64,000 bases of DNA from a virus. The position numbers and the translations under genes were made by a program. Below, in pieces: positions 1-64,000 of this stretch. The notes below the pieces were generated by a model. That model saw only the letters and a program-made list of their open reading frames with translations, made no database searches and was not told where the DNA came from. How positions within the stretch are numbered: the first letter of the stretch is position 1; the number at the start of each line of letters is the position of its first letter. The DNA lies in the IMG/VR virus record IMGVR_UViG_3300045988_074170. One strand, given 5' to 3'.

Positions 1-98
1 GTTCTTTTGCAAGAAGATTAGGGTCAGCAACGGCACTTACTGAAGCCGTGCCCCCCCCCCCCAGACTCGGGAGTGATAGTAAGAAAATCTTTCTTCAT
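1..98 (-). CDS. 5' end of an MKKDF-family gene (paralog of 4091..4755) that runs off the left edge; the frame is broken at a G12 run
   Basis: The ATG at 98..96 reads MKKDFLTITPESGGGG and then HGFSKCRC-stop at 26..24. The frame reached by dropping one G of the run at 51..62 reads GGGGTASVSAVADPNLLAKE and stays open to position 1. This aligns with GGTTQVSVVADPN at the 4091..4755 locus. Confidence 0.45.
51..62 (-). repeat. Homopolymer C12 on the plus strand (G12 in the sense strand) inside the 5' end of a coding region
   Basis: Counted directly: c at 51..62, flanked by g50 and a63. Confidence 0.95.
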
Positions 99-225
99 AA
101 TTTTACTTTTAATGATTGAAACGAAATTATTTATGCTATTGACGTCAATTATAGCCGATTTAGGAAGTTATAAGTATGCCCCGAACAAATTGTCCGGAGC
201 ACACCTTTGATTGCCGTGTAGAGCC

Positions 226-1491
226 TTATAAGATGACCGCAAGGCTTGATACCACGTCATCGAAGTAATCCATTTGTGTGATACTTGCTTTATCACCGAA
301 ATACTTCTTGAGTTTCTTTTCAACATACGCACCAGCCGGAATAGCCATAATGGGCGAAGTAATGCGTACAGGGTAACGAACGACACACGTATATTCTCGA
401 CCCTCTTCTTCATTGACCGTATAGGAAACAAGGAAGTGAGGAGTGGCGAGGTCGGCTGGCTTCATATTCTGGTCAAGAATGTGAGCCGTTGCGAGTTTCT
501 CACCGTTCAGGAAAGACAGGTACTCCCAATAGAGAGGCTCAATCTCACAATTCCCTTTGATGAACTTCTGAGCCAACTCCATAAGATATTTCACGGCATC
601 TTTGTTGCTTAGTCCTACCGGAATGATGAATTCGTTGATGTACAAGAACGGTTCTTCACGCTTGTCATTTCTGTCGAGCGGATATACTGCACAGGCTATA
701 CGAGCCAGACCAAGTTCCTTCGGGTCAGTATCGTCTTTCACGACACGATATCCCGGAATAGGACAGTCAATGAATTCACGGGTGTCCTCAGGATTGTCCG
801 GACTGTCAAGTTCACCGACTGCGCTCAATACCTGTTCACCACGAACCAGAGCCGGAACCCAAGCGGTGCGGTCTTCGTTCTCATCGCTGATGCGAGCCCA
901 AATCATTTTCTCCTCAGGAAGTTTTTCCTCGGAGTCAGGCTGAAACAGGTTTCCTTCCGGAGTCTTGACGTACTGTTCAATCTCCTTGTCGGTCATTCCC
1001 TGCGGGTTGAGTTCGTGAACCAATGTAACTCCTAACAGTTCCCAGCCCATACCGTCTGGCTCTGCGTTCATGGCTTTCTTGAAGTCCTGAATCAGATTGT
1101 CTGTGAGCAATGCGGGTGCGGGTAACAAGTAGGATTTTCGAATGATACGTGTGCCGCACTGACCTACCTTTCCAAACTTGCCTTCGTAGATGTAAATCTT
1201 CTTTTCCTCAAGAGACTGAGGCTGATACGGCTTTACGCCTGACAATTTCTTCGAACGACATGCCTGACATTCATCATCGCAAACGGTTGAGGTGAAACAA
1301 TAGTTCGGATACTGTTTAGATGTTGAAACAGCGTGAAGAGGTGTGCCTCCTACATGACCAATCTTAAGATACGACAAACAAAGGTCATACATCAAGTCGG
1401 CATTGGTTTCTTCTGTAACGTTTACAGGCATTTGAAACTCCTGCGGTTTGCCGTCTGGGTCGGCATAGATAAAGTTATAAACTACTTTCAT
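226..1491 (-). CDS. hypothetical protein (421 aa)
   Basis: Long ORF co-oriented with its neighbours. It contains a Cys cluster (CFTSTVCDDECQAC). I recognise no family. Confidence 0.7.
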   Translation of the reverse strand: MKVVYNFIYADPDGKPQEFQMPVNVTEETNADLMYDLCLSYLKIGHVGGTPLHAVSTSKQYPNYCFTSTVCDDECQACRSKKLSGVKPYQPQSLEEKKIYIYEGKFGKVGQCGTRIIRKSYLLPAPALLTDNLIQDFKKAMNAEPDGMGWELLGVTLVHELNPQGMTDKEIEQYVKTPEGNLFQPDSEEKLPEEKMIWARISDENEDRTAWVPALVRGEQVLSAVGELDSPDNPEDTREFIDCPIPGYRVVKDDTDPKELGLARIACAVYPLDRNDKREEPFLYINEFIIPVGLSNKDAVKYLMELAQKFIKGNCEIEPLYWEYLSFLNGEKLATAHILDQNMKPADLATPHFLVSYTVNEEEGREYTCVVRYPVRITSPIMAIPAGAYVEKKLKKYFGDKASITQMDYFDDVVSSLAVIL

Positions 1492-1516
1492 AATCGGAAA
1501 TGAATTTAGATTGTTG

Positions 1517-1921
1517 TTAAATTTGGATTGAATAAACCGGAGTATCGAACATCGATATCTTTCCGGGAACGAGTTTCTTCTGTTTCATGTCAGGAACTTG
1601 AAACATGACAGGAGTTGCATGATGTTCCGGTACGTGCTTGAACCGTTCGAAATACAACTCAATAGCATTGAGAGTTGTGATGGCTGAGACCTGTGCCATT
1701 TCAGCCTCCTCTTTTGAACCATACAGGGACGAGAACAGCCTTTCACCTGTAACTAATAAGATAGAGAAGCGAAACTTCCCCTTGGGAGCTGTTAGAGCGT
1801 GAACCTCGCTGACTTCTTTGATGTTCTCAACTCGGTAGGCTTTCTGAACCTCTACGAGTTCTTCACGTTTGGCGGCAGCTTCCTCTTGTGGTGTGACCCA
1901 TGATTTAATGAATATGAACAT
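1517..1921 (-). CDS. hypothetical protein (134 aa)
   Basis: ORF tightly packed in the minus-strand gene array. Confidence 0.6.
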   Translation of the reverse strand: MFIFIKSWVTPQEEAAAKREELVEVQKAYRVENIKEVSEVHALTAPKGKFRFSILLVTGERLFSSLYGSKEEAEMAQVSAITTLNAIELYFERFKHVPEHHATPVMFQVPDMKQKKLVPGKISMFDTPVYSIQI

Positions 1922-1953
1922 AACTTTCGATTTTAAATTACAATGAAATAACG

Positions 1954-2310
1954 CTATTCGACTGGACTGTCACCAGTAATCTCGTAAATCTTTCCATCTA
2001 CCTGTTTGTAGGGAGTGAGGTCATCTGTTACCTGTATAAGTTCACATGGCTTATCGTTGAAGTAAACGGCTTTCGTAGACCAATCTTCCAAGTTTCTGAT
2101 GTAGATATAAGCCACGATATCTTTACTGATATACCACTGAATCTTGCATACAAAATCTTTGTAATGGTTGAAGAAATTATACCACGTTACAATGTTCCAG
2201 AACAGTTCTTCTTCCCCAGCATCCTTAAAAGACACATACTGAGCAGGGAAGATGAGGTGGCTGTACCACCACCTCATGAACCAACCTAATTTATTCTTCC
2301 TCTTTTGCAT
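1954..2310 (-). CDS. hypothetical protein (118 aa)
   Basis: ORF overlaps the upstream gene by 20 nt, as expected for operon packing. Confidence 0.55.
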   Translation of the reverse strand: MQKRKNKLGWFMRWWYSHLIFPAQYVSFKDAGEEELFWNIVTWYNFFNHYKDFVCKIQWYISKDIVAYIYIRNLEDWSTKAVYFNDKPCELIQVTDDLTPYKQVDGKIYEITGDSPVE

Positions 2311-2923
2311 TCTTGAGAGCCTCCTTTAAGTCAGGTTTCAATGTCGCACGAATATTCTCGATAGTGTCACACAGGTTCGACGCAGGTTTCTTAGCATCGT
2401 CGTTCTTTTCATCCCAATCAGAAGTAATGATATCCATATAGATAAGATACGCTTCGGGGAACTCTTCCTGAAGTCTGGTGGGAGTGAACCGTGTCATCTT
2501 CATGAGACACTTCAGACGCTTCTCCATGTGATAGCGGTCTCTCTCAACAATGAGATATTCCTTTACCAAAGAAGCGATACTGTCATTATCCTTGAGTTTA
2601 CCGATGTATGATTTAACATTTTCGTATTCATAAGGTATATCACAGGAAAATTTCAGGCGAATGTAGATAGTACGGCTTCCCCAATCTTCCGGGAACCATC
2701 CCTTCGGCAAGTTATAGGAGGAGAGCGTCGCTTCGTTACAGCGAAGGAAGAACTCCTCATGTGCTTTGAAACAAGCCAGAACGTCCTCAGGCGTCTTTTC
2801 GATAAACCGTTTCTCGATAGCTTCATTGAGCTTTTCCCGGAGAGCGTCGAGCTTCTCTTTGTAGTTCAAATTTGCCAGCCGTGTGGCAATCGTCAATCTG
2901 GTGTCTTCTACAATTACTGCCAT
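2291..2923 (-). CDS. hypothetical protein (210 aa)
   Basis: ORF in the minus-strand array. No recognisable motif. Confidence 0.6.
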   Translation of the reverse strand: MAVIVEDTRLTIATRLANLNYKEKLDALREKLNEAIEKRFIEKTPEDVLACFKAHEEFFLRCNEATLSSYNLPKGWFPEDWGSRTIYIRLKFSCDIPYEYENVKSYIGKLKDNDSIASLVKEYLIVERDRYHMEKRLKCLMKMTRFTPTRLQEEFPEAYLIYMDIITSDWDEKNDDAKKPASNLCDTIENIRATLKPDLKEALKNAKEEE

Positions 2924-2929
2924 GTCGTT

Positions 2930-3688
2930 CTACTTTTTAGGGTTCATATTCAAAATTTTTGCTTTCGGTTGAGGAGCCTGTTCTGGCTCGTGAGGGACTT
3001 CCCACAGCATAGGCACGTATGTGAACTGCTCCTGTGGTTCAGGGTTCGCTTCCATAAGGAATACCACTTTGTCGGTTGCTTCGCTCTCTGTAAGGTTCTG
3101 TAAGGGATTATCGTCCTTATCCTTTACAACTTCACCATCCGACAGGCGAATGACCTTAAATAGAGGCTCAGGGAGTTCCATGTTGGTGAACTCTGTGACG
3201 TCGAGATAATCACACCCGAAGTTCTCAGCCGTCTTGAGGTCGCTGTCGCTGAACTGTCCTTCCAGACCAGAGGCATCCCCTATCATTAGACAGTCTTCTT
3301 TGGAGATTGTGATACCTGTATTGTGAGTGAACTCAGCCAGCATGTCCTCAAGCATTCCCGGATTGGGTTTACGTTTCGGATGCTTCTTGTCATTGTAGGG
3401 ACAGAACTGTCCGGCAACAAGCGTATTCAAACCGATGTACGATTGAAGGCACGCAATGACGTAGATGAATTTCGGTTGGAACATAGCGGGATGAACGCGT
3501 CCCAGTTCAATTCCACCCTGATTAGATACGATGAGAACAGCCTGTGGATGAAGTTTCTTGAGTTGCGCAAAAACCTCCATTTTCAGTTTCATGTCCCAGA
3601 CTCCTTCCGGGAACGTTTTGCCGGATTCGGTATCGATGAGCGTACCGTCCATGTCGATGAAGATGACTTTCTTCTTTGTAATGTCCAT
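2930..3688 (-). CDS. HAD-IIIA polynucleotide 3'-phosphatase-like protein (PNKP phosphatase domain) with a C-terminal extension
   Basis: Motifs FIDMDGTLIDT (DxDxT), VSNQGGI, KPNPGML and IGDASGLEGQFSDSDLKTAENFG match the DNA/RNA 3'-phosphatase branch of the HAD family. Confidence 0.7.
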   Translation of the reverse strand: MDITKKKVIFIDMDGTLIDTESGKTFPEGVWDMKLKMEVFAQLKKLHPQAVLIVSNQGGIELGRVHPAMFQPKFIYVIACLQSYIGLNTLVAGQFCPYNDKKHPKRKPNPGMLEDMLAEFTHNTGITISKEDCLMIGDASGLEGQFSDSDLKTAENFGCDYLDVTEFTNMELPEPLFKVIRLSDGEVVKDKDDNPLQNLTESEATDKVVFLMEANPEPQEQFTYVPMLWEVPHEPEQAPQPKAKILNMNPKK

Positions 3689-3740
3689 AATCTTTTGTTT
3701 AAAATGTTTGATAATTATACGTGGAATCCGAGGAGTTCGA

Positions 3741-3983
3741 TTAGAACTCCACGAATATTAATCTTTCTTTTCTTCCTGGCTCTGTCACCCACATATGGGT
3801 TGAACCGAAGCCGTAAACGAAACAGGAATTGAAGGAAACAGGGAAACGCTCCTGTATGAGTTTCATACACGCACGGAGTTCGTTTTCGTTTTCACAAGAT
3901 GTGATAGCGTTTAGGATTTCAGCGAAGATTTCAACTGAACGGCTACTCGTGTTTAATAATACTGATTCGACTGTTGCTTTCAT
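3741..3983 (-). CDS. hypothetical protein (80 aa)
   Basis: ORF lies directly downstream of promoter module 4013..4043. Confidence 0.55.
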   Translation of the reverse strand: MKATVESVLLNTSSRSVEIFAEILNAITSCENENELRACMKLIQERFPVSFNSCFVYGFGSTHMWVTEPGRKERLIFVEF

Positions 3984-4012
3984 GACTTTATTGTTTTAAT
4001 TGATTGACGCAA

Positions 4013-4043
4013 CAAAGGTAGTGGGTAAATTCGAATATCCAAA
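4013..4043 (-). promoter_or_regulatory. Bacteroidota-type promoter (TTTG-N19-TACCTTTG)
   Basis: In the sense strand, TTTG is at 4043..4040, followed by a 19-nt spacer and TACCTTTG at 4020..4013. The ATG at 3983 lies downstream. Confidence 0.7.
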
Positions 4044-4068
4044 GAAAATCCCCGAATTTCTTCGGGGA
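4041..4068 (-). terminator. intrinsic terminator hairpin plus T-tract, fused to the next promoter
   Basis: The stem tccccgaa/ttcgggga spans 4049..4068 with a 4-nt loop. The sense strand continues TTTTCTTTG. Confidence 0.6.
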
Positions 4069-4090
4069 AGTTCCAAGAATTTTTATTTGG

Positions 4091-4755
4091 CTATGTAAAA
4101 TCGAACTCTGCAACGCATACATACTCACCTTGGTTCTGTGGGTTTCCAAGATAGAATCTGACGTATTGAAGTACGTGATATTCAGGAGAAAACTTATTTT
4201 TATCAGCCATTCTCAAATAATGAGCCGTAAAGCCTGAGATTCCAACGTTTTCGGGGTTACTCTGGACAATGTCAGAATAAAATTTGGTTTCGGCTCCAGG
4301 TTTACTCTTGTAGATAGTTTCCATAAAAACACCATTGTTCCACGGCTCTGGCCATACGTCTTCAAAAGAATCAGCCAGTAGAAGAGCACCCCTTGTCACC
4401 CAATAAGTGTCTGAGGTTTCGGATACGGATGGGAGTTTTGCGTTCATTTTTACAGAAAGATAACTGACCCCACGTTCGTAGCCATTGTCATTCCGGACTG
4501 AAGTCGTTGAAAACCCTGTTGCATTGAACGAAAGTGTTACAGTTCCATTTCAATTGTCACTAAGTGAAGTGAGCCCCACGACAGGCATAAGCGGTATGCT
4601 ATCTTGATTAACGGTTATCGCTCGTGATACCCCCTCCCCAGCGGAGAAGTTCAGTGTCGTTGAGCGAGACTGAAATGCTGAATTGGGGTCAGCAACCACG
4701 CTCACTTGGGTCGTCCCCCATTATCAGGGGAAACAGTAATGAAATCCTTTTTCAT
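4091..4755 (-). pseudogene. MKKDF-family gene, interrupted by a frame change at a G5 run and an in-frame TGA; either a pseudogene or a recoded gene
   Basis: The ATG at 4755 reads MKKDFITVSPDNGGRPK-stop. The frame one base back, from the G run at 4715..4719, reads GTTQVSVVADPNSAFQSRSTTLNFSAGEGVSRAITVNQDS...SLSDN. It then meets TGA at 4552..4550 and continues in the same frame, without further stops, through NGTVTLSFNATG... into the ORF-track ORF 4091..4447. Confidence 0.55.
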
Positions 4756-4842
4756 TGTCTTGAATTTTAAATTGTTACTAAATACCTCAACGGCTGCGCA
4801 ACCGCTGATGTTTATTCACTGTCACGTGACTGATATAATACG

Positions 4843-5142
4843 TTATTTCTTCCGTCGATGAGTTTTTCGAGCCTTGTTTTTCTTCCTGTCCTTGCGGATT
4901 TGCTTTTCGCTCCTACCACTTTTCGAGCTTCCCTTTCCGAACCGTACAGGCTCGCACCATTCGATGTTGGGAATCTCAGGTCGTGACTGAATAGTGTACA
5001 CCCTATCTTCGAATTGAGGAGTATCAATAGGAGAGTAATCCTTGTCGAGTTCCACAATTTTAACATTCGCTTCCTTAGCCATTCTGAGAACCTCCGTAGG
5101 AAGTGCTCCTGTTCCGGCTCCGATGATACCTATCTTATTCAT
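4843..5142 (-). CDS. hypothetical protein with a basic C-terminal tail (99 aa)
   Basis: ORF with the tail KQIRKDRKKNKARKTHRRKK. It overlaps the upstream gene by 8 nt. Confidence 0.5.
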   Translation of the reverse strand: MNKIGIIGAGTGALPTEVLRMAKEANVKIVELDKDYSPIDTPQFEDRVYTIQSRPEIPNIEWCEPVRFGKGSSKSGRSEKQIRKDRKKNKARKTHRRKK

Positions 5143-5629
5143 TCTCTATACTTATTACAACTCCATTCAGCATATCACTTACCACTAAATTCCCTCCCGT
5201 AATTTTGTCTGAGAGTTTATTACGTGACAGCGTCAAACCTCTCTCAAATGCGAGCGAGCGGATACGTTCACACATCTTTCGGGGGATTGTATTATCCTTG
5301 GAGTTGGTTATCGTTATAAGAACCCAAAAGAAGTCTCCGTGGTCGGTCGCTGAAATTGAATATTCAGTTTCGTCATTGAGGACGGTTCGTGAGTATTGAT
5401 ATTCCTTTCCGCTGTATTCAGAAGTAGCAACACGAGTTTCAAGACCTTCCTTCTGAGCAAGTTCCTTGATTGATACTTCCAAATCCTTTGGATGAAGAGC
5501 GTTCAATCTGTTCTGATACTCGGTGATAGAACTCACCGACAGTTCTATGAGTGTGTCATGACTGACACGTGTGCCGCACCCTGTAAGTAGGAGTGCAAAC
5601 ACGGCTGTAATAATCATCAATCTTTTCAT
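5135..5629 (-). CDS. putative lipoprotein
   Basis: The N-terminus MKRLMIITAVFALLLTGCGT has a signal peptide and a lipobox Cys. Confidence 0.6.
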   Translation of the reverse strand: MKRLMIITAVFALLLTGCGTRVSHDTLIELSVSSITEYQNRLNALHPKDLEVSIKELAQKEGLETRVATSEYSGKEYQYSRTVLNDETEYSISATDHGDFFWVLITITNSKDNTIPRKMCERIRSLAFERGLTLSRNKLSDKITGGNLVVSDMLNGVVISIENE

Positions 5630-6003
5630 ATCTGATAAATTTCTTCGTTCAACATTTTTCTATCAAAGGGGTTGGCGTCAATCTTAACATTCTGCCTGTC
5701 AAACTGTCGTAGGAAAGCAGAAATCTCCCTAATGCTTCTTTGGTCGAGGTCAACGAATTTAATATAGTCCGTCTTTCCACCCTGTAAGGACACGACAGCC
5801 CATGAGCCTGAATGGTGATGAACATCGACCGAAACATCGATGTTCCCCAGAAGTTTTCTGATACGTTCAACACGAACCTCAGCCAAAGAGGTCGCACATT
5901 TCTGGCGATGAATTAACCCTTCCAAGTCCCTCTCCAACGCTTTCATCCTTTGAAAATCTTCCTTGAATAAGTATAGGAACAGTTTCCTCAATAGTTTCTT
6001 CAT
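5626..6003 (-). CDS. hypothetical protein (125 aa)
   Basis: ORF with ATGA-type 4-nt overlaps to both neighbours. Confidence 0.55.
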   Translation of the reverse strand: MKKLLRKLFLYLFKEDFQRMKALERDLEGLIHRQKCATSLAEVRVERIRKLLGNIDVSVDVHHHSGSWAVVSLQGGKTDYIKFVDLDQRSIREISAFLRQFDRQNVKIDANPFDRKMLNEEIYQI

Positions 6004-6761
6004 GATTCTTTCTTGGTTTTATTGTTTACACCGTACCCAAACAGGGCATAATCACATTTACAGGGGTCTAACGGATAGACATTACGGCAATTCGTAGTAA
6101 GTTCAAGCACTGTATTCATGCTATCACCTTTGCCCGTTATGAGACCCAATTGACGACCAACGGTTGCGACGTGAGTGTCAAGCGGAATGAGTAGGGACGA
6201 CTGGGGAATGAAACTCCAGATACCTAAATCCACAGGACTGTTTCGACGGCACATCCATCGTAGGAACATATTCAACCGCTTACAGGCAGACTTCGAATCC
6301 TGGGGGATACCTTTCACTCCAGGGAACAGGCTTATCAGTGCATCGAGATAATCTGTGGCTCCCATCGTACGAGTATAGTTCTTAGACAGAGCCTCTTCCA
6401 TATCTTCGTTGTTATCGTAAATCTCCTTGAGCGCACGACACAGGTCAGCGAAGTCCTTTTCCTTGAAGAAACGGTACAGAGGTTCCTCCGAGTCAATGTA
6501 CTTTCGCCAACCCATGTTCTTGATATACATATAGGGAGTCAGACGTTCCATTTCCTTACATAGTTTCTCACAGGTAGAGAGAATGGCTTTCCGATTCCCA
6601 TACGCTAACCAAGCAGCGATGAAGCCAACTATCTCCTGAGAACACTTGTATCCGAACCGTCTGGGGAACTGTACAGGGTCGTCAGTGATGAATTCAGGCT
6701 TCTCGTACTGCTCAGCCAGTTTCATGACTTGATGTCTTAATTTGTCGCTGATTGCTATCAT
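6000..6761 (-). CDS. TIGR02757/DUF2400-like protein with a helix-hairpin-helix-type motif
   Basis: FITDDPVQFPRRF lies near the N-terminus, and LIPLDTHVATVGRQLGLI resembles the HhH segment of EndoIII-type glycosylases. The family call is from memory. Confidence 0.5.
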   Translation of the reverse strand: MIAISDKLRHQVMKLAEQYEKPEFITDDPVQFPRRFGYKCSQEIVGFIAAWLAYGNRKAILSTCEKLCKEMERLTPYMYIKNMGWRKYIDSEEPLYRFFKEKDFADLCRALKEIYDNNEDMEEALSKNYTRTMGATDYLDALISLFPGVKGIPQDSKSACKRLNMFLRWMCRRNSPVDLGIWSFIPQSSLLIPLDTHVATVGRQLGLITGKGDSMNTVLELTTNCRNVYPLDPCKCDYALFGYGVNNKTKKES

Positions 6762-7207
6762 ACCTTGTTAGTTTCTTCGATTTTACACAGGAACGTGGCA
6801 CTCTTAAAGGTATCACCGTCCATAAAGTATTCAGCCATTTCATCAAGAACATCTTTATAGGAAGTTATCTTGAAGTCCGCTGCCTTCTGAGGAGTCATCT
6901 TTTCGAAGACCTTTGCCCAATCACGACGGAGAACCCACGTGTCGCTCTTCTCATTCTGTACTATCACACGAGTTTCTGACTCAGGAATTCTTCTGAACCC
7001 TATCAGCCAACCCTCGCGGAACGTGTACTGTCGTTTGTCAGTCCCGAATACCACATTGGCGTGAGCACCGTACTTCACCATCTTCTTAGTGTCAATAACA
7101 CCAAACCAACGATGAATAAAATCCACGTGAACAAAGGTATCCATCGGACCACTCTTGTACTTGATTTCAGGAGATACATACTCCAACTGCTTTACATTTC
7201 TATCCAT
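6758..7207 (-). CDS. hypothetical protein (149 aa)
   Basis: ORF with a 4-nt overlap to the downstream gene. Confidence 0.55.
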   Translation of the reverse strand: MDRNVKQLEYVSPEIKYKSGPMDTFVHVDFIHRWFGVIDTKKMVKYGAHANVVFGTDKRQYTFREGWLIGFRRIPESETRVIVQNEKSDTWVLRRDWAKVFEKMTPQKAADFKITSYKDVLDEMAEYFMDGDTFKSATFLCKIEETNKV

Positions 7208-7219
7208 AACTATCTATAT

Positions 7220-7633
7220 TTAATTGGTTTCATACTCAGCCAAAGCCTTGAGGCACTCTTCATGACCCTCGCGACAGGCAGCGTCCATGATATATTCCAT
7301 GTTTTCGTACTCCGGACATTCTCGAGTCGCTGCACCTGTTACATCAACGTAAAGTGTCCCGTCTTCATCGCATTCGACAATGAACCATCCGTTATTGTAC
7401 ATTACATAACCATCCTCGTAGATAGTTTGAATGAGTGTGCGTCCGTCTTTCATTGTAGAGGAAGCCAATTCATAGGGATTTGTGATTGTACCCTGTTCGG
7501 CTTGATTGATACGAGCCATAGCCACGAGGCAAACCTTTGCTAACTGTCGACGGTCTTTGATGTTATCAACATAGCGATGAGTCCCTACTGGCTTGCTGAA
7601 GTCTAAATTTTTGTAGTATCTTGAACCTTTCAT
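7220..7633 (-). CDS. hypothetical protein (137 aa)
   Basis: ORF downstream of promoter module 7660..7690. Confidence 0.55.
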   Translation of the reverse strand: MKGSRYYKNLDFSKPVGTHRYVDNIKDRRQLAKVCLVAMARINQAEQGTITNPYELASSTMKDGRTLIQTIYEDGYVMYNNGWFIVECDEDGTLYVDVTGAATRECPEYENMEYIMDAACREGHEECLKALAEYETN

Positions 7634-7659
7634 GACGTAACTTGTTTGATTTGACTGAG

Positions 7660-7690
7660 CAAATATACGTCCATTTATCGAATATCCAAG
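7660..7690 (-). promoter_or_regulatory. Bacteroidota-type promoter (CTTG-N19-TATATTTG)
   Basis: The -7 box TATATTTG is at 7667..7660. The -33 box is imperfect (CTTG at 7690..7687), with a 19-nt spacer. Confidence 0.55.
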
Positions 7691-7712
7691 GAGTTCATCC
7701 GGAAAATCTTCA

Positions 7713-7892
7713 TTATTTCTTCCGATTTTTCCTCAATTCGGCTCTGCGTTCTCTTCTACGAGCCTTTCCGTCCTGAATTTTTAGGGAAGATGAACCTGTT
7801 ATTCTGTATATCTCGGATTGAGTCTTACTGATTACGTGTTCACAGAATCCCGACAGGGTGACTGTGCTATCCTTATCCATTCTTGCGTTCAT
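7713..7892 (-). CDS. small basic protein (59 aa), below the ORF-track cutoff
   Basis: From the ATG at 7892 it reads MNARMDKDSTVTLSGFCEHVISKTQSEIYRITGSSSLKIQDGKARRRERRAELRKNRKK and stops at TAA 7715..7713. It fills an otherwise empty gap. Confidence 0.3.
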   Translation of the reverse strand: MNARMDKDSTVTLSGFCEHVISKTQSEIYRITGSSSLKIQDGKARRRERRAELRKNRKK

Positions 7893-7991
7893 ATTAGACG
7901 ATTTAAGCGATTATAACTATACGGGGAATAAAATGTACCAGCCAACAGGGGTAAATCTCGTAGAGCGACCACCAGTGGCTCCTATGAATAA

Positions 7992-8026
7992 GGAAAGAGG
8001 CAACCCGTTACAGGCAACCTCTTTCC
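7992..8026 (-). terminator. hairpin downstream of the HU gene
   Basis: 9-bp stem ggaaagagg/cctctttcc with a 17-nt loop. The following T-tract is weak. Confidence 0.35.
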
Positions 8027-8062
8027 AATCATGACTAAAACAAAAATCACATCCTCACGGAC

Positions 8063-8356
8063 TTATTTCTTTTTACCTTTCTTCGGTTCAACAACCACTT
8101 TCACGGTCTTAGAAGCCTTGAAAGCAAGTGTGTGAGACTCGGGAACGTTCATAGGTTTCTGAGTCAACGGGTTCGTGCCTGTTTTAGCAGGGTTGACTTT
8201 CTGTTTGAACTTTCCGAAAGGTAGGCTGATTTCGTCACCGTCCTCAACACAGGTCTTGACAATCACCGGATTCAGTGCGTCGATTACTTTCTCGGTGTCT
8301 CTCTGGCTCATACCAGCCTCTTTGGCAACTGCTGCCACGAATTCTGACTTTCTCAT
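8063..8356 (-). CDS. HU/IHF-family DNA-binding protein with a Lys-rich tail
   Basis: MRKSEFVAAVAKEAGMSQRDTEKVIDAL...FGKFKQKVNPAKTGTNPLTQKPMNVPESHTLAFKASK is a typical HU fold sequence. The tail is EPKKGKKK. Confidence 0.85.
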   Translation of the reverse strand: MRKSEFVAAVAKEAGMSQRDTEKVIDALNPVIVKTCVEDGDEISLPFGKFKQKVNPAKTGTNPLTQKPMNVPESHTLAFKASKTVKVVVEPKKGKKK

Positions 8357-8363
8357 TTCTTTT

Positions 8364-8396
8364 TAAATTTAGTGAATAATTGTTTCTATTTTCAAA
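8364..8396 (-). promoter_or_regulatory. candidate promoter for the HU gene (TTTG-N21-TAAATTTA)
   Basis: In the sense strand, TTTG is at 8396..8393, followed by a 21-nt spacer and TAAATTTA at 8371..8364. The ATG is at 8356. Confidence 0.45.
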
Positions 8397-8457
8397 CGTG
8401 TTATAATAACGTCGTTTTTCGGTTGATAGTTTTTATCATTCCCTTTGGACTCCCGGA

Positions 8458-8991
8458 TTATCGGTAATCCTGATTGAATACAGCGGATAAATTCTTTCCG
8501 TTTGCGCCCACCATCCCAAGGAAGCGATATGCGAGATTGATTAGGAACGCTCTGTCTTTGTTGCGCTGATACGTTATCTTCTTGCGAATGACAGACATCA
8601 CCTTTGCGAACTTGATTCCGCTGTCGAGTGTAACATACTCGTGACTGAACTCGCTCACCACCCATACGTTGATGATAACGTCTCCCCACTGAAAGAGATA
8701 CGGCTTATGCTTCCATGTCACTTTGTCCATACGACGTTCAGCGTTGGAGAGATAATCCTCATGCTCCTTCATCTGATACATCGATTGTTTCTGAGAGTCC
8801 GACAGTAACTTGAAGATACTCTGTTCCTGTTCGGGTGTACATTTGACTTCCATGTCGATGTCGTGAGGTTCAGCCGTTTCCATACCCAACTCGTGAAGAG
8901 CGAGTGAACCCACAATCAAGAAGTCCATACCGTGTGCGTCAAGCACTGATTTACGAAAGCCGTCCAAGGCTGTTTTAATTCTTGTTTCCAT
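8458..8991 (-). CDS. possible minimal nucleotidyltransferase-fold protein
   Basis: DFLIVGSLALHELGMETAEPHDIDMEV resembles the G[SG]-x(n)-DxD signature of pol-beta-type NTases. The call is weak. Confidence 0.35.
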   Translation of the reverse strand: METRIKTALDGFRKSVLDAHGMDFLIVGSLALHELGMETAEPHDIDMEVKCTPEQEQSIFKLLSDSQKQSMYQMKEHEDYLSNAERRMDKVTWKHKPYLFQWGDVIINVWVVSEFSHEYVTLDSGIKFAKVMSVIRKKITYQRNKDRAFLINLAYRFLGMVGANGKNLSAVFNQDYR

Positions 8992-9040
8992 ACGAAATTA
9001 TTTGTTGATGTTAAAGATACGTGATTTCTCCGGAGTCAGG

Positions 9041-9607
9041 TTACAGTCCTCGAGACTGAATTATCGCTTTAAGACGACTGCTATATCCCTTCTTCTCCGC
9101 ATAAACTTTGTCTAAATAGGCGAAATATTCGTCCTTTGTGAGCCGTCGGGCAAATGTACTCTGCCATATAGCATAGTCGGCTATACACTCCCGCCACGAG
9201 TTGAAACGGGCATGACCTAACATAGTTCCGACAGCCAGAGTGGGACGGCTTCCGGGAACTTTCATTCCCAGACAGTTGTACCCCTCTACAAACAGTTTAG
9301 AAGTGAAGCCTCCGGACTCCTCAATACATTGCGCCATGACGATGTCCGGATGGTCAATCCTCAACTTGAAGATATAATCATACACCTCGTCAAAGAGCGT
9401 TTCGGGTACAGGCTCCACAGCCTGTTCTTCAGCAACCTCACAACCAAACGCTGGCTGAGATGGTACGGGTTCTGTCGCATCACACGACCGTATCACAAGA
9501 ATGATTAGAATTGACAGCAAAAGAACCGCAAGCCCACGCCACATTCTTTTGAGATACTTCTGTTTAGGCATATTTCCGCCTGGATAGATTGTTTCTGTTT
9601 CCAGCAT
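9041..9607 (-). CDS. glucosaminidase-domain cell-wall hydrolase (probable endolysin) with an N-terminal membrane anchor
   Basis: The TM segment is GLAVLLLSILIILVI. IVMAQCIEESGGFTSKLFVEGYNCLGMK resembles the mannosyl-glycoprotein endo-beta-N-acetylglucosaminidase motif. An alternative start is at 9571. Confidence 0.65.
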   Translation of the reverse strand: MLETETIYPGGNMPKQKYLKRMWRGLAVLLLSILIILVIRSCDATEPVPSQPAFGCEVAEEQAVEPVPETLFDEVYDYIFKLRIDHPDIVMAQCIEESGGFTSKLFVEGYNCLGMKVPGSRPTLAVGTMLGHARFNSWRECIADYAIWQSTFARRLTKDEYFAYLDKVYAEKKGYSSRLKAIIQSRGL

Positions 9608-9623
9608 AACTTCTCATTTTGGT

Positions 9624-9725
9624 TTATAATAATAGAAAAACTCCTATCATGAGAAGAGCCAAGATACAGCCTAACAGCATAGCACCCATGCACATCACAA
9701 AGGCAATGATAAGAGCGTTCTTCAC
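9624..9725 (-). CDS. possible 33-aa hydrophobic peptide upstream of the lysin (GTG start)
   Basis: The ORF reads (V/M)KNALIIAFVMCMGAMLLGCILALLMIGVFLLL and is a single TM-like segment. The start codon is uncertain. Confidence 0.2.
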   Translation of the reverse strand: MKNALIIAFVMCMGAMLLGCILALLMIGVFLLL

Positions 9726-9796
9726 TCTTCCCCTGTAATACGAACGACACGCTCGACAGGCTGCTTCATTCACGCACATACATTTCCGGCATCTTC

Positions 9797-10261
9797 TCAT
9801 GATGGTATTCTTTTTATAGTGTGACCATATTCACCCCAGATTGTCTCGAGAACTTTCAGAGCGAACTGTTCTTGTAATTTCTTCTCTTTCTCAATATCCG
9901 TTGACAGCCTGTACTGCTCACGATGTTGTTCATTCCATCCAAGCGTGTCAGCAAAGACCTTGAACGCTGGTTCGGTGAAATAGGAACAGACACTCACATG
10001 ACGACCAAACCTTGTATCGTCAGCCACTATAATCTCCCAACAGTATTTGTCAGACACACGTAGATACTCAGCAGCGTCGCCAAGTAAGCCTTCTCCAAGT
10101 TTCGGGAGGACGTGTATCTGACGAGTATGTCCGGGGGTGAACACTTCCTGAAGTTTTAACAGGTAGTTTCCCGCTGACTTCACAGGCGAGTCAAACTGCT
10201 CAATCGCCTTTTGAATGTTTCTCCATGTCCCGTAGGACAGACCGTTCATATTCACCATCAT
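9797..10261 (-). CDS. hypothetical protein (154 aa)
   Basis: ORF in the array. Confidence 0.55.
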   Translation of the reverse strand: MMVNMNGLSYGTWRNIQKAIEQFDSPVKSAGNYLLKLQEVFTPGHTRQIHVLPKLGEGLLGDAAEYLRVSDKYCWEIIVADDTRFGRHVSVCSYFTEPAFKVFADTLGWNEQHREQYRLSTDIEKEKKLQEQFALKVLETIWGEYGHTIKRIPS

Positions 10262-10279
10262 AATCTATTTTCCTTTCTA

Positions 10280-10771
10280 TTAATCGAGTTCGTTTACAAC
10301 TAAATCCTCAGGGTCGAATAAGGACGGATATTCATCCATACCCTGCTTAACATCAAACGTGAAGTCCAACTCATACGTCTCATCGATGACGCAGAACTGC
10401 TGAGCGATTTTGCTCCACCTGATGACATTCTTCGGCAACCACGCTACTCCCAACTCTTTATTCATCACTCGCCAAGCCTTATCCGTACAGTGAGTGACGG
10501 CAGCAGTACGCATACGTCCTTCGTGTAGGAAGCGCACAAGACCGCTTCGGAACGTGTACCTGCGCATATAAGGTCTTTCGGGTGGTAGTTGTGGGGTGAT
10601 AGGAGCCTCTTTTGGCGTCTCTACGACCGTTTCAGTGGGAAGGTCTGATAAGTGTCCGCGAAGGGATACATTCCCTCCCTCAAGAAACTCTATTGAGTCG
10701 TAGATTACTTGTTTGACAGTGCCGTCACTGAACGTAACGGTCACTGGCTTATTATTCTGATTGATTTCCAT
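10280..10771 (-). CDS. hypothetical protein (163 aa)
   Basis: ORF in the array. Confidence 0.55.
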   Translation of the reverse strand: MEINQNNKPVTVTFSDGTVKQVIYDSIEFLEGGNVSLRGHLSDLPTETVVETPKEAPITPQLPPERPYMRRYTFRSGLVRFLHEGRMRTAAVTHCTDKAWRVMNKELGVAWLPKNVIRWSKIAQQFCVIDETYELDFTFDVKQGMDEYPSLFDPEDLVVNELD

Positions 10772-10778
10772 ATCGGGA

Positions 10779-11096
10779 TTATTTTGAAATGTACATACTA
10801 TTCAGCGGAGACTCTATCATGCGATACAGTACGAGCGTCCCTGTCTCAACGCATTTAATCATGATATCCCACACGAAACGAGGCTGTCCAAGTATAGGAG
10901 GATATTCATTAGCGATTATCTCGTAATGATTTTCGCTCCCTACAAACCATTCACCTCTTTCAGTGAGGTCAATAATTGTTTGCATTTGCATTTGCGCTTT
11001 TCTCAGCGAAGTAATTGAAAACGCCACGTCAGCGATACCCCAAACCCCATTTATTTGTTGGGCGGTGATGATGTTGTAAACTGATTTCTGTCCCAT
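10779..11096 (-). CDS. hypothetical protein (105 aa; start trimmed)
   Basis: The ORF-track start at 11150 lies inside the promoter module. The next ATG, at 11096 (MGQKSVYN), is downstream of the -7 box. Confidence 0.5.
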   Translation of the reverse strand: MGQKSVYNIITAQQINGVWGIADVAFSITSLRKAQMQMQTIIDLTERGEWFVGSENHYEIIANEYPPILGQPRFVWDIMIKCVETGTLVLYRMIESPLNSMYISK

Positions 11097-11125
11097 AACC
11101 AAATGATTTAAATTGTTTGACGGAA

Positions 11126-11156
11126 CAAATATAGTGGCATTATTTGACATTCCAAA
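11126..11156 (-). promoter_or_regulatory. Bacteroidota-type promoter (TTTG-N19-TATATTTG)
   Basis: -33 TTTG at 11156..11153; -7 TATATTTG at 11133..11126. Confidence 0.65.
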
Positions 11157-11362
11157 GAGTTTCCCGATAAATTCGTCAAAATTTTTCCAAACAGGCTACT
11201 GGGGTCGGCTTATACGAGTGATTTTATTCTTCCGACGCTCGTACCGTTCATTCCTGATGAACATTCTGTTCTCGTGAAGAGCCTCAACTTTGGCTCTCCA
11301 GTAATCCCTTTCAGCCGTGATACGGTTGATTAACCGTATCATCAGCATGGCTTTATTTACTT

Positions 11363-11797
11363 TCATAAGACTTCAATGATTTGTTCAATGTGAAACTTCC
11401 TGACCTTCCCCTCTTCCAAGTCCTTCCCGGACAGGTGCTGCCCTCGTCTTTCGTCTATCTTTATCACACGATAGGCTCTTTTAGGAAGTACCATCCGTCC
11501 GGGAATATGTTTGTCAGGCATACCAAACTCTTCGAAACATACTCTAACAGTATCCCCGACCTTTACCCTGTCACACATTTCCTCGAAACTCTTGAAGTCG
11601 AACACAGGGGTTCCGGCTTCTGAATGGTTTAGGAACTTCGTCAACTCGTCACGGAGGTTTCTCACCTCTCCCATGGACATCACCTGAAAGAACGATGCCG
11701 TCGTTCCGTCGGTGATTCCTACTTTCACGGTTCGCCCATACTTATCAGGCTCTTCCGTCTGAATGATTGGTTTCAATGTCTTCATCTTTATCTTCAT
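11363..11797 (-). CDS. hypothetical protein (144 aa)
   Basis: ORF that overlaps the 3' end of the upstream gene. Confidence 0.5.
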   Translation of the reverse strand: MKIKMKTLKPIIQTEEPDKYGRTVKVGITDGTTASFFQVMSMGEVRNLRDELTKFLNHSEAGTPVFDFKSFEEMCDRVKVGDTVRVCFEEFGMPDKHIPGRMVLPKRAYRVIKIDERRGQHLSGKDLEEGKVRKFHIEQIIEVL

Positions 11798-11984
11798 TTA
11801 TAAACTGTTTCATAAACGGACAATCATCTCCACAGGGGTAAACCGTACCATCACCTCCTGGGTCTTGCCACGTAGGTAAGGCACGCAAGTCGGCTGTGCA
11901 ACACGTTTGACCATCTCCGAGGAGAGTAGTATTGAAATGCTCACAAGTTCTTCTGTGCGCTTCTATTTGTTCTTTCGTCTTCAT
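11745..11984 (-). CDS. small Cys-rich protein (start trimmed to the ATG at 11984)
   Basis: Reads MKTKEQIEAHRRTCEHFNTTLLGDGQTCCTADL...CGDDCPFM. The ORF-track start at 11993 is a GTG. Confidence 0.5.
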   Translation of the reverse strand: MKTKEQIEAHRRTCEHFNTTLLGDGQTCCTADLRALPTWQDPGGDGTVYPCGDDCPFMKQFINEDKDEDIETNHSDGRA

Positions 11985-12024
11985 GACCACCACTGATTTT
12001 TAACAACTTTCATATAATAGTTTC

Positions 12025-12750
12025 TTACGACATCTGGACTGGCGTTGGCATAGAACGCTGGAGAATCGCAGAAGTTATCGAAGAACGGCTTGGTAATCCC
12101 CCCCCCCTGCGGAACTCCGCTTCTATCAGGTTCTCGAACCGTCCTTGGGCTTCCACCCACTGTACTTCCTTGGGTACAGGCTCAACCGCAATCTTTCGTA
12201 GGAGCACATTCAGCAAGTCTTCAGGGTCGAAGATGTTGAGTCCCTCAAGATACTCCGTGAGATTTAAGCCTGTTGGGATTTCGTCCTTGAAACAATGCGT
12301 AGGGATTTTTGCGTTTCTGATTGAATCAATCTTCGTGTCCCACGTCGACTTGTTAAGTTCTATCCATTCACGTTCATCAGGACGAGTGTCGTAGATTGTG
12401 AAGTATCTGTCCCGCTCGTTCTCGTTCGGGTAAATCATCAGATACGACATCCCGAGGTTGTCGAACACTTCACGTGCCTTCGGGTGCATAGCACACACGA
12501 CAATCTGACCTCGCTCAATAGCCTCAACACAGAACCGAGCATAGTTTTCAGGGAAGTCAGGATTAACGATGCCTTTCTTCTTGTCGGTGTAATACTGTTT
12601 CGAGAAGAACCCGTCAATGAATGTAGGGTGAATCATCGTAAGATATGTCTTGCCGATACCAGGATATCCGCACACCGCATTAATCTTACCATCAAGGAAC
12701 GCTCGACGTATCGCCAAGCGGTTCTCCGTCATTGTTACAGGCTTGTCCAT
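12025..12750 (-). CDS. P-loop NTPase; the C-terminus is uncertain because of an internal G10 run
   Basis: Walker A is CGYPGIGKTY. The G10 run at 12098..12107 lies in the codons for RRGGG. See the finding on the alternative frame that ends in an ATGA overlap at 11984..11981. Confidence 0.6.
   Translation of the reverse strand: MDKPVTMTENRLAIRRAFLDGKINAVCGYPGIGKTYLTMIHPTFIDGFFSKQYYTDKKKGIVNPDFPENYARFCVEAIERGQIVVCAMHPKAREVFDNLGMSYLMIYPNENERDRYFTIYDTRPDEREWIELNKSTWDTKIDSIRNAKIPTHCFKDEIPTGLNLTEYLEGLNIFDPEDLLNVLLRKIAVEPVPKEVQWVEAQGRFENLIEAEFRRGGGLPSRSSITSAILQRSMPTPVQMS
12098..12107 (-). repeat. Homopolymer C10 on the plus strand (G10 in the sense strand) inside a coding region
   Basis: Counted directly: c at 12098..12107. 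Confidence 0.95.
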
Positions 12751-12755
12751 GACTC

Positions 12756-12989
12756 CTAAATTTTCTTCTGAAGTTTCAGCCGTGTAATAGCGTCCTTGCG
12801 GGAGTAAGCCATAATCGTATGACCTTTCACAGTGAACTCCCTCAACTCACGAACAACGGGTTTCGGCTTCCGTTGATTATCATTACGTCGAACCCCTGTA
12901 TTGCGTCGAGGAGTTCTGAATGGGTCACTCGATTGTGCTGCCGCCATCATCAGAGCGGTCATCAGCAACATTCTTTTCATTCTTGCCAT
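12756..12989 (-). CDS. small secreted basic protein
   Basis: MARMKRMLLMTALMMAAAQS looks like a signal peptide. Confidence 0.5.
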   Translation of the reverse strand: MARMKRMLLMTALMMAAAQSSDPFRTPRRNTGVRRNDNQRKPKPVVRELREFTVKGHTIMAYSRKDAITRLKLQKKI

Positions 12990-13131
12990 AATCGTCTTTG
13001 ATTTTTATATAGTTTCTACATCTATAATATCGTATCTTGTCTCGACAGTAACCGCCATAGGCACAGGTCTCACAGAGCGCAACCTTTCCTTCACGGTTCT
13101 TACCATATAGGGAAGTGTCCTCTTCGTTCAT
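12925..13131 (-). CDS. possible small Cys-rich protein (68 aa)
   Basis: The ATG at 13131 forms an ATGA overlap with the stop of 13128..13328. It reads MNEEDTSLYGKNREGKVALCETCAYGGYCRDKIRYYRC. It overlaps the next gene by 65 nt, so the call is uncertain. Confidence 0.3.
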   Translation of the reverse strand: MNEEDTSLYGKNREGKVALCETCAYGGYCRDKIRYYRCRNYIKIKDDYGKNEKNVADDRSDDGGSTIE

Positions 13132-13328
13132 GGTTTCACTCGTCTGAGATAAATACCTTCTCCCTGCGGGAGTTTTCCATGCTCTCTGATATAGTTGTCT
13201 CGATGCTTTATGCAAAGGTCGCTGCGACAAGCGCAGACCGACCCCTCGAAGCAACACGGGTAACAAGATGGGTTCTTCTGACCCAAGCGTATTTCGTACC
13301 CATCCTCTATGGTGATTAGTTTGCTCAT
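13128..13328 (-). CDS. small Cys-rich (zinc-binding-like) protein
   Basis: Contains CYPCCFEGSVCACRSDLC. It is more protein-like than the overlapping alternative frame. Confidence 0.45.
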   Translation of the reverse strand: MSKLITIEDGYEIRLGQKNPSCYPCCFEGSVCACRSDLCIKHRDNYIREHGKLPQGEGIYLRRVKP

Positions 13329-13430
13329 GATATATTGGATTAATCATTCTCGATGTCTATATTCGAATAAACGTAGTGCCCCCAGTATCAGAAGCACTGC
13401 GAATGTCAGGATTTCCTTCATGACTGAGCC

Positions 13431-14099
13431 TTATTTAGTTCCCAGAGCCTTGTTAGCTCTTTCGATTTTACGCTTCAGAGAAGCGATACGGTGGCGGATA
13501 GCCTTGGCGTCTTCCTTTGACAGTTTAGCGAACTCCTCAGCATTAGCAACCAGAGCTTCTTTCTCAGCCAGTTCAGCGGAGTAGGTAGAGAGGCGAGCCT
13601 CAGCGTCACCAACACGGGGAGCGGACTTCTTTTCACCCTCTACAGAGGCTTTCTTTTCCTGTTTGGGAGCCTTGTCAGCCTTTGCCTTCTTATTGGCTTT
13701 AGAGGCTTCTCTGACCTCCTCTTCGCTCTTTAACGGCTGGGCTGGCTTAATAAGTTCAGCGGTATTCTTTGCGATTTCAGCCTGACGACGACGTTCTTCA
13801 CGTTCTGCCTTTTCTTCTTCACGGTGACGAGCCTCAATAGCAGCGTCGCGGAGGCCAGTATAGATGATGTAGAAGCGGTGATAAGCGTCGAACAGTTCTT
13901 TCTTGCTGTTGGCTTCGGTGTACTCCTGAGGTGAGAACAGGCTGTTAAGACCTTTGATAGCAGCACAGATGTCATTGATAGCAGCGACCATGTTAGGTTT
14001 GCTGATGTACTTCATTGCCTTCTTTTCGTTAAGCATATCTTCGTTAATTACGAAAGAAGTTACATTCTCGGAAGCGATGTTGTTTACAGTTGTCTTCAT
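13431..14099 (-). CDS. Lys/Glu/Ala-rich coiled-coil protein (start trimmed)
   Basis: The ORF-track start at 14126 reads through the conserved TGTCAAA leader. The ATG at 14099 (MKTTVNN) is preceded by the AAATTAGAATT box. The C-terminal half contains KANKKAKADKAPKQEKKAS. Confidence 0.6.
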   Translation of the reverse strand: MKTTVNNIASENVTSFVINEDMLNEKKAMKYISKPNMVAAINDICAAIKGLNSLFSPQEYTEANSKKELFDAYHRFYIIYTGLRDAAIEARHREEEKAEREERRRQAEIAKNTAELIKPAQPLKSEEEVREASKANKKAKADKAPKQEKKASVEGEKKSAPRVGDAEARLSTYSAELAEKEALVANAEEFAKLSKEDAKAIRHRIASLKRKIERANKALGTK

Positions 14100-14147
14100 A
14101 ATTCTAATTTTTAATTTGTTTGACATTGTTGATTTAATTTGACATTA

Positions 14148-14178
14148 CAAATGTAGTGGTTTCAATTGAATCAGCAAA
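14148..14178 (-). promoter_or_regulatory. Bacteroidota-type promoter (TTTG-N19-TACATTTG)
   Basis: -33 at 14178..14175; -7 at 14155..14148. Confidence 0.7.
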
Positions 14179-14207
14179 GAATTTATCCGGAAATTCTTCA
14201 AAAATTT

Positions 14208-14519
14208 TCAAGATTTTTCTGAAATCGTCTCTACGCTCCACTTAAACCGCTCCGGATAAAACTGGGCATTGTAACGAACTTCCTGGAACGGGTGCTTGTC
14301 AGCCAGAATCTTCAGGGTCTCTTCGAGGAACTTCTTAGGAATACCTATATGAGTATCATCGATAGGAGTAACCACACGTTTCGGGAGCCACCTGCTAAAG
14401 TAGAACTCCTTTCCCTCACCGCATATAGGGTGTCCGGGATGTTCGACTATCCAAAACGTCACGCAGTATTTCACAGCCTTGTCGGTCTCACCGACCTTTC
14501 TTACAGTCAGAGTTCTCAT
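14208..14519 (-). CDS. hypothetical protein (103 aa)
   Basis: ORF with a 4-nt overlap to the upstream gene. Confidence 0.55.
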   Translation of the reverse strand: MRTLTVRKVGETDKAVKYCVTFWIVEHPGHPICGEGKEFYFSRWLPKRVVTPIDDTHIGIPKKFLEETLKILADKHPFQEVRYNAQFYPERFKWSVETISEKS

Positions 14520-14809
14520 AGCTTAATCTTTTGAGTAATATGAAGTTCCCCACTATATCCTCTTGCTTTGAGTTCCTCCATAAGTTGTCGGGGAGTAAAC
14601 TTTGCCAACTCAGGATTCGAATAAACAGGATGAATCTTCAGAGGGCGATTCGCTGACTGTTCGTTCTTTTGATTTTGCCTTCTCTTCTTACGCTGTTCAC
14701 TTCTGCACGCTCCACAGGTAGAGTCATGCCCATCCGCATACTGGGGATGCTTGTGAAATTCATTGATTGGTTTAATTGCATGACACGTTTTACATCCTTT
14801 TGTTTCCAT
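14516..14809 (-). CDS. zinc-ribbon protein
   Basis: CKTCHAIKPINEF...DSTCGACRSE forms two CxxC pairs. Confidence 0.5.
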   Translation of the reverse strand: METKGCKTCHAIKPINEFHKHPQYADGHDSTCGACRSEQRKKRRQNQKNEQSANRPLKIHPVYSNPELAKFTPRQLMEELKARGYSGELHITQKIKL

Positions 14810-14825
14810 ATTATCTTAGTTTTAA

Positions 14826-15023
14826 TTATCCCCATATTACATAGTTCAAAAATCTTACCACACCGTCCCACCATTCGAAGAACAGTTTCAACCCCCACAG
14901 GATTAGGAACACGAACACGGCTATCCAGAACCGCTGCCACCACACCCTGTATTTCTTTACTAAATTCTTTCTTCCGAAGCGTCCCCAGAAGAAGTTCATG
15001 ATTGCCCAAATTACTCTTTCCAT
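14826..15023 (-). CDS. small membrane protein (65 aa)
   Basis: W-rich sequence with the hydrophobic segment FWIAVFVFLILWGLKLFF. Confidence 0.45.
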   Translation of the reverse strand: MERVIWAIMNFFWGRFGRKNLVKKYRVWWQRFWIAVFVFLILWGLKLFFEWWDGVVRFLNYVIWG

Positions 15024-15036
15024 GATTATTTGTCTT

Positions 15037-15324
15037 TTAAAGTGTTATATTATTTTCAACGGCTGCAACAGCCAATATCCATGATTGCTTGTCACTGATG
15101 AACGCAACTTTCTTTCCGTAGGGGTTCATCGTCTTGTCGACTGTTTCGGCTATCTTAGCAGCGAAGCCGTCTGTCGCCTGTACTTTACTGATGAACTGTC
15201 CGAGGGCATTGAAAGCGATGTCGAAATAGGAGTTGTTATTCCAGCGGTCTGTATCCGCTAAACTCTTAATCTCATTGGCTATTGACTGAGCCTGTTTGTA
15301 TTCTGATGAACCTTTCTGTAACAT
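15037..15324 (-). CDS. hypothetical protein (95 aa)
   Basis: ORF downstream of promoter 15356..15386. Confidence 0.55.
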   Translation of the reverse strand: MLQKGSSEYKQAQSIANEIKSLADTDRWNNNSYFDIAFNALGQFISKVQATDGFAAKIAETVDKTMNPYGKKVAFISDKQSWILAVAAVENNITL

Positions 15325-15355
15325 GATTTGTCCTCCTTGATTTAATTTGACGCTA

Positions 15356-15386
15356 CAAATATACTGTATTCATTTGATATATCAAT
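15356..15386 (-). promoter_or_regulatory. Bacteroidota-type promoter (ATTG-N19-TATATTTG)
   Basis: -7 TATATTTG at 15363..15356. The -33 box is imperfect (ATTG at 15386..15383). Confidence 0.6.
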
Positions 15387-15412
15387 GAAAATCCCCGGAA
15401 AATTCCGGGGAT
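15384..15412 (-). terminator. intrinsic terminator hairpin fused to a promoter
   Basis: Stem atccccgg/ccggggat at 15391..15412. The sense strand continues TTTTCATTG. Confidence 0.6.
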
Positions 15413-15422
15413 TCCTCAAGAT

Positions 15423-16202
15423 TTATTTCTTTAATTGTTTGAGATGAGCTATGTAACGAGTGTGAAGGCATTGTATATTATAGCCACCAGCCAGGATACA
15501 ACTCGTTTTAAAGATGTATCGAGCGTCTTCAGTACGTATCACCCACTCGCCTACATAGTTTCCCTGCTGACCTCTAAAAGAGATGAGGTCGAACGATTGT
15601 ATCTTGTCTTTGATAGGAGTGAGTTTCTTCTCTACCTGTAATTTCAGTTTCGCAGTAGCCTGTTCGATTGTGAGCCGTACCTCTTGGTCACGCTTTGCGT
15701 AGAACTTCTCACGAGACTCGCAGTAGAAGTGAATGCTCAGAACTCCTGAAGCCTGTATTTCCTTGTTACGAATGTATTCCGGCTGGCGGTCGTAACGTAC
15801 TCCAGGAGTGGGTACCATTTCGTCCTCATGAGTGTAACCGCATAGACTGTAATAGGTACGACGGACAGCGGTTTGGTAGATGTGATTGAGTGAGCGAGGG
15901 AAGGACTCTTCATTCTTTTCGAGTTGTTTCGTAGCCTCAGCCACAGCGTCCTCGCGAGATTGATGTTGGCTTACATATTCGCCTGACAGGATTTTCTCGT
16001 ACAGGTTTTTATAAGAAACATAATCACGAATGACTCTTGAGATATTGTTAGCGTACCATTTAGAAGACTGACAGGTTCTTTTCGCTTCCTCGTTACGTTC
16101 CCAACCCTGTTCCCAGAACTTTTCGATAGAGGCTTGAAGTTCGTCAAGTGTCACTTGAGCCGTGGCGAGAACCTCTTGTTGGATTTGACTGATTGTTTTC
16201 AT
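15423..16202 (-). CDS. hypothetical protein (259 aa; start trimmed)
   Basis: The ORF-track start at 16244 lies in the promoter leader. The ATG at 16202 reads MKTISQIQQE. Confidence 0.6.
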   Translation of the reverse strand: MKTISQIQQEVLATAQVTLDELQASIEKFWEQGWERNEEAKRTCQSSKWYANNISRVIRDYVSYKNLYEKILSGEYVSQHQSREDAVAEATKQLEKNEESFPRSLNHIYQTAVRRTYYSLCGYTHEDEMVPTPGVRYDRQPEYIRNKEIQASGVLSIHFYCESREKFYAKRDQEVRLTIEQATAKLKLQVEKKLTPIKDKIQSFDLISFRGQQGNYVGEWVIRTEDARYIFKTSCILAGGYNIQCLHTRYIAHLKQLKK

Positions 16203-16231
16203 ACTGTTATTTCCTTTATTGATTGACAGTA

Positions 16232-16262
16232 CAAATATAGTCATTCCAGATGACTCAGCAAT
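16232..16262 (-). promoter_or_regulatory. Bacteroidota-type promoter (ATTG-N19-TATATTTG)
   Basis: -7 at 16239..16232; -33-like ATTG at 16262..16259. Confidence 0.6.
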
Positions 16263-16296
16263 GAACCATCCGGAATTTTCTTGAAGAATTCTTCGA

Positions 16297-16776
16297 TTAT
16301 TCTCTTAGAAGTTGTATGAGATATCCATCAGCACACGACCTGTTTCCTTTTTCATCCCTTACTTCAAGGCTGAACGGGTTGACTGAACAGCGGAGTTCGT
16401 TTACAGAGTTCTGAAGAGCAGCCATAACCGCTTCACAAATCTTTTCGGCTTTGCTATCGAGACGGCTTTCGTTCTTACCAGCACCACGTGAAGTATAGCC
16501 ACGGAACTGAATGAACTTGAACTTCCCGTCAGACACGAGATGAAGACTCAGACGACCACGATTAGAGGCTTTCTCTTTGTCAGGACGGTTCATAGTGAAT
16601 GAGTCGATTGTCAGGTGTAACTTCGCTAATACAGGTTCCAAGTCATTGATGATTTGTTGAGCGACTACTCCATTAGAAGCAAACTCCTGTAACATACGAT
16701 TGAGGTTCGACATCTCTTTTTCTATCTCTGAACTGTACTGATTGAAGTTTTCGTTAAAATCTTGTGACGTTTTCAT
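16297..16776 (-). CDS. hypothetical protein (start trimmed; alternative start at 16803)
   Basis: The ORF-track start at 16914 reads through the whole promoter module. The ATG at 16776 reads MKTSQDFNEN. Confidence 0.55.
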   Translation of the reverse strand: MKTSQDFNENFNQYSSEIEKEMSNLNRMLQEFASNGVVAQQIINDLEPVLAKLHLTIDSFTMNRPDKEKASNRGRLSLHLVSDGKFKFIQFRGYTSRGAGKNESRLDSKAEKICEAVMAALQNSVNELRCSVNPFSLEVRDEKGNRSCADGYLIQLLRE

Positions 16777-16822
16777 ATCCTTATTTGTTTTAATATTTGA
16801 CATTTGATTTACTTTGATGACA

Positions 16823-16853
16823 CAAAGGTAGTGGATTCTGATGAATCCGCAAA
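16823..16853 (-). promoter_or_regulatory. Bacteroidota-type promoter (TTTG-N19-TACCTTTG)
   Basis: -33 at 16853..16850; -7 at 16830..16823. Confidence 0.7.
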
Positions 16854-16914
16854 GAGTTTCTCCAACTTTCTTCAGATTTTCCTCAAGATTTTCGATTTTC
16901 CCCCTGTTCCACAC

Positions 16915-17804
16915 CTGTCCACAAAGTTAGGAACTGAAGTTACAGTCTGTAATTTTACACGTTCAAACAGGTTTCAATCTATTACGAACTTTTTCATGTT
17001 TTATTTCAATCCGTTTCTGCTATTCCGGAGCATAGTTTCAAACTATAAGTTAGGAACGTTTCTATGACGCGTCATCGCCCGTCATCACACACGTAACATC
17101 ATCACCCCACAGCAAGTTACACACGAAAACACACCCTATGACACACCCTGTTATTCCTGCACCGAATTTCCCGGAGTAGATGCAACCAAACGTCCGTGTC
17201 TTGGTGGAGAGGTTTTAGTGGCTGTTTTTAGTCGTTTACAGCGTCAGAACCGTCAGTCTCGTGATAACGGATAGTGAGGCATACGATATCGTCCCAAATG
17301 ACAGCCACGGAGTCCTTGGTGTGGAGTAGGAACAGTCATCGGACACGGTTCTTCGGGGTTGAGTCGCGCAGGATTCTGGCGCAGGAGAGTGTTGCAGTCC
17401 GGATTCGAAATACCCTGAACCTCCAACCACCCACTCCAATAACCCCACTGACCAACCCATACCACACCCCAATAACACCCAGCCTCAGCCATACCCCTCA
17501 CCTCAATACCCACCATACTCCATACACCATATAGACCTATATAGGGAGGCTCTATACCCATCAGTGATTATCACCCCTACTTTCTATTTTGGTAGGTACA
17601 ATCCTATCACCAACCTGATTCCTATTCCTATACCACTCTATTAGGAGCTAACCATATTGAGGCTCAGAGTTATACCATTGATTATGTGGACGTCCCTGTA
17701 CGAGACGTCCAGAGGGATGTAACAAGCCATCACCACTGACTCATCACATCCCTCTGACATTTGTCCAGAACCCGAAGTCGATTATCGACAACCGTTCATT
17801 GAAT
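16915..17804. other. ORF-poor region of about 0.9 kb with a G-depleted tract, palindromes and short repeats; function unknown
   Basis: There is no convincing ORF. The tract 17411..17535 has about 5 G in about 125 nt. Palindromes are atgacgcgtcat (17064..17075) and cctatatagg (17536..17545). A hairpin lies at 17687..17711. The 11-mer aagttaggaac occurs at 16924..16934 and again at 17047..17057. Confidence 0.6.
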
Positions 17805-18083
17805 CTATCGAGGCGACTGTCTCTTCCTCTGTATCACATCACACTTCTCTTCGCTACCTGTTTCTTCCTTATTGATGTTCATCGTTTCTTCATTGACAAT
17901 CAGGCTGCTCACCTCTGTATCTATTTCGTACAGGTAAATGGTCGTGCCGTCTTGATTGACAGCCAACTCGCCCTCGTCCTCATCAAGAAACACTTCCGAG
18001 ATTTCCCCAACGAATCCTGGGGTCAAATCCATCAGGCTATCGCCCTCATGAATTTCTTTTCCGGCTGAATCTTTGTAAATCAT
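17805..18083 (-). CDS. hypothetical acidic protein (92 aa)
   Basis: ORF in the array. Confidence 0.5.
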   Translation of the reverse strand: MIYKDSAGKEIHEGDSLMDLTPGFVGEISEVFLDEDEGELAVNQDGTTIYLYEIDTEVSSLIVNEETMNINKEETGSEEKCDVIQRKRQSPR

Positions 18084-18179
18084 AATCGTCTTTCCTTTCT
18101 ATCTTTTAAATGAAGCGTCATACGGTCGTTCTAACAAACTTTTGCCACCCGTGCTGACACCTCATTCAAATTGTTACTG

Positions 18180-18596
18180 TTATTCGCTTATAGGAAGCAA
18201 GAACACCTTATCGAAGTTCTTTATTACTGACATTGACGTAACGTCGCTATCGACTAATATCTTTCCGTTCTTAATTTCCCTGACAGTATAGAGAGTCCCA
18301 TACACGTTCTTCACCGTTTTAAACGTGCCCCCGACTTTCAACTCTTCCAACTTGACTTCCTTATACTCCGAGCCATCACCAAGGCACAGAACTTCCTGGT
18401 CTTTACTGTTCACCTTTACACAGTGAGGACAAGCATGACAGGCTGAACTCCCTATCTTGCAGCCTCCGTGAATGTTGCAGTCAGGCTGCAATTGGTTCCC
18501 TTCGAACCAAAACTTCATCTTTAACATACTACCAACATCTTTGAAATTACTCAATTTCTTGCCACATCTCGAACACTTTTGATAAGTCCCAGTCAC
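18180..18596 (-). CDS. Cys-rich zinc-ribbon protein (138 aa)
   Basis: Contains CSRCGKK...CNIHGGCKIGSSACHACPHC. Confidence 0.55.
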   Translation of the reverse strand: MTGTYQKCSRCGKKLSNFKDVGSMLKMKFWFEGNQLQPDCNIHGGCKIGSSACHACPHCVKVNSKDQEVLCLGDGSEYKEVKLEELKVGGTFKTVKNVYGTLYTVREIKNGKILVDSDVTSMSVIKNFDKVFLLPISE

Positions 18597-18762
18597 CCAA
18601 TGACCGCTCTTTCGCTTCTTTCCCCCCTTTACGGCTTAAACTAAATTGCGCACCTCGGCAACGTTCTTCCATGACTGTTACAGGCTTATGCCCAAACCAT
18701 TCGCAGAGCTTACTGTTCCACTTCTTGATTAGGGATTTTTGAATCTTCTTCCACTTCTTCAT
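18547..18762 (-). CDS. possible small basic protein bridging the 18597..18709 gap
   Basis: ORF taken from an internal Met (MKKWKKIQKSLIKKWNSKLCEWFGHK...). It overlaps both neighbours, so the call is weak. Confidence 0.25.
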   Translation of the reverse strand: MKKWKKIQKSLIKKWNSKLCEWFGHKPVTVMEERCRGAQFSLSRKGGKEAKERSLGDWDLSKVFEMWQEIE

Positions 18763-19057
18763 ACGTTGCGTTGAATCGTTTTTCAGACATGATAAATAAC
18801 TCTCCCGTTTCGTCCGTGAACACCATATCCCCACGGGATACCCACTTTATTTCACAGTCGCCTATGGCTTCAATATAACACTCTTCACGGTTCGTGAACT
18901 GTTGGTCAATATAGTAGTCGTTGGCTTTCAACTTCTCTACCACTTCGCTGAATGTATCATCGCTCAACTGAACGATGTCAAACATTCCTGAAACTTTCGC
19001 TTTAAACTTCTTTTTCATTCTTCTCTGGTTTTTGATGTTTAAAATACTTTTCGCCAA
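18710..19057 (-). CDS. hypothetical protein (115 aa)
   Basis: ORF in the array. Confidence 0.5.
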   Translation of the reverse strand: MAKSILNIKNQRRMKKKFKAKVSGMFDIVQLSDDTFSEVVEKLKANDYYIDQQFTNREECYIEAIGDCEIKWVSRGDMVFTDETGELFIMSEKRFNATYEEVEEDSKIPNQEVEQ

Positions 19058-19292
19058 ATACCTTGTTTATCCCGCCACCAACCATGAAGCCACCTGCACA
19101 CAATAGGAACACTCCCAATTCGTTTAAATTTGTCTTGATGTACCCGTTGGTCACGACGTCCCAAATAAGACAGAAGCACACCACTAAACCAATGATGGCT
19201 CCTATAATTACGGACAGCAGCAAGGCAAACGATTTACTGCTGTCCAATGTCCCTGACTTAACAAGAGACCTGAAATAACTTGTCATTCTCAT
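19002..19292 (-). CDS. membrane protein with two predicted TM segments
   Basis: Hydrophobic segments are FALLLSVIIGAIIGLVVCFCLIW and LGVFLLCAGGFMVGGGI. Confidence 0.5.
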   Translation of the reverse strand: MRMTSYFRSLVKSGTLDSSKSFALLLSVIIGAIIGLVVCFCLIWDVVTNGYIKTNLNELGVFLLCAGGFMVGGGINKVFGEKYFKHQKPEKNEKEV

Positions 19293-19322
19293 ACCTGTAT
19301 AGCGTTATGACGAACTCCTCTT

Positions 19323-19934
19323 TTATTTATGAAGGACGTCATCGTATGCCTGCAACTCTATAAGTTCAATAAGGTCTCGCTTCGCTCTATGCATAGCGTT
19401 CTTGACCTGTTGAAGAGTGAACCCCAGTTCATCAGCCATTTCTTCGTAGGTGAAGTCATCAAAGAACCGCATCTGAATAACCCGTCTTGATGTCGACGGC
19501 ATCTTCTGCATGACGCTCTTTACATATTCTATTCGCTGATTGAACGACAGGGATTCTTCAGGTGTACGGCTGTCGTCTATTACTTGTAACGTAGGTCGGT
19601 CATCCTCGGTATCGTCGAACCCCTCATCAATGCTGACGATATTCACTCGGTTCTTCTTACGACAATAGTCTATCGCACAGTTCCTACCGATACGAACTAA
19701 CCACGCACTCAATTGATAGTCTGGTTGAAAGCGTTCCAACCTCTCGAAAGCCTTTTCGAATGTTTCCATTACGATGTCGGCTGTTAAATCTTTGTCATTG
19801 ATAATCTCACCAATCTGTATAGTGAGGATAACATTGTACTTCTTGAATATCGTTGTAAAGGCATCCTGGTCTCCACATAAGGCTCTTTGAACCAGACCGA
19901 AGTCCTTCTCGCGATGTGATGTTTTCTTTCTCAT
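19323..19934 (-). CDS. sigma-70 family (ECF-like) RNA polymerase sigma factor (start trimmed)
   Basis: The region 2-like segment is SAWLVRIGRNCAIDYCRKK. The region 4 HTH-like segment is MRFFDDFTYEEMADELGFTLQQVKNAMHRAKRDL. The ATG at 19934 reads MRKKTSH. Confidence 0.8.
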   Translation of the reverse strand: MRKKTSHREKDFGLVQRALCGDQDAFTTIFKKYNVILTIQIGEIINDKDLTADIVMETFEKAFERLERFQPDYQLSAWLVRIGRNCAIDYCRKKNRVNIVSIDEGFDDTEDDRPTLQVIDDSRTPEESLSFNQRIEYVKSVMQKMPSTSRRVIQMRFFDDFTYEEMADELGFTLQQVKNAMHRAKRDLIELIELQAYDDVLHK

Positions 19935-19960
19935 GATTACACTTGTTTGATTTACGGAAG

Positions 19961-19991
19961 CAAATATATGTATAAAGATTGACATATCAAA
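19961..19991 (-). promoter_or_regulatory. Bacteroidota-type promoter (TTTG-N19-TATATTTG)
   Basis: -33 at 19991..19988; -7 at 19968..19961. Confidence 0.7.
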
Positions 19992-20016
19992 AGAAATCCC
20001 CGATTATTTTCGGGGA
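19989..20016 (-). terminator. intrinsic terminator hairpin fused to a promoter
   Basis: Stem tccccga/tcgggga at 19997..20016. The sense strand continues TTTCTTTT. Confidence 0.55.
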
Positions 20017-20021
20017 AATCA

Positions 20022-20624
20022 TTAATCGTCGTCTTCGTCGTCGTTTGCCTCTCCTATTTGTTTGTAGAAGGATTTGTTCTTACAGGCTGCTGCCATCATG
20101 TTTATTGCTAATATATCTTCCATTGTGAGGTCACTGTCTTTCTTCTTTGACCGCTGGGCTTCATACTCATCACAGGTCTCCGAAGGATACATCTTGAATT
20201 TATTGTAGTAGGCTATCTGGAACAGTTCTCTCATGCGTTTACGTTCAGCCAGATAGTTCTTTCTGTGCCATTCCCATAACTGACTGAATTCAATGTATTC
20301 AGCACGGGTGAACTTACATTTCACTATCTTCTTACGACCTCTCTTCCACAGTTCAACTTCCTGGAGATAGCGTTCAGTCGTTCCATATATACTGACGTAC
20401 AACTGTAAGAACAGTTTCTGGACTGATGTTCTCATCTCGAACTCATACCACTGTTTCTCTTCTTCATCGAGTTTTGACTCATCAATACCGTATTTCTCGC
20501 ACAAGGCAGACAATAGGATTTTTGCGTTTGTGGCTTCACCACCCACTCCTCTTTCGGCAAGAGCCTGTAATTTACGTATCTTAAGCAAGATACCAGTCGG
20601 GACGGATTGTTCTTTGAATTCCAT
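20022..20624 (-). CDS. DUF2786-like protein
   Basis: The N-terminal segment LLKIRKLQALAERGVGGEATNAKILLSALCEKYGI resembles the DUF2786 helix pair. The C-terminus is acidic (NDDEDDD). Confidence 0.45.
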   Translation of the reverse strand: MEFKEQSVPTGILLKIRKLQALAERGVGGEATNAKILLSALCEKYGIDESKLDEEEKQWYEFEMRTSVQKLFLQLYVSIYGTTERYLQEVELWKRGRKKIVKCKFTRAEYIEFSQLWEWHRKNYLAERKRMRELFQIAYYNKFKMYPSETCDEYEAQRSKKKDSDLTMEDILAINMMAAACKNKSFYKQIGEANDDEDDD

Positions 20625-20652
20625 ATTACATTGTTTTATTGATTTGATTGCA

Positions 20653-20683
20653 CAAATGTAGTGGTTCAGATTGAGATATCAAA
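20653..20683 (-). promoter_or_regulatory. Bacteroidota-type promoter (TTTG-N19-TACATTTG)
   Basis: -33 at 20683..20680; -7 at 20660..20653. Confidence 0.7.
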
Positions 20684-20702
20684 GAGTTTCCTCGGGAATT
20701 CT

Positions 20703-20740
20703 TCAAAATAAATTGAGCCGAACTTCCCAGTCCGGCTCAA
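20703..20740 (-). terminator. intrinsic terminator
   Basis: 8-bp stem ttgagccg/cggctcaa at 20713..20740. The sense strand continues TTTATTTTG. Confidence 0.5.
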
Positions 20741-20796
20741 CCTCGCAATATTTAAGTGCAATCCAACGGCAGATTTACCGCATTATTATAACGTGA

Positions 20797-21339
20797 TTAT
20801 ACCTGTTTCATCACATTCGTGAAGAATACGAATGTCGGGTATGGGCTTCCCGAATTAGCGATAACACGATGTTTCACAAACCCATTTTCTAACAGGAACT
20901 TCGCAAGACTCTTAGAGGCTTCCATATATCCGTAATTGATATCATGCGCAAGCCGTCTATCCGCCTGAAACGCTTTCTCGAGCGTGCCCTGTCTATATAC
21001 CTGATGCCTTAACTCAATTTGCTGCGAAAGCCAATCATGTCCGGCAACTATTCCGGCACCAAGGAAATCCTCAACTGGAAGGAACGGTAAACGATACAGT
21101 TCCGTTGGAATCATTCCTGGTATAGTGATAGCACTATCCCCGTGCCAAGCCGTGTCATGAACCTTTTTCACGAATGGCTCAATGGTTTCTTTCATGACCT
21201 TGTAATCGTCATAGAGTCCTCTACGACCATCTTCCCAGCCTTCCTTATAAACAGGCTCCAACGCTTTAACACTAAACAATAGACGGAACGCCATCTTCAT
21301 ACGTTCCCACACACTTCTGTTTCTTGGTTCATCTTTCAT
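20797..21339 (-). CDS. hypothetical protein (180 aa)
   Basis: ORF preceded by the AAATAATTTCGTAGAT box. Confidence 0.55.
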   Translation of the reverse strand: MKDEPRNRSVWERMKMAFRLLFSVKALEPVYKEGWEDGRRGLYDDYKVMKETIEPFVKKVHDTAWHGDSAITIPGMIPTELYRLPFLPVEDFLGAGIVAGHDWLSQQIELRHQVYRQGTLEKAFQADRRLAHDINYGYMEASKSLAKFLLENGFVKHRVIANSGSPYPTFVFFTNVMKQV

Positions 21340-21383
21340 ATCTACGAAATTATTTGTGAGGGAGCGTGAACCCCCTCTGGTTA

Positions 21384-21698
21384 TTAGTTATCATTTCCAA
21401 ACAGTTGTTGCTCAACTTTGAAGCCTCTTCTCCAAGTCTTATTCTGACGACCGCATATGCAATTATACGTTTCCCGAAAGAACAGGGTTAAATCATCATC
21501 TTTGACATCTTCCTTACAAAACCCGTCAAACCATGCCCAGATGTTAGGACGGTACTCAATACCAATCTCTATCTTCATGAAGTCAGGATTAGGAACTTTA
21601 TCGGTTTCCCAACGTCTGATAGTCGGGTCCCACTTGTTTACTTCGAACCGTAAACCTTTACTCTCAGCAGCCTGTTTTAATTCTATTAAAGTCTTCAT
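21384..21698 (-). CDS. hypothetical protein (104 aa; start trimmed)
   Basis: The ATG at 21698 (MKTLIELKQ) lies downstream of promoter 21729..21759. Confidence 0.55.
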   Translation of the reverse strand: MKTLIELKQAAESKGLRFEVNKWDPTIRRWETDKVPNPDFMKIEIGIEYRPNIWAWFDGFCKEDVKDDDLTLFFRETYNCICGRQNKTWRRGFKVEQQLFGNDN

Positions 21699-21728
21699 AT
21701 TATTCCGTTGATTTATTGTTTGACGCAA

Positions 21729-21759
21729 CAAAGTTAGTCATTCTTTTGATATATCCAAT
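21729..21759 (-). promoter_or_regulatory. Bacteroidota-type promoter (ATTG-N19-TAACTTTG)
   Basis: -7 at 21736..21729; -33-like ATTG at 21759..21756. Confidence 0.6.
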
Positions 21760-21859
21760 GATTTATCCGGAATATTCTTAGATTTTCCTAAAGATTTTAT
21801 TCTTTGTACCTTTGTAATCGTTATATAACTGTTTATAAACTCTTTAATATTAAAGGAAA

Positions 21860-22345
21860 ATGATTAAGACTGGTTTAACTGAAGAGGAACTCGAACGTAG
21901 TGCCCTCTTGCTGAATGGTTTACTTGCTGACCACTTCACGCTTATGCTGAAGACTTGGCAGTTTCATTGGAATGTCGTAGGAGACTCGTTTGGTTCCTAT
22001 CACGAGGCTATGCTGAAACTCTACGAAGAAGAAATTGAACGTGTTGATGATGTTGCTGAACGTGTCCGTGCTCTGGGTAAACGTCCGTTGGGTTCTATGG
22101 AAGCAATGTTACAGAACAACCACATCAAGGAATTCGGTATGAGCGAAGCCGTTCCACAGGCTCTTGACATGTGGAAAATCATTCGTGACGACTGGGACAA
22201 GTTGATACGCTCTATCAGAGACATTCACAAACAAATCCCCGAGAATGACCTCGCCACTCTTAACTTCCTTGAGGACATGATTGAAAGCATGGAAAAGGAA
22301 GCGTGGATGGTTCGTTCTTACAATGTTACTCCGACAGGTATTTAG
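21860..22345 (+). CDS. dps: Dps-family ferritin-like DNA-protection protein
   Basis: LLNGLLADHFTLMLKTWQFHWNVVGDSFGSYHEAMLKLYEEEIERVDDVAERVRALG matches the Dps ferroxidase-site region. It is the only convincing plus-strand gene. Confidence 0.85.
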   Translation: MIKTGLTEEELERSALLLNGLLADHFTLMLKTWQFHWNVVGDSFGSYHEAMLKLYEEEIERVDDVAERVRALGKRPLGSMEAMLQNNHIKEFGMSEAVPQALDMWKIIRDDWDKLIRSIRDIHKQIPENDLATLNFLEDMIESMEKEAWMVRSYNVTPTGI

Positions 22346-22371
22346 AAGCCTGTACACGGGTAAACAAAACA

Positions 22372-22402
22372 GGGTGAGTCTTTCGGCTCACCCTTTCTTT
22401 TT
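22372..22402 (+). terminator. intrinsic terminator, apparently bidirectional
   Basis: Stem gggtgag/ctcaccc at 22372..22393, followed by tttcttttt. On the minus strand the hairpin is followed by TGTTTTGTTT. Confidence 0.75.
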
Positions 22403-22546
22403 ACGAATATCGAACTGTTCCTGATACTCTCAATGTATCTCCCGGAGATATTGTTATAGCTGAAAATCTAACTTCTTGTTGAGAAGTAAATGTTCCCTTG
22501 ACTAAGGTCTTCCCATTTAACGTGATGTCAAAAAGTCTTTTTGCAT
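22401..22546 (-). CDS. third MKKDF-type mini-gene; the frame is broken at a T5 run
   Basis: The ATG at 22546 reads MQKDFLTSR-stop. The frame one base back reads DITLNGKTLVKGTFTSQQEVRFSAITISPGDTLRVSGTVRYS and stops at TAA 22403..22401, next to the terminator. That frame has no start codon of its own. Confidence 0.3.
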
Positions 22547-22576
22547 AATCTTTGAAATTAAATTGTTAAACGAAAT

Positions 22577-22918
22577 TTATTTATGATTGCTTCGAAGCCT
22601 TATGTATTTCCACCACGCATAATGCTTACGAGTCTTGAGATAGTCAAGGTTCTCATCATTATTGTGAGCCTCTTCCTCAAGACTGATATCGTGATATGCA
22701 CAGTTCTGTTTCTTATGAAACAGCCTGATAAGTAGGTACTCAACCCCATACCACAGGTAGAAGAACACCCAGAGCATCTCCTTCATTTGAGCCGTGTGTA
22801 TCGACTCGTGCGTGATTGTTGACTCCAGTAACTGTTTACGCTTGGTAAACAGTATTCCGAAGAAGTTCAACGTATGATAACTCCCGAACGGGAACCATGT
22901 GTTATAAACTATTTTCAT
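22577..22918 (-). CDS. small HExxH (zinc-metallopeptidase-like) membrane-associated protein
   Basis: HESIH motif plus the hydrophobic stretch LWVFFYLWYGVEYLLIRLF. Confidence 0.45.
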   Translation of the reverse strand: MKIVYNTWFPFGSYHTLNFFGILFTKRKQLLESTITHESIHTAQMKEMLWVFFYLWYGVEYLLIRLFHKKQNCAYHDISLEEEAHNNDENLDYLKTRKHYAWWKYIRLRSNHK

Positions 22919-24393
22919 TCTTGATTTCCTTTCTTCTTTGCTTCGCGACGTGCTTTCCGTCTTTCACGTCTCGCTGCGGCTTCTGCTTCCGCTTTGTTTA
23001 CATTTACCTCACCCTCTTCTTTTTGTGCCTTGTGACGAGCAATAGACTCTCCTATCGCACCCTTTACACGCATATTCTTCTTCTGCTTGTAATGCTTGTT
23101 AAGATTGTAGTCTATTTCGAACTCACCTTTCGGCTCTTCGGGTTCATCAGGCTCCGGAGCCAATACCATACCATTCTCCTTGAGGCTCATATCCTTGTCG
23201 TCAGGTGTAACAGGGTTGGCACGGTTGTCTTCCTGTGCCTTCGCTGCCTTCATTGACTTCAATCGTAGGAGCATATTCTTACGAGTTGTTTCGGCTGTGG
23301 TTTGCTTCTCAGGTTCCTTCTCATCAATGATTTCCGTGATAGGGGTAAACTCCTGAACGAACTCTTTAGAGGAACGCTCTATCTGGTCCCAGTCGTATTG
23401 TTTAATCAGTGCTGACGGCAACTGTACCTGTTCACCATCCATCAAGTTACCATTGAACCCGTTGAACTTCGCATACCATGATGACGCCAACTGTGATATC
23501 AACACGGTCGGATTCAACCCTACCTTTGCAGCCGTCAAGCCCACTACCAACGCATTGATAGACATCTGCTTCATGACTGTCATTACGTTGGTCTCAGCGT
23601 GAAGTGTGGCGTTGATATCAATACGACCATCAACGGTCATCTTGATTTCGTTCCCCTTAACTTCCTTGCGAGCCTGTTCAATGATACGGAGTATAAGGTT
23701 ACAGTAATCGACGTTACTTCCCCCTGCTGCCCTATTCTTGATTTCAACCTCTACCAACATTTGATTAAGGACTTCAAGACGACCTGTTTCAGTGGCTATA
23801 CGAAAATCCTTATTCTGCAACACATACTCGGCTCGACGTCTGGTAATCAAGTCTCGGTTCTCAACGTAAAACTTCTTCAGTTCTTCCTCAGGAACCTTAA
23901 TCTTGTATTCCTTCGCCATAACCTTGCTGACATCGGTAACGGTATAGAATTTCCCAAAGAGTTCCATTATCGTGCCTGTATAGTCGACAATGTTACGAGG
24001 CTTCCGGGAACGGACTCCCATGGCTTTATTCAGTTCCAACACGGCTCGTTGATAGGCTCTGTCTAACTGTAAGTATTGAAGACGCTTGGCGTTGGCTGAA
24101 CGAACAGCCGTAATGTCCCCACCGTGCGTCTTGACAACTGCCCCCACGTTCACCGTCTGTTGGAAGTCTATATTGATTGTTTTCTCTTCCTCTGTACCCT
24201 CGTTAAGAACGAGGTCAAAATATCGTTTAGGAGAAAGGTCTCGTTCTTCTTTCGCAAGTTCCGCAATAATGTATAAATCTTGAACATCTTGGCTTGCTTC
24301 TGAAATATAATCAGGAAAGCCATTTCTAATTCTATTTATATCCTCTTCAGAAATTTCTTTTTTCTTCGGAGATATCTTTTTCTTATTTTCCAT
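22915..24393 (-). CDS. hypothetical protein (492 aa; start trimmed to the ATG at 24393)
   Basis: Long ORF starting MENKKKISPKKKE. Both termini are basic. No family is recognised. Confidence 0.65.
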   Translation of the reverse strand: MENKKKISPKKKEISEEDINRIRNGFPDYISEASQDVQDLYIIAELAKEERDLSPKRYFDLVLNEGTEEEKTINIDFQQTVNVGAVVKTHGGDITAVRSANAKRLQYLQLDRAYQRAVLELNKAMGVRSRKPRNIVDYTGTIMELFGKFYTVTDVSKVMAKEYKIKVPEEELKKFYVENRDLITRRRAEYVLQNKDFRIATETGRLEVLNQMLVEVEIKNRAAGGSNVDYCNLILRIIEQARKEVKGNEIKMTVDGRIDINATLHAETNVMTVMKQMSINALVVGLTAAKVGLNPTVLISQLASSWYAKFNGFNGNLMDGEQVQLPSALIKQYDWDQIERSSKEFVQEFTPITEIIDEKEPEKQTTAETTRKNMLLRLKSMKAAKAQEDNRANPVTPDDKDMSLKENGMVLAPEPDEPEEPKGEFEIDYNLNKHYKQKKNMRVKGAIGESIARHKAQKEEGEVNVNKAEAEAAARRERRKARREAKKKGNQE

Positions 24394-25159
24394 TTTGATA
24401 ATTCCAAATAAAACCTTTATATGGGATACCATTTCGAATATGTTTTCTTACGCATTTCTTTGACACGGAAAGTTCTTTCTTAATATCTTCTATATTAGAA
24501 AATACTTTAATAACTTCACCTTTTAAAGAAAATTGAACTATTGGAGGAATGCCTTTCGAATCAAGCATCTTTCTCTTAGACTCACTGGACATTTTCTTTC
24601 CATAAAAAGGATTCTTCTCCCCAATTCTTGACAAAGAAATTTTTCTTTTAGTTTCTTCAGAATGTTTACGATGTAAACCGATTTCACGAAGTTTATTTCG
24701 AGTTTCTAAAGAAGGAACATTTCCTAAACTATTTTTATTTCCTCTTAAAGATATTGAAAGTTTTCGCCTATGTTCTTCAGACAATTTCTTTCCTTTGTGA
24801 AGCCTTGAAATCTTTTGTTTAGTTTCTTCGGAACGTTCAGCTCCTAATGCCCCCTCCCCACCCCACGTTGAATTATATCCATTTCGTTTGGTATCAAATT
24901 TCCTAATAAGTCGCATTTCGATGAAATCAAGTTTAGCTTTCAGTTCCTTTTTAGTAGGAGTAGAAACTGTCAGAACCTCTTCAACAAGGAAGTTCTCCTC
25001 ACCATACTTTCGTATGGCTCGGTGGAACTTGTGGTCGGAGCCTCGTTGGGCAGAATAAATATGCCCTACCATTCTGCGTTTCACAGAATGAACAGTTTGC
25101 CCAAAATACATTTTCCCGTTGAGCAAACAAGTAACGCAATAAATTCTTCCTTTCAACAT
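24383..25159 (-). mobile_element. free-standing GIY-YIG homing endonuclease (copy A)
   Basis: MLKGRIYCVTCLLNGKMYFGQT...RRMVGH...FHRAIRKYG...YNSTWGGEG is followed by repeated K-x-S-EE-x-R-K-x-S modules (NUMOD-like). The ORF-track start at 25210 is a TTG. Confidence 0.8.
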
Positions 25160-25217
25160 TCTTTTAACGATGAAAGTGGCTGGTTCTTTACGCCAGCCAC
25201 CCCTGTTCAACTTTCTG

Positions 25218-25754
25218 CTACTTCTTCTTTCCTTTGGCTTGAGCTTTCGCTTCTTCCTTTGGTTTATCGGCTTCCTTTTTAGGAACTGCCTCAGCAGGTT
25301 TCTTGGCGACAGCCGTTGTCGGCTTCTTCTCCATTACAACCACGCCAGTGAACTTTGTCTTCTCAGTCTTAACAACTTCATGACTCGGAGACTCCTCATC
25401 ACCTACTCCGTCCGCAACGGTAATCGCTGCCTCAGGACTTTCAGCACGAACCAAAATGAAGAACGGTTCTTTCACCACTTTACCCTTGTCGTTCTCGCTG
25501 AGAAGTTCAATCTTAACTTTGTAGAACGGGTCTTCATCAGCACAGCCGTCTGTCTTTTCAACACGCTGTATCTTTGACGGTTGAATCTTAGGAATAGAGA
25601 AGTCCTCTCCCTTGAATTGTTTGTTCATGAACTCCGTCACACGAGCCTCGGCTTCGGTGTAACTTTCAACTTGGAACAGCCACAGTTCCTTGACGGTCTT
25701 ATACGCATTGCGCTCGGTGACTGTCAACCGTTTTGTTCTTACTTCGAAAAACAT
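25218..25754 (-). CDS. hypothetical protein with a Lys/Ala/Pro-rich tail (possibly DUF4494-like)
   Basis: The ORF tail is KKPTTAVAKKPAEAVPKKEADKPKEEAKAQAKGKKK. Confidence 0.55.
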   Translation of the reverse strand: MFFEVRTKRLTVTERNAYKTVKELWLFQVESYTEAEARVTEFMNKQFKGEDFSIPKIQPSKIQRVEKTDGCADEDPFYKVKIELLSENDKGKVVKEPFFILVRAESPEAAITVADGVGDEESPSHEVVKTEKTKFTGVVVMEKKPTTAVAKKPAEAVPKKEADKPKEEAKAQAKGKKK

Positions 25755-25773
25755 AATCGTCTCTATTTAATGA

Positions 25774-25998
25774 TTAATAATCGTCATCCTCGTTCTTATT
25801 TCGCGAGAACAGCGTGATGTCTTTAATATCAACGTACCACCACTCGGTTCGGGTTGCACATTTGAACCTGTCGGGGAACTCGGCTCGTTTCGGATACGTA
25901 TCCAGTACGACGCACAAAGTGTTTTCTTTGAATTGATGACCGCTGTTATTATGGCGGATGCGTACAATGTCCCCTCTTCGGATTTGTTTCTGACTCAT
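25774..25998 (-). CDS. hypothetical protein (74 aa)
   Basis: ORF immediately downstream of the chaperonin gene. It is not GroES-like. Confidence 0.5.
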   Translation of the reverse strand: MSQKQIRRGDIVRIRHNNSGHQFKENTLCVVLDTYPKRAEFPDRFKCATRTEWWYVDIKDITLFSRNKNEDDDY

Positions 25999-26003
25999 AG
26001 TAT

Positions 26004-27623
26004 CTACTTTTTATTTGGTTCATCATTTGCGGACATAGCACAAGACGTATTCAGGAACTGAATAGCGACTGAAACAGAGTTTTCCAGGGACACTCTTGAC
26101 ACTTTCGCAGGGTCAATGATTCCTGCCTCAAACATATCTTCTATCTTCTCAGTAACAGGGTTGAAGCCTTTCCACCACATCGGGTCGTCGTTGTTTGTCA
26201 AGTCGACTTCGATACGGGTTGCGTTCACAGAAGCATTTTCACACAACTGATTGAACGGAGCCATCAACGCTTGAGCCACTACATTCCAACCGATAATGAA
26301 GTCAGGATGCTCCTCGTGAAGTGAAGGCATATTGCGTAGGTGGTCTGACGCTCTCAACTGTACCGTACCACCTCCGGGAACGTATCCCTCTTCCAACGCT
26401 GCCCGAGTTGCGGCAATAGCGTCGTCAACACGGTCTTTTCGCTCCTTCATCTCTACCTCACTGTCCGCACCTACATAAACGACGGCTGCTCCTCCTGTAA
26501 GTTTCGAAATACGTTCACGATACTTCTCTTGGTCGTAAGAGTTCGTATTCTCCTCCATTAGATGTTTAATAGCCTCTACTCTGGTATTTATATCGGCTTC
26601 CGTACCAACACCTCCTACGAGGATTGTACGATTAGTAGAAACGACTGTGCGTTCACACTCGCCCAGCCAGTCTGTACCGAGTTGGTCAAGCGGACGTCCA
26701 AACTCATCGCCTACCACCTTTGCACCTACCTTAACAGACAAGTCCTCTATCATGTCCTTCTGGATTTGACCATATCCGGGAGCCTTTACGAAACAGGCTT
26801 TTAACCCGTTCTGCTGCTGAATGTTTGTCACAAGAAACTTGATAACGTCATTAGACGCATTAGGAGCAACGATAAGAACGCTGCGTTTCGCTGAATAAAC
26901 TGTCTGAATGATAGGAAGGATTTCCTGGGGATAGTTGATGTTCTGTCCGAAGATGAGAATGTACGGCTTATCAAGCACGCATTCTATACGCTCTGGGTCT
27001 GTAACGAAATACGGGTTCACCAAGCCTTTCTCCCACTGAAAACCTGTGGTCACTTCAACTGTGGTTTCATTTCCCTTGCTGCTTTCCTCAACTGTAATCA
27101 CTCCGTCGTTTCCTACCTTTCCGATAGCCTCCGAAATGATACAACCAACCTCCAAATCACCGTTTGCGCTGATAGTGGCAATCTGATTTACACGGTCGAA
27201 CTCTGTCTCACCAATTTCCTTCGCCATCGCTTTGATGAACGAAACGGCTTCTGAACGAGCAGCCTCCATTCCTTCCTTGAAACGCTGTGGATTCTTGACA
27301 TTAGGAAGAACATTCATTCCCTCTTTAATGAGCGCACGGGTGAGGATTGTGGCTGTGGTTGTACCGTCACCAGCCTCGTCACAGGTCTTTGCCGCAACAG
27401 TCTTAACGAGCGTTGCTCCCATACGTTTCATCGGGTCGTCGGTATCGTACGCACGGGCAACAGTTACACCATCTTTCGTGATGTGAGGAATGCCATACCC
27501 TTTGTCAATGATTACTGAATGTCCCTTCGGACCGAGAGTAGAAGATACTGCATTAGCGAGTTCATCAATTCCTTCGAAAAGAGCCTCTTGAGCAGATTTG
27601 TTGAATAAAATCTTTACATTCAT
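26004..27623 (-). CDS. groEL: GroEL-type (group I) chaperonin
   Basis: Motifs are AAKTCDEAGDGTTTATILTRAL (ATP site) and GGAAVVYVGADSEVEMKERKDRVDDAIAATRAALEEGYVPGGG. There is no GGM tail. Confidence 0.9.
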   Translation of the reverse strand: MNVKILFNKSAQEALFEGIDELANAVSSTLGPKGHSVIIDKGYGIPHITKDGVTVARAYDTDDPMKRMGATLVKTVAAKTCDEAGDGTTTATILTRALIKEGMNVLPNVKNPQRFKEGMEAARSEAVSFIKAMAKEIGETEFDRVNQIATISANGDLEVGCIISEAIGKVGNDGVITVEESSKGNETTVEVTTGFQWEKGLVNPYFVTDPERIECVLDKPYILIFGQNINYPQEILPIIQTVYSAKRSVLIVAPNASNDVIKFLVTNIQQQNGLKACFVKAPGYGQIQKDMIEDLSVKVGAKVVGDEFGRPLDQLGTDWLGECERTVVSTNRTILVGGVGTEADINTRVEAIKHLMEENTNSYDQEKYRERISKLTGGAAVVYVGADSEVEMKERKDRVDDAIAATRAALEEGYVPGGGTVQLRASDHLRNMPSLHEEHPDFIIGWNVVAQALMAPFNQLCENASVNATRIEVDLTNNDDPMWWKGFNPVTEKIEDMFEAGIIDPAKVSRVSLENSVSVAIQFLNTSCAMSANDEPNKK

Positions 27624-27644
27624 ATTTATTACACTTAATCGATT

Positions 27645-27691
27645 TTTATTTAAAAACGCCCAGTCCCGGAGTCAGGTTCCGAAGACTGGGC
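27645..27691 (-). terminator. intrinsic terminator after the RNR gene
   Basis: 8-bp stem gcccagtc/gactgggc at 27658..27691. The sense strand continues GTTTTTAAATAAAAAT. Confidence 0.65.
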
Positions 27692-27702
27692 AATTTCTTG
27701 AT

Positions 27703-30700
27703 TTATTTCTTCGGTCGCTGTGGTATTTCGCACGCACCTCCGGCACAGGCTGTCGCAATTTCACTTCCAGCCTGTTTAAGCGGTTCTTCCCATACGATGT
27801 TATCGTAGGAAACAGGCTTCATTCGACAGATGGCTTGCCACTTGTGGTATGCGTTCACGTGCTTCAAACAGTACGATGTCTTCTGACGGTCGCCTTCCAT
27901 ATACTTGTCGGCAAACGAATTGAAGCGACGCACCCAATCCAACCGTCTTTCAACACGTCGTTTCAGGTAGTCAATAACACAGTTCACGTCTGAGAAACAG
28001 ATACCGTCAATGTCAACGAGGAAACGTCCGTCCTTAATATTCTCAACAACGAAGTCGGCTATCTGTTTGTCGTTGATTGTAAGCAACTGTGGAGCCAACC
28101 CCATCGCTGCGTTACAGGCTTCCCAAACATCTTTGAACACGTCATTCGCATCAACGATAAGACCGCTCGACAGAATTGCTCCTGCTCCGTAGCGTTCCGC
28201 CAACTCAACCTCGTCAAGAACTTCGGTGTACGGTGCTTGAGGATAGTCCAAATCACCGAATGATGATAACAGGCTGATACCACCAAACTGGTCACGATGT
28301 TCCCACAGGAACTCCCGTACTTCATCCCATTCATCTGGGCGAACTGTACAGGTATTTGACACGTTCATTCGAAGTTTCGGATTGTCAAGTGTAGAAGGAT
28401 GAGTCAGGTTCGTACCGTACTCAATCCAGTTCTGTTTCGTTAAGAGAACATATTTCAGGAATTCAATTGCTGTCAGGTTCTGTTTCAGCAACGCTCCTTC
28501 GGGAAGTGTAACAGGGAAAGCGATAACCTTTTCACGGTCAGGAGCCCAAACGCTCGCTTCTACCATATCCGGATTGACACGTTCCCACTCTTGAACAGCC
28601 TGTTCAGTATCCGCAGCCTGAATGTGACGAATGTAGTGACGAGCGTGTCCGGCAGTTATTCCTGACAAGGTTCCAAGGAGTTGTGAACTGTTCCCAGACG
28701 GCTTCACAACTGTACACCGTGCAGCCTCGTTGATACCTATCATTCGTGCAATCTTCTTGTTGGTCTCTACAACGATTTGAGCACCACGCTTCTGTACTTC
28801 TGGGTCGAACAGGATAGCAGGGTTCTCACAGAGACCCGTAATGCCCACACCGATAAGAGCGTCCCGCTCGGCTATCAACTGTGACCATTTCTCAAGCACA
28901 CGGAAATTCGTGTAACCAGCCTGCAGGGTACAGATAACAGAAGCAGCTTCGCACGCATCGTAGAAGTCTTGCTCGCTCTGAACTTTTCCCCCGTTGATTT
29001 CCGCTAAATTACAGAATCCCCATCCTGAATGCGTAACTCCATCTTCGTCTTTAATTTGAGGGAACATTCCCACCTCGCCACAATTATGAACTAAAACTCC
29101 AGTACAATTTTCATAATTTTCATCACCTTTTGTAATGATATAAAAATTATGATTATCTTCCACAGTTAAATCATAAACAGGCTCTACACCACAAGCGACA
29201 ACAGATTCAACCCTAACAGAAATTTCTATTGATTCCTTCTCAGGCTTGATATATTCCCTTTCGTCAACTTCTTCAATATAAGGTTGTCCAGAAAGAACTA
29301 AATTTCTTAAGTTTTCAATCTTTCCACCAAACCTATTCTTGGACAAATTTTTAGGAAAACGACTGTCTAATTTATTGCAATTTGCACAAGAAATATATCC
29401 ACCGTTCTCATGAACTTTCTTGGCAATTTCATATAACTCTTTATTTGTTAACCCCTTGTATCTTCCGTTCTTTTCAAGAGTTGTAGAAATTGACATATTA
29501 TGAGAATATGCTTTCACATCTTTTCTTCTAAACATCGGGTTATTTTCACCTAATCTTTCAGAAGCTGATTTTTCTTGATGTTTCCCCCTTTCAAGCAAAT
29601 GTAAGTTTTCAATAAAATCTCCTTTGCCATTTTCAATGTGGTCAATATCAAACCCTTCAGGAACATCCCCATTAAAATATTCCCAAATCATTCGGTATTG
29701 ACGCGCATACCCATTACTTCGAGAACAAATTGTCCGATATTTTTCTTTTATCGTAAAGAAAGGTTGAAGTTCTTTCCCAACACACTTACATGCTTCCAAA
29801 TAAGTTCCATCTTTCAAAGCAAGTTTATGATTTGGGGTGCACTTAAATTTCGTTCCGTCCGAAAGTGTTACTTCAACAACTTCCTTATCACCTGTTTTAA
29901 ATGCTATTGCCTTTTTAATTTCAGGTTTCCATCTTTTCGAATTGCGTCCAGCTTTGTCAACCCACTTTCCAGAATACACGGGAAATTCTTTTACATTTTC
30001 CGCCAATTCTTTTATAGAAACGGCATTCCTTCCATCAGCAACCGCCACAAGAGTTTCCCCCGTAAAACAAGGATTATATACAAAGTCTGTCTTATCAATG
30101 AACACGAATCCAGGCTCCCCATACAATTTCGTGAATTCAAATATTGAATCAAATGTTTCCTTTGGGGTATCCGGAAGAATAGCAGCGGAATTATTACTTC
30201 GACAAAGTTCTGGCATCGTTGAAATCCAATTTCCTGTCTTACAAGAAGCCATTTCAGCATCATCAGCATCAAAGATACTTATCATCGCTGAACGTCGAAC
30301 TCCCCCTGTAACGACGCTATTCGCACAGATACAGATAAGATAGTGAAGTTCAAACGGTCTCAATTTCCGTCCTTTAATACGTGTAATGATGTGGTGGCAC
30401 TTCTCTATCGCCTGACGCAACGGTTCGGGTCCAGGAGCCTTGAATCCCCCTCTGATGTATGCACCTTTCGGGCGGATTGCTGAATAGTCAAACTCAATGT
30501 CCGCACCACCATAATAGTAAGCGGTCATCATCTTACCAACAGCCTCTGCCCACCCCTCAATCGTATCAGGTATCACGAATTTCTCAGCCTGTTTCGAGTT
30601 ATCAAATCCTTTGGGCACAGGAAGTCTATCCGTGTGAATGTGCTGAACGCTGTAACCTGTCCCAGCACCACAGAGCAACAGATACATGATTTCCTCGAAT

Positions 30701-31032
30701 ACGCATACACGGTCGACATAGGTAGAGGAACAGTTATAGAAGCGAGCGTGTTTCTCTAACATCAATTCCCCACCATACTGTAATGCACGCTGGGCTCCCA
30801 ATACACGCTGCTCAGAATACAGGCTGTATGCATGAGCAAACATCTTACTGAACTCAGCCTCATCCTCAGGCTTTAATCTACCGGAATAGCGTTTCAAGTG
30901 CATATCCATTACTCTGTTCACGGCATCCTGCCATGTTTCCTTTTTCCCATCATGGGTTTGGGAATACTTGCTCAAAAACACGTACTCCCCGACCACTGGT
31001 CGACTGTCCTTTTCAATCATGTTTCTCTTCAA
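27703..31032 (-). CDS. nrdJ: class II (adenosylcobalamin-type) ribonucleotide reductase interrupted by an intein
   Basis: The exteins join as ...DFVYNP + CGEVGMF, restoring the NPCGE catalytic motif. The C-terminal redox pair is CAGGAC. Confidence 0.85.
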   Translation of the reverse strand: MKRNMIEKDSRPVVGEYVFLSKYSQTHDGKKETWQDAVNRVMDMHLKRYSGRLKPEDEAEFSKMFAHAYSLYSEQRVLGAQRALQYGGELMLEKHARFYNCSSTYVDRVCVFEEIMYLLLCGAGTGYSVQHIHTDRLPVPKGFDNSKQAEKFVIPDTIEGWAEAVGKMMTAYYYGGADIEFDYSAIRPKGAYIRGGFKAPGPEPLRQAIEKCHHIITRIKGRKLRPFELHYLICICANSVVTGGVRRSAMISIFDADDAEMASCKTGNWISTMPELCRSNNSAAILPDTPKETFDSIFEFTKLYGEPGFVFIDKTDFVYNPCFTGETLVAVADGRNAVSIKELAENVKEFPVYSGKWVDKAGRNSKRWKPEIKKAIAFKTGDKEVVEVTLSDGTKFKCTPNHKLALKDGTYLEACKCVGKELQPFFTIKEKYRTICSRSNGYARQYRMIWEYFNGDVPEGFDIDHIENGKGDFIENLHLLERGKHQEKSASERLGENNPMFRRKDVKAYSHNMSISTTLEKNGRYKGLTNKELYEIAKKVHENGGYISCANCNKLDSRFPKNLSKNRFGGKIENLRNLVLSGQPYIEEVDEREYIKPEKESIEISVRVESVVACGVEPVYDLTVEDNHNFYIITKGDENYENCTGVLVHNCGEVGMFPQIKDEDGVTHSGWGFCNLAEINGGKVQSEQDFYDACEAASVICTLQAGYTNFRVLEKWSQLIAERDALIGVGITGLCENPAILFDPEVQKRGAQIVVETNKKIARMIGINEAARCTVVKPSGNSSQLLGTLSGITAGHARHYIRHIQAADTEQAVQEWERVNPDMVEASVWAPDREKVIAFPVTLPEGALLKQNLTAIEFLKYVLLTKQNWIEYGTNLTHPSTLDNPKLRMNVSNTCTVRPDEWDEVREFLWEHRDQFGGISLLSSFGDLDYPQAPYTEVLDEVELAERYGAGAILSSGLIVDANDVFKDVWEACNAAMGLAPQLLTINDKQIADFVVENIKDGRFLVDIDGICFSDVNCVIDYLKRRVERRLDWVRRFNSFADKYMEGDRQKTSYCLKHVNAYHKWQAICRMKPVSYDNIVWEEPLKQAGSEIATACAGGACEIPQRPKK
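29083..30069 (-). mobile_element. intein (329 aa) with an HNH-type endonuclease insert, in the RNR active-site motif
   Basis: The intein starts CFTGETLVAVADG (Cys codon 30069..30067) and ends GVLVHN (Asn codon 29085..29083). The +1 residue is Cys. Internally it carries DIDHIENGKGDFIENLHLLERGKH. Confidence 0.85.
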
Positions 31033-31462
31033 TTTTCTTGGTTCTCTTTTTACGAACTGTTTTGGGCTTCGGTGCGGGTTCTTCCTTGCGTTCTGCTATA
31101 ATGCAGCACGGCATCGACGAACCCAGCGTCAAAGCGAGCACGTCAGGGGTTCCCAACGCTTTGTCTTTCGCTCTGGCTTCCGAAACAATAGACGCAAATA
31201 TACTACTTTCTACTTCAAGATACAAGGGTTGAGGTCGGTACGTGTTCTCATTCCCGGATTCCTGCTTCGCCATTTCAATGCGAACCCGTTCAGCCTGGAA
31301 ATGAGTTTCAAGAATTTCTTTCGTAGGTAGAAATCCTGCGAAAGCCTTAATCTTCTTGCACGCCAACAGGCAGACTTTCACTGACTGTTTACCACCCTCG
31401 TACACTTGATGAGGAACCATCAGATACAGGTCGATTGGGGTCTGTTTCTTTACTTCTTCCAT
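31013..31462 (-). CDS. hypothetical protein with a basic tail (149 aa)
   Basis: ORF with the tail PKPKTVRKKRTKKIEEKHD. Confidence 0.55.
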   Translation of the reverse strand: MEEVKKQTPIDLYLMVPHQVYEGGKQSVKVCLLACKKIKAFAGFLPTKEILETHFQAERVRIEMAKQESGNENTYRPQPLYLEVESSIFASIVSEARAKDKALGTPDVLALTLGSSMPCCIIAERKEEPAPKPKTVRKKRTKKIEEKHD

Positions 31463-31474
31463 AATTCAAATTAT

Positions 31475-33979
31475 TTAACAATATATTAAACTCTTTCTCG
31501 CACGTGTTATAGCCACGAATTGGAGACACTTTTCAGCATATAAAGCCAGTTCAGTTGTCGCATACTTACTTGGTAGGAGTTCCGGCTGAAGAAAGAATAT
31601 TCTGTCTGCTTCCAACCCCTTACTTTTGTGAATGGTCGACAGCGTGATACCACGACTGGCGTTCTCTACAAATATATCGTAAATCCGGGAGCGCACGGTT
31701 TCCAAATCACCGAAATATTCGTACAGGCTCAACAAAACATTCACTTTCTCATTCAACTTGTCGTATGCCTCACACTTGGTTGGACTCTTAACTCCCTTCT
31801 TCTGCAACTTACTTATCATGTTCTCAAGAACCTGTTCAAGCCCCCATACGTCCTCGACGCTGTCTATGAGCGATACAAGTTCATCACCGAATTCCTTCCC
31901 AAGAATTGTGCACTTCTTCCCCTGCCGTAACAGGGTGATGAAAGCGTCAACCAACGGAGCGTTATTCCGGCACAGAATGAAATCCCCTTCCTGAGCGTCC
32001 TTAAATGTACCGTCCCCAACGAACCCTTTAACCGCTCCAGGAGCAGCCACTATACCATCGGGGAACACTTTACAGGCTTCGGCAACTATATCCTGGGCAC
32101 AACGATATGTCATTGACAGAGGCAACGTCACTGTATTAGGAGCATTCTTGATAGCCTGTAACGAGTCAAGATTACTCCCCATGAATGAATAGATTGACTG
32201 CTTTTCATCCCCTACTGCTATCAGGCGACCTCGTGGCGTCTTGCACATCTTCACGACCTCGAACTGTAATGGGCTGATATCCTGACACTCGTCAAGCATA
32301 ACGACATTGTACTGTTTGAAGTCTTCCCGATGAACGTATTGAGTCGCATAATATAACATATCGGTAAAGTCCATAGGGAGTTTCCCTCCCCCACCTTTTA
32401 GGAAGTAATTATCGGCAATCCTTTTGTTAAGCATACGGAGCTCTATTGCTCTCTTAGCGAGTTCTTCGTCAGCGTCCTCACCGTACCTCTCCCCCAATGC
32501 TATTATTGCCTCTATATCGTCTGGTACGAGGTTAAATCTCATGAGGTCATAGAGCCTACATACTTTCATTATTATTCCGGGAATGCGCTTCGGGTGAACC
32601 CCTTTGAATTCCATCTTCTCTTTCGCCAGATTGAAATTCTTTGAATCACTCAGGCTGAAATTCAGGCTGAATGCTTTGCACAGGGACGACAGCGCACAGG
32701 AGTGAAGTGTCTGAGCCTTTACAGTTCTTGGAAGCCTCTGCCCAAGTTCTTCAGCTATTGACTTATTGAAAGCCAAGAAGATTGAACTCTTTATAGGAGG
32801 AGTCATCTCCGCTAACTTGCACAGGGTGAATGTCTTCCCAGAATTATGAGTAATAGTAAAATCCCCTAATAGATATCTATTATCCCCATCAACAGTAAAA
32901 CCAAACCACGCACCCTTTCCAATAGGTTTTAAAGAAAATCCAGTGTGAAGCACATCTTTTATTTGTTTTCTCTTACTTGCCTTTTTTCGTGAAAGAATGT
33001 TAGGAATAATCTCTGTATGACCCGAAATCCCTATTCTAAAATAATATGCTTCAAAATTTCTTGATTTAATTGTTGAACGTTTCCATTTATAAGACGGATA
33101 TAACCCTAATGAACGAACTAAGTAAACAATTCCCTCTCCCAAGGACTCCCATTTCGTTGAAATTGAAAAACAACATCCATCACTTTTCTTATATCCATCG
33201 CCATCAATAAGTCCAGCAAGAAGTCTTAATCTGTTCTCCACTGAATTAATCAGATAATTTTGAGGAATGAAAACATTTCCCAATTCATCAATGCATTTCT
33301 TAAATTCCTCCCTAAAAATATTTTTAGAACCGCACCCCACAAATCTTACCTGAACACAATTTTCACTATCATCTTTTATTTTGCATTCAATTCCTTTTGG
33401 AAGAGGATAAGATAAAAGATAATCAATAATATCTGAATCCTGTTTACATATACTAAAATATGGATTTCCTTTGTGCTTCGTTCCTTCTGCAAGCCATAAC
33501 CCTAACAAATAAGGGTCAATAGGGATGGTTTCCTCCTTAAATTCGACACCTGTTCTGACAAGTTTTAAATGACCAATTTCGCCATTATTTTTCTGAAATT
33601 TTAAAATTTCTTTAATATGTTTGTCAACTATATCAGAAGTCTTTGCCGAATTATATAGCCTCATTGAACGAGTAATATATTGGTCATGAACAGTAAAAAT
33701 ATGCTCATCATTACATATCCATTTTTCACCCTTTTTCGGAGAAACTTCATACAAATTAGAAATTCCGCTATCAATTTTCAAAACATTTCTTGGGCAAGAA
33801 TCTGGTCCCATTAATACGTCTCCAACGCAAATTTCTTGAGACAATTTTGTTGAACCATCAAACATTAAAACCTTGACATCTTTTCCAAGACATCCAGCCG
33901 TTGCGCTGACGAAAATGTTCCTGTTCGTACTTTGGTATTCGTCAACTATCGCCTGTTTATATTCGTCCAATTTCGCCAT
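31475..33979 (-). CDS. UvrD/PcrA-family (SF1) helicase interrupted by an intein in the Walker A motif
   Basis: The exteins join as SATAG + SGKTFTL. Other motifs are VVMLDECQDISPLQ, TIHKSKGLEADRIF and VAITRARKSL. Confidence 0.85.
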   Translation of the reverse strand: MAKLDEYKQAIVDEYQSTNRNIFVSATAGCLGKDVKVLMFDGSTKLSQEICVGDVLMGPDSCPRNVLKIDSGISNLYEVSPKKGEKWICNDEHIFTVHDQYITRSMRLYNSAKTSDIVDKHIKEILKFQKNNGEIGHLKLVRTGVEFKEETIPIDPYLLGLWLAEGTKHKGNPYFSICKQDSDIIDYLLSYPLPKGIECKIKDDSENCVQVRFVGCGSKNIFREEFKKCIDELGNVFIPQNYLINSVENRLRLLAGLIDGDGYKKSDGCCFSISTKWESLGEGIVYLVRSLGLYPSYKWKRSTIKSRNFEAYYFRIGISGHTEIIPNILSRKKASKRKQIKDVLHTGFSLKPIGKGAWFGFTVDGDNRYLLGDFTITHNSGKTFTLCKLAEMTPPIKSSIFLAFNKSIAEELGQRLPRTVKAQTLHSCALSSLCKAFSLNFSLSDSKNFNLAKEKMEFKGVHPKRIPGIIMKVCRLYDLMRFNLVPDDIEAIIALGERYGEDADEELAKRAIELRMLNKRIADNYFLKGGGGKLPMDFTDMLYYATQYVHREDFKQYNVVMLDECQDISPLQFEVVKMCKTPRGRLIAVGDEKQSIYSFMGSNLDSLQAIKNAPNTVTLPLSMTYRCAQDIVAEACKVFPDGIVAAPGAVKGFVGDGTFKDAQEGDFILCRNNAPLVDAFITLLRQGKKCTILGKEFGDELVSLIDSVEDVWGLEQVLENMISKLQKKGVKSPTKCEAYDKLNEKVNVLLSLYEYFGDLETVRSRIYDIFVENASRGITLSTIHKSKGLEADRIFFLQPELLPSKYATTELALYAEKCLQFVAITRARKSLIYC
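32843..33892 (-). mobile_element. intein (350 aa) with a LAGLIDADG homing endonuclease domain
   Basis: The intein starts CLGKDVKVLMFDG (Cys codon 33892..33890) and ends FTITHN (Asn codon 32845..32843). The +1 residue is Ser. The LAGLIDADG blocks are LLGLWLAEGT and LLAGLIDGDGY. Confidence 0.85.
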
Positions 33980-33980
33980 A

Positions 33981-34691
33981 CTAAATCGTTTCTATTTGTA
34001 GTTTAACATCCAATTTTCCACTGTAATAAGCGTCGAACAGAGCCGTTCCGTTCAGTCTGTCGAACAATTCTTCTTCGGTCGCATAGTAACAGTCTCCTAA
34101 TAGAAGAATGTCTCCCATCTTATTCAATTCTTCGTACCTTTCGGTCTTCTCAATAAACACAACATCAGAACCCTCATGGTGGAACCAACTGAACCCCTCA
34201 AGAGGCTTGTCCTGAACGTAACTGTCTTGCGTCTTATAATTCGCCAGAGCGTCCGCACAGGCATTACCGTAAACCAACGGGTCGGACAGGTCTTTCCCGT
34301 GTCCGTTGATGTGTGATATATCGAACACCATCTTTCGACGGCTTTCAATTTCTTTCAGGATTTCTTTCCAAAGTTCAGGATTCTTAACTCCCCACCACCC
34401 GTTGGCTCGCCATTGTGAAAGTAGGGACTTCTTGAAGGCATTCACCACGAACTCGCTGTCGGCTACGACATGAACCTTTGTATAGACGTCTGGGTCTATC
34501 ATCTGTATCGCTGCCAGCAACGCTTTCATCTCCATACGGGAGGTCGTCGTGTTCCAGAAGCCTCTTCTCAGGTGTATCTCCTGATTTCCATAAGGAATGT
34601 ACACCCCAAACCCACCTAATTTCCTGTCGCTTTTTGCATTACAACTTCCGTCGGTGAATATTGTTATATTAATCCTCTCTTTTGGAACCAT
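33981..34691 (-). CDS. rnhA: RNase H (type 1) with a C-terminal extension
   Basis: Motifs are ITIFTDGSC, SRMEMKALLAAI, VVADSEFVVNAF, INGHGK and NACADALAN. The ORF-track start at 34700 is a TTG; the ATG is at 34691. Confidence 0.8.
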   Translation of the reverse strand: MVPKERINITIFTDGSCNAKSDRKLGGFGVYIPYGNQEIHLRRGFWNTTTSRMEMKALLAAIQMIDPDVYTKVHVVADSEFVVNAFKKSLLSQWRANGWWGVKNPELWKEILKEIESRRKMVFDISHINGHGKDLSDPLVYGNACADALANYKTQDSYVQDKPLEGFSWFHHEGSDVVFIEKTERYEELNKMGDILLLGDCYYATEEELFDRLNGTALFDAYYSGKLDVKLQIETI

Positions 34692-34692
34692 A

Positions 34693-34863
34693 TCACTCAA
34701 CCTTTCTTATCTTTAAGCCGTGTATGGTTTGCCACCCCTGTAACCGAAGAGCGTCCTCAACCTTGTCCGCACTGACAGCCATAACAAATTCCGACTGTTG
34801 CTTAATTTGTCCTTTACGTTCTTTCGTACCGAAGAACTTTGCTTTGAATTGAATTTTGTCCAT
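34693..34863 (-). CDS. small protein (56 aa), below the ORF-track cutoff
   Basis: From the ATG at 34863 it reads MDKIQFKAKFFGTKERKGQIKQQSEFVMAVSADKVEDALRLQGWQTIHGLKIRKVE. Its TGA at 34695..34693 abuts the RNase H start. Confidence 0.4.
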   Translation of the reverse strand: MDKIQFKAKFFGTKERKGQIKQQSEFVMAVSADKVEDALRLQGWQTIHGLKIRKVE

Positions 34864-34920
34864 TGTTATCACTAAATTATTTGATAATTACATAACGGCT
34901 CCCGATGGCTCGAGTTTCCG

Positions 34921-36579
34921 TCATTTCAGATGTTTCTGTAAGAATTTCCTTGCCAACAGTTCGTTCTCGCTTTGCCCCTTGTTCACCACCCCTGTTATAA
35001 GGCTCTTATCCTTAACGGTTTCCCTCATTTCGACGTCTATTGTGTCTGGTGATAATAGGTAGGTGATATTTATACTATTCTTTTGCCCCATTCGCTCAAG
35101 ACGACTGTTCGTTTGTTCCAGGTCGGTTGACTTGTCAGGAAGTTCAATGTAGAAGAGGTTCGAGCAGTTGTCCTGAAGACCGTCTGTACCTGTGCCAGCC
35201 GACTGAATGTTCGCAAAGAGCAACCGATGTTTCCTCTGTGAAAACTCGTTCACAATTTGTTGTTTCTTATCAGCCGAGACTCCACCCTGTATTATCGGAG
35301 CCTTAAAGTATTTCGCCAGTTCCTGGAGCGGTTCACGGTGCACACCGAAGACCACCAACTGTTCGTCTTCATTCGCCTCTAACCAATCCTTGATGTATGA
35401 TTGCATGAACGGCAACTTCCCTTTCACCGACAGGGATTTCAACGTGTTAATCATTACAAGATGAGGAGCGTTCACGGCATTGTTTGCCTTCTCGATATCT
35501 ATCTTCTCGAGATACGCTAACAGGTCTGACTCGGCTCGCCTGTACTCCTTGAGATTCACAATAGGAACGTCAACTGTTTGCTCTACCAACGGTGGGAGCT
35601 CGGTGAGGACGTCTCGCTTATTTCGTCTAATATAGCCTCCCATTCGTAACAGTTCATGAAGTTCCTCAAGATTACTGAACCCACTAAAATCGAAGCCATA
35701 TGGCGTTTGCTTCGCATTGCAATACCTGTACTTAAAGTCGAGGTCGGCTCCGAATATATCTTCGAACCGTCTAATTATCTTGAACGGCTGTATCAGGTCA
35801 GACGGCTTATTTTGAATCAATGTACCTGTCAATCCCCATACGTGCTGAATTCGTTTAGCAATCTTCTTTGCCATCTTTGTGCGAAGAGCCTTTTCACTCT
35901 TCAGGAAGTGTATCTCATCCATAGCACAGGATGCCCAATACTTTCGTAACAGTTCCTTGAACTTTGCAGTCGGTTTCTCCATGTTACGTTCTCCGAGCAC
36001 ATCATAGTTGATGATGACAACATCGTTGTTCCACACTTCGGTGTCAAACTTTCGTTTGCGCTCAATCACACCTATCTTTCGATTGGGGTTCCATTTCTCC
36101 CACTCCTTCTTCCAGTTGTACTTCACAGACGCTGGAGTAATAATTAGAGTTGGGAAAGCATCCATTAACTCAATTGTAATAATCGTTTGACCTGTCTTAC
36201 CAAGACCGCACCCGTCCCCATTGATACAGTTCCCATGATTAATCATATACGCAACCCCCTCACACTGATAGGGACGAGGCACACGTTTCAGCCCAATTTC
36301 CTTACAGGCTTGAGCGACTTCCTCTGGAGTTATCACTTCTGGAGGCTCTTGATAAGCTATAACATTCGGAGAGGGAACGTAGTTCATCCCCTCTTTAAAT
36401 CCGTTCGCTTCCAGCCACTTCTTTAGTGGAGCCAATGTCGTTAATTGAATTGGGACGTACCATTCCCTGTTCTGAGGATTGTATCCCGCACCAGCAAACT
36501 TCTTTACAGCCGTAACCAATTCTGGGTCATACCTAAACCCGACGTAAATATAATTTCCGTCACTGTACCAATATCTCAT
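34921..36579 (-). CDS. SNF2-family (SF2) helicase/translocase
   Basis: Motifs are PRPYQCEGVAYM, DGCGLGKTGQTI, AMDEIHFLKS and SAGTGTDGLQ. Confidence 0.8.
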   Translation of the reverse strand: MRYWYSDGNYIYVGFRYDPELVTAVKKFAGAGYNPQNREWYVPIQLTTLAPLKKWLEANGFKEGMNYVPSPNVIAYQEPPEVITPEEVAQACKEIGLKRVPRPYQCEGVAYMINHGNCINGDGCGLGKTGQTIITIELMDAFPTLIITPASVKYNWKKEWEKWNPNRKIGVIERKRKFDTEVWNNDVVIINYDVLGERNMEKPTAKFKELLRKYWASCAMDEIHFLKSEKALRTKMAKKIAKRIQHVWGLTGTLIQNKPSDLIQPFKIIRRFEDIFGADLDFKYRYCNAKQTPYGFDFSGFSNLEELHELLRMGGYIRRNKRDVLTELPPLVEQTVDVPIVNLKEYRRAESDLLAYLEKIDIEKANNAVNAPHLVMINTLKSLSVKGKLPFMQSYIKDWLEANEDEQLVVFGVHREPLQELAKYFKAPIIQGGVSADKKQQIVNEFSQRKHRLLFANIQSAGTGTDGLQDNCSNLFYIELPDKSTDLEQTNSRLERMGQKNSINITYLLSPDTIDVEMRETVKDKSLITGVVNKGQSENELLARKFLQKHLK

Positions 36580-38533
36580 TCTCGAAATCTTTTCTCGAAA
36601 TTATTTTAATTCCATATTCTGACGCTTTTTTCATTTTAGATGACGAACTATTCATGTCGGCTGTTACCAACAGATATAAATCTTTTGATACTCCGTTTGA
36701 TACCGTATATCCAAACTGAGGAAGCATCTTTTCAAGTTCTTTATCCCGAAAACCTGTTAAACATACCTTTTTGAACCCCCCTTCCGGAGTTTCAACTTTC
36801 GGAGACTGAACATAAGTAATAACGATTCTTTTATCCTTTCCCCTCGAAAGATACGTTTTTAACCCCTTTACGAAAGTCAAAGCCAGCACCTCACCTATTC
36901 CCGGAATGAGTTCACATTCGTGCTTTAAAGCGACCGCAGACTCCGCAGTGAGCGCATAACTGTTTGGGTCTCGAAGCCTCTCAACCGTTTCCTCATTCAA
37001 GCCGTCTAAGATTTTCTGGCAGGTCGCCTCGGCAATCTTTCCGTCAAATACATTTATGGCTGTTAGGTAACGAGCCAACGGTACTCCGGCAAGAACCTTT
37101 TCAATCTGACTTGAAACGGTCTTCCCCTTTGACTTCCCTAACAGGTTCTGGAACTCCGCAACGTGTGACTCAAGAATTGTGTCTATCGTCTTATAGCCGT
37201 GTCCATACAAACGACGTATCGTAGGCTCTTCAAACTGTTCGCAACCCATCGTGCGGAAGAAATACACCATACCAGAAATTACTCTTTCCTTGCACGACTC
37301 ATTTGAGCATACAAGGTCAACGTGCGTTTCGTTCCATTTGAGCGGTTCACCACAGGACGGACAAATAACAAGGTCGTCCATCATATCGGTGTACGCATTC
37401 TCGTTATACTCAATCGTCTTCAAGTGTTTAGGGATAACGTCTCCACCACGTGTTACTTCGATGAACGCTCCCTCACAGATATGCTGGTCAATCAGGTAGG
37501 CTGCATTATACGCTGTGGCTCGTGATACGGTTGCTCCGTTAATCTCAACAGGTTCAATGATGATTACAGGGTTCAGAACACCTGTCTTCCCTATTCCCTT
37601 TTCTATACTGATGACCTTTGTCTGATACACGTCGCACCACTCTTCCTTCTTGAACGCAATAGCATAGGCGGGATTTCCGTTAGGAAGCCGTCCGAGTTGT
37701 TCGCGGACGCTTTCCTCATCGACTTCTATCACCACGCCATCAATCTTGTATTCAGCGTCAAACCTGTCATGAAGTTCCTCATCAAGCAACAGGTTCATTT
37801 CTTCATCGTCGAGTTCCATTATCTCTTCAATCAAGAAACTGACATACGGAGTAACATTATGGAACGTTCTTTTCAATTCTTCGAGAACGCTTGACTTGTC
37901 GCCTGTAAGGTCAGAGCCATAACGCACGAAGTCCACGTTTGCCAAGAAGCGGTTGTTCCAGCCGTCCGGAGAGTTGAATATTCCGGCAACCATATTACGA
38001 GCGTTCTTATAGGCGAAGTCGGCTTGGTTGTCCTTGAGGTGGGCAAAGGTCTTCTTTTTAATGATAGCCTCGCCCCACGTATGCATGAGGTGTGGCTCCG
38101 GATGCTCGCCCTCACCATTGAACATACGGCCGAAGTGTTTCGTTGACAACTGTCCTTCTACACCATCACCACGAGTCCACGCTCTCTTATCGTCTTCATC
38201 AACGACAAGGCTTATTCCGTCAAATTTAGGAGTGGCGACAATCTCCTTACAACCTGCCGCAAGCATCTTCTGTAACCATTTGCGGAAGTCCTTGATTGTC
38301 TTGATTTTTTCGAGGCTGTACATAGGGACAGGCAACGGCTCCATACGGTCGATGGCTTCCTCTACGATACCTTTCTTGAAAAACTCATCCTCAGGACTGT
38401 TCTCCCTGAGAGTTTCGACCATGTGGTCATACTCAACATCTGACACTTGAGGATTGCCCTCGCGATAAGCCTTATTCAGAGCGATAAGTTCTTCTCTCAG
38501 GCTGTTAATCTTTTCTTGTTTCATCTTTGCCAT
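36560..38533 (-). CDS. ligA: NAD-dependent DNA ligase
   Basis: The adenylation motif is EYKIDGVVIEV. The zinc finger is CPSCGEPLKW...CSNESC. HhH and BRCT-like regions occupy the C-terminal part. Confidence 0.9.
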   Translation of the reverse strand: MAKMKQEKINSLREELIALNKAYREGNPQVSDVEYDHMVETLRENSPEDEFFKKGIVEEAIDRMEPLPVPMYSLEKIKTIKDFRKWLQKMLAAGCKEIVATPKFDGISLVVDEDDKRAWTRGDGVEGQLSTKHFGRMFNGEGEHPEPHLMHTWGEAIIKKKTFAHLKDNQADFAYKNARNMVAGIFNSPDGWNNRFLANVDFVRYGSDLTGDKSSVLEELKRTFHNVTPYVSFLIEEIMELDDEEMNLLLDEELHDRFDAEYKIDGVVIEVDEESVREQLGRLPNGNPAYAIAFKKEEWCDVYQTKVISIEKGIGKTGVLNPVIIIEPVEINGATVSRATAYNAAYLIDQHICEGAFIEVTRGGDVIPKHLKTIEYNENAYTDMMDDLVICPSCGEPLKWNETHVDLVCSNESCKERVISGMVYFFRTMGCEQFEEPTIRRLYGHGYKTIDTILESHVAEFQNLLGKSKGKTVSSQIEKVLAGVPLARYLTAINVFDGKIAEATCQKILDGLNEETVERLRDPNSYALTAESAVALKHECELIPGIGEVLALTFVKGLKTYLSRGKDKRIVITYVQSPKVETPEGGFKKVCLTGFRDKELEKMLPQFGYTVSNGVSKDLYLLVTADMNSSSSKMKKASEYGIKIISRKDFENEILVQ

Positions 38534-38559
38534 AACGAAATTATTTAATTTAGGAAATT

Positions 38560-38592
38560 CTTTAATAAAAACAGGGGGAACGAATCCCCTGT
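38560..38592 (-). terminator. intrinsic terminator upstream of the ligase gene
   Basis: Stem acagggg/cccctgt at 38571..38592. The sense strand continues TTTTTATTAAAG. Confidence 0.55.
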
Positions 38593-38683
38593 GAATTATC
38601 TTACCAATTAATTTTCTTTATATAAGCTCCCCAACCATGACCAGTAGCACCTTGAAAACCGCTTGACAAGCAAACAATTTGGT

Positions 38684-39004
38684 CTATCTTAACATTGTAA
38701 TGAGCAACTTCTGTATGGTCGGCTTTGCCTGACTTCCCAAATTTACAAATGACTGTGATTCTTTCGCCTTCACCATTATAGGCAGAGAACTTAGTATTGT
38801 CTCACCGTTATAGTGTTTTTCGTTTTCATTGATGAAAATTTCGTGACCCTGTACTTCAATGCCTGTAAGTTCAACATCAGCATATTCAGAAACGTATTCT
38901 CTCTTAGTTCTCTTTGTCGGCTTTCCGTTACGCATAATGGGTACATCTTGAAATTTATCACCAACAAACAATTTAGCAACGATTGTATTACCTGTTCTTT
39001 TCAT
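38684..39004 (-). CDS. hypothetical protein (106 aa)
   Basis: ORF downstream of promoter 39033..39063. Confidence 0.55.
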   Translation of the reverse strand: MKRTGNTIVAKLFVGDKFQDVPIMRNGKPTKRTKREYVSEYADVELTGIEVQGHEIFINENEKHYNGETILSSLPIMVKAKESQSFVNLGSQAKPTIQKLLITMLR

Positions 39005-39032
39005 AATTCCTTGTTTTTTAATTTTGACACTA

Positions 39033-39063
39033 CAAAGGTAGTGGAATCTGATGATATTCCAAA
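39033..39063 (-). promoter_or_regulatory. Bacteroidota-type promoter (TTTG-N19-TACCTTTG)
   Basis: -33 at 39063..39060; -7 at 39040..39033. Confidence 0.7.
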
Positions 39064-39081
39064 GAGTTTCCCCGAAATTCT

Positions 39082-39312
39082 TTAATATTTTTCAAATTCT
39101 TCCGCTGTTAAACTTAAACAGCCAACCCACGCACGAGTTTCGCTCTCCGTGTGAGCTTCAATACGTTCTATAATTTTACCGCCTTTAGACTTTACCCGTA
39201 ATCTCGGATATTTTGTATAATCATAAGCGATTTCGTCAATTTCATCTACAAGAAATAGAGGTTGACCTCCATTCAATTTCTTTTGTACTTCGTCTCTTGA
39301 TGACTTTTTCAT
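39082..39312 (-). CDS. small protein (76 aa) coupled to the RelA/SpoT-like gene
   Basis: ORF with an ATGA overlap to 39309..40007. Confidence 0.5.
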   Translation of the reverse strand: MKKSSRDEVQKKLNGGQPLFLVDEIDEIAYDYTKYPRLRVKSKGGKIIERIEAHTESETRAWVGCLSLTAEEFEKY

Positions 39313-40007
39313 AACTTAATATTTCTCACTTCGTTATAATACTTTTCACTTTCCTTAATTAGAACTACTGCCTCACCGCTTGTTTTCGGTAACACACGTA
39401 TTCTTTCATAAATTTCATGACCACGTCCCGGAGCTACTCCTGACTTCCTACATTTTTCAAACAGTTCCTCGCCTAACAAAGTTTTCGAAATTTCGGGTTT
39501 TTCCTTACCGAAAATCATTTGAGGGGTGTTTACCTGTATTTCACCAACAAGACCGTTGCCAAACTCTATATTTAGAATATGACCTGAATATCCAGCAAAG
39601 TTTTCAGGAGTCTGAACCTTATGTCTAACAACCTTAAACTCACCTTTCAGCTCAAAAAGAATTTCATCCAATTTAGATGCTTCAACAATGAACGTGTTTC
39701 TAATTAAGTCCTTCAGCTTTGAAACAGAAGTTCCCTCAAGTAAAATTTTTCGCTTAACACTCTCAACTGATTTTAAACTAACAGACGTAACTCGTATCCC
39801 AAACTTATTCGCAAAACCATAGGAAGCCTTCTGAAAAGAATTTACATTCGGAATAACCTTTTGGCTGAAATAATTCTTAATCTCGACAACCTCGTCAACC
39901 TTTTGAACGCCATATCTTTGTCCAACTCTGTGTAAACGACGATTTTCAGGTGTGTCCTTATACACACCTGAACGAGACTTTAATAGTTGAAATTCAATTA
40001 AGTTCAT
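39309..40007 (-). CDS. RelA/SpoT-like nucleotidyltransferase (small alarmone synthetase-like)
   Basis: SLKSVESVKRKI, LKDLIRNTFIV and GYSGHILNIEFGNGLVGEIQVNTPQM match the synthetase-domain pattern (RxKxxxS, DxxR, GY..H, EIQxxT). Confidence 0.6.
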   Translation of the reverse strand: MNLIEFQLLKSRSGVYKDTPENRRLHRVGQRYGVQKVDEVVEIKNYFSQKVIPNVNSFQKASYGFANKFGIRVTSVSLKSVESVKRKILLEGTSVSKLKDLIRNTFIVEASKLDEILFELKGEFKVVRHKVQTPENFAGYSGHILNIEFGNGLVGEIQVNTPQMIFGKEKPEISKTLLGEELFEKCRKSGVAPGRGHEIYERIRVLPKTSGEAVVLIKESEKYYNEVRNIKL

Positions 40008-40416
40008 GATTTAAAATTGAAAGAGCAACAGAATATTTCTCACGATTATACACCTTTCCTCTATTGGGGTCAGTATTATCAGCAATATCATATTTCTTAA
40101 CATTAATCGCCAAACAGTTTTTACTGCCCCTAATTTTTCGAATGTAATCAAAATAGGGAACGCTTTTATCGTGATTTAATAATTCCAATGCTTGAATAAT
40201 ACAATCGTTATTTGTCACCTCTCGTTTTATATCCTCAACCGTATAATGAGTGTCCTCAAGAACATCATGTAGCAACGCAACAATCTTTTCATCGTCAGTG
40301 AGTGCCATATAAGACACTCTTACAGGGTGTAAGAAATATTGCACACCGCTTTTATCAACTTGTCCCTCATGGGCTTTTTGAGCGAACTGTAATGCTTTAT
40401 AAACTTCTTTTTTCAT
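39994..40416 (-). CDS. HD-domain (p)ppGpp-hydrolase-like protein (small alarmone hydrolase type; start trimmed)
   Basis: ALQFAQKAHEGQVDKSGVQYFLHPVRVSYMAL...IVALLHDVLEDT is the SpoT/Mesh1 hydrolase signature. The ATG is at 40416. Confidence 0.75.
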   Translation of the reverse strand: MKKEVYKALQFAQKAHEGQVDKSGVQYFLHPVRVSYMALTDDEKIVALLHDVLEDTHYTVEDIKREVTNNDCIIQALELLNHDKSVPYFDYIRKIRGSKNCLAINVKKYDIADNTDPNRGKVYNREKYSVALSILNHELN

Positions 40417-40439
40417 ACACTTGTTTTTATTTGACGCTA

Positions 40440-40470
40440 CAAATGTAGTCAAAGAAATTGGAAGAACAAA
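40440..40470 (-). promoter_or_regulatory. Bacteroidota-type promoter (TTTG-N19-TACATTTG)
   Basis: -33 at 40470..40467; -7 at 40447..40440. Confidence 0.7.
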
Positions 40471-40518
40471 GAAATTTCAGGAATATTCGACGGGATTCCG
40501 AATATTCCTTTAAAATTT

Positions 40519-41133
40519 TTACTCTTCCATCATGTTATGATATAGGTCAAGGCGAATTTTCGCATAAGCTGCTTCGACATTTGTAAATGCCCTTTGATTG
40601 TTTGCACCCTGTTCATTGTATATTTCGGATTCAATAACTTTTGCAACCTGCTCAACCCATTTTGGATTTGTATAAGAAGACAATTTTTTGCCATGGTAGG
40701 AAAAACAGTCGAATTTTGAATTTCGGTCTTCATGAAGATTTGTTAAAAGCTGTCGAATTTTCTTTGCTGTGGCTTCTTTGTCCGAAATATGATTCTCTTC
40801 CCGAACCTTCTTAATTATCCGGCAAACCCTTTCAATTGCAAGGTCGAAAGCCATATTAGTAACAGTCTTAATTCGTAGCTGCGTTTCCGGAACTAGGCTC
40901 TCGGATATAACACTAAGCTGGATATTTTGATTCCTTGTTTCTGTCAGTAGTTCCTTAAAAGTTTCTCGCTGGGAATTCATAGTGTCGTTTATCACCTTCA
41001 TGAACCAACGGAAGAAAGTTACCCACATCAGTGCTGACAGCACCAAAAAGAATCCGGCTGTAATAGCCATCATTCCGAAATCTCCAATGCTCTTTCCTGT
41101 CTCGATAGCAGGATTAATCATGTCTGTACCCAT
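40519..41133 (-). CDS. membrane-anchored protein (204 aa)
   Basis: The N-terminal TM segment is FGMMAITAGFFLVLSALMWVTFF. Confidence 0.55.
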   Translation of the reverse strand: MGTDMINPAIETGKSIGDFGMMAITAGFFLVLSALMWVTFFRWFMKVINDTMNSQRETFKELLTETRNQNIQLSVISESLVPETQLRIKTVTNMAFDLAIERVCRIIKKVREENHISDKEATAKKIRQLLTNLHEDRNSKFDCFSYHGKKLSSYTNPKWVEQVAKVIESEIYNEQGANNQRAFTNVEAAYAKIRLDLYHNMMEE

Positions 41134-41185
41134 CGTTATTCCTTGATTTTGTTAAAGTTTTCACTCGTTGTTATCTTTATTGGTA

Positions 41186-41193
41186 CAAAGATA
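41186..41193 (-). promoter_or_regulatory. possible -7 box (TATCTTTG) without a clear -33 box
   Basis: TATCTTTG lies 52 nt upstream of the ATG at 41133. Confidence 0.3.
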
Positions 41194-41213
41194 ATAATTC
41201 AAAATGAAAGTCT

Positions 41214-41552
41214 CTAACCTTGGTTCAAGGACACTTTGGTAATCCAGAAGTAATTATCCGTTCCAAACTTGAAATCCTCTTTGTGAACTGACTGAATTCG
41301 CTCACGAAGCCTCTGTTCCGTCATTCCACTGGCGAAGTTATGCCCGATGTTTGCGAGTAGCGGTGTAACCTCTTGAGCGTCCCGTACTTCATTGTATCGA
41401 CATTCACGTGTCTTCAACCGTACTTCCGGAGCAACGTAGGCTCGGAACTCACCCATGATTTCCACAACGAGTATCTTACAGTCACAATTCATTACAAGTC
41501 CCCGACAAGCGTCAAGGAACTCTTTCTTAGCAGCGTTATTTTCCATAACCAA
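41214..41552 (-). CDS. hypothetical protein (112 aa)
   Basis: ORF in the array. Confidence 0.5.
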   Translation of the reverse strand: MVMENNAAKKEFLDACRGLVMNCDCKILVVEIMGEFRAYVAPEVRLKTRECRYNEVRDAQEVTPLLANIGHNFASGMTEQRLRERIQSVHKEDFKFGTDNYFWITKVSLNQG

Positions 41553-41880
41553 TCATTTTTTCTATTGCATTCTTCTTTCGTTGTTCTTTCTCATCAGCAG
41601 CACCACGCTTCAGTTCCCTGTCAAACCGCTGGCGAAGTATCTCCTTCTTTTTGTCGTCAGGCAGTCCCTTAAAGACGCCAACGCTGAACTCTGGTATAGT
41701 GCTCTCAACTTCTGCGAAAACCATCTGTTCGCGACAGTTAGAACACTCATACGGCTTCCCCACAATAGTAGGAACCATCTTCTTGAGTTCTTTACTGTAC
41801 TTCATCACGTATTTTCCCGGAGTAAACGCCACGCCATGAAGTTCACAGGCTTCATTCGGGCAGCACAATACATATTTCAT
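41536..41880 (-). CDS. zinc-ribbon protein (114 aa)
   Basis: Contains CCPNEACELHG...CSNCREQ. Confidence 0.5.
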   Translation of the reverse strand: MKYVLCCPNEACELHGVAFTPGKYVMKYSKELKKMVPTIVGKPYECSNCREQMVFAEVESTIPEFSVGVFKGLPDDKKKEILRQRFDRELKRGAADEKEQRKKNAIEKMIGYGK

Positions 41881-42374
41881 AGATAATGCCTCCTCCCATA
41901 TTCAGCGATTAATAAACTGTCAGTCAAGTTGTCATCGGCTTTCGCACAGTTCTCCGTCCGACGTAAATCCTGTCGGGGGAACAACCGCTTCGCTGCAAGC
42001 ACTGACATCACTTTCTTGTCGGGGTTCGGCTTGATGCCCTCGTACATTTCTTTCTGCCACTTCTTAGGAGTCACCAACACTATCCTTAATCCACACATGA
42101 TGAACCCCATTCGGAGCGCATAACATACTCCCCCAAAAGTGAATGTAGCACCTGCAGCGGAACGTGGCAGAGCGTGAACATCCTCTATCACGACAACCGT
42201 GTTATTGATGTCACACTCTTCCGATATCTGAATAATCAATTCTGACAGTTCATGCAGGTCAAGTTCCTTCCCTACCTTTGGCATCGGATAGTGCTTGATA
42301 CCTGTACTTTTCATCACCGTGATGAACCCCTGTTTTCCTGGGTCTACTCCGATAACTGTTTGCTTCTTTTCCAT
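41877..42374 (-). CDS. RuvC-like Holliday junction resolvase
   Basis: VIGVDPGKQGFITV and VVVIEDVHALPRSAAGATFTFGGVCYAL indicate an RNase H-fold resolvase. Confidence 0.7.
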   Translation of the reverse strand: MEKKQTVIGVDPGKQGFITVMKSTGIKHYPMPKVGKELDLHELSELIIQISEECDINNTVVVIEDVHALPRSAAGATFTFGGVCYALRMGFIMCGLRIVLVTPKKWQKEMYEGIKPNPDKKVMSVLAAKRLFPRQDLRRTENCAKADDNLTDSLLIAEYGRRHYL

Positions 42375-42375
42375 A

Positions 42376-44376
42376 TTATTCTATATAACTGTAACCGTTT
42401 TCCTTCACGACGGTGAGAGTGGTTACACCAGCACGAATATTCATGACGTGACTGATTACATATACAGGATGATGAACGTCGCTCATTGACTCAAGTAGAA
42501 GAGCCAAGCCCAACGGGTCTGTTCCCTCAAGAACCTCATCAATCATTAGGAAGTGAAGTCCTCCCCATTGGTTCGTTCCGTTAATCATTTCCTGAAATGC
42601 TTGTATCAAAGCCATTTCAATTCTTGCTCTCTCGCCTCCGCTAAACGACCAGAATGATTTATATTCGCCCTCGCCATTGATGACTGATACAGTTATCTCC
42701 TCCTTGATTTTCCCTTTCGCATTACGCTTGAACCCGTCTATTGACAGGCGAAGTTCTGAACGCTGCTTCTGTAAGGACATATTCGCGAAGTTCTGAATTA
42801 TCCGTAACTGCTCACAAGCAAGGCTCATCTTGAACTCCTTGAAACGCAACCCCCACTGTACCATGTCTGATACCTGTTTCTCGCAATCCCCGTATTCCTT
42901 GTTTGCCTTTTCGAGTTTCTTTTTCGTCAGGGCAACAAGACCTTCCAGTTCGGCTTCCTTGGTTTCCATTTCAGCCTGTTCAGCCTTTTCAAGTTGTTCA
43001 ACCAACTGTTCGCTCTCACTGTTACAACGTGATTGAATCCCTTCTTGATGCTTGATATCTTCTTGGTAGGAGGATATCATTTGGTTGCTTCGGGTTATCT
43101 CCCCACGGATTTTTGTTATCTCTGCTTGAACCTCACGAATGGCTCTGACTGTACCCTGTTCCTGAACACGTATCTTCATGAACTTGTCGTCGTACTTTTT
43201 CACCCGTTCCTCAAACGAGTTGAGTTCTTCCAACGCTGTTTTCGCAAGGTTTTCCTGGGTCTCGGCTTCCTTCTTCTGTTTTTCAATCCTCTTCCGAGTA
43301 TTAGGAACATCAACCGTTTCATCTGATGTCACGAACTCCGTTCCACACTTCGGGCACTTTACAGTCCCTTTCAGGATAGCCGTGAGGCGGTTGGCTTCGG
43401 CAGTGTACTGTGAGGACAGTTCCTGTGCTGCTTTACGCTTCTTCCTCGCTGCCTCTACCTTTGTATCAGTCGAAGAACGTTCTTTCGTTAGAGAGTCATA
43501 TTGAGCCTTATAGTCAATCGCTTCTAATCCCTCTAACTTCTTAGAGGCTTCAGCAACTTTCTTCTGGTTGTCCTTGATACTCTGTTCAGCCAACTTGATA
43601 GCCGTCCTGGAATTCTCAATCTTCTTTTCCGCTCCGTCGTACTCCTGTATGACAGCGTCAATTCGTTCGTTTATACGCTCTATAAGCGATTGTCGTTCCT
43701 CCTCAAGATTACGTTCTCGCTCCGCAGCCAACTGTCCTGTATAGACGCTCAATTCACCCTCTATCGTGTGAACCTTTGCCTCGGCAGCTTGTTGCTTTTC
43801 CTGTAACGGCTTAATCTTCTCTTTAATTACATTGTCCGCATCATCTAACTGTTCAGCTTTGATGAAGCGGTTGATGAGTGAAAGTTTGTCCGTATTAGAG
43901 GAACTCACAAATGATTTGAAGTTCTCTTTATTCAGAATATAGAAACTCTTCAGGTCTTCCGCTGAAATACCTATCCATTTCAGGATGTAAGCGTTTCCAT
44001 CGTTTACGGTTGCAAACTGTACCGAACCCTCTTCTTCATTGAGCATAAGCTCCAACGTCGCTGAACCTTTCTGTCTGAGAGTCCGGTGTATGTTCAGCGT
44101 CTGTTTCCTTATCGGGCAGTAAATGTCAAGCCAAATGTCAGCTTCCTCCTCTCCCCACAAAATCAAGTCTCTGTCAAGAGTCTGTTTTTTCAAGGAGTTT
44201 GCCAGGATTGCATACGCAATCCCAGCCTCCATTGTGCTCTTCCCTGCTCCGTTTGTTTCCTTTGATTCAATCTCAGTCAAGTTCTTTCCCTTGATTAAGA
44301 CAGGCTCGTTCAGGAATTTATGTTTCAACTCCTTGAACGATAAGAAATTCTTCAAACGTAAATAGGTCAGTTCCAT
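42376..44376 (-). CDS. Rad50/SbcC-like recombination ATPase
   Basis: Walker A is TNGAGKST. A long coiled coil carries a CxxC hook (VKCPKCGTEF). The signature motif is SFSGGERARIEMAL and Walker B is HFLMIDEVLEG. Confidence 0.85.
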   Translation of the reverse strand: MELTYLRLKNFLSFKELKHKFLNEPVLIKGKNLTEIESKETNGAGKSTMEAGIAYAILANSLKKQTLDRDLILWGEEEADIWLDIYCPIRKQTLNIHRTLRQKGSATLELMLNEEEGSVQFATVNDGNAYILKWIGISAEDLKSFYILNKENFKSFVSSSNTDKLSLINRFIKAEQLDDADNVIKEKIKPLQEKQQAAEAKVHTIEGELSVYTGQLAAERERNLEEERQSLIERINERIDAVIQEYDGAEKKIENSRTAIKLAEQSIKDNQKKVAEASKKLEGLEAIDYKAQYDSLTKERSSTDTKVEAARKKRKAAQELSSQYTAEANRLTAILKGTVKCPKCGTEFVTSDETVDVPNTRKRIEKQKKEAETQENLAKTALEELNSFEERVKKYDDKFMKIRVQEQGTVRAIREVQAEITKIRGEITRSNQMISSYQEDIKHQEGIQSRCNSESEQLVEQLEKAEQAEMETKEAELEGLVALTKKKLEKANKEYGDCEKQVSDMVQWGLRFKEFKMSLACEQLRIIQNFANMSLQKQRSELRLSIDGFKRNAKGKIKEEITVSVINGEGEYKSFWSFSGGERARIEMALIQAFQEMINGTNQWGGLHFLMIDEVLEGTDPLGLALLLESMSDVHHPVYVISHVMNIRAGVTTLTVVKENGYSYIE

Positions 44377-44377
44377 A

Positions 44378-45340
44378 CTAAATTGTTTGGGTGATTAATT
44401 CTTCAAGTTCTTCAGCAAGGTCAGGGTCATTCAAGATAACCTCTCTTGCCTTTTCAGCTCCCTGTGCAAGTGTCTTTCCTTTGTACTTAAAGAACGACCC
44501 TGCCTTCTCAATAACGTTTCGTTCGACGCCAACTGATAACAGCTCTGAAGCCTTATCAATTCCCTCACCGAAGCGAATGTCGAACTCGGCTTTCCTGAAC
44601 GGAGGCGCAACCTTATTCTTCTCAACTTTCACCTTGATGTGGTTAGCGGTTTCTTCACCACGGTCTCCAACTGTACCCGACTTCGCAATGTCCAACACCT
44701 GTGAAGAGTAGAAGCCAAGAGCCTTTCCTCCCGGAGTCGTCTTCGGTGAACCGTACACCACGCCAATCTTGTCACGATACTGATTGATGAAGATAACCAA
44801 CTGTTGGTTCAGTTTAATATCACCAATCAATCCGGGAAGCCACGTAGCCATAAGCCGAGCCAGCACGCCCATCTTAGCATCACCCACATCGGCTTCCAAA
44901 TAACATTTAGGGAACATTGCCGCCACCGAGTCCATCACGATTGCTCCGATTGCTTTCGACTTAACAGCCTCTCTCATGATTTCGAAACATTCTTCCGCAA
45001 CTCCTGGCTGGCACAGAATAAACATCTCCGGAGATATGTTCACCCCCAGTGCTTCTACATAATCCATGTCAATTGCGTTTTCACGGTCTATGTAGAGAAC
45101 CGCTTTGCCTGTCTGTTCCTGTATGTTCTTACAGGCTGTCAGAGCCAACGTAGTCTTTCCCGAAGACTCGTAGCCACGCAATTCAATGATACGACCCATC
45201 GCATAACCGCCACCAAGTGCCAAGTCGAGCGACAGGCTTCCTGACGATACGAACTCTACTCCTTGAGTATTGTTTCCCGCCACAACTTCTTTGCCGAACT
45301 TCTTTTGTAGGGAGTTCACCAAATCTTCTACTCCTGCCAT
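44378..45340 (-). CDS. recA: RecA-family recombinase
   Basis: SGSLSLDLALGGGYAMGRIIELRGYESSGKTTLAL, IGAIVMDSVAAM, and the loop region GSPKTTPGGKALGFYSS. Confidence 0.9.
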   Translation of the reverse strand: MAGVEDLVNSLQKKFGKEVVAGNNTQGVEFVSSGSLSLDLALGGGYAMGRIIELRGYESSGKTTLALTACKNIQEQTGKAVLYIDRENAIDMDYVEALGVNISPEMFILCQPGVAEECFEIMREAVKSKAIGAIVMDSVAAMFPKCYLEADVGDAKMGVLARLMATWLPGLIGDIKLNQQLVIFINQYRDKIGVVYGSPKTTPGGKALGFYSSQVLDIAKSGTVGDRGEETANHIKVKVEKNKVAPPFRKAEFDIRFGEGIDKASELLSVGVERNVIEKAGSFFKYKGKTLAQGAEKAREVILNDPDLAEELEELITQTI

Positions 45341-46362
45341 TGCATTACTTCTTTTAATAGTTTATATCCTTCATCATATTCGTAGCCTTTTTCATCGCAA
45401 AATGCTTTGAACTTTTCGGCTATATCTGTTCCGGACAGTTCCTGAACCACTTCGGCTTCCTCAGCCTCCGTGACTTCGACATCCGTGTACTTTGCTTTCA
45501 CTGAGATACCGTGTTCGGTGAAGACTTTTTTGTTGACAGCCTTAACAGCCTGTTGGTCTCCCACAAGTGTTATCCGAACGTTGACGCCATCTGTGTTCGT
45601 TTTAGCGAGTTTTAATATCTCTTCCTTTGAGGTCTTAAGGACATCAACTTTTATTTCCTTATACGGAACAAATTGAGCCTTTACGAACTCGAAGGACGTA
45701 TCGCTGTACAATACCGTGAATCCCTTCTCCTCATCTTCCCCGAAGTTATTCTGACGGGTACTCGGTAGGTGAAACACGTTGGCTCCTGGTTGCTGAGCGT
45801 CATGATAGTGCCCTAACATCACCTTTCCATATTTCTTGAACAGGTTCAGCGGGATACGGTTGTTCACTACCTTTCCATCGTTATTGATAGAACCCTGTAC
45901 GGCTGTATGACTGAATAAGATTGATTTCTTTGAATGAGGAGTAGGAAGCTCCCCAAACTTCTCAAGCCAAATATCCTGACTGTAAAATGGAACAAAATGA
46001 CATTCCACACCCTGTATCTCAATAGTCGTAGGAACTTCAAACAGGTTGAATCCTGGGTGATATCTGTACTGGGTCAAGAAACTTTCGTCAGACTCATAAT
46101 CCGTCTTGTCATGGTTTCCAGGAATACAATAGATTGTTATGCCGGATGCGCTGTACAGTTCAATCATCTCTGTTAGACAGGTGAGAAGTTCCTGACGTTG
46201 GCTTAGTCTGGAGTCGAATATGTCACCGAGCCAAATTACGACCGAGACCCCCATCCGTTGAGCTAATGCTATTTCCTGTTCCGCTATATCAAGCAGTTCG
46301 ACAGCATTCGACTCCTGAAGATGTTTGTCTGTACTAATTATTGCGATTGGTTCTTTATTCAT
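45328..46362 (-). CDS. Mre11/SbcD-like nuclease
   Basis: Calcineurin-like phosphoesterase motifs are ISTDKH, LGDIFD, GNHD and GHYH. Confidence 0.8.
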   Translation of the reverse strand: MNKEPIAIISTDKHLQESNAVELLDIAEQEIALAQRMGVSVVIWLGDIFDSRLSQRQELLTCLTEMIELYSASGITIYCIPGNHDKTDYESDESFLTQYRYHPGFNLFEVPTTIEIQGVECHFVPFYSQDIWLEKFGELPTPHSKKSILFSHTAVQGSINNDGKVVNNRIPLNLFKKYGKVMLGHYHDAQQPGANVFHLPSTRQNNFGEDEEKGFTVLYSDTSFEFVKAQFVPYKEIKVDVLKTSKEEILKLAKTNTDGVNVRITLVGDQQAVKAVNKKVFTEHGISVKAKYTDVEVTEAEEAEVVQELSGTDIAEKFKAFCDEKGYEYDEGYKLLKEVMQWQE

Positions 46363-46425
46363 TGTCGAAATATTTAAAATGAAAGTCCAAGTGTATAACG
46401 CTTGGACTCTCTTTCTGTACCTGAA

Positions 46426-47871
46426 TCAAATGTTACTTTTTCTTCGCACGCGCATAGCACGGATACGGTCAATGGCACTTTGACCAGATGCGCTACCAGC
46501 GTCGGCTGGAGCTTTTACTCCGGAAGCCGGAGTTTCATCTTCTGGTTCGGGGTCGGGTTCATCACCACCGTCATTGTCCCCAGCGTACTCTTCACCACCA
46601 TCGGAATCACCGTCATCAGAACCATCCCATCCGGGAACGTGTTCAATATCGTATCCGAGGTCTTCGTGTTTCAGAGCCAACTGATAAGCCTCTTCAAGTT
46701 CTTCACCCTCAAGCTCCAACTCTTCGTATCCTTCGCCGTACTGGCGAATGAACTCTTCGTTGACAACTTTCAGTTTCTCTTCCGGAGTAGGTTCAGCAGG
46801 TTTCTTCTTCGCTGCGGCTTTCTTCGGTGCAGGAACCGAAGCCTTGGCTGTCGGTGCTTTCTTAGAAGCAGGAGCTGCAGCAGGTTTCTTTTCCTCTTCG
46901 CTCGGGCCGAAAGGTAAGTCATCAGCACCAGACGGTTTGTCGCCTGTCTTTTCTTCTACCATTTCCTGAAGTTGTTCAATCATGTCAAGGAAGTCATCCT
47001 GTGCGAAAATCTGATACTGGTTAGCATCGTCGAAACGCTTCAGACCGTCAAGAGCATAATCGAAGTCTCTTTTCGTATAGCAGTCCACGTACAGTTTCTG
47101 AAGGCTGGGGAGACCGTCAAGTTCTTCCAATACCTTGTCAGGAACAGCGTTCTTGTCGAAGTAGTCTTCCCAAGTCTGACCCATTTTCAACGGCAACGAT
47201 TTCAGTGTTTCTACTGTCTTGTTATTGTCGTCTTTTTCACGACTCCATTGAATAGGGAAGCCAGTTGACGGGTCGCTGAACATATCCACAGCAGCGGTGT
47301 CGTTCTGGGCACAAAGGTCAGCAGACTCTTTGTTCAGTGCTTCCATCTGTTTCGGTTTCAGGCTGTCTCGCCAAATCTTTCCTTCGATGAGCGCATAATA
47401 CACGTATTCCAATTGAGGACGAATTCCCGGAACCCACGTACCGTTCTTTCCACCCATACGATAACCCGTAATCGGGTTCAGGAAGCGAGCACGTTCTTCT
47501 TTGTCCTGGAACTGTTCAGCCTGTTCGTAGACACGCTTGATGTACTCTTCGATGATGTCGTACGGATAACCACCGTGAAGCGTCGCCAAGAAGATTTTCT
47601 TGTTTGAGATTTTCTTCCCGATAACTTTTCCTTCCTTGTCCTTTTCGTCGACTTCACACTTGAGCATCGCTGTCAGCATAGGCACGTAGGGAGAGTCTCC
47701 TGGTTCGTGTGCCGGAAGAACACGTTTCACGGTGATACCGTCTCTTTGTTTCCAGAATTGTGCATAATCACCTTTACCACCAAAATAGGTGTCGAACTGT
47801 TTGGTTTGCTGAACCGTCTCACTAACAGTTGAGAGCGGTGCTGCCTTCCATTTACTTCTGTCTAATGGCAT
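46426..47871 (-). CDS. possible gp32-like ssDNA-binding protein with a low-complexity basic and acidic C-terminal region
   Basis: DGITVKRVLPAHEPGDSPYVPML resembles the T4 gp32 segment AVIRFLPSKNDEQAPFAIL. The basic tract is KKPAAAPASKKAPTAKASVPAPKKAAAKKKP and the acidic tract is DGSDDGDSDGGEEYAGDNDGGDEPDPEPEDE. Its position in the recombination module fits. Confidence 0.4.
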   Translation of the reverse strand: MPLDRSKWKAAPLSTVSETVQQTKQFDTYFGGKGDYAQFWKQRDGITVKRVLPAHEPGDSPYVPMLTAMLKCEVDEKDKEGKVIGKKISNKKIFLATLHGGYPYDIIEEYIKRVYEQAEQFQDKEERARFLNPITGYRMGGKNGTWVPGIRPQLEYVYYALIEGKIWRDSLKPKQMEALNKESADLCAQNDTAAVDMFSDPSTGFPIQWSREKDDNNKTVETLKSLPLKMGQTWEDYFDKNAVPDKVLEELDGLPSLQKLYVDCYTKRDFDYALDGLKRFDDANQYQIFAQDDFLDMIEQLQEMVEEKTGDKPSGADDLPFGPSEEEKKPAAAPASKKAPTAKASVPAPKKAAAKKKPAEPTPEEKLKVVNEEFIRQYGEGYEELELEGEELEEAYQLALKHEDLGYDIEHVPGWDGSDDGDSDGGEEYAGDNDGGDEPDPEPEDETPASGVKAPADAGSASGQSAIDRIRAMRVRRKSNI

Positions 47872-47898
47872 AATACTAAATTTTTAAAATGTTGATAA

Positions 47899-48225
47899 TT
47901 ATCTGTTTTCCTTCACTATTCGTGTAACGTCTTCGAGGAACTTCTGTTCGTAACTCTTAATAGATTCCATCAGTTCGATGATGTCCTCAGCCTCTTGTCC
48001 GGCACATTTGTTGGCGATTGACTGTAATGCTCTCGGGAGCGTACAACCATAAGCCATGTCATCCATTTTTCCATTAGGATGGCGAGGACTGTCAGACTTC
48101 TTTAATTGGTAAACGTCATAACTTGATGCGTGACTTTCAACTGGTTTCAGGTAGAATCCGTCTGTGACTTTGATGTAACCTTTGAATTCTTCTACTGCGC
48201 TGGATTGAACTGTTTTCTTTGCCAT
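47899..48225 (-). CDS. hypothetical protein (108 aa)
   Basis: ORF downstream of promoter 48266..48296. Confidence 0.55.
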   Translation of the reverse strand: MAKKTVQSSAVEEFKGYIKVTDGFYLKPVESHASSYDVYQLKKSDSPRHPNGKMDDMAYGCTLPRALQSIANKCAGQEAEDIIELMESIKSYEQKFLEDVTRIVKENR

Positions 48226-48265
48226 AATTCTAATTATTTGAATGTTTAACTTAAATTTGATGATA

Positions 48266-48296
48266 CAAAGGTAATGGAATCATTCGAATTATCAAA
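48266..48296 (-). promoter_or_regulatory. Bacteroidota-type promoter (TTTG-N19-TACCTTTG)
   Basis: -33 at 48296..48293; -7 at 48273..48266. Confidence 0.7.
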
Positions 48297-48324
48297 GAAG
48301 TTCCCCGAAAATTCTTCGAAAAAT

Positions 48325-48873
48325 TTATTTGAACCCTGCTTTCTTGATAAAGAAACTGTTTACTTTACCCTCTACCAATTCCCCGAGGAACTCCGTTGGG
48401 GTGACAGGTTTAAGGAGATTGTTCAGTTTCTTAGACTTGTCCTGAACCGCCCACTGAAGTGCGTCAAGAACACTGAAATTCTTCTGAGCGTCAATATACG
48501 CAATACAGAGATTCTGATAGTCTTCGTCAAGTAGGAGAGCCTCGTCAAGAGCCTTTTCCGACAACTTGATTTCCTCAACTTCCCCGTCTTCCAAAGCCAA
48601 CGTGAACTTTCCGCCATTACGGTTCGCCTCGCGACGCCATTCCTTCTTTGTCTGGGCTTCGTAAACCTCTTTCTCGAGTTTACATTCCGCGACTTTCTTT
48701 TCGGCTTCAGCACGGAGCAACCCTACTTTGTTCAGGAGCGCACTGACTGTAACCGCTTCACCATATAAATTGCTGTACTCAATAGAAGTGAGTTTATCAA
48801 TGTCAACCGTGTCCTCAAATCCATTTGTTTGTAATGTCACTGGGACATCATTGAAATGCACAAGAATGTTCAT
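48325..48873 (-). CDS. hypothetical protein (182 aa)
   Basis: ORF directly downstream of the polymerase gene. Confidence 0.55.
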   Translation of the reverse strand: MNILVHFNDVPVTLQTNGFEDTVDIDKLTSIEYSNLYGEAVTVSALLNKVGLLRAEAEKKVAECKLEKEVYEAQTKKEWRREANRNGGKFTLALEDGEVEEIKLSEKALDEALLLDEDYQNLCIAYIDAQKNFSVLDALQWAVQDKSKKLNNLLKPVTPTEFLGELVEGKVNSFFIKKAGFK

Positions 48874-48900
48874 AATTTTCTTCCTTTTATCTTAGTAAAT

Positions 48901-51900
48901 TTATAACGTCAAAGTAACGATATTCGACTCGAAACAGGCTCTCAGCGTGTTCACCTCTTTACGGTTGTCGTAGGAAAGGATACCATTGATGAGTATCAGG
49001 TTCGCTCTTCCGCACGATAACAGGGGTTCCAACTGTTCGTATTCCTGCTGGAATATCACAATTTCGATGAACTCGTAGTTCTCCTCTAATATCAAACGAC
49101 ACATCGTATCCCCCTTGCGGGTCTTCTTAATCTCCATTTCAGCGATGAACCCAGCCAACACGACGTACCCGTTATTCGGCTTCACTTCCGTGTCGTGACA
49201 CTCCTCAAGAGTAGCATATTCGTAGGCATCAGGGAACTCCCCAGCGAACCTGTCATATATTTTCTGGTAATCAAAGAACGCCAGTCCGGATACTTTCTTT
49301 TGTAGGAGTGCCCACCACCACGCGTCATTGGCGTGGAAGTCGGCTCCAACTAATACAGGGTCATCTTCCTTGACATTTCCCTTCGTTGTTCCGAGGAAGT
49401 GTACAAACAGGTCTATTCGTTCCTGGGGTTTCTTTACCCCCTCAAGACTGTCGAACGCTCCTGCCAATATCAAGTTTCTGATGATACGACTGTTCACTGC
49501 TGAACCCTTCCATTTATGTCGGGTGATAAAGTCGTCTAATGACCAATATTGACCGTTCTCTGTGCGTTCCTTTATAATCTGGGTTGCAGCCTTTTCTGCG
49601 ACCTGTTTGACTCCTGTAATTGACCAATACAAGGCTTTCTCTTTGAAGTTGATAACAACATCGGTATCCGATATATTGATATCCACAGGACGTACCGTAC
49701 AGACTCCCGTTTTATTGATTTCCGCAATATAGCGTGAATAGTCAGACTCCATCGCATATTTAAACGCCACCGACCAATACTCAATAGGATAGTGAACCTT
49801 TATCCACTGAGAGATATAGCCTGTAATTGCATAGGCAGCAGCGTGGCTTCGGTTGAACAGGTACGTCGAAGCCTTATCAATAGCGTCCCACACCTTTTCG
49901 GAGTATTCCTGGGTGACGTTATAGTTGTCCCGATAGTAAGGAATAAACCGTTCTTTGTACTGCTGGAGAGCCTCGTATTTCTTCTTCACCATCGCTTTAC
50001 GAACGTCATCGGCTTCCACCAACGACAGCCCACCCAACTCACGACAGAGTTGCATGATTTGTTCCTGATAGGCAAATACTCCATACGTGTTATTCAGTAT
50101 CTTGTCCGTTCCGGTGAAATACTCAACCTCCTTCTGACCCTCTTTACGGGAGACGTACTCGTTATGGAAGTTGTTCTCCATTGCTCCTGGGCGATACAAT
50201 GAAATAGCAGCGATAAGGTCTTCAATATTGTCTGGCTTCATCTGACGACAATAACCTGTCAATCCGGAACTACCAAAGTGGAAGTTATCCTCGTTCCAAC
50301 CATTCTTGAAATACCTGTACACCTCTGGGTCATCCAACGGCACACTGAAGATGTCTAAATCCACACCCTCGTGCTCCTTCACCAGCCGAACCATGTCCTG
50401 GAACTTGTCGAACTGTTTCACACCCAGCACGTCCTCTTTTAGGAAGCCAGCAGCATCCATCTCACCACCTTCCCACTCGGTTACATACTCCTCGCCATTC
50501 TTACGAATAGGAACCCAATGAAACATATCGTGTTCCTCTGGGAATACCATCATCGCACAGGCATGAATTGACTGAGCCTTTGGTGCGGGCATTATCAGCA
50601 TCACTTCATTGATGAGGTCGGAATGTTCAACGACAAAGTTCTTCACTCGTGAATGAGCACAGGCTATCTTGAACAGGTCTTCAGGCTTCCTGTCCTTGAC
50701 GTCAAACACTTTCATCATTTCGTTCGTTTCCTGGAAGTCCAACCCGTACACACGAGCCATATCCTTGATGGCTGCTCGTAACTGTAATGCGCTGTAAGTT
50801 CCCACGGAACACACCTGTTTCCAGCCGTACCGTTCTTCCATGTATTTCTTCACACGGGGACGGTCTTCACCAGGATAGTCGCAGTCAATATCAGGGAGTG
50901 ATACCTTAACACGTCCTGCGTTCAAGAAACGCTCAAAGAGTAGGTCGTATCGCATTGGGTCTAACTTGGTAATCCCCAACAGGTAGGAGACAAGACAACC
51001 ACCAGCCGAACCACGACTGATACCCGTCATTATACCGTTACGATGGCACCAGTTGATAATGTCCCAAGTAATTAGGAAGTAGTCAATTGCTTCCCCTAAC
51101 TTTATAACACCCACCTCTCGGTCTATTCGTTCCATAATGACCTTTTCACCCCAATCCTCAATGAGGTCTGGGTGACGCTCAAGACCGTCGGCTATAAGAG
51201 ACCAAAAGAGGTCTTCATTTGTTTCGAACTGTTTTGCCTCTTCCTTTGTCATCTTATAGTGAGGCAAGTGTCTCTTCTTTACGTCGATGACAAAGGTTAT
51301 CGCCTCAGCAATGTTTTCGAGGAATTCCAACCCTTCCATGAAACGGCTGTACACGTCCATGAACCCTTCTTCGGTATCCGGAAACATTTGAGCCAACTCA
51401 ACAAACAGTTGGTCGTTCGATTTAAAGTATTGATTATCGCTCTCGTAGGCAGTTGTTCCACCAATACTATGTAGGCGAGGTCTGATACAACTGTACTCCT
51501 CGTCAAGATACCACGCATCAACCGACGGAACGGGTAACAGGTTCTTGTCCTTGAAGAATTTCTTCAGGTTCGTCAGATACCATTCGTCACGGTTATCATC
51601 TACATATTCGCATGGGTCTAACTGATAAACGGCAGCGTCTATATGCAAGTCTTTCAACTTGTCGTAATCCGTTGTCTTCGGGTCAAGAAACATAATCAAA
51701 TCATCGTTGTTAGTGGTGATTTTATTGAAATCCTCAAGACCGATGTACTTCGGATTGTCACAGTTGATGAACTTGTTTATAGTAAGGAGGTCTCGCCAAC
51801 CCTTGTCGTTCCTTGCGTACACCTTAACAGTGAAGCGGAAATCCCGAGGCTGGTCATATACCACACACTCCATACCAATCACGCTCTTGATGTCGTTCTT

Positions 51901-52401
51901 CTGGCATTCCGCTTGGAACTTCAACGCTCCGGCAAGTGAATTCTTTTCACAGATACCCAACGTCTTCACTCCAAGAAACTTTGCCTTCTTACACCAGTCG
52001 GCATACGTTCCCGTCCCGGACATCATTTCATATTGACCATGAACTCCCAAGAATACAGGGGTTTCAATTTCCTGTTTCGCCTGACCGATATATTTCAGCC
52101 GTGTGAGTTTCACGTCATTCTCTTTACCTTTGGCGAGCATATAATACACTCCTCCAAAACTGAATGCGTAGAAGTCACATGATGTTTCGACGGATTCCTC
52201 TCCCGAGCCTTTACGCTTCGGGTCGGCAGGAATACCAACAAAGTTGAACCCGTCATCAAACAGTGCACCGTCATACGCTGGCTGATACAATTCAAAGGTC
52301 TTCCCTCCTATCTCGACCACATAGTCAGAAATAGGAGCGAAGTCCATTAAATTCTTCTCAAGATATTCTTTGAATTTATCCATTGATTTTCTGCTTAACA
52401 A
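48901..52401 (-). CDS. dnaE: DNA polymerase III alpha-subunit-type (family C, DnaE-like) polymerase
   Basis: An N-terminal PHP region is followed by GSAGGCLVSYLLGIT, LPDIDCDY and FNRSHAAAYA. The ORF is 1166 aa and uninterrupted. Confidence 0.9.
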   Translation of the reverse strand: MLSRKSMDKFKEYLEKNLMDFAPISDYVVEIGGKTFELYQPAYDGALFDDGFNFVGIPADPKRKGSGEESVETSCDFYAFSFGGVYYMLAKGKENDVKLTRLKYIGQAKQEIETPVFLGVHGQYEMMSGTGTYADWCKKAKFLGVKTLGICEKNSLAGALKFQAECQKNDIKSVIGMECVVYDQPRDFRFTVKVYARNDKGWRDLLTINKFINCDNPKYIGLEDFNKITTNNDDLIMFLDPKTTDYDKLKDLHIDAAVYQLDPCEYVDDNRDEWYLTNLKKFFKDKNLLPVPSVDAWYLDEEYSCIRPRLHSIGGTTAYESDNQYFKSNDQLFVELAQMFPDTEEGFMDVYSRFMEGLEFLENIAEAITFVIDVKKRHLPHYKMTKEEAKQFETNEDLFWSLIADGLERHPDLIEDWGEKVIMERIDREVGVIKLGEAIDYFLITWDIINWCHRNGIMTGISRGSAGGCLVSYLLGITKLDPMRYDLLFERFLNAGRVKVSLPDIDCDYPGEDRPRVKKYMEERYGWKQVCSVGTYSALQLRAAIKDMARVYGLDFQETNEMMKVFDVKDRKPEDLFKIACAHSRVKNFVVEHSDLINEVMLIMPAPKAQSIHACAMMVFPEEHDMFHWVPIRKNGEEYVTEWEGGEMDAAGFLKEDVLGVKQFDKFQDMVRLVKEHEGVDLDIFSVPLDDPEVYRYFKNGWNEDNFHFGSSGLTGYCRQMKPDNIEDLIAAISLYRPGAMENNFHNEYVSRKEGQKEVEYFTGTDKILNNTYGVFAYQEQIMQLCRELGGLSLVEADDVRKAMVKKKYEALQQYKERFIPYYRDNYNVTQEYSEKVWDAIDKASTYLFNRSHAAAYAITGYISQWIKVHYPIEYWSVAFKYAMESDYSRYIAEINKTGVCTVRPVDINISDTDVVINFKEKALYWSITGVKQVAEKAATQIIKERTENGQYWSLDDFITRHKWKGSAVNSRIIRNLILAGAFDSLEGVKKPQERIDLFVHFLGTTKGNVKEDDPVLVGADFHANDAWWWALLQKKVSGLAFFDYQKIYDRFAGEFPDAYEYATLEECHDTEVKPNNGYVVLAGFIAEMEIKKTRKGDTMCRLILEENYEFIEIVIFQQEYEQLEPLLSCGRANLILINGILSYDNRKEVNTLRACFESNIVTLTL

Positions 52402-53023
52402 GTTCCGTTATATCGTCACCATCCTTACAACCCAACGACAGGAAGTATTGAGCAAACTTCTCGCTGACATGGTCATTCAATTCATAGGAGTCCGAATGAT
52501 AATCACAGAAGTATATCTGAACTTCTTTACCTGTCGCCTCGGCAACCTTGAAGATAGCCTCAGCCTCACAGTCGAAACGCAATGAGCCAAACACGATATC
52601 GCACATAAGAGCGTCTTCTTCAGACATCTTTGCCCAACTGTTCGTAACAGCGTTTGCCGTCCAACGTGCCCATACGTCTTCTCCAGCCAATGACTTGAGA
52701 TATTCGCCTGTACGCCGTAACAGTTCACGACCCTCAACCCGTACCGAGTCAAGAATATTAGGAGACTCTTCTTGAGGCTTGAACGGTAACAAGATGTCGC
52801 TGCTCAACTGTTTCCACTTCGCATACGCTTCACCCGTACAGTCAATCTTCTTTGATTCCCCTGTAAAGATGTTCATCAACGTCTGGCGAATTCCTTCACT
52901 GAAATCTCCCATAATCATGGGTCGTTCTTCACACGCAGCACCAACCATAAGTGCTTCTGCTTGGTACGATTTACCGGAGCCAATAACCCCTACCAAGCCA
53001 TATATCTTTCCTTTAAGGCTCAT
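52376..53023 (-). CDS. P-loop deoxynucleoside-monophosphate-kinase-like protein
   Basis: Walker A is GVIGSGKSYQAEAL. The size and layout resemble the phage T4 gp1 type. Assignment relies partly on context. Confidence 0.5.
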   Translation of the reverse strand: MSLKGKIYGLVGVIGSGKSYQAEALMVGAACEERPMIMGDFSEGIRQTLMNIFTGESKKIDCTGEAYAKWKQLSSDILLPFKPQEESPNILDSVRVEGRELLRRTGEYLKSLAGEDVWARWTANAVTNSWAKMSEEDALMCDIVFGSLRFDCEAEAIFKVAEATGKEVQIYFCDYHSDSYELNDHVSEKFAQYFLSLGCKDGDDITELVKQKING

Positions 53024-53552
53024 ATTGATTCATGAATTTTTGAATGCTCTTGAAGAGTTTCCAGCCGTCCGTGTACTTCTCCAACAGTTGTTCGCAGTTT
53101 GTGATACAAGTCAATAACTTCTTGGACGTGTTTCCCAGAGCCTGTTCGCTCTTACAGAATATCCATAAGTCCAAATAATCACAGGTCTTGAAAAGACGGT
53201 ACTGGAGGTCAGTCATTGTCTTCTTAATTTCTTCATCGGAATACGGCAACAGGTTCACGTCGCCATAACAGATTTCGTATTCAATGATATCCCATGCCGC
53301 AGCCGTGTTCTCATTGAATTTCTTTACGCACGCATTGAGGTCGCCTGTAACACTTTCCACGTAGTCGTGGAGTAACACCTTGTCAAACACGTTGATGTCG
53401 TAAGCAACGTCCTCTTCTGAGGCAAACCAACGAAATAACATGCCTACCACCAACCCATGCTCCAAGAGGTTGTACCCCCTGTGATGGGGGGTATTAGGCA
53501 ACCTCTGGATGTCTTTCATCCCTAACAGGATGTCAATCTTCTTGAAATTCAT
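53013..53552 (-). CDS. HD-domain 5'-deoxynucleotidase (YfbR-like)
   Basis: RLPNTPHHRGYNLLEHGLVVGML, LLHDYVESVTGDLNACVKKF and TCDYLDLWIFCKSEQALGN are collinear with the E. coli YfbR motifs. Confidence 0.7.
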   Translation of the reverse strand: MNFKKIDILLGMKDIQRLPNTPHHRGYNLLEHGLVVGMLFRWFASEEDVAYDINVFDKVLLHDYVESVTGDLNACVKKFNENTAAAWDIIEYEICYGDVNLLPYSDEEIKKTMTDLQYRLFKTCDYLDLWIFCKSEQALGNTSKKLLTCITNCEQLLEKYTDGWKLFKSIQKFMNQYEP

Positions 53553-53584
53553 AACTAAATTGTCTTTATTTTAGTGGATAATTC

Positions 53585-54703
53585 TTATCCGATGAACAGT
53601 TCGTTCAGTAACGGGTTCCGGAACTCTACCAACTGTTTTGTCCAATAACGGAAGATAACCTTTGCCCAGTCAGAGAACATCTCATCTTCAAACTTTTCAA
53701 TATCCGCACGCAATAACTCGAAGTCCTGTTCTGTACGGTTTTCACTGTTACGACAGTTTTCTTCGAACTGGCTCAACTGAGCGATAAGCGCATCGAACTC
53801 CTCTAAAGTTTTAAACGTCGTCTTATAGGAAAAGTTTACTCCGGAAGGATACGAATTTGGGTCTCTTTTAGCGATTTCTTCAGCCAACGGAATGAAGTCC
53901 TTATAGACATGAAGATTGTCTGCCTTGTGGTAATATTTCCCGACAGGCACGCCCACTATCGCTGCGACGTACTCCTGCATCAATGTAAAGTTGAACACGT
54001 TCACCGCACTGAACCCCCAGATAAGGTCATTCGAACGGATATCCACGTAACAGTTCATCTTTCCATTCACTATCATGAAGTGGATTGAACGGGTACACGG
54101 TGTATCCTTTGTGAGGAGCAATGGAGCCTTTTCCCCGTCCTCTTCATTCTGATTGAAGTTGTCAGAGATAGGGTCGTGAATTGTGATAACCGCTTCACGG
54201 GTATCGATGTCCTGCTTGAACTTTTCAATGACGAACCGTAATTGGTCAGTCACGTTCTGGTACAGTCCGGGAGCCTTCAATTTTGAATAACGACCGTTTT
54301 CGTCTGCTTTACCGTTCTTATACTGTCGCGGAAGTAACTTTCCGGACAATGTTACCATCGAATCAAAATTGTCCCCGTAACGACGTATTCTGGGTCCATA
54401 TCCCGCTCTCATGAACTTCCCATCATCTGAAAAGTTTACAAGGTTCTTCACGTAGGAAGCAGGCATCTCAAGACTGTTATCCCCACGAGCCAACCACAGG
54501 GACTCAATCCACCCCAATGTTTTGTTCCATTTACGCTCCGGAACACGAACATAGCGGTCGGTCGGATTAGTTATCTCAATGAGGACGGCTCCAGGGAACT
54601 CACGACATTCGAACCCTCTTCGGGTAACGTCAATCCCTTTATCCATCAATTCCTTACAAAGTAGCACCAGCGCACTACTCAAATTTTCTGCTTGAAAATA
54701 CAT
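53585..54703 (-). CDS. thymidylate-synthase-fold enzyme, uracil-specific (ThyA or dUMP hydroxymethylase)
   Basis: DTPCTRSIHFMIVNGKMNCYVDIRSNDLIWGFSAVNVFNFTLMQEY...ADNLHVY aligns with E. coli PPCHAFFQFYV...QRSCDVFLGLPFNIASY...GDTHLY. The Asn equivalent to N177 is retained rather than replaced by Asp, which points to dUMP rather than dCMP as substrate. Confidence 0.75.
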   Translation of the reverse strand: MYFQAENLSSALVLLCKELMDKGIDVTRRGFECREFPGAVLIEITNPTDRYVRVPERKWNKTLGWIESLWLARGDNSLEMPASYVKNLVNFSDDGKFMRAGYGPRIRRYGDNFDSMVTLSGKLLPRQYKNGKADENGRYSKLKAPGLYQNVTDQLRFVIEKFKQDIDTREAVITIHDPISDNFNQNEEDGEKAPLLLTKDTPCTRSIHFMIVNGKMNCYVDIRSNDLIWGFSAVNVFNFTLMQEYVAAIVGVPVGKYYHKADNLHVYKDFIPLAEEIAKRDPNSYPSGVNFSYKTTFKTLEEFDALIAQLSQFEENCRNSENRTEQDFELLRADIEKFEDEMFSDWAKVIFRYWTKQLVEFRNPLLNELFIG

Positions 54704-54717
54704 AAGTCTTTCTTGAT

Positions 54718-55752
54718 TTAATCGATTAATAATTCTCCTGGCTTGGGCAACTTAGCATTCCACTTCGGGGGGAATACGAACTCAATCTTCTTCGGACTCT
54801 TTTCGTAGGTGTGCTTGATACGTTCATTTCTACCTTTGTTGAAAGACGCTCCTAATCCCTTTGCAAACTTCGATGTTTCACAGAAACAGTTCTGAAGATT
54901 TGTAAGAGTAGGAACAGGCTCCCACGGTAACGGGTTCCACTTCATACCTGTCTTTTCGCAGAAGTCACCCATCAGCCTTTCAAAGTTGTCGTGAACCCAC
55001 TTGATAGTGCCCACATAGTCATAACGCTTTCCGGACGCTCCGTCAAATGTCCAACCGATACCTTTCAGCGACCCTGGACCAGTGATGACAAAATCGTTTT
55101 CCGAAAAGTTAAACAGGGGTGAATAATTCAGGTCAATGCAATATTGCTGAGCCGTGAAGTCCCCGTAGATTTTCATATTCCTGAAAACCCAATACAAGTC
55201 CTCAAAGGTCTTCGCCTCTAAGAAGTCATACAAGTGTCCGTTCTGAAAGATTTCATCTTCGAAGATACGAAAGTGGGCACGATGCTTGCTCATCCCTGTA
55301 ATATGTTTATATTCGGGATATTGATAGAAGAAGCAGTTCACGATGTAGGCATTACCATATATCGTGTCTCCGCCATCAACAACCTTGTCAAGAAACTTCG
55401 CTATGTTTTCCAAGCCTGTTTCGTAGGTGATGTCCCCGAACTCCTTTTCCAACAAATCCCACGTTTCGTTCTTATTGAAATGCTTGAAAAGCAATATGCG
55501 AAAGAACATATCCTCTGGTTCATACTGTTTGCCATTGTAAATTACACGGCTCAACAGGTATTGGCTGACCCTATCCAAGCATCTATAAACATTGGTGAAC
55601 TTGAATCCCCGAAGTATTTCATCGTCTGTCCATGGTCCAACCTGTCCATTGTACTTTTTCCAGAAAATGTTTTGTCTTTCGCATATCCAATACAAAAACC
55701 AATTAAATGTTTCTAATGGAACTGGCTTAAACGATTTTATATCTTTTCCCAT
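54718..55752 (-). CDS. aGPT-Pplase-like protein (alpha-glutamyl/putrescinyl-thymine pyrophosphorylase family candidate)
   Basis: The N-terminal segment ERQNIFWKKYNGQVGPWTDDEILRGFKFTNVYRCLDRVSQYL matches my recollection of the PWT-D-x-IL...F-x-NV-[YF]-R-x-x-DR signature. This is not verified by a search. Confidence 0.5.
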   Translation of the reverse strand: MGKDIKSFKPVPLETFNWFLYWICERQNIFWKKYNGQVGPWTDDEILRGFKFTNVYRCLDRVSQYLLSRVIYNGKQYEPEDMFFRILLFKHFNKNETWDLLEKEFGDITYETGLENIAKFLDKVVDGGDTIYGNAYIVNCFFYQYPEYKHITGMSKHRAHFRIFEDEIFQNGHLYDFLEAKTFEDLYWVFRNMKIYGDFTAQQYCIDLNYSPLFNFSENDFVITGPGSLKGIGWTFDGASGKRYDYVGTIKWVHDNFERLMGDFCEKTGMKWNPLPWEPVPTLTNLQNCFCETSKFAKGLGASFNKGRNERIKHTYEKSPKKIEFVFPPKWNAKLPKPGELLID

Positions 55753-56521
55753 TCGTTAATTCTCTTGATTTTATAAATTTACATAAAGATTTCCGGCACA
55801 CCCCTAAAGATTCTTTAGCAATTCCAATTGAATCAAAAGTCCTCAAAATTTCCCCTGAGTCAGAAATTTCAATCACTCTTTTAGAACGTTCCCGTTTAAA
55901 ATCTTCAGAATGATGCTTACCATAAAAAGGATTCTTTTCTCCTAATTTTGATTTAGAAAGATTTAACTTGTGAGTTTCAGAAAATTTCCTTCCCTTCCTT
56001 GCTAAAGACATTTTCAAACGAACCTCTACAGAGGCTTTCTTTCCTAAATGTGCTTTAGAAATACGCTTTCGACCCTCTTCGGTTAAATAACACTTTCCTC
56101 TTCTACTTTCCGCAGATTTTCTTATTGATTCTTTTGATGGATGATAACCCTTTCGAGCTAAAGACATATTTCTACGACCTTCTTCTGAAACTTTCCAAGA
56201 CGCACCCAATGTGCCTTCACCACCATCCGTCGTATTGTACCCGTTGCGTCGGGTGTCGTACTTCTGAATGAAGTGTCTCTCAAGGAAGTCAAGCTTCGCT
56301 TTAAGAGCCTGTAAAGAGGAAGCCTCAACCGATATGACTTCCTCTATTGTGAAGTTCTTGGAACCGTACTTTCGAATCGCTCTATGAAACTTGAGAGCGG
56401 AACCGTTGTTAGCGGAAACAACATGCTGGCGCCACCGTGCCTCAATCGACCTAACAGTTTGCCCAAAATACGGCTTTCCATTCTTTAGGCAAGTGACGCA
56501 ATATATTATCCCGCGCTCCAT
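55727..56521 (-). mobile_element. free-standing GIY-YIG homing endonuclease (copy B)
   Basis: MERGIIYCVTCLKNGKPYFGQT, FHRAIRKYG and YNTTDGGEG, followed by repeated basic NUMOD-like modules. Confidence 0.8.
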
Positions 56522-57258
56522 TATTTACCTTTCTCAAACGTTTCAAAAGAGTTTCTTTCAATGTAGTCCGACGCTTCACAGAAAGCCACGAACTCTTCAC
56601 ATAGTTCTGACAGCCCAAAGAAATTGAAAATATGAACACCCAAGTCCCAGACCGGAGCGTCATACGGTTGGTCGTGAAGAACCACACAACCGCCAGCCTC
56701 ATTCACCTCTTCTCCCTCTCTTTGAGCCTTTTCGAAGTCGTGCATAAAGGTTCTGTGCTTTCGCCACATGCAATCTCCCTTAGGAGACTCGCCAGACCTG
56801 TATGCTATCCGAGCACAATACTCATCCCATTGGTCGTCACGGTAATCATACCTGACATGGAGAATGTTCGTAAACTCACTCTCTCCGCATAAATCCAAGG
56901 GACGCAATCGCCATGATACAGTTGTTCCTGCACCATCAATCAAAACTCCATGCCCTGCCTTAGACGTTTCCTTCAAGAAGTAGGATAGACCCTCAGCCTT
57001 GCACAGTCGCGACGTCATACTGTCGTAACCTTGCCAGCGTCGGATACCGCCATTCTCATAGAATTTCCCAACGAAAACCATATTGAAGTCCTCGGAGTAA
57101 ACCCCGACTTCCTTTTCCTTTCCGTCAAGTGTCTTAAACTTGTATGGGCGGAGTTTCATACCTAATGATTCGAAGAACTCGAGGAAGAGGTAAACCCTTG
57201 TAGATTTACCGCTCCCCGAGATGCCTTTAACCAATACTATGGATTCCCCGTCAACCAT
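56521..57258 (-). CDS. P-loop kinase (candidate 5-hydroxymethyl-dU DNA kinase, by context)
   Basis: Walker A is VKGISGSGKST. The only element separating it from the aGPT-Pplase-like gene is a homing endonuclease. Confidence 0.45.
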   Translation of the reverse strand: MVDGESIVLVKGISGSGKSTRVYLFLEFFESLGMKLRPYKFKTLDGKEKEVGVYSEDFNMVFVGKFYENGGIRRWQGYDSMTSRLCKAEGLSYFLKETSKAGHGVLIDGAGTTVSWRLRPLDLCGESEFTNILHVRYDYRDDQWDEYCARIAYRSGESPKGDCMWRKHRTFMHDFEKAQREGEEVNEAGGCVVLHDQPYDAPVWDLGVHIFNFFGLSELCEEFVAFCEASDYIERNSFETFEKGK

Positions 57259-57978
57259 TTACTTCTTCTTTGGAGTTTTCTTTGCGGGTGCAGGTTTGGC
57301 GTCCTCAGCCAGTTCCAACGCTGTTACACGTTTCTTGATAGGCTTGTCGTCACCGAACTTGACCATACACTTTTCTTTTCCGTCTCCGGACTTGTACAGG
57401 CGAGTGATTTCACCAACAGCGTCCTCGCCTTTCAGGATAACTTTCGAACCTACTTTCAGTCCCGGAATTTCTTCCGATTCTTCGAGGTTCTGACGTTTTG
57501 TTTCACGAGGAGTCTTGTCGGCTTTCGCTGACTTCTTTTCCTTCATAGACTTGTCTGATTTAGACGGAGTCTTGCGGTTTTTCTGACGTTCCTCGTACTC
57601 TGCCTCAGCCTTTGCCAAGCGTTCTTCCTCTTCCGGAGTCAGTTGTTCTTCTGACTGATAGGTAGAGTTGCGTTTGTTCTGACGTTTCATTGCTGCTTCG
57701 GGTGAACCGTCTTCAGGGTCGGGGTCTTCAGCAGCCTCTTCTTTCGCAGCTTTCTTAGGAGCAGCCTTTTTGTCAGCTTTCTTTTCAGCGACTTTCTTGG
57801 CTGGAGCTTTCTTAGGAGCTTCCTCTTCTTGAGCGGTTTCGCCACCTAATTTGTCAAGGAACTCTTGAGCTACCTTAACTTCCAATTCACTTGAATTTTC
57901 ATCATTGATGATTTCTTCGAGCTTTTCAGCATCGAACTTTCTGTACTTCATCCGAAGTGCTAATGCATTACTTGCCAT
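57259..57978 (-). CDS. histone-H1-like Lys/Ala/Glu-rich protein with a small C-terminal globular domain
   Basis: Contains APKKAPAKKVAEKKADKKAAPKKAAKEE and ends PAPAKKTPKKK. The C-terminal segment is GLKVGSKVILKGEDAVGEITRLYKSGDGKEKCMVKFGD. Confidence 0.6.
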   Translation of the reverse strand: MASNALALRMKYRKFDAEKLEEIINDENSSELEVKVAQEFLDKLGGETAQEEEAPKKAPAKKVAEKKADKKAAPKKAAKEEAAEDPDPEDGSPEAAMKRQNKRNSTYQSEEQLTPEEEERLAKAEAEYEERQKNRKTPSKSDKSMKEKKSAKADKTPRETKRQNLEESEEIPGLKVGSKVILKGEDAVGEITRLYKSGDGKEKCMVKFGDDKPIKKRVTALELAEDAKPAPAKKTPKKK

Positions 57979-58041
57979 AATCGTTTTTACTTTTAATTAT
58001 TAAAATTGTTTTTCTGTGATGTTTTATCACTTATCTCGCTA

Positions 58042-58049
58042 CAAATATA
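58042..58049 (-). promoter_or_regulatory. -7 box TATATTTG; the -33 box is unclear
   Basis: TATATTTG lies 64 nt upstream of the ATG at 57978. Confidence 0.4.
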
Positions 58050-58096
58050 ACTGGAAATTTTCGAAAAGGTTTAATTTTCTCCCCGAAAAATCGAAA

Positions 58097-58297
58097 TTAT
58101 TTTTTGCCGGAATGACCAAATCCACCCGCACCTCTCTCAGTGTCAGTGAGTTCTTCGACTGAAGAAACTTCGACAACTTCCTCGACTTTTGCATACGGAG
58201 CAAAGACGATTTGGGCAATTCTGTCACCATTCTCGATTGTTTGTGGTTCTGTCGACAGGTTAATCAACGGAACACCTACTTCCCCACGATAATCCAT
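58097..58297 (-). CDS. dut: dUTPase C-terminal part (exon 2 or separate C-fragment)
   Basis: (M)[14 protein letters not shown]...GDRIAQIVF...[11 protein letters not shown] carries dUTPase motifs 3 (second half), 4 and 5. Confidence 0.8.
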
Positions 58298-58385
58298 TTA
58301 ATTTTGGAGATTGTTAATCTAACAGGCTCTTTATCCTGCTATTTCTTTGCTTTATTTTGTTATATGCAAAGTTCAGACTATATCT

Positions 58386-59084
58386 TCACTTTCTTTTGAA
58401 AGGCAGGACACTCGTGTCAGCATTACTGTCCTCAACCTTACTTGTTTGGACTCGGCTGTTAGTCGTTGAACCTTCAAGAACATTACTGTTCATGCTTGGC
58501 TGCTGATTGCCCACTTCTGGGTTTTCCAGCAATTCACCCTGTTTTAAGACGCCAATTATTCTGCCTGTTTTATTGTCTCTAATAATTGTCTTTTCAAAAT
58601 TATGAATTGTCGTATGCTCTCCGCGAGTTAAAACTTCAAGATTTTCTAATCGATTGTCAGTCTTATCTTCATTTATATGATGAACATCGTAACAATCTTT
58701 CAAAACTATCCAGCCACATATATTTTCAAACAGTTCTTTAGAAAACTTGTCATAGTTTCTTTCAATGATTAATCTGTGTTTCAATATATAAGTTGCCTTC
58801 CCTCTATCTCGAATTTTACCACCTTTAGGATGTCCAGGAACATTTTCCATTATATAACCTGCTGAATTTATCTTTTCATCATGCTTATAGGAACTATTCA
58901 ACTCCCCTGTCAATCCAAACTGATGGTTCCCCTCACCCGTCATATATCTTGAACGTAAAATCTTTCCACATTCTTTTGAGCATGAAACTCCATGAATTTG
59001 ACGTTTAAGTCTTGACGGCTTTACCCACATTTTAACTCCACAAATTGAACATTGACAATTTGGTTCTCTATCAAATTTTCCCAT
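58386..59084 (-). mobile_element. HNH homing endonuclease inserted within the dUTPase gene
   Basis: HHINEDKTDNRLENLEVLTRGEHTTIH is preceded by an N-terminal Cys-rich region (CQCSICG...CSKECG). The ATG is at 59084; the ORF-track start at 59147 is a TTG. Confidence 0.8.
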
Positions 59085-59143
59085 ACCATTTATATTTATC
59101 GGCACAAAGTTAGTCAACTTTAATAAAGAACCATAGACTCTTA

Positions 59144-59416
59144 TCAAGCAGTCATTAAAAGTCCAGCGTCTATCGTTCCGGGAGCATTGATTACGGTCAG
59201 ACCCTGTTTAACAGCGCAACCGCTGCGAGGTCTAACCTGACCCTCGTACCCCTGTTCGATTTCCATGTACAAACCAGTAGGAATGATTTTACGCTCCATA
59301 GGAGCCAACGTGATTGAACCCTCGGGAAGATAAGCACGCAAGTCCATACCCGAACTGTCTGGAGTTTTGTACTCCGGCAGAGCATTTGTGCTCTTGTTTA
59401 CGATTTTTAATTTCAT
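59144..59416 (-). CDS. dut: dUTPase N-terminal part (exon 1 or separate N-fragment)
   Basis: SSGMDLRAY, RPRSGCAVKQGLTV and NAPGTIDA carry motifs 1, 2 and the first half of motif 3. This is followed by a non-conserved GLLMTA-stop. Confidence 0.8.
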   Translation of the reverse strand: MKLKIVNKSTNALPEYKTPDSSGMDLRAYLPEGSITLAPMERKIIPTGLYMEIEQGYEGQVRPRSGCAVKQGLTVINAPGTIDAGLLMTA

Positions 59417-59440
59417 ACTGTAAATGATTAAAATGAAATG

Positions 59441-59932
59441 TTACAACCAATCAAAATTGTTTATAATTGTGATGTCATTATATTTAACGAGAAAATCACC
59501 TTTCGAGCCTCGAATTTTGACTTCCTCCTTAGCAGGATTGTTGCTTACGACCTCCATTATCGTCCCTTTGTACAGGACTTTGGTATCCCTGTAAAGGATG
59601 TACCAACGGTCATAATTTCCCTGAACTCTTCTCTGTTCTTCGTCTTTGTACTGAAACGCTGGAAGACCTTTCTTTCCCCAGAAATTCTTTTCGACGAACT
59701 CCGCCACATTATATCCAGGAGTGAAAATACTGTCGACGTTGAATTTCACACTCAACTCAATAATCTTCAACCGCTTCTTCTTAGCAATATCCGCTGCGAC
59801 TGACGCATACGTTCCATTACGGTATATAGAGGAACGTAATTTGTGAGTCAGATACTCCAATTGAAGCCGTGTCAAAAACTGTCTGTGGCGCAGTCCTTTG
59901 TCCTCACAGGTTTCTTCTCTTACTTTGTCCAT
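59441..59932 (-). CDS. hypothetical protein (163 aa)
   Basis: ORF in the array. Confidence 0.55.
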   Translation of the reverse strand: MDKVREETCEDKGLRHRQFLTRLQLEYLTHKLRSSIYRNGTYASVAADIAKKKRLKIIELSVKFNVDSIFTPGYNVAEFVEKNFWGKKGLPAFQYKDEEQRRVQGNYDRWYILYRDTKVLYKGTIMEVVSNNPAKEEVKIRGSKGDFLVKYNDITIINNFDWL

Positions 59933-59946
59933 AATTACTCAAATTT

Positions 59947-60657
59947 TTATTTCCATAAATATCCTCGATAAGGCAAACCATCCTCAAGTCTTTTCCTTAA
60001 AGTATGCCCATTCAATTTCAGTTCTCGTTTGATATCAATTATAGTATTCCATTCTTTAATAAATATTCCACCCTTCGAATATTGAAATACTTTTCTACAA
60101 TTATTTTGATACCCAGGTTTTCCCGAATTCGCTTCTGATATTTTTCTTTTTGTTTCTTCTGAATGATGTTTTCCATATAATGGATGATTCTTTCCAGAAA
60201 GTTTATGATTTCCGAAATTCGAATTTAATTCCCCAATTCGTAATTTAGCAGCATCGCTCATTCTTTTCAAAGTCTCATCCGAAAATTTTCTACCTTTCAA
60301 GGCTTTGCTGATTTTAGCAAGTGATTCTTCAGAAAGATTTACTAAACCATCCCCACCATCTGTCGAATTATACCCGTCAATCTTAGTGTTGAACCGCTTT
60401 ATAAGCCTCATTTCAGCGTAGTCAAGTTTCCTCTTGAGAGCATCCTTCGTAGGAGCCTCCACGAACATCACCTCTTCGACCAGGAAGTTCTCCTCACCAT
60501 ACTTTCGTATGGCTCGGTGGAACTTGTGGTCGGAGCCTCGCTGAGAAGAACGAACATGCCGTCTCCAACGACTCCTTATAGAGAGCATCGTTTGCCCGAA
60601 GTACAGTTTCCCAGTGGGCAGACAGGTGACGCAATATATGAAGCCTTTCTGAATCAT
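59947..60657 (-). mobile_element. free-standing GIY-YIG homing endonuclease (copy C)
   Basis: MIQKGFIYCVTCLPTGKLYFGQT, FHRAIRKYGEENF and YNSTDGGDG. It shares a 59-nt identical block with copy A. Confidence 0.8.
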
Positions 60658-61688
60658 AACTTTCCCAAATAAAAATTTAACGGGTCTTCAACATTTTTCA
60701 AAACATCTTCAAGTTCTTCAATTGAAATATTTCCGGGGTCTACTCCTGGAGTTCTAATTGCTGCAACCCAAACTGAATCAAACAAATCCCTCATTCTCAA
60801 GGCTGCTTCTTTACTTTCTTTTATTGTTCCATAGTCGTACAAAAGAATTATATTCTTCACTTTCTTTTTCAAAAGCATATCAATTTGTCCCCGACCAATA
60901 GAATTCCCAAAAGTAAAGCAACATTTCAGCCAATCCTTTTCTGTTAAGTTCAAAAGATTTGAAATTCCTACATAATCAAAAATCCCTTCAACCAAAATAA
61001 CCGTTTCAGTCCTTCCCTCTATCAACTCATCGCAACCCCCTAACAGGTCTTGAAAGTTATTCTCGGAGTTCCTGTAACGTAACACCAAGTCAGCCTCGTG
61101 ACGCTTGTATGCCTCAAGATTTTCTTTGTGCCATTCCTTTGAATACCTACTGCGTGCCCACCACGCCACACACACACCATTGACTTTCATCTTAAAGATG
61201 ATGAAGTTCTTCAACTTCGCTTCCAACGGTGTATTGGTATAGGAAGGCTCGAACTCCGCATAGTGTTCAGGTCGGAACCCACGATTATTCAGGTACTCAT
61301 CATCCACAAGTGGTTTCAGCCGTAACGGAAGAGTAACAGGCTTTAATTCCTCTTCCTGTACCTGTTCCGCATCACCCTCCATCCACTTCGATGTCTCCCC
61401 CTGAATATCACCTATCTTCGGACAGTTCTCAAGTTCATTCGGCTTGACTGTATAGGAGCGTTTCGCGAGGTCTGTTCTACCAAGTTTCTTGAGGAACTCA
61501 TAGACGGACACTTTACGAGGACACTTCCAACAGTGGAACGTTGCCACGCCATTCATGTTGAAGATGATACCCCACTTCCCTGCTTTTCCGCAGAAAGGAC
61601 AGTCCATATCCTTATTCGTGAGCCACCCCTGTGAACCAAATGGCGTGAGATTAAAATCAGCGATTATCTGTTCCTTATCGTACCGCAT
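60654..61688 (-). CDS. DnaG-like primase (zinc finger plus Toprim; start trimmed)
   Basis: The zinc finger is CPFCGKAGKW...HCWKCPRK. Toprim-like segments are TVILVEGIFDYVG and IILLYDYG. The ATG at 61688 is preceded by AAATAATTTCGTT. Confidence 0.7.
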   Translation of the reverse strand: MRYDKEQIIADFNLTPFGSQGWLTNKDMDCPFCGKAGKWGIIFNMNGVATFHCWKCPRKVSVYEFLKKLGRTDLAKRSYTVKPNELENCPKIGDIQGETSKWMEGDAEQVQEEELKPVTLPLRLKPLVDDEYLNNRGFRPEHYAEFEPSYTNTPLEAKLKNFIIFKMKVNGVCVAWWARSRYSKEWHKENLEAYKRHEADLVLRYRNSENNFQDLLGGCDELIEGRTETVILVEGIFDYVGISNLLNLTEKDWLKCCFTFGNSIGRGQIDMLLKKKVKNIILLYDYGTIKESKEAALRMRDLFDSVWVAAIRTPGVDPGNISIEELEDVLKNVEDPLNFYLGKL

Positions 61689-61695
61689 AACGAAA

Positions 61696-63339
61696 TTATT
61701 TCTTGCGAGGTACAGGCTTCCTCGTTGTCTTCGGAGTTTCCTGCACACCCTTGTTTGCTAAATATTCCTTGAGCGACTGTTTAGTCTGTCGCTTATTCAA
61801 CGTCTCTTGTGGCTCCTGCGCAGCCGTTTCACCCTCGCCAACTACCTTTGTTCCGTACACTCCTGGTGCTATCTCTACTCGCTCCTTCTTCTCCCCAACG
61901 GCTGCTTCTCCGTTACCTTTACGGCTGCGACGGCTCTCAAGCCTGTCAAGAGCCGACATATCCAACACCTGCTCAACGATTGTTGAACGTGATATATCGT
62001 AGAAGAAGCCGTTCTCGTAATTAGTAGGGATTCGAATGATGATACCATTGTTTCGGTAGTTTCGTAACTTATCACAATAGATACGAGCCATGTTCTGTTT
62101 GCCCTCTTCAATTGTAATGTTACCTGTAAACACGAACGAGAATGGCTTGATAAGTGTGCGGTCACCCTCTGTATTCTGGCGAGTGATTACCCGTGTCGGG
62201 TCGTTCCATACTTCAATAGGAACGTCTCCCGTCTGGGTCGCTGTAATTACGGCACAGTCGTATTTCTTCGCGATATCCTTTAATCGCTGGGCACACTTCT
62301 GTAACCTGTATTTGATGAAGTTCGGGTCGAAGTCAATCTTCTTATTTTCTCCTGTCAATAACAGGTCAATAGAGTCGACTGTGACCAAGTCAGGATAATA
62401 CCCATACTCTTTTTTATAGTCCTCTATCGCAGCCACCAAGTCGGCTATCGTCATGTCCATCATCTCTTCAGAAGCGTACACGTCAATATCACTGTTCACC
62501 GTTTGCGCCCTCTTGATGAGTGCGGAGATACGTTGTCGGGTCTCATCGCTGACATCACCCCTCATGATTTTCGCATAGGTAGTGTTCGCCAACATTTGGT
62601 CAAACTTAACAACCGCCTCATCACGACCACCCTCTAACTGAAAGTGAAGACAATGATTGTGGGCGATTGATGTATTGTACCAAGAGAAGTATTTAAGAGC
62701 CGTGGATTTACCAACACCGGAACGCATGATGAGTAAGACGGTATCCTGGCGAGGAATTCCCCCATCAGTAATTTCGTCAATCGTTGATATTCCTGTCGGT
62801 ATCTTTGCCCGACGTGTTTCATCCTCGGCTTTCATTTGTGCCGTTCCTATGTTCCGATAGAAATCCCTGTACACCCGTACAAACTTCCCTCGGAACTTGT
62901 CTAAGGAAAAAGCGTTTATTTCCGCCATTCTTTTCTCAAGAAGAAGCATCGCTTCCTCTGGCTTCCCTTCATTATACATATCCGACACTTCGTGCTGAGT
63001 AGCAACAAACGTCTGGCGTCTAATAAAGGTTTCCAATTGCCGTGTCATGGGTTCTACCTCTGGAAGTTTAATTCCCTTGACCTCAGCAATCTTCTTTGAA
63101 ACTTCCTCGTTGTTAGGGAAGGTCATTTCCACCATACCGAATGTCGCCAGATTACCCGTTTTCTTCATCGTATCTGCCAACACTTTCAGCATCGCTTTAC
63201 ACCCTCCCAATTCTCGGGGGAAGTTACTTAAATCAAGATTATCTACCACCAACTCCGCAAACTGTTTATTCGCAAAAGCCAACCTCAACATTTCCTCTAC
63301 AAAGTTAGGTGATAGAATAGCATCAACTTTTTTGCCCAT
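61696..63339 (-). CDS. DnaB-like replicative helicase
   Basis: IPTGISTIDEITDGGIPRQDTVLLIMRSGVGKSTAL contains Walker A. DLVTVDSIDLL is Walker B-like. Confidence 0.75.
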   Translation of the reverse strand: MGKKVDAILSPNFVEEMLRLAFANKQFAELVVDNLDLSNFPRELGGCKAMLKVLADTMKKTGNLATFGMVEMTFPNNEEVSKKIAEVKGIKLPEVEPMTRQLETFIRRQTFVATQHEVSDMYNEGKPEEAMLLLEKRMAEINAFSLDKFRGKFVRVYRDFYRNIGTAQMKAEDETRRAKIPTGISTIDEITDGGIPRQDTVLLIMRSGVGKSTALKYFSWYNTSIAHNHCLHFQLEGGRDEAVVKFDQMLANTTYAKIMRGDVSDETRQRISALIKRAQTVNSDIDVYASEEMMDMTIADLVAAIEDYKKEYGYYPDLVTVDSIDLLLTGENKKIDFDPNFIKYRLQKCAQRLKDIAKKYDCAVITATQTGDVPIEVWNDPTRVITRQNTEGDRTLIKPFSFVFTGNITIEEGKQNMARIYCDKLRNYRNNGIIIRIPTNYENGFFYDISRSTIVEQVLDMSALDRLESRRSRKGNGEAAVGEKKERVEIAPGVYGTKVVGEGETAAQEPQETLNKRQTKQSLKEYLANKGVQETPKTTRKPVPRKK

Positions 63340-63349
63340 ACTAAATTAT

Positions 63350-64000
63350 TTAAACTGCGTCAATTTTTATCATTACAGTGCTCTCTCGTAACTTGTTAAT
63401 CGCCATGAAAGAGGAAGACACGGTATCATCGTGCCCACTGATACTCTCAAGAGTTCCCTTATCGCTGCGGAACGCAACCGAGTTGAACTCCCCAAACATC
63501 TGGTCAATCTTAGCAGCCGTGTCAGGATGATACGGGCACTTGATTACACCTCTCTCAAATAACGCTGCAAGTGATGCCCACCCTGTTCTCAGGTCTTTCT
63601 TATTCCCGGAAGTCGTCGTGAACGGTGTAATATTCTTGATACCCATCTGAACGCACATATCCGCCAATATACTTTGGAAGCCGTTGTTTTCCACGACTAT
63701 CTCGTTTGGCTTGAACACCCTGTTCAGTAGGTCAATCTTCTGTATCTGTTCATTATGAGATAATCCCTTTTCCCGGAATATGTATAGGAGATAATAATTC
63801 CCCTGGACATCCTTCCCCCAAACTGTATAACAAGTATAGTCGGCTCCCACATTTCCTGAGACAGCGAAGTCACAACCCATGACCACCCTCTGTAACTTGA
63901 TAGGAAACGACTCTATGTTATCAACGAGCCTGACGTTTTCCATCCCGATTGTACTCCTCTTTAATATCTCCCAAGGGAAGATTGTACTGTCGTCGGAAAT
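63350..64000 (-). CDS. terL: terminase large subunit, C-terminal nuclease part (the gene continues beyond the right edge)
   Basis: VVMGCDFAVSG..ADYTCYTVW, IVVENNGFQ and GHDDTVSS follow the RNase H-like terminase nuclease pattern. The frame stays open from 63943 up to position 64000. Confidence 0.7.
   Translation of the reverse strand: MSDDSTIFPWEILKRSTIGMENVRLVDNIESFPIKLQRVVMGCDFAVSGNVGADYTCYTVWGKDVQGNYYLLYIFREKGLSHNEQIQKIDLLNRVFKPNEIVVENNGFQSILADMCVQMGIKNITPFTTTSGNKKDLRTGWASLAALFERGVIKCPYHPDTAAKIDQMFGEFNSVAFRSDKGTLESISGHDDTVSSSFMAINKLRESTVMIKIDAV

Follow-up and report, generated by a model that had tools for sequence, protein, structure and literature searches.

A G12 tract at the start of a BACON-family cassette gene in a human-gut phage is probably a hypermutable contingency tract

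The analysed viral DNA (IMG/VR record IMGVR_UViG_3300045988_074170; the whole stretch of 64,000 nucleotides is referred to as the window) begins inside a gene of the minus strand. The following features lie at this edge.

1..98, minus strand: 5' end of a BACON-family cassette gene, 32 codons; the start codon is at 98..96 and the remainder lies past the window edge
51..62, minus strand: poly-G tract 1, G12, starting at codon 13 and forming four GGG codons (13-16)
99..225, minus strand: intergenic flank upstream of the cassette, conserved in relatives, including the assemblies L024 and L028
226..1491, minus strand: adjoining 421-aa gene, used as the anchor for fetching the locus in other assemblies

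On the minus strand, the ATG at 98..96 is followed by MKKDFLTITPES and then by the G12 run at 62..51 (C12 on the plus strand). The frame as assembled reads GGGGHGFSKCRC. A previous sequence-only reading of this DNA had claimed that the G12 run throws the start codon out of frame with the long ORF and that frame 0 stops at 26..24; the read-through of the sequence agreed with the former, and a TGA was found at the latter position. Its further claim that 11 or 14 G would open the long frame was confirmed by translation, as the removal of one G resulted in GGGGTASVSAVADPNLLAKE, which is open to the window edge and runs off it. The assembled G12 is out of frame and the in-frame lengths are G11 and G14. 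With its position at codon 13, the run is a tract of slip-prone length (about 7 or more) inside an ORF. The number of G/C runs of at least 12 expected in 64 kb from the base composition is 0.001, therefore, the G12 is not a chance occurrence. The only G/C runs longer than 6 in the window are this G12 and a G10 at 12098..12107, both with G on the sense (minus) strand, and A or T runs longer than 6 are absent from the 64 kb. The upstream flank holds a 10-bp palindrome, TTGACGTCAA, at 148..139, and no promoter was identified in 99..225 by a sigma-70 scan.

The full-length gene was studied in relatives, where the size of the product is 167-177 aa. The copy of L002 is intact and in frame (L002:11394-11912, 172 aa), and a strong terminator-like hairpin lies 3' of it (L002 11935-11964). 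A second tract is situated about 85 nt downstream of tract 1, outside the window, and was determined as G14 in L002 and G10 in L001. In the BACON domain, the two tracts correspond to the Gly-rich segments PESGGGGT and SATGGGGGLSR, respectively. Pfam BACON (PF13004) matched residues 3-56 of the product of the first gene with 28.6 bits and the paralog-type product with 38.4 bits, both above the Pfam gathering threshold of 25. No matches for the BACON cassette proteins were obtained from PHROGs or from a PDB sequence search. Two AlphaFold2 runs on shallow family alignments resulted in poor models with pLDDT values of 56 and 53, and in a Foldseek comparison of the second of these models with the PDB, the TM-scores did not exceed 0.4 and no hit had E < 1e-3. 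Inspection by eye revealed no evident hydrophobic signal peptide at the N-terminus.

The phage belongs to a family of approximately 109-kb human-gut phages. The longest contigs collected were about 105-114 kb, and all the metagenome contigs with a source stated in their name come from the human gut. The portal gene is located about 8 kb past the window edge, and about 8 kb also separate it from the tract-bearing genes, which are not part of the structural module. The replication module in the window comprises a DnaE-type polymerase (48901..52401), ribonucleotide reductase, GroEL, an NAD-dependent ligase, an SbcC-like protein and helicases. The best cultured-phage matches of the polymerase were phages of Tenacibaculum, Cellulophaga, Chryseobacterium and Bacteroides, with 30-40% identity. 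Based on these polymerase relatives, the BACON domains and the human-gut source, the host is probably a member of Bacteroidota. In Bacteroidales, the presumed hosts, phase variation is known mainly via DNA inversion and not via repeat slippage. A megablast search with window positions 1-3000 found no DNA-level relative among cultured phages, and no relative of the adjoining 421-aa gene was found in GTDB genome contigs.

A paralogous gene is located about 4.6 kb upstream of the first one, and its features in the window are listed below.

4091..4755, minus strand: paralogous BACON cassette gene, with the ATG at 4755
4715..4719, minus strand: decayed tract 1 of the paralog, G5; the next T is lost, which leaves it 1 nt short of frame
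4630..4639, minus strand: tract 2 of the paralog, interrupted (GGGGAGGGGG), in frame, encoding GEG
4550..4552, minus strand: TGA nonsense codon; a Trp codon (TGG) in 20 of 20 relatives outside the window's strain
4049..4068, minus strand: terminator-like hairpin with a T run, ending the paralog cassette; near-identical to the hairpin of L002

The likeness between the continuation of the long frame and this paralog (MKKDFITVSPDNGG..TTQVSVVADPN), noticed in the sequence-only reading, was found again, but the G5 frameshift and the TGA at 4552..4550 had been overlooked there. In relatives of the paralog, the site of the decayed tract consists of G5-G11 followed by TACGACC, the tract 2 site of G6-G10, and intact proteins of 220-223 aa result after tract correction. 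Both defects, the G5 frameshift and the TGA, are shared by L001, which is an independent assembly. The paralog is probably dead, a pseudogene, in the window's strain, judging from these two lesions. Reading of the TGA as Trp was considered and rejected: it is a single case, the relatives carry TGG, and recoding is unlikely because TGA terminates 11 of the 47 long ORFs in the window. A common frameshift direction for the two paralogs of the window was rejected as well, since one needs +1 and the other -1.

The length of tract 1 was compared between near-identical assemblies over up to 2.9 kb upstream of the tract, using the window (G12) as the reference.

L001: 0 mismatches in 2938 bases; tract 1 is G10
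L003: 0 mismatches in 1942 bases; tract 1 is G13, and the contig stops 5 nt later
L002: 2 mismatches in 2938 bases; tract 1 is G11
L075: 1 mismatch in 927 bases; tract 1 is G10
L030: 3 mismatches in 1797 bases; tract 1 is interrupted, GGGGGAGGGGG

Genomes which differ by 0-2 mismatches over 0.9-2.9 kb thus carry tracts of 10, 10, 11, 12 and 13 G, with the caveat that assemblies from different collections may share samples and that the copies are not all independent. Since the lengths differ while the flanks are nearly identical, either tract 1 appears to change far faster than its surroundings or its length is ambiguous in the reads.

The census of the family covered 82 loci, of which 79 came from scans of IMG/VR and metagenome contigs and 3 were fetched with the anchor. 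An exact-flank DNA pattern scan of IMG/VR returned no contigs beyond those already in the census. The coverage of the contigs, taken from their names, is often low (1-15x). In the 82 loci, 97 gene copies start with MKKDF or MNKDF and have a G run at the same codon. The number of such genes per genome is 2-3, usually 2, corresponding to the window's gene and its paralog. Tract 1 was determined as G5-G13 in the 97 copies with a mode of G10 (37/97), and tract 2, present in most of them, as G5-G14. In distant clade members, whose portal proteins are 83-85% identical, MKKDF..PD[TS] is followed by G9 or G10. In close relatives, no further tracts were found up to 10 kb from the portal gene. Eight contigs end at or in the tracts of BACON genes and one more at the third tract described below; such breaks are expected if the reads within a sample disagree on the length, for biological or technical reasons.

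Complete ORFs of 140 aa or more, in most cases 167-226 aa, were restored in 87 of the 97 copies when each tract was altered by no more than 1 nt. Without such changes, tract 1 was in frame in 25 copies, needed +1 in 32 and -1 in 30, and tract 2 was in frame in 27 of 79. The copies fully in frame (ON) numbered 13 of 87, which is about the level expected of random lengths. The required length of tract 1 is 2 modulo 3 in some alleles and 0 modulo 3 in others, and G10 at tract 1 was in frame in none of 34 cases. As the ON states are not above chance and the modal G10 is never in frame, selection for expression is not positively indicated by the consensus lengths of the census. The out-of-frame G10 could point to another expression route; the modal G10 and the random frame states also fit a tract at mutational equilibrium with intermittent selection.

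The remainder of the gene is constrained. The pairwise dN/dS was calculated from 24 sequences of the window's allele, with a result of 0.46, and from 18 of the paralog allele, with a result of 0.23; it was the same for pairs in which both copies are out of frame (OFF-OFF). Changes in tract length toggle the frame of an ORF which is otherwise intact and constrained. The protein database contains about 100 clusters of versions that are in frame, 167-178 aa long and have 2-5 Gly per site. Alleles with interrupted tracts occur as well; L037 has interruptions in both tracts and an intact ORF of 171 aa. A third paralog without tracts has GGA ACA GGG at the site and is intact in the assemblies examined. 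GGG accounts for only 20% of the Gly codons in the window, so codon usage would not produce pure G runs, and the tract-less or interrupted relatives use mixed Gly codons. The presence of pure G runs in about 100 copies and at least 14 allele families, despite GGG being a minority codon, indicates that the repeat itself is maintained. As a family, the BACON cassette genes do not appear to be pseudogenes, judged from the lesions, which are confined to the tracts in most copies. The length differences, the clade-wide conservation of pure G and the intact ORFs under purifying selection all support the earlier suggestion that the locus may be phase-variable.

The G10 run which is the only other long G/C run of the window lies in a gene of a different kind.

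11981..12750, minus strand: P-loop-like gene with a GYPGIGKT motif, PHROG 4182; the span includes the alternative-frame C-terminal 41 codons
12098..12107, minus strand: third poly-G tract, G10, near the 3' end of the P-loop-like gene, out of frame for the conserved C-terminus

The P-loop-like ORF as assembled has 241 aa. Its conserved C-terminus requires G8 or G11, and in that frame the protein reads ...RRGGGITKPFFDNF...NQWWS*; the end of the gene then forms an ATGA overlap with the one that follows. The frame shift at the window's G10 swaps the last 41 residues without truncation. In relatives, the third tract was determined as G8, as G9 in three cases and as G10 in two, while one contig stops within it. 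Of the substituted codons downstream of the tract, 7 out of 8 are synonymous in the G8/G11 frame, and the eighth is a double change of ATTACC to ATGTCC.

From these data, the gene is interpreted as an accessory gene whose G12 is probably a hypermutable contingency tract, and BACON cassettes would be switched stochastically ON and OFF through slippage at such poly-G tracts. The tracts would gain or lose single G's by slipped-strand mispairing during phage DNA replication, presumably by the phage's own DnaE-type polymerase. Each change of a single G shifts the reading frame, and the loss or regain of the frame follows directly from the sequence. A full protein would be obtained from only about 1 in 9 length combinations of the two tracts; the OFF products are 15-24 aa if tract 1 is out of frame and about 44-72 aa if only tract 2 is. 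A change of 3 nt only makes a Gly loop one residue longer or shorter, which is tolerated, as the 2-5 Gly per site of the in-frame proteins show. The phage population would be a reversible mix of ON and OFF genotypes, and with 2-3 gated paralogs a burst may contain a combinatorial mix of them. In the window, the first gene is probably in the OFF state (G12), while the paralog at 4755..4091 is probably inactivated permanently. The cassette is absent from L024 and only a degenerate 5' remnant is left in L028, with the upstream flank kept in both, which means that it is dispensable.

The architecture of the cassettes suggests what is being switched. One 36-nt 5' end, tract 1, the BACON core and tract 2 are shared by cassettes whose C-terminal domains belong to at least 14 unrelated families. 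Between the tracts, the BACON sequence can be aligned from family to family; the divergence sets in past the domain, and each cassette is closed by a near-identical terminator hairpin. Many phage binding proteins combine a conserved anchor with a variable domain, and by this analogy a role in the virion or in binding may be proposed. The products would be dispensable binding modules on the virion or on the host surface, the display of which is bet-hedged, as in the case of the Fletchervirus receptor-binding proteins.

Four other explanations of the out-of-frame tracts were weighed. According to one, the full protein is produced by programmed recoding, either transcriptional slippage on the G run or ribosomal frameshifting on the GGG codons. 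Long homopolymers support RNA polymerase slippage, and runs of GGG codons let tRNA-Gly re-pair in any frame. That 74 of the 87 assembled copies are out of frame with ORFs still intact and constrained, and that the modal length is among them, would be in agreement with such a route. However, programmed sites hold a fixed motif and one shift direction, whereas the tract length here ranges from 5 to 14, both directions are needed (+1 in 32 copies and -1 in 30), and two independent shifts are required per gene. No stimulatory RNA structure was found, as the fold of the first 147 nt, which reach from the start codon to a point shortly after tract 2, did not surpass shuffled controls (z = +0.82), and the out-of-frame G5-G7 alleles are too short for efficient slippage. 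Recoding is accordingly judged unlikely, and the programmed slippage put forward in the sequence-only reading did not find support. Leaky expression from incidental slippage of RNA polymerase or the ribosome on long tracts is possible as a by-product and not as a rival mechanism. Another explanation takes the tracts mainly as DNA-level junctions for shuffling or deletion of cassettes, or as G-rich structural elements, with ON/OFF switching being secondary. The shared 36-nt 5' end and tract in front of at least 14 unrelated C-terminal families speak for it, together with L029 (2852) and L057 (7401), in which deletions span exactly from tract 1 to tract 2, and L019, which departs from the other alleles right after tract 1. 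It is given little probability, as the divergence of the allele families begins after the BACON domain instead of at the tracts, the gene holding the third tract is unrelated and not a cassette, and pure G runs of 9-11 would be unnecessary for a junction role.

If the frameshifts were artefacts of sequencing or assembly, the true tracts would be fixed and in frame and the lengths miscalled. Both PCR and next-generation sequencing are prone to errors in long G runs, error and PCR slippage grow with the length of the run, and PCR inflates apparent poly-G variation 20-35-fold (PMC4965091); the count of 12 is therefore not certain. Many contigs have a low coverage, contig breaks are located at the tracts, and G10, G12 and G13 come from three assemblies with 100% identical flanks, possibly based on the same or related read sets. 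The sequencing error considered in the sequence-only reading is thus possible for the exact count in the window, but it fails for the short tracts, which are reliable on Illumina and mostly out of frame too (G6/G7: 18/21 for tract 1 and 21/26 for tract 2), and for the conservation of the tracts. An artefact could not create or conserve pure-G Gly loops over roughly 100 copies and at least 14 allele families, and the assemblies scanned hold no other long G/C runs in coding sequence. Furthermore, the third tract varies as G8, G9 and G10, and G11 and G14 alleles were readily assembled, which argues against a technical length ceiling. Miscalled lengths are therefore a very unlikely cause of the frame states. 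Least credible is that the cassettes are decaying pseudogenes, dispensable remnants with G runs as break points. The paralog of the window looks dead, the gene is missing or degenerate in L024 and L028, and deletions or rearrangements occur in a few copies (L019, L029, L057, L016). Against decay stand the 87 of 97 copies without a defect besides tract length, the dN/dS of 0.23-0.46 including OFF-OFF pairs and the roughly 100 in-frame protein clusters; decay would also spread lesions along the gene and not focus them on two conserved pure-G runs.

The closest known system to the proposed contingency tracts is found in Campylobacter Fletchervirus, where hypermutable poly-G tracts are located in receptor-binding protein genes (Sorensen et al. 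2021, Cell Rep 35:109214, as described in bioRxiv 10.1101/2025.10.21.683753 and PMC11959909). Sense-strand poly-G runs lie inside phage ORFs in both systems, with lengths of 7-11 there and 5-14 here, and there are several tracts per genome. Length changes in Fletchervirus switch the frame and the populations are mixed; the likeness of the present tracts is at the level of the frame, as read from the sequence. Fletchervirus is a Campylobacter myovirus, whereas the present phage is of an unrelated lineage and host phylum, a Bacteroidota-type gut phage. In contrast to receptor-binding proteins, the targets here are small BACON-domain cassette genes known from sequence, with two tracts in series per gene and one additional tract which swaps the C-terminus of a P-loop-like protein. 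A 2025 review calls the Fletchervirus case 'exceptional' (PMC11959909). Poly-G tracts have been noted also in phage BPP-1 and PB1-like phages, and short-homopolymer contingency loci in T2 and T4, where homopolymer slippage was proposed as bet-hedging (Gomez, Barrick and Waters 2025, bioRxiv 10.1101/2025.10.21.683753). The T2/T4 loci share slippage of homopolymers in phage genes, but they are short runs (6 or more, of any base) in all gene classes, whereas in the present phage homopolymers are otherwise avoided and long pure-G runs occupy conserved codons of one gene family.

The bacterial contingency loci of Campylobacter jejuni, Neisseria and Haemophilus have the same anatomy and the same proposed slipped-strand mispairing, with the same range of tract lengths and ORFs intact apart from tract length (PMC4965091). 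G10, the commonest length here, was also the commonest tract length scored in a 28-locus phase-variation assay of C. jejuni (PMC4965091). Unlike these loci, the present tracts are in a virus which replicates with its own DnaE-type polymerase. BACON (PF13004) Ig-like domains are known from crAss-like and other human-gut phage proteins and have been proposed to mediate adhesion to glycans or host cells (de Jonge et al. 2019, PMC6949934; Benler et al. 2021, PMC8008677). Those proteins are large, with tandem BACON repeats, and are encoded in structural modules, in contrast to the single BACON domain in the stand-alone cassettes of 167-226 aa described here. De Jonge et al. 2019 (PMC6949934) make no mention of poly-G, frameshifts or slippage. 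By analogy, the tracts may also be compared with the diversity-generating retroelements of gut phages (BPP-1; Quimbyviridae, PMC8008677), which provide targeted, built-in diversification of putative binding proteins; these alter binding specificity through mutagenic retrohoming by reverse transcriptase, whereas repeat slippage would alter presence or absence. The literature searched contained no report of poly-G tracts in gut, Bacteroides or Bacteroidota phages or in BACON proteins. By their sequence features, the poly-G tracts of the gut-phage BACON genes appear to belong to the known class of contingency loci.

A broader proposal is offered tentatively and is doubtful in its full extent. The tracts might form a multi-locus 'phasome' in a widespread clade of human-gut phages, with 2-3 stand-alone cassettes per genome, each consisting of a conserved BACON anchor and one of at least 14 interchangeable C-terminal binding modules and each gated by two poly-G tracts. 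Each burst would then bring a combinatorial mix of virions, or of phenotypes of infected cells, as a hedge against Bacteroidales surfaces or mucus that vary. The tracts might also serve as junctions at which cassettes are deleted or exchanged, and the further tract would toggle the C-terminus of the P-loop-like protein encoded beside the replication genes. The default OFF state, with G10 never in frame, might be a designed low-expression set-point achieved via mutational bias.

If true, slippage at the BACON cassettes would be a second, independent phage case of repeat-slippage phase variation besides the Campylobacter Fletcherviruses, in essence the only one studied well so far, in a lineage of uncultured but frequently assembled human-gut phages. 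The interest lies in the host environment, the protein family and the multi-locus architecture. The role of BACON in gut phages is still speculative, and the natural ON, OFF and locked alleles are a ready genetic handle. The tracts also affect annotation: gene callers and virome pipelines split or truncate the tract genes, and contigs break at the tracts. In the protein database, the paralog type is present as full-length versions of 218-223 aa and as fragments of 203-212 aa and 164-165 aa; these fragments are the gene callers' rendering of OFF alleles.

The paralogous BACON cassette was probably a pseudogene in the window's strain. Its tract 1, the poly-G run at codon 13 of the BACON cassette genes, was decayed and left the frame short by 1 nt, and tract 2, the second poly-G run about 85 nt downstream, was interrupted. 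A nonsense change was also detected. Identical defects were found in the paralogous cassette of L001, a related locus from an independent assembly.

4091..4755, minus strand: paralogous BACON cassette
4552..4550, minus strand: nonsense change TGG to TGA in this cassette

In two cassette copies of related loci from other assemblies (L029:2852 and L057:7401), a deletion spanned the exact interval between tracts 1 and 2, so that the N-terminal half of the BACON domain was lost. The reading frame 3' of this deletion was still open, given a 1-nt tract correction. In L019:7399, the divergence from the other alleles started directly 3' of tract 1. Due to these deletions and this divergence point, the tracts may additionally serve as endpoints of deletion or recombination.

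A third poly-G tract was located outside the BACON cassettes, in a P-loop-like gene (PHROG 4182).

12025..12750, minus strand: ORF of the P-loop-like gene, containing the G10 tract; an alternative frame reaches 11981
12098..12107, minus strand: third poly-G tract, G10, near the 3' end of the gene

The corresponding tract lengths in the relatives were G8, G9 or G10. The substitution patterns of the P-loop-like gene show that G8 or G11 is required for the conserved C-terminus, so that a different 28-aa tail is read from the window's G10 copy.

Homopolymers were generally avoided across the whole window. The longest runs of A and T over the 64 kb did not exceed 5 and 6 nt, respectively, whereas several runs of at least 7 nt would be expected, by a rough estimate, in 64 kb of DNA with 56% A+T. 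The absence of these longer A and T runs suggests selection against slippage-prone runs throughout the window, with the exception of the G tracts.

Low-complexity blocks made up of T, G and C homopolymers (e.g. T12..G15..C runs) were detected at or near contig ends in more distant relatives (L115:1-40, L123:1-60 and L137:1130-1175). They have no relation to the coding tracts and may represent either the ends of the genomes or artefacts of assembly.

The conserved intergenic stretch upstream of the BACON cassette gene at 1..98 (minus strand) contained a palindrome.

139..148, minus-strand sense: perfect 10-bp palindrome TTGACGTCAA

It was kept in the relatives, at times with one base changed, and also in L024, which is without the cassette gene, and L028, which has only a gene remnant. 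The palindrome could be a regulator-binding site.

Other phage genes of the window were the following.

26004..27623, minus strand: GroEL-type chaperonin
27703..31032, minus strand: ribonucleotide reductase, 1109 aa
31475..33979, minus strand: 834-aa protein with an N-terminal match to terminase-large-subunit-like ATPase PHROGs and a C-terminal DNA-helicase match
48901..52401, minus strand: DnaE-type Pol III alpha polymerase

The ribonucleotide reductase exceeded its PHROG profile by about 400 aa and the profile match was split into two stretches, which is why the protein may carry an insertion or intein. The ATPase/helicase combination of the 834-aa protein is an unusual fusion in the replication module.

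Follow-up and report, generated by a model that had tools for sequence, protein, structure and literature searches.

Among described systems, the closest to the locus reported here are the Apk2–BcTis1/IapK–Aph1 cassettes of temperate phages, a toxin/double-immunity system previously described in prophages, with Bacteroides caccae, Streptococcus pneumoniae, Mannheimia haemolytica and Pasteurella multocida as hosts (PMC10083569, PMC12226406). All of the Apk2 toxin domains tested made (p)ppApp only, and the hydrolases are exchangeable across systems, acting as ‘universal’ immunity that protects against non-cognate Apk toxins (PMC12226406). All 12 of the Aph1 homologues tested hydrolysed ppApp, and the adenine specificity of Aph1 has a signature consisting of D24, R96, D116, R119, K133 and Y134 in Aph1 numbering (PMC10083569). 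Attempts to define the residues that set the substrate of the Apk enzymes have failed (PMC12226406), and some Apk1-like enzymes synthesise (p)ppGpp or both nucleotides (PMC12691689). The usual place of the Apk domain is the C-terminus of a much larger protein, free-standing forms being a small minority (PMC12691689), and the Bacteroidota loci in which it occurs elsewhere encode MuF fusions, the true MuF fusions having 495–871 aa.

The locus described here lies in a stretch of viral DNA of 64,000 nucleotides, which we refer to as the window, and it has in common with the Apk2 cassettes the same three predicted functions, a phage carrier and a Bacteroidota gut setting. The Apk2 toxins are MuF-fused and have about 500–570 aa, whereas the toxin of the window is less than half that size and carries a 35-aa leader instead. 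The Apk2 genes adjoin the portal gene, whereas the cassette of the window is found in the replication module, in the gap between a membrane-protein gene and a ligase gene. The Apk2 gene order of apk, tis, aph is shared with one lineage of sister phages (lineage B) and differs from that of the window, where the order behind a single promoter is aph, apk, tis1-like. Finally, the Apk2 cassettes are known from prophages, whereas the carrier of the window cassette is a large gut Bacteroidota phage of about 105–108 kb with its own replisome, which was not found as a prophage.

Several other systems share part of this architecture. Tas1 (Apk1)–Tis1 of the Pseudomonas aeruginosa type VI secretion system (T6SS; 6OX6) supplies the best match to the toxin and the only credible match to the small protein of the window, but it is a bacterial system with a PAAR domain and a T6SS, whereas the window has neither, has a phage as carrier and encodes an extra, enzymatic immunity protein. 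The FaRel tricistronic toxin–antitoxin (TA) system of Cellulomonas marina has a (pp)pApp synthetase flanked by a SAH and a Tis1-like antitoxin, the arrangement also seen in the window (PMC7229694, PMC11782079), although FaRel belongs to another RSH subfamily, AT2faRel has an extra pZFD domain and the system, a chromosomal one, lacks any delivery or leader module. Inhibition of the Tis1 type is specific to the toxSAS enzymes that make (pp)pApp (PMC11782079). PhRel and PhRel2, from mycobacteriophage Phrann and Bacillus phages, are likewise small phage RSH-fold toxins with neutralising partners, but they pyrophosphorylate tRNA and have antitoxins of the pZFD/PAD1 type, whereas the toxin of the window is much nearer to Tas1 and its partners are of the Tis1 and Aph1 types.

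Two further comparisons concern the leader. With the MuF polymorphic toxins and polyvalent proteins, which include a type with a RelA-like C-terminus, the locus shares the logic of a fixed phage N-terminus, variable toxins and small downstream immunity genes (PMC5576092, PMC5512222), but its N-terminal motif is short and matches no Pfam or PHROG family, and its toxin genes are placed outside the head-gene region. In their 2017 study, Jamet et al. reported no MuF toxin in virulent phages (PMC5576092). In T4, a large lytic-type phage, a short N-terminal CTS is the sole feature common to the hypervariable small internal proteins and Alt, and CTS of this type direct diverse cargo into the prohead and are in most cases cleaved off by the prohead protease; among the T4 cargoes, anti-restriction and ADP-ribosylating proteins predominate, and cognate immunity genes are absent (PMC3012670). 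The leader proteins follow this pattern of diverse cargo behind one short N-terminus, for which the T-even internal proteins are a precedent. There is no sequence homology between this CTS and the leader, and any packaging and processing of the leader proteins is putative.

Organisation of the locus

A sequence-only reading of this DNA had described a phage-borne alarmone module made up of an HD hydrolase, a RelA/SpoT-like synthetase and a small coupled ORF in one operon. All three minus-strand ORFs are present (Table 1) and the core of that description stands, although it did not recognise the module as the already described Apk–Tis1/IapK–Aph1 system and it missed both the 35-aa leader and the toxin hot spot. 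The hydrolase ORF shares 14 nt with the synthetase ORF, and the latter shares 4 nt (ATGA) with the small ORF, consistent with the translational coupling that had been suggested for this second pair.

Bacteroides promoters have a consensus at −33 and −7. The promoter that had been placed at 40440..40470, ahead of all three genes, is of this type, with the −33 TTTG at 40467–40470, a 19-nt spacer and the −7 TAcaTTTG at 40440–40447, and the extended motif TAnnTTTGTAGnGTCAAA occurs ten times in the window against 0.24 copies expected by chance, nine of the ten being on the coding strand. A terminator-like hairpin insulates the cassette from the upstream gene. A TTG start for the hydrolase at 40452 was rejected in favour of the ATG since such a start would fall 5′ of the −7 box and the allelic genes likewise encode 140 aa. 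The accessory gene orf106, which has its own copy of the promoter motif, has no family match in Pfam or PHROGs; gene and promoter are missing from three allelic loci (L003–L005), and orf106 is probably outside the toxin–immunity unit.

Table 1. Features of the cassette and its surroundings, in window positions
Feature	Coordinates	Strand	Remarks
aph (hydrolase ORF)	39994..40416	-	140 aa, ATG start
Toxin gene (leader and Apk domain)	39309..40007	-	232 aa
Toxin leader, codons 1–35, MNLIEFQLLKSRSGVYKDTPENRRLHRVGQRYGVQ	39903..40007	-	Mobile N-terminal module
Apk domain, residues ~36–232	39309..39902	-	Tas1/Apk-type
tis1/iapK-like gene	39082..39312	-	76 aa
Bacteroides-type promoter of the cassette	40430..40470	-	−33, −7, then conserved TAGCGTCAAA
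Terminator-like hairpin 3′ of the upstream membrane-protein gene	40479..40509	-	12-bp stem, then T-rich tail
Second promoter-motif copy, TACCTTTGTAGTGTCAAA	39023..39040	-	Exact motif match; drives orf106
orf106	38684..39004	-	Accessory gene inside the hot spot
Intrinsic terminator closing the hot spot before the ligase gene	38571..38592	-	GC-rich stem, then TTTTTAT
Conserved membrane-protein gene	40519..41133	-	204 aa, phrog_19698; upstream boundary of the variable locus
NAD-dependent DNA ligase gene	36560..38533	-	Downstream boundary of the variable locus

Comparison with two allelic cassettes gave dN/dS values of 0.07–0.15 across the three genes at dS 0.5–1.0 (hydrolase 0.08, toxin 0.09, 76-aa protein 0.14–0.15), and purifying selection acts on all three as a unit. 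None of the cassette proteins was matched by PADLOC, and NCBIfam returned nothing for the synthetase or the 76-aa protein and assigned the hydrolase only to the N-terminal HD part of SpoT/RelA.

The toxin, the hydrolase and the small protein

The toxin contains the synthetase-fold motifs SLKSVESVKRKI, KDLIRNT, GYSGH and EIQVNT, as had been noted, and it has the RelA/SpoT (RSH) fold, nearer to Tas1 than to the (p)ppGpp SAS enzymes. In the PDB, phmmer retrieved Tas1 (6ox6_A, E 5.6e-24, 33% identity) and no other RSH protein, and Foldseek placed the same chain first (E 1.7e-13, TM 0.85), followed by SaEAS (8e-6), with SAS, Rel and CapRel structures at E values of about 1e-5 or weaker and CapRel at TM 0.4. 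The catalytic syn motifs are intact (SLKSVESVKRK, K99-D100-x-x-R103-N104-T105, G139-Y140-S-G142, E156-I-Q158 and G196-H197-x-x-Y200), the functions checked being the ATP-binding basic/Ser residues, the Mg-binding Asp, GY.G, the catalytic Glu in E.Q and H..Y, and K99, D100, R103, N104, T105, G139, Y140, G142, E156, Q158, G196, H197 and Y200 are invariant in nine homologues. The syn3 motif reads GYSGHI where Tas1 has GYSGVN, which counts against a (p)ppApp toxin. Pfam RelA_SpoT scored 13 bits on the toxin (E 0.13), under the cutoff, and family libraries alone would under-call this synthetase. Only 35 residues precede the toxin domain, Pfam finds neither Phage_Mu_F, the domain of SPP1 gp7 and Mu F, nor a PAAR/Rhs domain, and the context is that of a phage with no T6SS. 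A tblastn search with the toxin gave a single match, the unannotated fecal contig MT835636.1.

The SpoT/Mesh1-type signature proposed for the hydrolase is borne out by the motifs HEGQ, HP and LLHDVLEDT and by a phmmer match in the PDB to 7smg, a ‘(p)ppApp hydrolase’ (Aph1; E 1.8e-22); HD_4 of Pfam is just over its cutoff at 29 bits and phrog_990 matches with E 7e-32. At 140 aa against the 143 aa of Aph1, a length that suits this compact family, whose members do without the extra helices of (p)ppGpp hydrolases, the protein aligns to Aph1 across the HD metal site (H..HD..ED..DN), with H16, H30, H51-D52, E55-D56 and D113-N114, and it keeps most residues of the Aph1 signature, namely D21, N114, D116, R119 and K127-Y128, R96 being aligned by phmmer and falling at an ambiguous gap placement in MAFFT. 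These similarities point to an Aph1-family small alarmone hydrolase, predicted to be specific for (p)ppApp and to serve as an enzymatic immunity protein.

For the 76-aa protein, AF2 gave a confident structure in only one of five models, the top-ranked one (pLDDT 94). In the PDB its best Foldseek match is Tis1 (6ox6_B, E 7.6e-3, probability 1.00, TM 0.61), followed by a second match at E 0.27, and the Tis1 chain of 6ox6 likewise has 76 residues. It is the fold comparison that suggests a Tis1 identity, phmmer and a 13-sequence profile having given no match to Tis1 in the PDB. The gene always accompanies the leader–Apk gene in the sister phages, and its product is predicted to be a structural immunity protein that would attach to the toxin and obstruct the acceptor-nucleotide site. 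A PH-domain match (beta-spectrin, E 0.017) was dismissed as weak. Neutralisation of a toxic synthetase by a hydrolase and a small protein, which the earlier reading had raised in general terms, is precisely what happens in the nearest of the characterised systems (PMC10083569, PMC12226406).

With a Tas1-type toxin, an Aph1-family hydrolase and a Tis1-fold partner, the cassette is therefore, judged by sequence homology and predicted folds, the known Apk–Tis1/IapK–Aph1 system, and we consider it highly likely that it encodes a (p)ppApp toxin with two immunity proteins.

The leader and the toxin hot spot

What is new in this locus is the 35-aa leader KSRSGVYKDTPENRRLHRVGQRYG, which stands at the N-terminus of the toxin in place of a MuF or PAAR delivery domain, so that the capsid-anchoring part usual in such toxins is replaced, and which is also found on the portal-adjacent head proteins of the phage itself. 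Its consensus is M-x-L-x-E-x(3)-KSRSGVYKDTxENRRLHRVGQRYG, the beginning of which, L-x-E, presumably resembles T4 prohead-protease sites, and the region is disordered in the AF2 model of the toxin (pLDDT <50). The motif is present in 76 of the 231 proteins retrieved, at the N-terminus in nearly all of them, and in about 60 carriers the leader is the only part in common with the query, the C-termini being unrelated. Among the proteins scanned, the C-termini behind it include Apk, Gln_amidase (PF15644) and Zeta_toxin (PF06414), with about 70–96% identity in the leader across the three groups. At every locus examined, in the window as in the sister phages, the leader-toxins lie between the membrane-protein and ligase genes; a small ORF follows each of the Gln_amidase and Apk genes, and in L002 the Zeta_toxin gene lies directly before aph. 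The locus thus has a constant N-terminus, variable toxins and downstream immunity genes at one site, as polymorphic toxins do.

A locus that is 99.98% identical to window positions 1–11491 (L026) encodes, directly upstream of the portal gene, a leader-bearing protein of 423 aa and a protein of 167 aa with two internal copies of the motif, and the same portal-adjacent arrangement is present in L016, L017, L019 and L020. The leader-bearing head proteins had no significant match in the PDB and no family in Pfam or PHROGs, and tblastn with a leader-bearing N-terminus found nothing.

The carrier phage and its relatives

Cassettes of leader–Apk, Tis1-like and Aph genes are present in six further loci (L001, L003–L007), which fall into two diverged lineages, a count that leaves out the locus of the 231-aa homologue P0084. 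Against L003 the cassette is a divergence island, 77–91% identical between flanks that are 96–100% identical. In lineage B, Aph is found beside the ligase gene with or without Apk–Tis, and the hydrolase is kept in the absence of the toxin in L002, L021, L022 and L025. That the L002 hydrolase is an antidote to the neighbouring Zeta toxin was considered and rejected as unnecessary, since L021 and L022, which lack Zeta as well as Apk, retain it too.

In the window the cassette sits in a replication/recombination module, between RuvC/SbcCD/RecA and the ligase/helicases, and the TAnnTTTGTAGnGTCAAA promoter class was not found in the head module; the timing of the cassette may for this reason differ from that of head assembly. 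No integrase was detected among the 30 larger ORFs scanned, a set that leaves out about 25 minus-strand ORFs of 100–250 aa. The leader–Apk form was absent from a scan of GTDB genomes, and a near-identity DNA search of GenBank phages gave no match to the locus.

Proposed mechanism and alternative readings

The best overall explanation, to which we give a probability of about 0.6, invokes a (p)ppApp toxin that has two immunity proteins and is delivered in the virion by means of its leader. Apk would move pyrophosphate from ATP onto the 3′-OH of ATP, ADP or AMP, forming (p)ppApp and draining the adenylate pool, while the Tis1/IapK-like protein would form a stoichiometric complex with Apk in which the acceptor site is occluded, and the Aph1-type HD hydrolase would turn (p)ppApp back into ATP or ADP. 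The presence of the leader on unrelated toxins at the same locus and on portal-adjacent head proteins is the basis for proposing that it acts, like the T4 CTS, as a tag for incorporation into the capsid, by which the toxin may enter virions and leave them together with the DNA on infection of the next cell. There the immunity genes, of the incoming or of a resident genome, would limit or reverse the collapse of ATP, and they might also shield cells from the toxin of related phages. Packaging and ejection through the leader, suggested by shared sequence and gene neighbourhood, has in our judgement a little less than an even chance of being correct; the leader could alternatively be mainly a recombination handle or a regulatory peptide. 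More tentative still is the broader reading that large gut phages of Bacteroidota, apparently virulent ones, have a family of phage-delivered polymorphic toxins that is independent of MuF, has not been described before and is defined by the leader. On this reading the leader would be a capsid-targeting/ejection signal borrowed from the portal-adjacent head proteins, an interchangeable (p)ppApp synthetase, glutamine deamidase or Zeta kinase would be loaded in virions and injected with the DNA, and the immunity genes, ‘orphan’ Aph included, would serve phage–phage kin discrimination or a reversible shut-off of the host.

As regards the substrate, three independent and indirect lines, namely Tas1 as the nearest neighbour of the toxin, the Tis1 fold of the small ORF and the retention of most of the Aph1 signature in the hydrolase, indicate that it is very probably (p)ppApp rather than tRNA or (p)ppGpp, so that the earlier statement that it cannot be inferred from the sequence was too pessimistic. 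Since (p)ppGpp is the product of some exported enzymes of the Apk1-like kind (PMC12691689), (p)ppApp is inferred here and not assigned. That the synthetase makes (p)ppGpp, in a hijack of the stringent response, or pyrophosphorylates the CCA end of tRNA as CapRel, FaRel2 and PhRel do, is improbable. The fold is indeed that of RSH enzymes in general, Foldseek also matching CapRel and SAS enzymes at E values near 1e-5, some Apk1-like exported synthetases are (p)ppGpp-specific (PMC12691689) and phage PhRel toxSAS enzymes are known, but Tas1 is the best match by some eight orders of magnitude, the tested Apk2 toxin domains gave (p)ppApp only and the hydrolase beside the toxin bears most of the signature of Aph1 enzymes, which do not cleave (p)ppGpp. 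Nor does the protein group with the tRNA-targeting toxSAS enzymes, CapRel being a distant fold match and the immunity protein having the Tis1 fold rather than the pZFD type paired with them. Decay of a prophage cassette to remnants with no current function would account for the missing MuF domain and the sub-threshold Pfam RelA_SpoT score, but the ORFs are intact and coupled, the catalytic motifs are all invariant, the cassette recurs in two diverged lineages and the selection analysis effectively refutes it.

Two other readings accept the biochemistry and differ over its use. The module may work solely inside the infected cell and never be packaged, as a (p)ppApp ‘brake’ or a TA-like unit, in which case Apk, tuned by the Tis1-like protein and Aph, would remodel host nucleotide metabolism or transcription, or else the cell and a co-infecting phage would be poisoned if expression of the immunity genes failed, and the leader would have some different role, for example in regulation, in instability or as a recombination handle. 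The position among replication/recombination genes under a promoter motif not found in the head module fits this, as do the co-transcription of the toxin with both immunity genes, an immunity gene being first, and the resemblance of the order hydrolase, synthetase, Tis1-like to the tricistronic FaRel TA. We nevertheless think it rather unlikely: it leaves unexplained why the same leader is on unrelated toxins and on portal-adjacent head proteins, and nearly all other Apk-type domains are joined to a delivery module (PMC12691689). Less likely again is that the hydrolase is the selectively important part, as counter-defence or orphan immunity that destroys the (p)ppApp made by toxSAS abortive-infection (Abi) systems of the host, by T6SS Apk1 or by the MuF-Apk2 of prophages and competing phages, with Apk–Tis as an optional selfish add-on. 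Its attraction lies in the lineage-B phages that retain Aph whether or not they have Apk–Tis, in the cross-protection that Aph enzymes give against non-cognate Apk toxins and in the occurrence of MuF-Apk2 prophages in Bacteroidales genomes, but it accounts for Aph and not for the upkeep of an intact toxin, and in the lineage of the window aph, apk and tis overlap, are coupled and are under purifying selection as a unit. Counter-defence by Aph is compatible with virion delivery of the toxin and does not exclude it.

Implications and further observations

The Apk2 papers explicitly call the biological role of phage-encoded polymorphic toxins an open question, and toxins of this sort have so far been tied to MuF fusions and temperate phages. 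In the present locus a predicted (p)ppApp toxin with double immunity is freed from MuF, and the phage that carries it, about 105 kb in size, encodes a replisome of its own. Should the leader prove to be a packaging tag, its 35 residues would offer a compact, testable handle on the question of toxin injection by phages and the reasons for it, toxin/immunity ‘kin discrimination’ would extend to lytic phages of the gut, and the leader could serve to load cargo into the capsids of Bacteroides phages; otherwise what is left is a known module in a new genomic context. Aph is retained in phages with no cognate toxin, which suggests that use of (p)ppApp as a weapon is common in the phage–host–phage arena of the Bacteroidales.

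Two smaller observations concern the leader. Its derivation as a miniaturised MuF core motif was considered and is not significant (hhalign E 0.18, probability <1%); the alignment pairs GVYKDTxENRRLxRVG of the leader exactly with GVYRSSxxNAxRLxRTE of the MuF core, which we regard as a lead and not a result. A homologue search with the leader profile returned only stubs of 30–79 aa, which could represent leader fragments standing on their own or genes that were called too short.

The cassette and its proteins

The three-gene module is an already known type of system, the combination having been experimentally characterised in prophages of B. caccae, S. pneumoniae, M. haemolytica and P. multocida (PMC10083569, PMC12226406). 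[quoted passage not shown] What is new here is an architecture that lacks MuF and has a leader not described before, a polymorphic-toxin hot spot in a large, probably virulent gut phage, and orphan hydrolases. The sequence-only reading, which had proposed an alarmone module of hydrolase, synthetase and small coupled ORF, was essentially right about function; the ORFs lie on the minus strand exactly where it had placed them, and all of the motifs it quoted are found in them. The 140-aa and 232-aa ORFs share 14 nt, and the 232-aa and 76-aa ORFs share 4 nt (ATGA). The promoter it had called at 40440..40470 is of the Bacteroides type, with TTTG and TAcaTTTG boxes around a 19-nt spacer. The three genes thus have the structure of an operon.

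Family libraries say little about the 232-aa protein, on which Pfam RelA_SpoT reaches 13 bits and stays under its threshold; a search of PDB sequences leaves no doubt, aligning residues 61-228 with the Tas1 toxin domain (E 5.6e-24). Tas1 is the T6SS (p)ppApp synthetase of Pseudomonas aeruginosa. Tas1 is also the closest PDB fold (E 1.7e-13, TM 0.85) to the AlphaFold2 model (pLDDT 85; residues 1-35 disordered), the next matches, to the exported synthetase SaEAS, CapRel and SAS/Rel enzymes, being far weaker at E ~1e-5, and every one of the catalytic syn motifs is invariant among homologues. The predicted fold and the motifs, as shown by computation, are those of a Tas1/Apk-type toxin.

The 140-aa protein matches PDB 7smg, a '(p)ppApp hydrolase' (E 1.8e-22) from Bacteroides caccae, namely Aph1. 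For the 76-aa protein, sequence searches find no relative outside its own small family. Its best AlphaFold2 model has a pLDDT of 94 (the remaining four are poor), and the sole credible neighbour of that model among 350,000 PDB chains is 6ox6_B (E 7.6e-3, probability 1.0, TM 0.61; runner-up E 0.27), the chain of Tis1, which is the immunity protein co-crystallised with Tas1. The adenine-specificity signature described for Aph1 by Ahmad et al. consists of D24, R96, D116, R119, K133 and Y134 (PMC10083569); its counterparts in the window hydrolase are D21, R96, D116, R119 and K127-Y128, plus N114, that of R96 being alignment-dependent.

The earlier view that the substrate cannot be inferred was too cautious: three independent features, the Tas1 match, the Tis1-type partner and the Aph1 signature, point to (p)ppApp, with the caveat that (p)ppGpp is the product of some exported Apk1-like enzymes (PMC12691689). 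Neutralisation of the Tis1 type reportedly goes specifically with toxSAS enzymes that produce (pp)pApp, and tRNA-targeting toxins use pZFD antitoxins (PMC11782079). Residue swaps in Apk2 left its substrate unchanged (PMC12226406), so that there is no simple sequence rule for substrate. The rival reading, that the synthetase uses a different substrate, draws on the same caveat; the three concordant features argue for (p)ppApp.

Features of the window and of related phage contigs (window positions unless a contig is named)
Feature	Position	Strand	Remark
aph ORF, 140 aa	39994..40416	-	ORF call
Toxin (apk) ORF, 232 aa	39309..40007	-	ORF call
tis1/iapK-like ORF, 76 aa	39082..39312	-	ORF call
Bacteroides-type promoter	TTTG 40467-40470; TAcaTTTG 40440-40447	-	5' of cassette
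TAnnTTTGTAGnGTCAAA sites (examples)	15346-15363, 39023-39040, 40430-40447	-	motif match
Hairpin after upstream gene	40479-40509	-	sequence
Strong terminator before ligase gene	38571-38592	-	sequence
orf106, 106 aa, no assigned function	38684..39004	-	driven by motif copy 39023-39040
Aph1-type hydrolase adjoining ligase gene	L002 7670-8143; L021 7194-7751; L022 7383-7865; L025 3708-4238		no Apk or Tis1-like gene
167-aa protein	L026, first of four ORFs directly upstream of portal gene		two internal leader-motif copies, GVYRDTPENRRLNRVGQAY and GVYADTPDNQRLGRVGQPY
80-aa protein	L026, second of the four		
423-aa protein	L026, third of the four		N-terminal leader MVTLTERTIMKSRSGVYSDTAENRRKHRVGQKYG; C-terminal conserved 'KVNLKKYLS...' module
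231-aa protein	L026, fourth of the four		
Thymidylate-synthase-like gene	53585-54703	-	thymidine hypermodification cluster 53585-57258
5-hmdU DNA kinase gene (HMUDK_hel)	54718-55752	-	E 4.6e-75
Second kinase-family gene (HMUD2)	56521-57258	-	E 5.5e-24
GIY-YIG homing endonuclease	55727-56521	-	PHROG-only call; splits hypermodification cluster
Free-standing homing endonuclease genes (at least four)	24383-25210, 55727-56521, 58386-59147, 59947-60657	-	replication module
834-aa protein	31475-33979	-	N-terminal ATPase resembling terminase large subunit (PHROG, residues 3-294); C-terminal helicase
197-aa protein	63350-63943	-	Terminase_6C nuclease domain; adjoins DnaB
GroEL-type chaperonin	26004-27623	-	phrog_5725, E 1.5e-143
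Ribonucleotide reductase ORF, 1109 aa	27703-31032	-	unusually long; matches in two stretches

A toxin hot spot

All the related phage contigs of ~100 kb examined have their leader-toxins between the same two genes, encoding a 204-216-aa membrane protein (phrog_19698) and an NAD-ligase. In the window and in L003-L005 (lineage A) the order between them is aph, leader-apk, tis; lineage B (L001, L006/L023, L007) has leader-Gln_amidase, a small ORF, leader-apk, tis (82 aa) and aph. L002 and L025 have leader-Gln_amidase, a 78-aa ORF, leader-Zeta and aph, and L021 and L022 only leader-Gln_amidase and aph. The locus is built like a polymorphic toxin system, and the Aph genes of these last four contigs resemble orphan immunity genes. 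In a comparison of the window with L003, identity is 77-91% in the cassette and 96-100% in its flanks, and the dS of the neighbouring membrane-protein gene is ~0; the cassette is therefore an island of divergence and recombination. The gene orf106 is missing from the otherwise allelic L003-L005, where unrelated sequence takes its place, and is thus not counted in the toxin-immunity module; it is a small accessory-gene indel within the hot spot.

The cassette promoter has a -7 box with a conserved 10-nt extension (TAGCGTCAAA). The 18-nt motif TAnnTTTGTAGnGTCAAA has 10 copies in the window, where chance alone would give 0.24, and nine of the ten, spanning 4003-48273, are on the coding (minus) strand; it defines a phage-specific promoter class, which probably marks one temporal gene class.

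The leader and its possible role in delivery

In place of MuF, the window toxin begins with a 35-residue leader (MNLIEFQLLKSRSGVYKDTPENRRLHRVGQRYG) for which neither Pfam nor PHROG has a covering family. The first homologue search returned ~60 proteins that have the leader alone in common (identity 70-96% across 10-25% of the query length) and unrelated C-termini. Across a pooled set of 231 retrieved proteins the motif is present in 76, N-terminal in nearly all. On the variable C-terminal parts Pfam finds PF15644 ('Papain fold toxin 1, glutamine deamidase') and PF06414 (Zeta_toxin). Many ORFs of 30-79 aa (P0232-P0266), some on phage contigs of ~100-200 kb, hold little beyond the leader, and could be gene calls cut short or leader stubs orphaned by cassette displacement.

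An exhaustive search of representatives with the Apk domain gave 434 clusters at E <=1e-10. Among the 150 representatives listed, Apk is mostly the C-terminal domain of much longer proteins, of up to ~1,470 aa, others having 130-350 aa, and full-length-aligning proteins of 230-260 aa are a handful. The large Apk proteins of Bacteroidota loci (IMG/VR, GTDB) are MuF fusions. No leader-Apk was found in a GTDB scan of 185,579 genomes.

Contig L026, which matches window 1-11491 at 99.98% identity and reaches 9.8 kb further, links the leader to the head module. Its leader-motif proteins are encoded at 16927-19028, ~5.4-7.5 kb past window position 1, and those of 167 and 423 aa have no relative in Pfam, PHROG or PDB. 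In sister phages the corresponding position holds a pair of leader-bearing ORFs, and the portal, NUDIX and SU10-type major capsid genes come next. The C-terminal module of the 423-aa protein reads 'KVNLKKYLS...NFxxxxKSxRAELLY'; the Gln_amidase toxins consist of leader, KVNLKKYLS module and toxin domain and look like the head protein with an appended toxin, and the Apk and Zeta toxins retain the leader without this module. In other phages the portal-adjacent place is occupied by MuF, the usual carrier of Apk2. T-even internal proteins, for their part, form a hypervariable set with a capsid-targeting sequence as the only common feature (PMC3012670). From the portal-adjacent proteins, the MuF-like position and the T-even precedent, all circumstantial, we infer that the leader may be a tag for capsid incorporation and ejection and Apk a virion cargo; that it is a new phage toxin-delivery tag we hold as a tentative reading, with a probability of about one in three.

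If the cassette proteins keep the activities of their characterised homologues and the leader serves for packaging, toxin injected into the cell would make ATP collapse or shut off the host for a short time, until immunity genes expressed from the incoming genome reversed the effect. Aph, including the orphan copies, could guard against the toxins of related phages, MuF-Apk2 prophages and host (p)ppApp systems. Against packaging stands the position of the cassette within a replication and recombination block (DnaB, primase, Pol III alpha, SbcCD, RecA-like, RuvC, ligase and helicases), together with its promoter class, of which this phage's head module (L026 12002-21266) has no copy. These points suit a purely intracellular brake or TA-like role, for which the leader shared with portal-adjacent proteins is the harder fact. 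A counter-defence role centred on the hydrolase would accord with the orphan Aph genes, the window having toxin and Tis1-like genes as well. Gene decay has to be set against purifying selection on all three cassette genes (dN/dS 0.07-0.15 at dS 0.5-1.0, in comparison with L003 and L004).

The carrier phage

The carrier is a large, probably virulent gut phage; related contigs are 97-108 kb long. Pol III alpha is ~40% identical to the versions of Tenacibaculum, Cellulophaga phiST-like and Chryseobacterium phages and ~31% identical to those of Bacteroides phages. The promoter consensus, the presence of BACON-domain genes and the human-gut metagenome sources of the few GenBank fragments that match the locus indicate a Bacteroidales host. 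Free-standing homing endonucleases are typical of large virulent phages; the ones found here number at least four, three of the GIY-YIG type (two with NUMOD motifs) and one HNH, and several such genes together with a full replisome fit a virulent lifestyle. No integrase was found among the 30 larger ORFs scanned, a set that leaves out ~25 further minus-strand ORFs of 100-250 aa.

The phage DNA probably contains hypermodified thymine. The terminase may be split between the 834-aa and 197-aa proteins, or recruited to another role, and the ribonucleotide reductase ORF may contain an intein, since its matches fall in two stretches. Just upstream of the head module, at L026 16080-16926, lies an intergenic region of ~850 bp with divergent gene blocks on either side, which contains two copies of TTGCGCTCAAAAGCCTTTTTATAAA and CGCTCA...GACTGT repeats and could be a regulatory region, a replication origin or a packaging site.

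Follow-up and report, generated by a model that had tools for sequence, protein, structure and literature searches.

Genomic context of the locus

Does the gene block at 52376..59416 of the window, a 64,000-nucleotide stretch of viral DNA (IMG/VR record IMGVR_UViG_3300045988_074170), equip a phage to replace thymidine and then to modify the replacement base, and if so, which base would end up in the virion? We read the block as a module for thymidine replacement and modification in a ~108-kb human-gut phage, abundant in that environment, whose host is probably a member of the Bacteroidales. The six ORFs on which the original prediction of thymidine hypermodification was built were all recovered on the minus strand, with correct coordinates. 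The whole block lies on that strand in an operon-like arrangement and abuts, directly downstream, a DnaE-type DNA polymerase III alpha gene (48901..52401, minus strand; DNA_pol3_alpha 4e-59 plus finger, HHH_6 and PHP domains), an adjacency conserved in relatives. Gene order is identical in 31 of 33 related IMG/VR loci (46-100% protein identity) and recurs in contigs that are more distant, and synteny persists from 100% to about 41% identity; such an arrangement is far beyond chance.

Three features had been overlooked in the original prediction, namely an intron in dut, a GIY-YIG gene (55727..56521) and a conserved gene at 57259..57978. The last, also on the minus strand, encodes a Lys/Glu/Ala-rich protein of 239 aa between dut and the kinase gene, which occupies the same position in all related loci (49-99% identity). 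Profile searches of Pfam, PHROG and NCBIfam gave no match for this protein, which may bind DNA.

Predicted supply of 5-hmdU

The dUTPase originally placed at 58097..59416 is a real enzyme, but it is not a single ORF; on the minus strand, two exons are split by an 870-nt group I intron. Exon 1 (59165..59416, 84 codons; PF00692 1e-7; NCBIfam dut 1.5e-27 for the N-terminal part) ends in ...GTIDA, within conserved motif 3, with T as its final base, and exon 2 (58097..58294; PF00692 2e-14) runs from DYRGE... to the C-terminal GFGHSG motif. The exon end was located by DNA alignment against the intron-less dut of locus L004, and splicing yields a 149-aa protein collinear with this gene and with the uninterrupted dut of relatives. 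The intron (58295..59164), whose last base is G, matches Rfam RF00028 at 58357..58606 (64.4 bits, gathering score 50, E 1.1e-14) and contains an HNH homing-endonuclease ORF on the same strand (58386..59147; HNH_3 3.4e-8). It is missing from 28 of the 30 related dut-containing loci and is a mobile insertion outside the pathway.

The thymidylate-synthase (TS)-fold enzyme (53585..54703, minus strand; PF00303 5e-17) had been left as either ThyA or a dUMP hydroxymethylase. We predict the latter, since the tree and the scores place it in the pyrimidine hydroxymethylase clade with the proven SPO1 and SP10 dUMP hydroxymethylases, apart from ThyA and T4 gp42. SPO1 gp29 and SP10 gp188 match it at 125 bits, E. 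coli ThyA at 46.6 and T4 gp42 at 38.5, and its 32-66 bits on the NCBIfam ThyA equivalogs fall below every one of their cut-offs (108-427). The top PDB match is the CMP hydroxymethylase MilA (1.3e-18), with ThyA at 2.6e-8. As first noted, the enzyme has the catalytic Cys and an Asn at the position of ThyA N177; the retained residues are C146, E58, R166, D169, N177 and H207, while W80 is lost, H147->T and L143->D are as in hydroxymethylases, and the C-terminal extension is typical of those enzymes. PHROG names every TS-fold match 'thymidylate synthase'.

The YfbR-like HD-domain 5'-deoxynucleotidase (53013..53552, minus strand) was confirmed by PF12917 (4e-14) and is a candidate dTMP-depleting enzyme through guilt by association. 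Its only homologues in cultured phages, 19 in all, come from the YuA group, the Bordetella FP1 group, Cobetia Carin-5 and two Rhizobium phages, and are thus confined to thymidine-hypermodifying phage groups.

The fourth supply gene (52376..53023, minus strand) encodes a lineage-specific P-loop small-molecule kinase of 215 aa with a Walker A motif. The kinase fold anticipated for it is borne out by an AF2 model (pLDDT 93.8, NMP/APS-kinase-like), but the dNMP label is doubtful, PHROG 139 (4.5e-6) being the sole family match across Pfam, PHROG and NCBIfam. Foldseek returned APS, adenylate, CMP and TMP kinases at E values of at least 5e-4, hhalign against T4 gp1 aligned the P-loop alone, and none of the 183 homologues found has a Pfam domain. 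We regard the protein as a tentative candidate for a (hm)dNMP kinase.

Predicted phosphorylation of 5-hmdU in DNA

Profile-HMM searches placed 56521..57258 in PF18747 and 54718..55752 in PF18723, so both family calls stood. The former, on the minus strand, is a P-loop 5-hmdU DNA kinase of type 2 (HMUD2; PF18747 '5-hmdU DNA kinase 2', 5.5e-24). Its only match in Salmonella phage ViI is gp243 (24.5% identity, E 1.2e-20), which itself scores 5.6e-169 on PF18747, has the Walker A motif and others in common with it, and acts as a kinase on 5-hmdU DNA in vitro (PMC8989533). Between the kinase and PF18723 genes lies a free-standing GIY-YIG/NUMOD3 homing endonuclease (55727..56521, minus strand; GIY-YIG 2.9e-7, NUMOD3 2e-12, TIGR01453 4.5e-25), which is variably present among relatives, mobile and outside the pathway. 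Where it is missing, the kinase and PF18723 ORFs overlap. The link between these two genes thus takes three forms: overlapping ORFs in relatives, adjacency in YuA (gp13-gp14) and fusion in SP10 (gp186).

The PF18723 protein and the missing tailoring enzymes

The all-alpha protein of 344 aa at 54718..55752 (minus strand) had been assigned to the aGPT-Pplase family from a short N-terminal motif. The family is right (PF18723 4.6e-75) and the motif is present as PWTDDEIL-RGFK-FTNVYRCLDR, but the spacer has 4 residues rather than 5. PF18723 corresponds to the former aGPT-Pplase clade 1, is now named 'HMUDK helical domain' (HMUDK_hel) in Pfam, and is distinct from the clade that transfers amino acids or amines, PF18724 (ADDT); every proven transferase belongs to this clade 2. 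The pre-replicative supply of 5-hmdU and the post-replicative 5-hmdU DNA kinase of the proposed route are backed by profile HMMs, ViI homology and synteny, but its substitution step is only putative here, having been assigned to a protein of clade 1, not of the proven clade 2.

Among 48 homologues, Cys291-Glu292 and several polar residues of the protein are invariant, and its identity to ViI gp160 is 27% (E 2.6e-20). The AF2 model (pLDDT 93.7) retrieved the SP10 5-hmdU DNA kinase F8WQ30 from BFVD with Foldseek (E 5.9e-12, TM 0.72), as well as PhiW-14 C9DG43. The protein resembles ADDT only weakly (Foldseek E 0.056-0.6; hhalign probability 0.3%), and the hhalign alignment in which the invariant Cys falls on the ADDT catalytic Cys is without statistical support. 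ViI gp160 was part of a five-lysate reconstitution (PMC5889632, PMC8989533). M6 gp55, the PF18723 counterpart, was dispensable for the in vitro transferase reaction, a glycine transfer, and the SP10 kinase domain is active by itself (PMC8989533). Among bacterial loci, PF18723 is paired with a TS-like enzyme, the kinase being absent, in 52 of 80, from which it follows that PF18723 need not act on 5-PmdU.

The original prediction had seen no PLP or radical-SAM tailoring gene in the window, and this holds for the rest of the genome as well: no ADDT, PLP, radical-SAM, glycosyltransferase or TET gene turned up, either in the window or in the other 45.5 kb of a near-identical genome of 108 kb. Also, no dCMP deaminase or dTTPase was recognised. 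Its caution that the adduct cannot be predicted and may be simpler is justified more strongly than could be known at the time because PF18724 is missing too. In our reading the cluster encodes the 5-hmdU hypermodification pathway in a reduced form: the phage carries the genes to build and phosphorylate 5-hmdU DNA, and it is without the sole family proven to attach the final group.

Proposed pathway and alternative explanations

We consider it probable that the module as a whole serves 5-hmdU replacement, phosphorylation in the polymer and processing of 5-PmdU by the PF18723 protein. The intron-spliced dUTPase would provide dUMP (step 1), and the TS-fold enzyme would use its Cys to add a one-carbon unit to C5 of dUMP, the intermediate being hydrated rather than reduced, to give 5-hmdUMP (step 2). 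Competing dTMP would be removed by the HD 5'-nucleotidase (step 3), the 215-aa P-loop kinase, together with host NDP kinase, would raise 5-hmdUMP to the triphosphate (step 4), and the phage polymerase would make DNA with 5-hmdU in place of T (step 5). The HMUD2 kinase would then phosphorylate the 5-hydroxymethyl group in the polymer, yielding 5-PmdU (step 6), which the PF18723 protein, product of the gene directly following that of the kinase, would process (step 7). The most likely route for this last step would be base flipping, attack of the invariant Cys291 on C6 and loss of phosphate, after which the exocyclic methylene may be captured by some nucleophile or hydride. Steps 1, 2 and 6 are predicted because the enzymes belong to families in which relatives have been characterised by experiment; for step 3 the argument is guilt by association, and steps 4 and 7 we infer. 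The virion DNA could be canonical.

An alternative, which we judge unlikely, keeps the supply route and the kinase but makes PF18723 a non-catalytic or specificity partner of that kinase instead of a transferase, acting in DNA binding, base flipping or second phosphate addition, so that 5-hmdU in mature DNA is partly turned into 5-phosphomethyl- or pyrophosphomethyl-dU. The present Pfam name and the SP10 fusion fit this reading, as does the phage PF18723 gene always being adjacent or fused to the kinase, and so do the independent activity of the SP10 kinase domain, the dispensability of M6 gp55 for transfer and the absence of nucleophile-supplying or tailoring genes anywhere in the genome. But the invariant Cys-Glu and polar residues resemble an active site, the virions of characterised hypermodifying phages are without 5-hmdU, and an accessory role is hard to reconcile with the 52 of 80 bacterial loci in which PF18723 occurs with the TS-like enzyme and the kinase is absent.

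Somewhat less probable again is that PF18723 reverts phosphorylated 5-hmdU in the polymer to thymine, through Cys-mediated elimination followed by hydride capture; in a phage without ADDT, replicating DNA would be hmU-rich and packaged DNA largely T or a T/hmU mosaic. All characterised groups with a mixture of T and hypermodified bases encode PF18723 (PhiW-14 gp72, SP10 gp186C, ViI gp160 and YuA gp14), and the 5-hmdU-to-T activity is still without an assigned enzyme (PMC5889632). With borohydride in place of the amino acid, ADDT gives thymidine (PMC8989533), so that an active site related to it could feasibly carry out the reversion. On the other side, neither a reductant-binding domain nor a cofactor motif was identified, SP10 makes glutamyl-thymidine although PF18723 is its only Pplase-like domain, it is not clear what a phage would gain from reverting its genome fully, and the case as a whole is purely correlative.

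Very improbable is that the PF18723-TS pair is a captured Bacteroidota Nmad/TIR defence cassette, used for pool manipulation, counter-defence or superinfection exclusion and not for modifying the phage's own genome. The closest relatives of both proteins are indeed a bacterial pair in the same gene order (PF18723 35-46% identity, TS-like 36-42%), accompanied by Nmad1, Nmad2 and ThsB-TIR genes, and the defensive role of a system combining TS with a '5hmdUk' domain has been validated in E. coli by DefensePredictor (PMC13092281). Yet the phage also has the HMUD2 kinase, HD nucleotidase, dUTPase and P-loop kinase, this full set sits in a replication operon beside the polymerase, and searches of the phage revealed neither an Nmad nor a TIR partner. 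An ordinary module for nucleotide salvage and dTMP synthesis that feeds canonical replication, with two misleading hypermodification matches, has equally little going for it: the PHROG label, the catalytic Cys and N177, which fit ThyA, and the dUTPase and ribonucleotide reductase that phages commonly carry speak for it, but the TS-fold protein scores below the ThyA cut-offs, is without W80 and H147 and clusters with hydroxymethylases, the PF18747 and PF18723 matches are strong, cover most of each protein and agree with the ViI proteins, and the HD homologues are limited to hypermodifying phages.

Comparison with known systems

The dUTPase gene of crAssphage (Carjivirus communis) likewise contains an intron and HNH gene, and this region is 83% identical in nucleotides to the 3' part of the intron/HNH region described here; crAssphage belongs to another phage family and is without a known hypermodification cluster. 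The bacterial Nmad/TIR cassettes (Aravind-type 'nucleotide modification associated'), mostly from Bacteroidota, share the PF18723-TS pair and its gene order, but they are chromosomal, have no HMUD kinase, include Nmad1, Nmad2, ThsB-TIR and sometimes SLOG or rSAM-SPASM partners, and are presumed to act in defence rather than genome modification.

The dUMP hydroxymethylase of the hmU phages SPO1/SP8 falls in the same clade as our TS-fold enzyme (33% identity, 125 bits), and these phages follow the same logic of dTMP depletion and dNMP kinase, but the published SPO1-type pathway is pre-replicative only, without a 5-hmdU DNA kinase/Pplase step, and mature DNA keeps 5-hmdU (PMC8989533). Pseudomonas M6/YuA (5-NedU) resemble the present phage in two adjacencies, YuA kinase gp13 followed directly by PF18723 gp14 (local HMM 2.5e-25), which in the YuA cluster takes the place corresponding to M6 gp55, and hydroxymethylase gp17 followed directly by the HD homologue gp18. 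Unlike it, these 60-kb siphoviruses with a family A polymerase carry ADDT (gp10), PLP (gp11), radical-SAM (gp12) and an HMUD1-type kinase.

In Bacillus phage SP10 (alpha-glutamylthymidine), a clade-2 transferase likewise went undetected (PMC5889632), and its dUMP hydroxymethylase, two genes from gp186, is the nearest characterised relative of our TS-fold enzyme. SP10 differs in its Firmicute host, its family (Herelleviridae) and its polymerase, in fusing kinase and PF18723 in gp186 where we find two separate genes, and in having a second kinase (gp218) and a radical-SAM protein (gp185), both absent here. Salmonella phage ViI (Kuttervirus, 5-NeOmdU; Lee et al. 2018, 2022), with Enterobacteria as hosts, encodes homologues in gp66 (TS-fold, 29%), gp243 (HMUD2, 24.5%) and gp160 (PF18723, 27%), and likewise has a kinase, a TS-like gene, dnk and dUTPase in one block. 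Its additional HMUD1 kinase gp67 (PF18748), ADDT serine transferase gp247 (PF18724) and PLP decarboxylase gp226 are not detectable in our phage, and its post-replicative genes are dispersed, in contrast to the contiguous set in the window.

Organization and conservation of the cluster

All ORFs named in the original prediction were found on the minus strand with exact coordinates, and its main idea, a compact 5-hmdU-based thymidine modification module, holds. The genes of the cluster (52376..59416) overlap or are separated by gaps of at most 32 nt, and the cluster continues directly into the gene for a DnaE-type polymerase (48901..52401). When the PF18723 protein (54718..55752) was used as the query, 33 IMG/VR loci with protein identities of 46-100% were retrieved, and 31 of them keep the gene order DnaB, primase, orf163, dut, K/E-rich gene, kinase, PF18723, TS, HD, P-loop kinase and PolIII-alpha. 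The intron and the homing endonucleases are variably present among the 33 loci. HMUD2, PF18723, TS and PolIII-alpha are still together in more distant contigs (PF18723 identity of ~41%), one of which also retains the HD gene.

Always located between dut and the kinase gene is a gene (57259..57978) whose conserved 239-aa product is rich in Lys, Glu and Ala, has KKAAPKK repeats like those of histone H1 and carries a small domain at its C-terminus. No family match was found for this product, which may be a DNA-binding protein. A free-standing GIY-YIG/NUMOD3 gene (55727..56521) lies exactly between the kinase and PF18723 genes, whose ORFs overlap in the relatives without this insertion. Two further free-standing GIY-YIG/NUMOD homing-endonuclease genes are present in the window (59947..60657 and 24383..25210), and among the relatives, some have different GIY-YIG variants, inserted in the same place or elsewhere, and others have no such gene. 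The PolIII-alpha gene of IMGVR_UViG_3300045988_070094, a near-identical and longer contig, has an insertion of ~980 bp that is missing from the window (at ~50074-50078) and that is likely to be a further mobile intron or homing endonuclease. Elsewhere in the window, the match of the ribonucleotide reductase ORF (27703..31032, 1109 aa) to the RNR profile is split into two parts, pointing to an intein or another kind of insertion. The Terminase_6C nuclease domain at 63350-63943 is part of a 1122-aa ORF in a related genome (L048:7226-10594), and Intein/Hint and LAGLIDADG domains were detected in the terminase region of related genomes, suggesting that the large terminase contains an intein.

A group I intron in the dUTPase gene

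The dUTPase that had been proposed at 58097..59416 is real, but it is not a single ORF. By Pfam, its two halves fall in the ORFs 59144..59416 and 58097..58297 (minus strand). DNA alignment to the uninterrupted orthologue of a related locus (L004) assigns 59165..59416 to exon 1 and 58097..58294 to exon 2, both on the minus strand. The 870 nt between them (58295..59164, minus strand) were identified as a group I intron by Rfam (RF00028, 64.4 bits versus a gathering score of 50, E 1.1e-14), and a profile match revealed an HNH homing-endonuclease ORF within it (58386..59147, minus strand). At the boundaries 59165|59164 and 58295|58294, the last base of the 5' exon is T and that of the intron is G. 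The predicted spliced dUTPase has 149 aa and is collinear with intron-less orthologues, with all five motifs readable; a complete five-motif trimeric Dut is obtained only once the intron is removed, the splicing being predicted from sequence. The intron site is inside conserved motif 3 of the dUTPase, and most related contigs carry an uninterrupted dut. The 3' part of the element shares 83% nucleotide identity with the intron/HNH region within crAssphage dut, suggesting intron exchange among gut Bacteroidales phages.

The TS-fold enzyme

The TS-fold protein (53585..54703) matched PF00303 (5e-17), and in the PDB it was matched best by the CMP hydroxymethylase MilA (1.3e-18), with the best ThyA at 2.6e-8. 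Its nearest matches among cultured phages are in Maribacter phages, Bacillus phage G, SP10 (annotated as dUMP hydroxymethylase) and SPO1 (gp29). BLASTP scores were 125 bits for both SPO1 gp29 and SP10 gp188, 107 bits for ViI gp66, 46.6 bits for E. coli ThyA and 38.5 bits for T4 gp42, and a search of the ViI genome returned gp66 only (29% identity, E 6e-30). By sequence, the protein groups with SPO1 gp29, SP10 gp188, ViI gp66 and YuA gp17, apart from ThyA and T4 gp42; a neighbour-joining tree, a form of the phylogenetic check that had been suggested for this enzyme, likewise places it inside the hydroxymethylase-like group.

When aligned to E. coli ThyA and numbered accordingly, the protein keeps C146, E58, Y94, R166, S167, D169, N177, H207 and Y209. 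N177 is of the uracil type, and T4 gp42 differs at that position. Hydroxymethylase-like traits include the absence of W80, the changes W83 to F, H147 to T and L143 to D, and an extension of ~90 aa at the C-terminus in place of the ThyA tail, as in hydroxymethylases. None of the NCBIfam ThyA equivalogs was reached, the best scores being 66 bits (cut-off 174.55) and 43 bits (cut-off 108.35). Of the two identities that the original prediction had kept for this enzyme, canonical ThyA is disfavoured by the sequence: these cut-offs were missed, and of the folate and hydride-transfer residues of ThyA, W80 has been lost and W83 and H147 are replaced by F and T. The other, dUMP hydroxymethylase, agrees with the grouping and is most likely the correct assignment, as judged from the sequence comparisons. 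The nearest cultured-phage homologue, in Maribacter phage Colly_1 (L001:8300-13059), lies beside genes for a beta-glucosyltransferase, a UDP-glucose dehydrogenase and an epimerase, a neighbourhood that suggests a glycosylated hydroxymethyl-pyrimidine in that flavobacterial phage.

The HD protein and the 215-aa P-loop kinase

The HD protein (53013..53552) matched PF12917 (YfbR-like) at 4e-14, with 53 bits versus a cut-off of 25.9. Against the NCBIfam YfbR equivalog it scored 32 bits (cut-off 122), and the H...HD...D motif is visible. Only 19 homologues were found among 50,697 phage records, and they belong to YuA/M6-like Pseudomonas phages, the Bordetella FP1 group, two Rhizobium phages and Cobetia phage Carin-5, which is described as T-hypermodified. 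The YuA homologue, gp18, is encoded immediately after the hydroxymethylase gp17, and the window has this pair in the same order. This distribution and adjacency fit a dTMP-depleting role of the predicted nucleotidase. A second HD-domain protein (HD_4) is encoded in the early region (39994-40452).

The 215-aa protein (52376..53023) is a kinase, as had been proposed. The dNMP substrate that had been assigned to it is only a candidate, based on a weak match to PHROG 139 (dNMP kinases, 4.5e-6), the sole family match. The protein is one of 183 in a small, lineage-specific family, none of which has a Pfam domain. Its AlphaFold model (pLDDT 93.8) resembles APS, adenylate, CMP and TMP kinases at the fold level only, hhalign of the family to T4 gp1 aligned 23 P-loop columns and nothing beyond, and a PDB profile search with the family was empty.

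HMUD2 kinase and PF18723 protein

The product of 56521..57258, which had been guessed to be a 5-hmdU DNA kinase, matched PF18747 (5-hmdU DNA kinase 2, HMUD2) at 5.5e-24, with 85.3 bits versus a cut-off of 25. In the ViI genome it found gp243 only (24.5% identity, E 1.2e-20), with homology over most of the length; PDB sequence searches with the kinase gave nothing useful. ViI has two 5-hmdU DNA kinases, which Pfam assigns to PF18748 (gp67, HMUD1) and PF18747 (gp243), and gp243 phosphorylates 5-hmdU DNA in vitro (PMC8989533).

The neighbouring protein (54718..55752) matched PF18723 (HMUDK_hel) at 4.6e-75, with 253 bits versus a cut-off of 25. A search of the ViI genome returned gp160 only (27% identity, E 2.6e-20), and the motifs PWTD...FxNVxRxxDR and CFCE are common to both proteins. 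A Pfam scan of ViI assigned gp160 to PF18723 and the serine:DNA transferase gp247 to PF18724 (ADDT, amino acid:DNA transferase), from which it follows that PF18723 is the family formerly named aGPT-Pplase clade 1. This name persists in GenBank and UniProt entries, and the proven transferases are of clade 2. The association of the PWTD...FTNVYRxLDR segment with aGPT-Pplase was therefore right in the old naming, but it points to clade 1 and not to the clade of the proven transferases; the profile-HMM comparison that had been proposed for this protein gave the same answer, PF18723 and not PF18724. ViI gp160 was among five lysates sufficient for 5-NeOmdU synthesis, and its necessity was never demonstrated (PMC5889632).

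With a local HMM derived from 48 homologues of PF18723, SP10 gp186 (2.5e-39) and YuA gp14 (2.5e-25) were detected, the latter corresponding to M6 gp55 by cluster position. Foldseek with the AlphaFold model of the protein (all-alpha, pLDDT 93.7) matched SP10 gp186, PhiW-14 C9DG43 and phiRSL1, with E values of 1e-10 to 6e-12. Together, ViI gp160, SP10 gp186, YuA gp14 and PhiW-14 C9DG43 give a PF18723 member in every characterised group of hypermodifying phages. In YuA, gp14 directly follows the kinase gp13, and in SP10 the kinase and PF18723 are fused.

As to what PF18723 does, an ADDT-like mechanism is plausible but unproven; in it, a Cys would attack C6, phosphate would be eliminated and an exocyclic methylene would form. 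Invariant residues among the 48 homologues are R26, D60, N93, T97, W98, K156, Q203, D207, C291, E292 and K295, and an hhalign of PF18723 to ADDT, which was non-significant (probability 0.3%, E 0.18), puts C291 on the catalytic Cys of ADDT. Foldseek against BFVD models of ADDT gave weak matches (E 0.056-0.6, TM ~0.4), PF18723 members being matched strongly, and against the PDB it gave nothing significant, with marginal HhH glycosylases only (E > 3). PDB sequence searches with PF18723 and ViI gp247 gave nothing useful and no ADDT structure, and a literature search by the Pfam names found nothing. Alternatively, PF18723 might serve as an accessory of the kinase or form thymine at the polymer level.

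Search for a transferase or tailoring enzyme

Window ORFs of at least 110 aa were scanned with Pfam or PHROG. The content is that of replication and nucleotide metabolism, including GroEL, ribonucleotide reductase, helicases, RNase H, NAD ligase, SbcCD, RecA and a sigma factor. The early region codes for a PNK3P/HAD polynucleotide 3'-phosphatase-like protein (2930-3688), an ECF-like sigma-70 factor (19323-19985) and the GroEL homologue (26004-27623). In the cluster region, the contig IMGVR_UViG_3300045988_070094 (107,782 bp) and the window are 96-99% identical; over window 1-3316, where the contig closes the circle onto the window start, identity is ~90%. Its 45.5 kb beyond the window code for portal, capsid, baseplate, tail tube, BACON and Listeria-Bacteroides repeat proteins, inteins, homing endonucleases, NUDIX, Rep3_N and RNase_T. 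PF18724 (ADDT) had no Pfam match in the window ORFs or in these 45.5 kb, where HMUD1, PLP, radical-SAM, glycosyltransferase and TET/JBP were not found either. The earlier remark that no PLP or radical-SAM enzyme is visible in the window was thus borne out by the scans, also for the DNA beyond it. Searches by tblastn with ViI gp247, gp67 and gp226 agree with these negatives (gp247 with E > 8, gp67 with nothing in the window), as does a local ADDT HMM, whose best E on six-frame translations was 0.075. A distant relative, a contig binned to Cloacimonadota, has an ADDT-like gene directly upstream of PF18723, which makes the absence of ADDT a trait of this lineage.

Two other proteins were considered and set aside. 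The DUF2400/TIGR02757 protein (6000..6761; 2e-62), some homologues of which are annotated as N-glycosylase/DNA lyase, was tried as the missing glycosylase-like transferase, but it is 48 kb away and has homologues in cultured Bacteroidales phages of 45-74 kb; a PDB sequence search with it gave nothing useful. A dTTPase role for NUDIX is unsupported, as the domain is embedded in a 433-aa protein of the structural module (L155:14000-15301 in a related genome) and is not obviously a dNTP-pool enzyme. In another distant relative (L237, JGI 3300056977), genes of 363 and 393 aa with no Pfam match lie between HMUD2 and PF18723 (L237:7785-10038), and a further gene, of 252 aa, separates PF18723 from TS (L237:11110-11868). 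These extra genes may code for lineage-specific tailoring enzymes.

PF18723-TS cassettes in bacteria

GTDB representative genomes contain 80 loci with PF18723 homologues (21-46% identity, mostly 32-46%), most of them in Bacteroidota and including isolates and complete chromosomes. In 52 of the 80 (examples of the loci are L243:2140-5528 and L249:5983-10818), a TS-like gene of the hydroxymethylase-like clade directly follows PF18723, as in the window. These bacterial enzymes are 36-42% identical to the window enzyme, and thus closer to it than those of SPO1 or SP10. HMUD kinases are essentially absent (1-2 of the 80 loci). Conserved neighbours are Nmad1 (DUF1599), a ThsB-type TIR and Nmad2, with SLOG or rSAM-SPASM variants; in some loci, rSAM-SPASM replaces TS. 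The DefensePredictor study (PMC13092281) validated as defensive an E. coli system that combines TS and '5hmdUk' domains, and the bacterial PF18723-TS loci are probably this same system.

The shared pair makes PF18723-TS an evolutionary unit common to the phage lineage and to chromosomes of its probable host phylum. Its presence there also weakens the idea that PF18723 is a kinase accessory, a mere appendage of that enzyme. A broader reading, which we consider rather unlikely and offer tentatively, is that the HMUD2 kinase and a stand-alone, itself catalytic PF18723 suffice to resolve 5-hmdU in DNA, as a natural minimal system, and that the same enzyme with a hydroxymethylase-like TS forms the effector core of the widespread Bacteroidota Nmad/TIR cassettes. 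Under this reading, PF18723 would either convert 5-PmdU, the phosphorylated 5-hmdU in DNA, to thymine at the polymer level or form a new simple adduct without ADDT.

Host, significance and comparison with known systems

Four features point to a gut phage of Bacteroidales. A Shine-Dalgarno-like 4-mer was found upstream of 9 of 60 genes, versus 13.6 +/- 3.2 at random positions, and the leaders are A-rich. Homologues of the DUF2400 protein at ~40% identity occur almost only in cultured phages of Bacteroides, Parabacteroides, Alistipes and Phocaeicola. The structural module carries BACON and Listeria-Bacteroides repeat domains, and the intron is common to crAssphage. Megablast of the region against INPHARED found no close relative, the crAssphage intron being the only match.

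Should the prediction prove right, thymidine is replaced by a base derived from 5-hmdU in a phage lineage that is abundant in the human gut; a single 90%-identity protein cluster of the PF18723 gene has 3,796 member sequences. Restriction and CRISPR sensitivity, host range, and sequencing and PCR bias in gut viromics would all be affected. Our literature search found no prior description of such a modification for phages of Bacteroidota. A published metavirome survey of these pathways used HMUD1-type kinases as its only queries (PMC8989533), and since ViI gp67 has no match in the window, lineages with HMUD2 only would probably have escaped it. As no ADDT or tailoring enzyme is present, this phage is a clean setting for assigning the function of PF18723, which would also help to interpret the PF18723-TS pair in bacterial defence-type cassettes.

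Overall, homology gives good support to the predicted pre-replicative steps and to the kinase step, and the cluster, as predicted from its genes, is a reduced form of the known pathway, with HMUD2 and PF18723 only. Among the characterised systems, the module is closest to SP10 in its logic and to ViI in its sequence.
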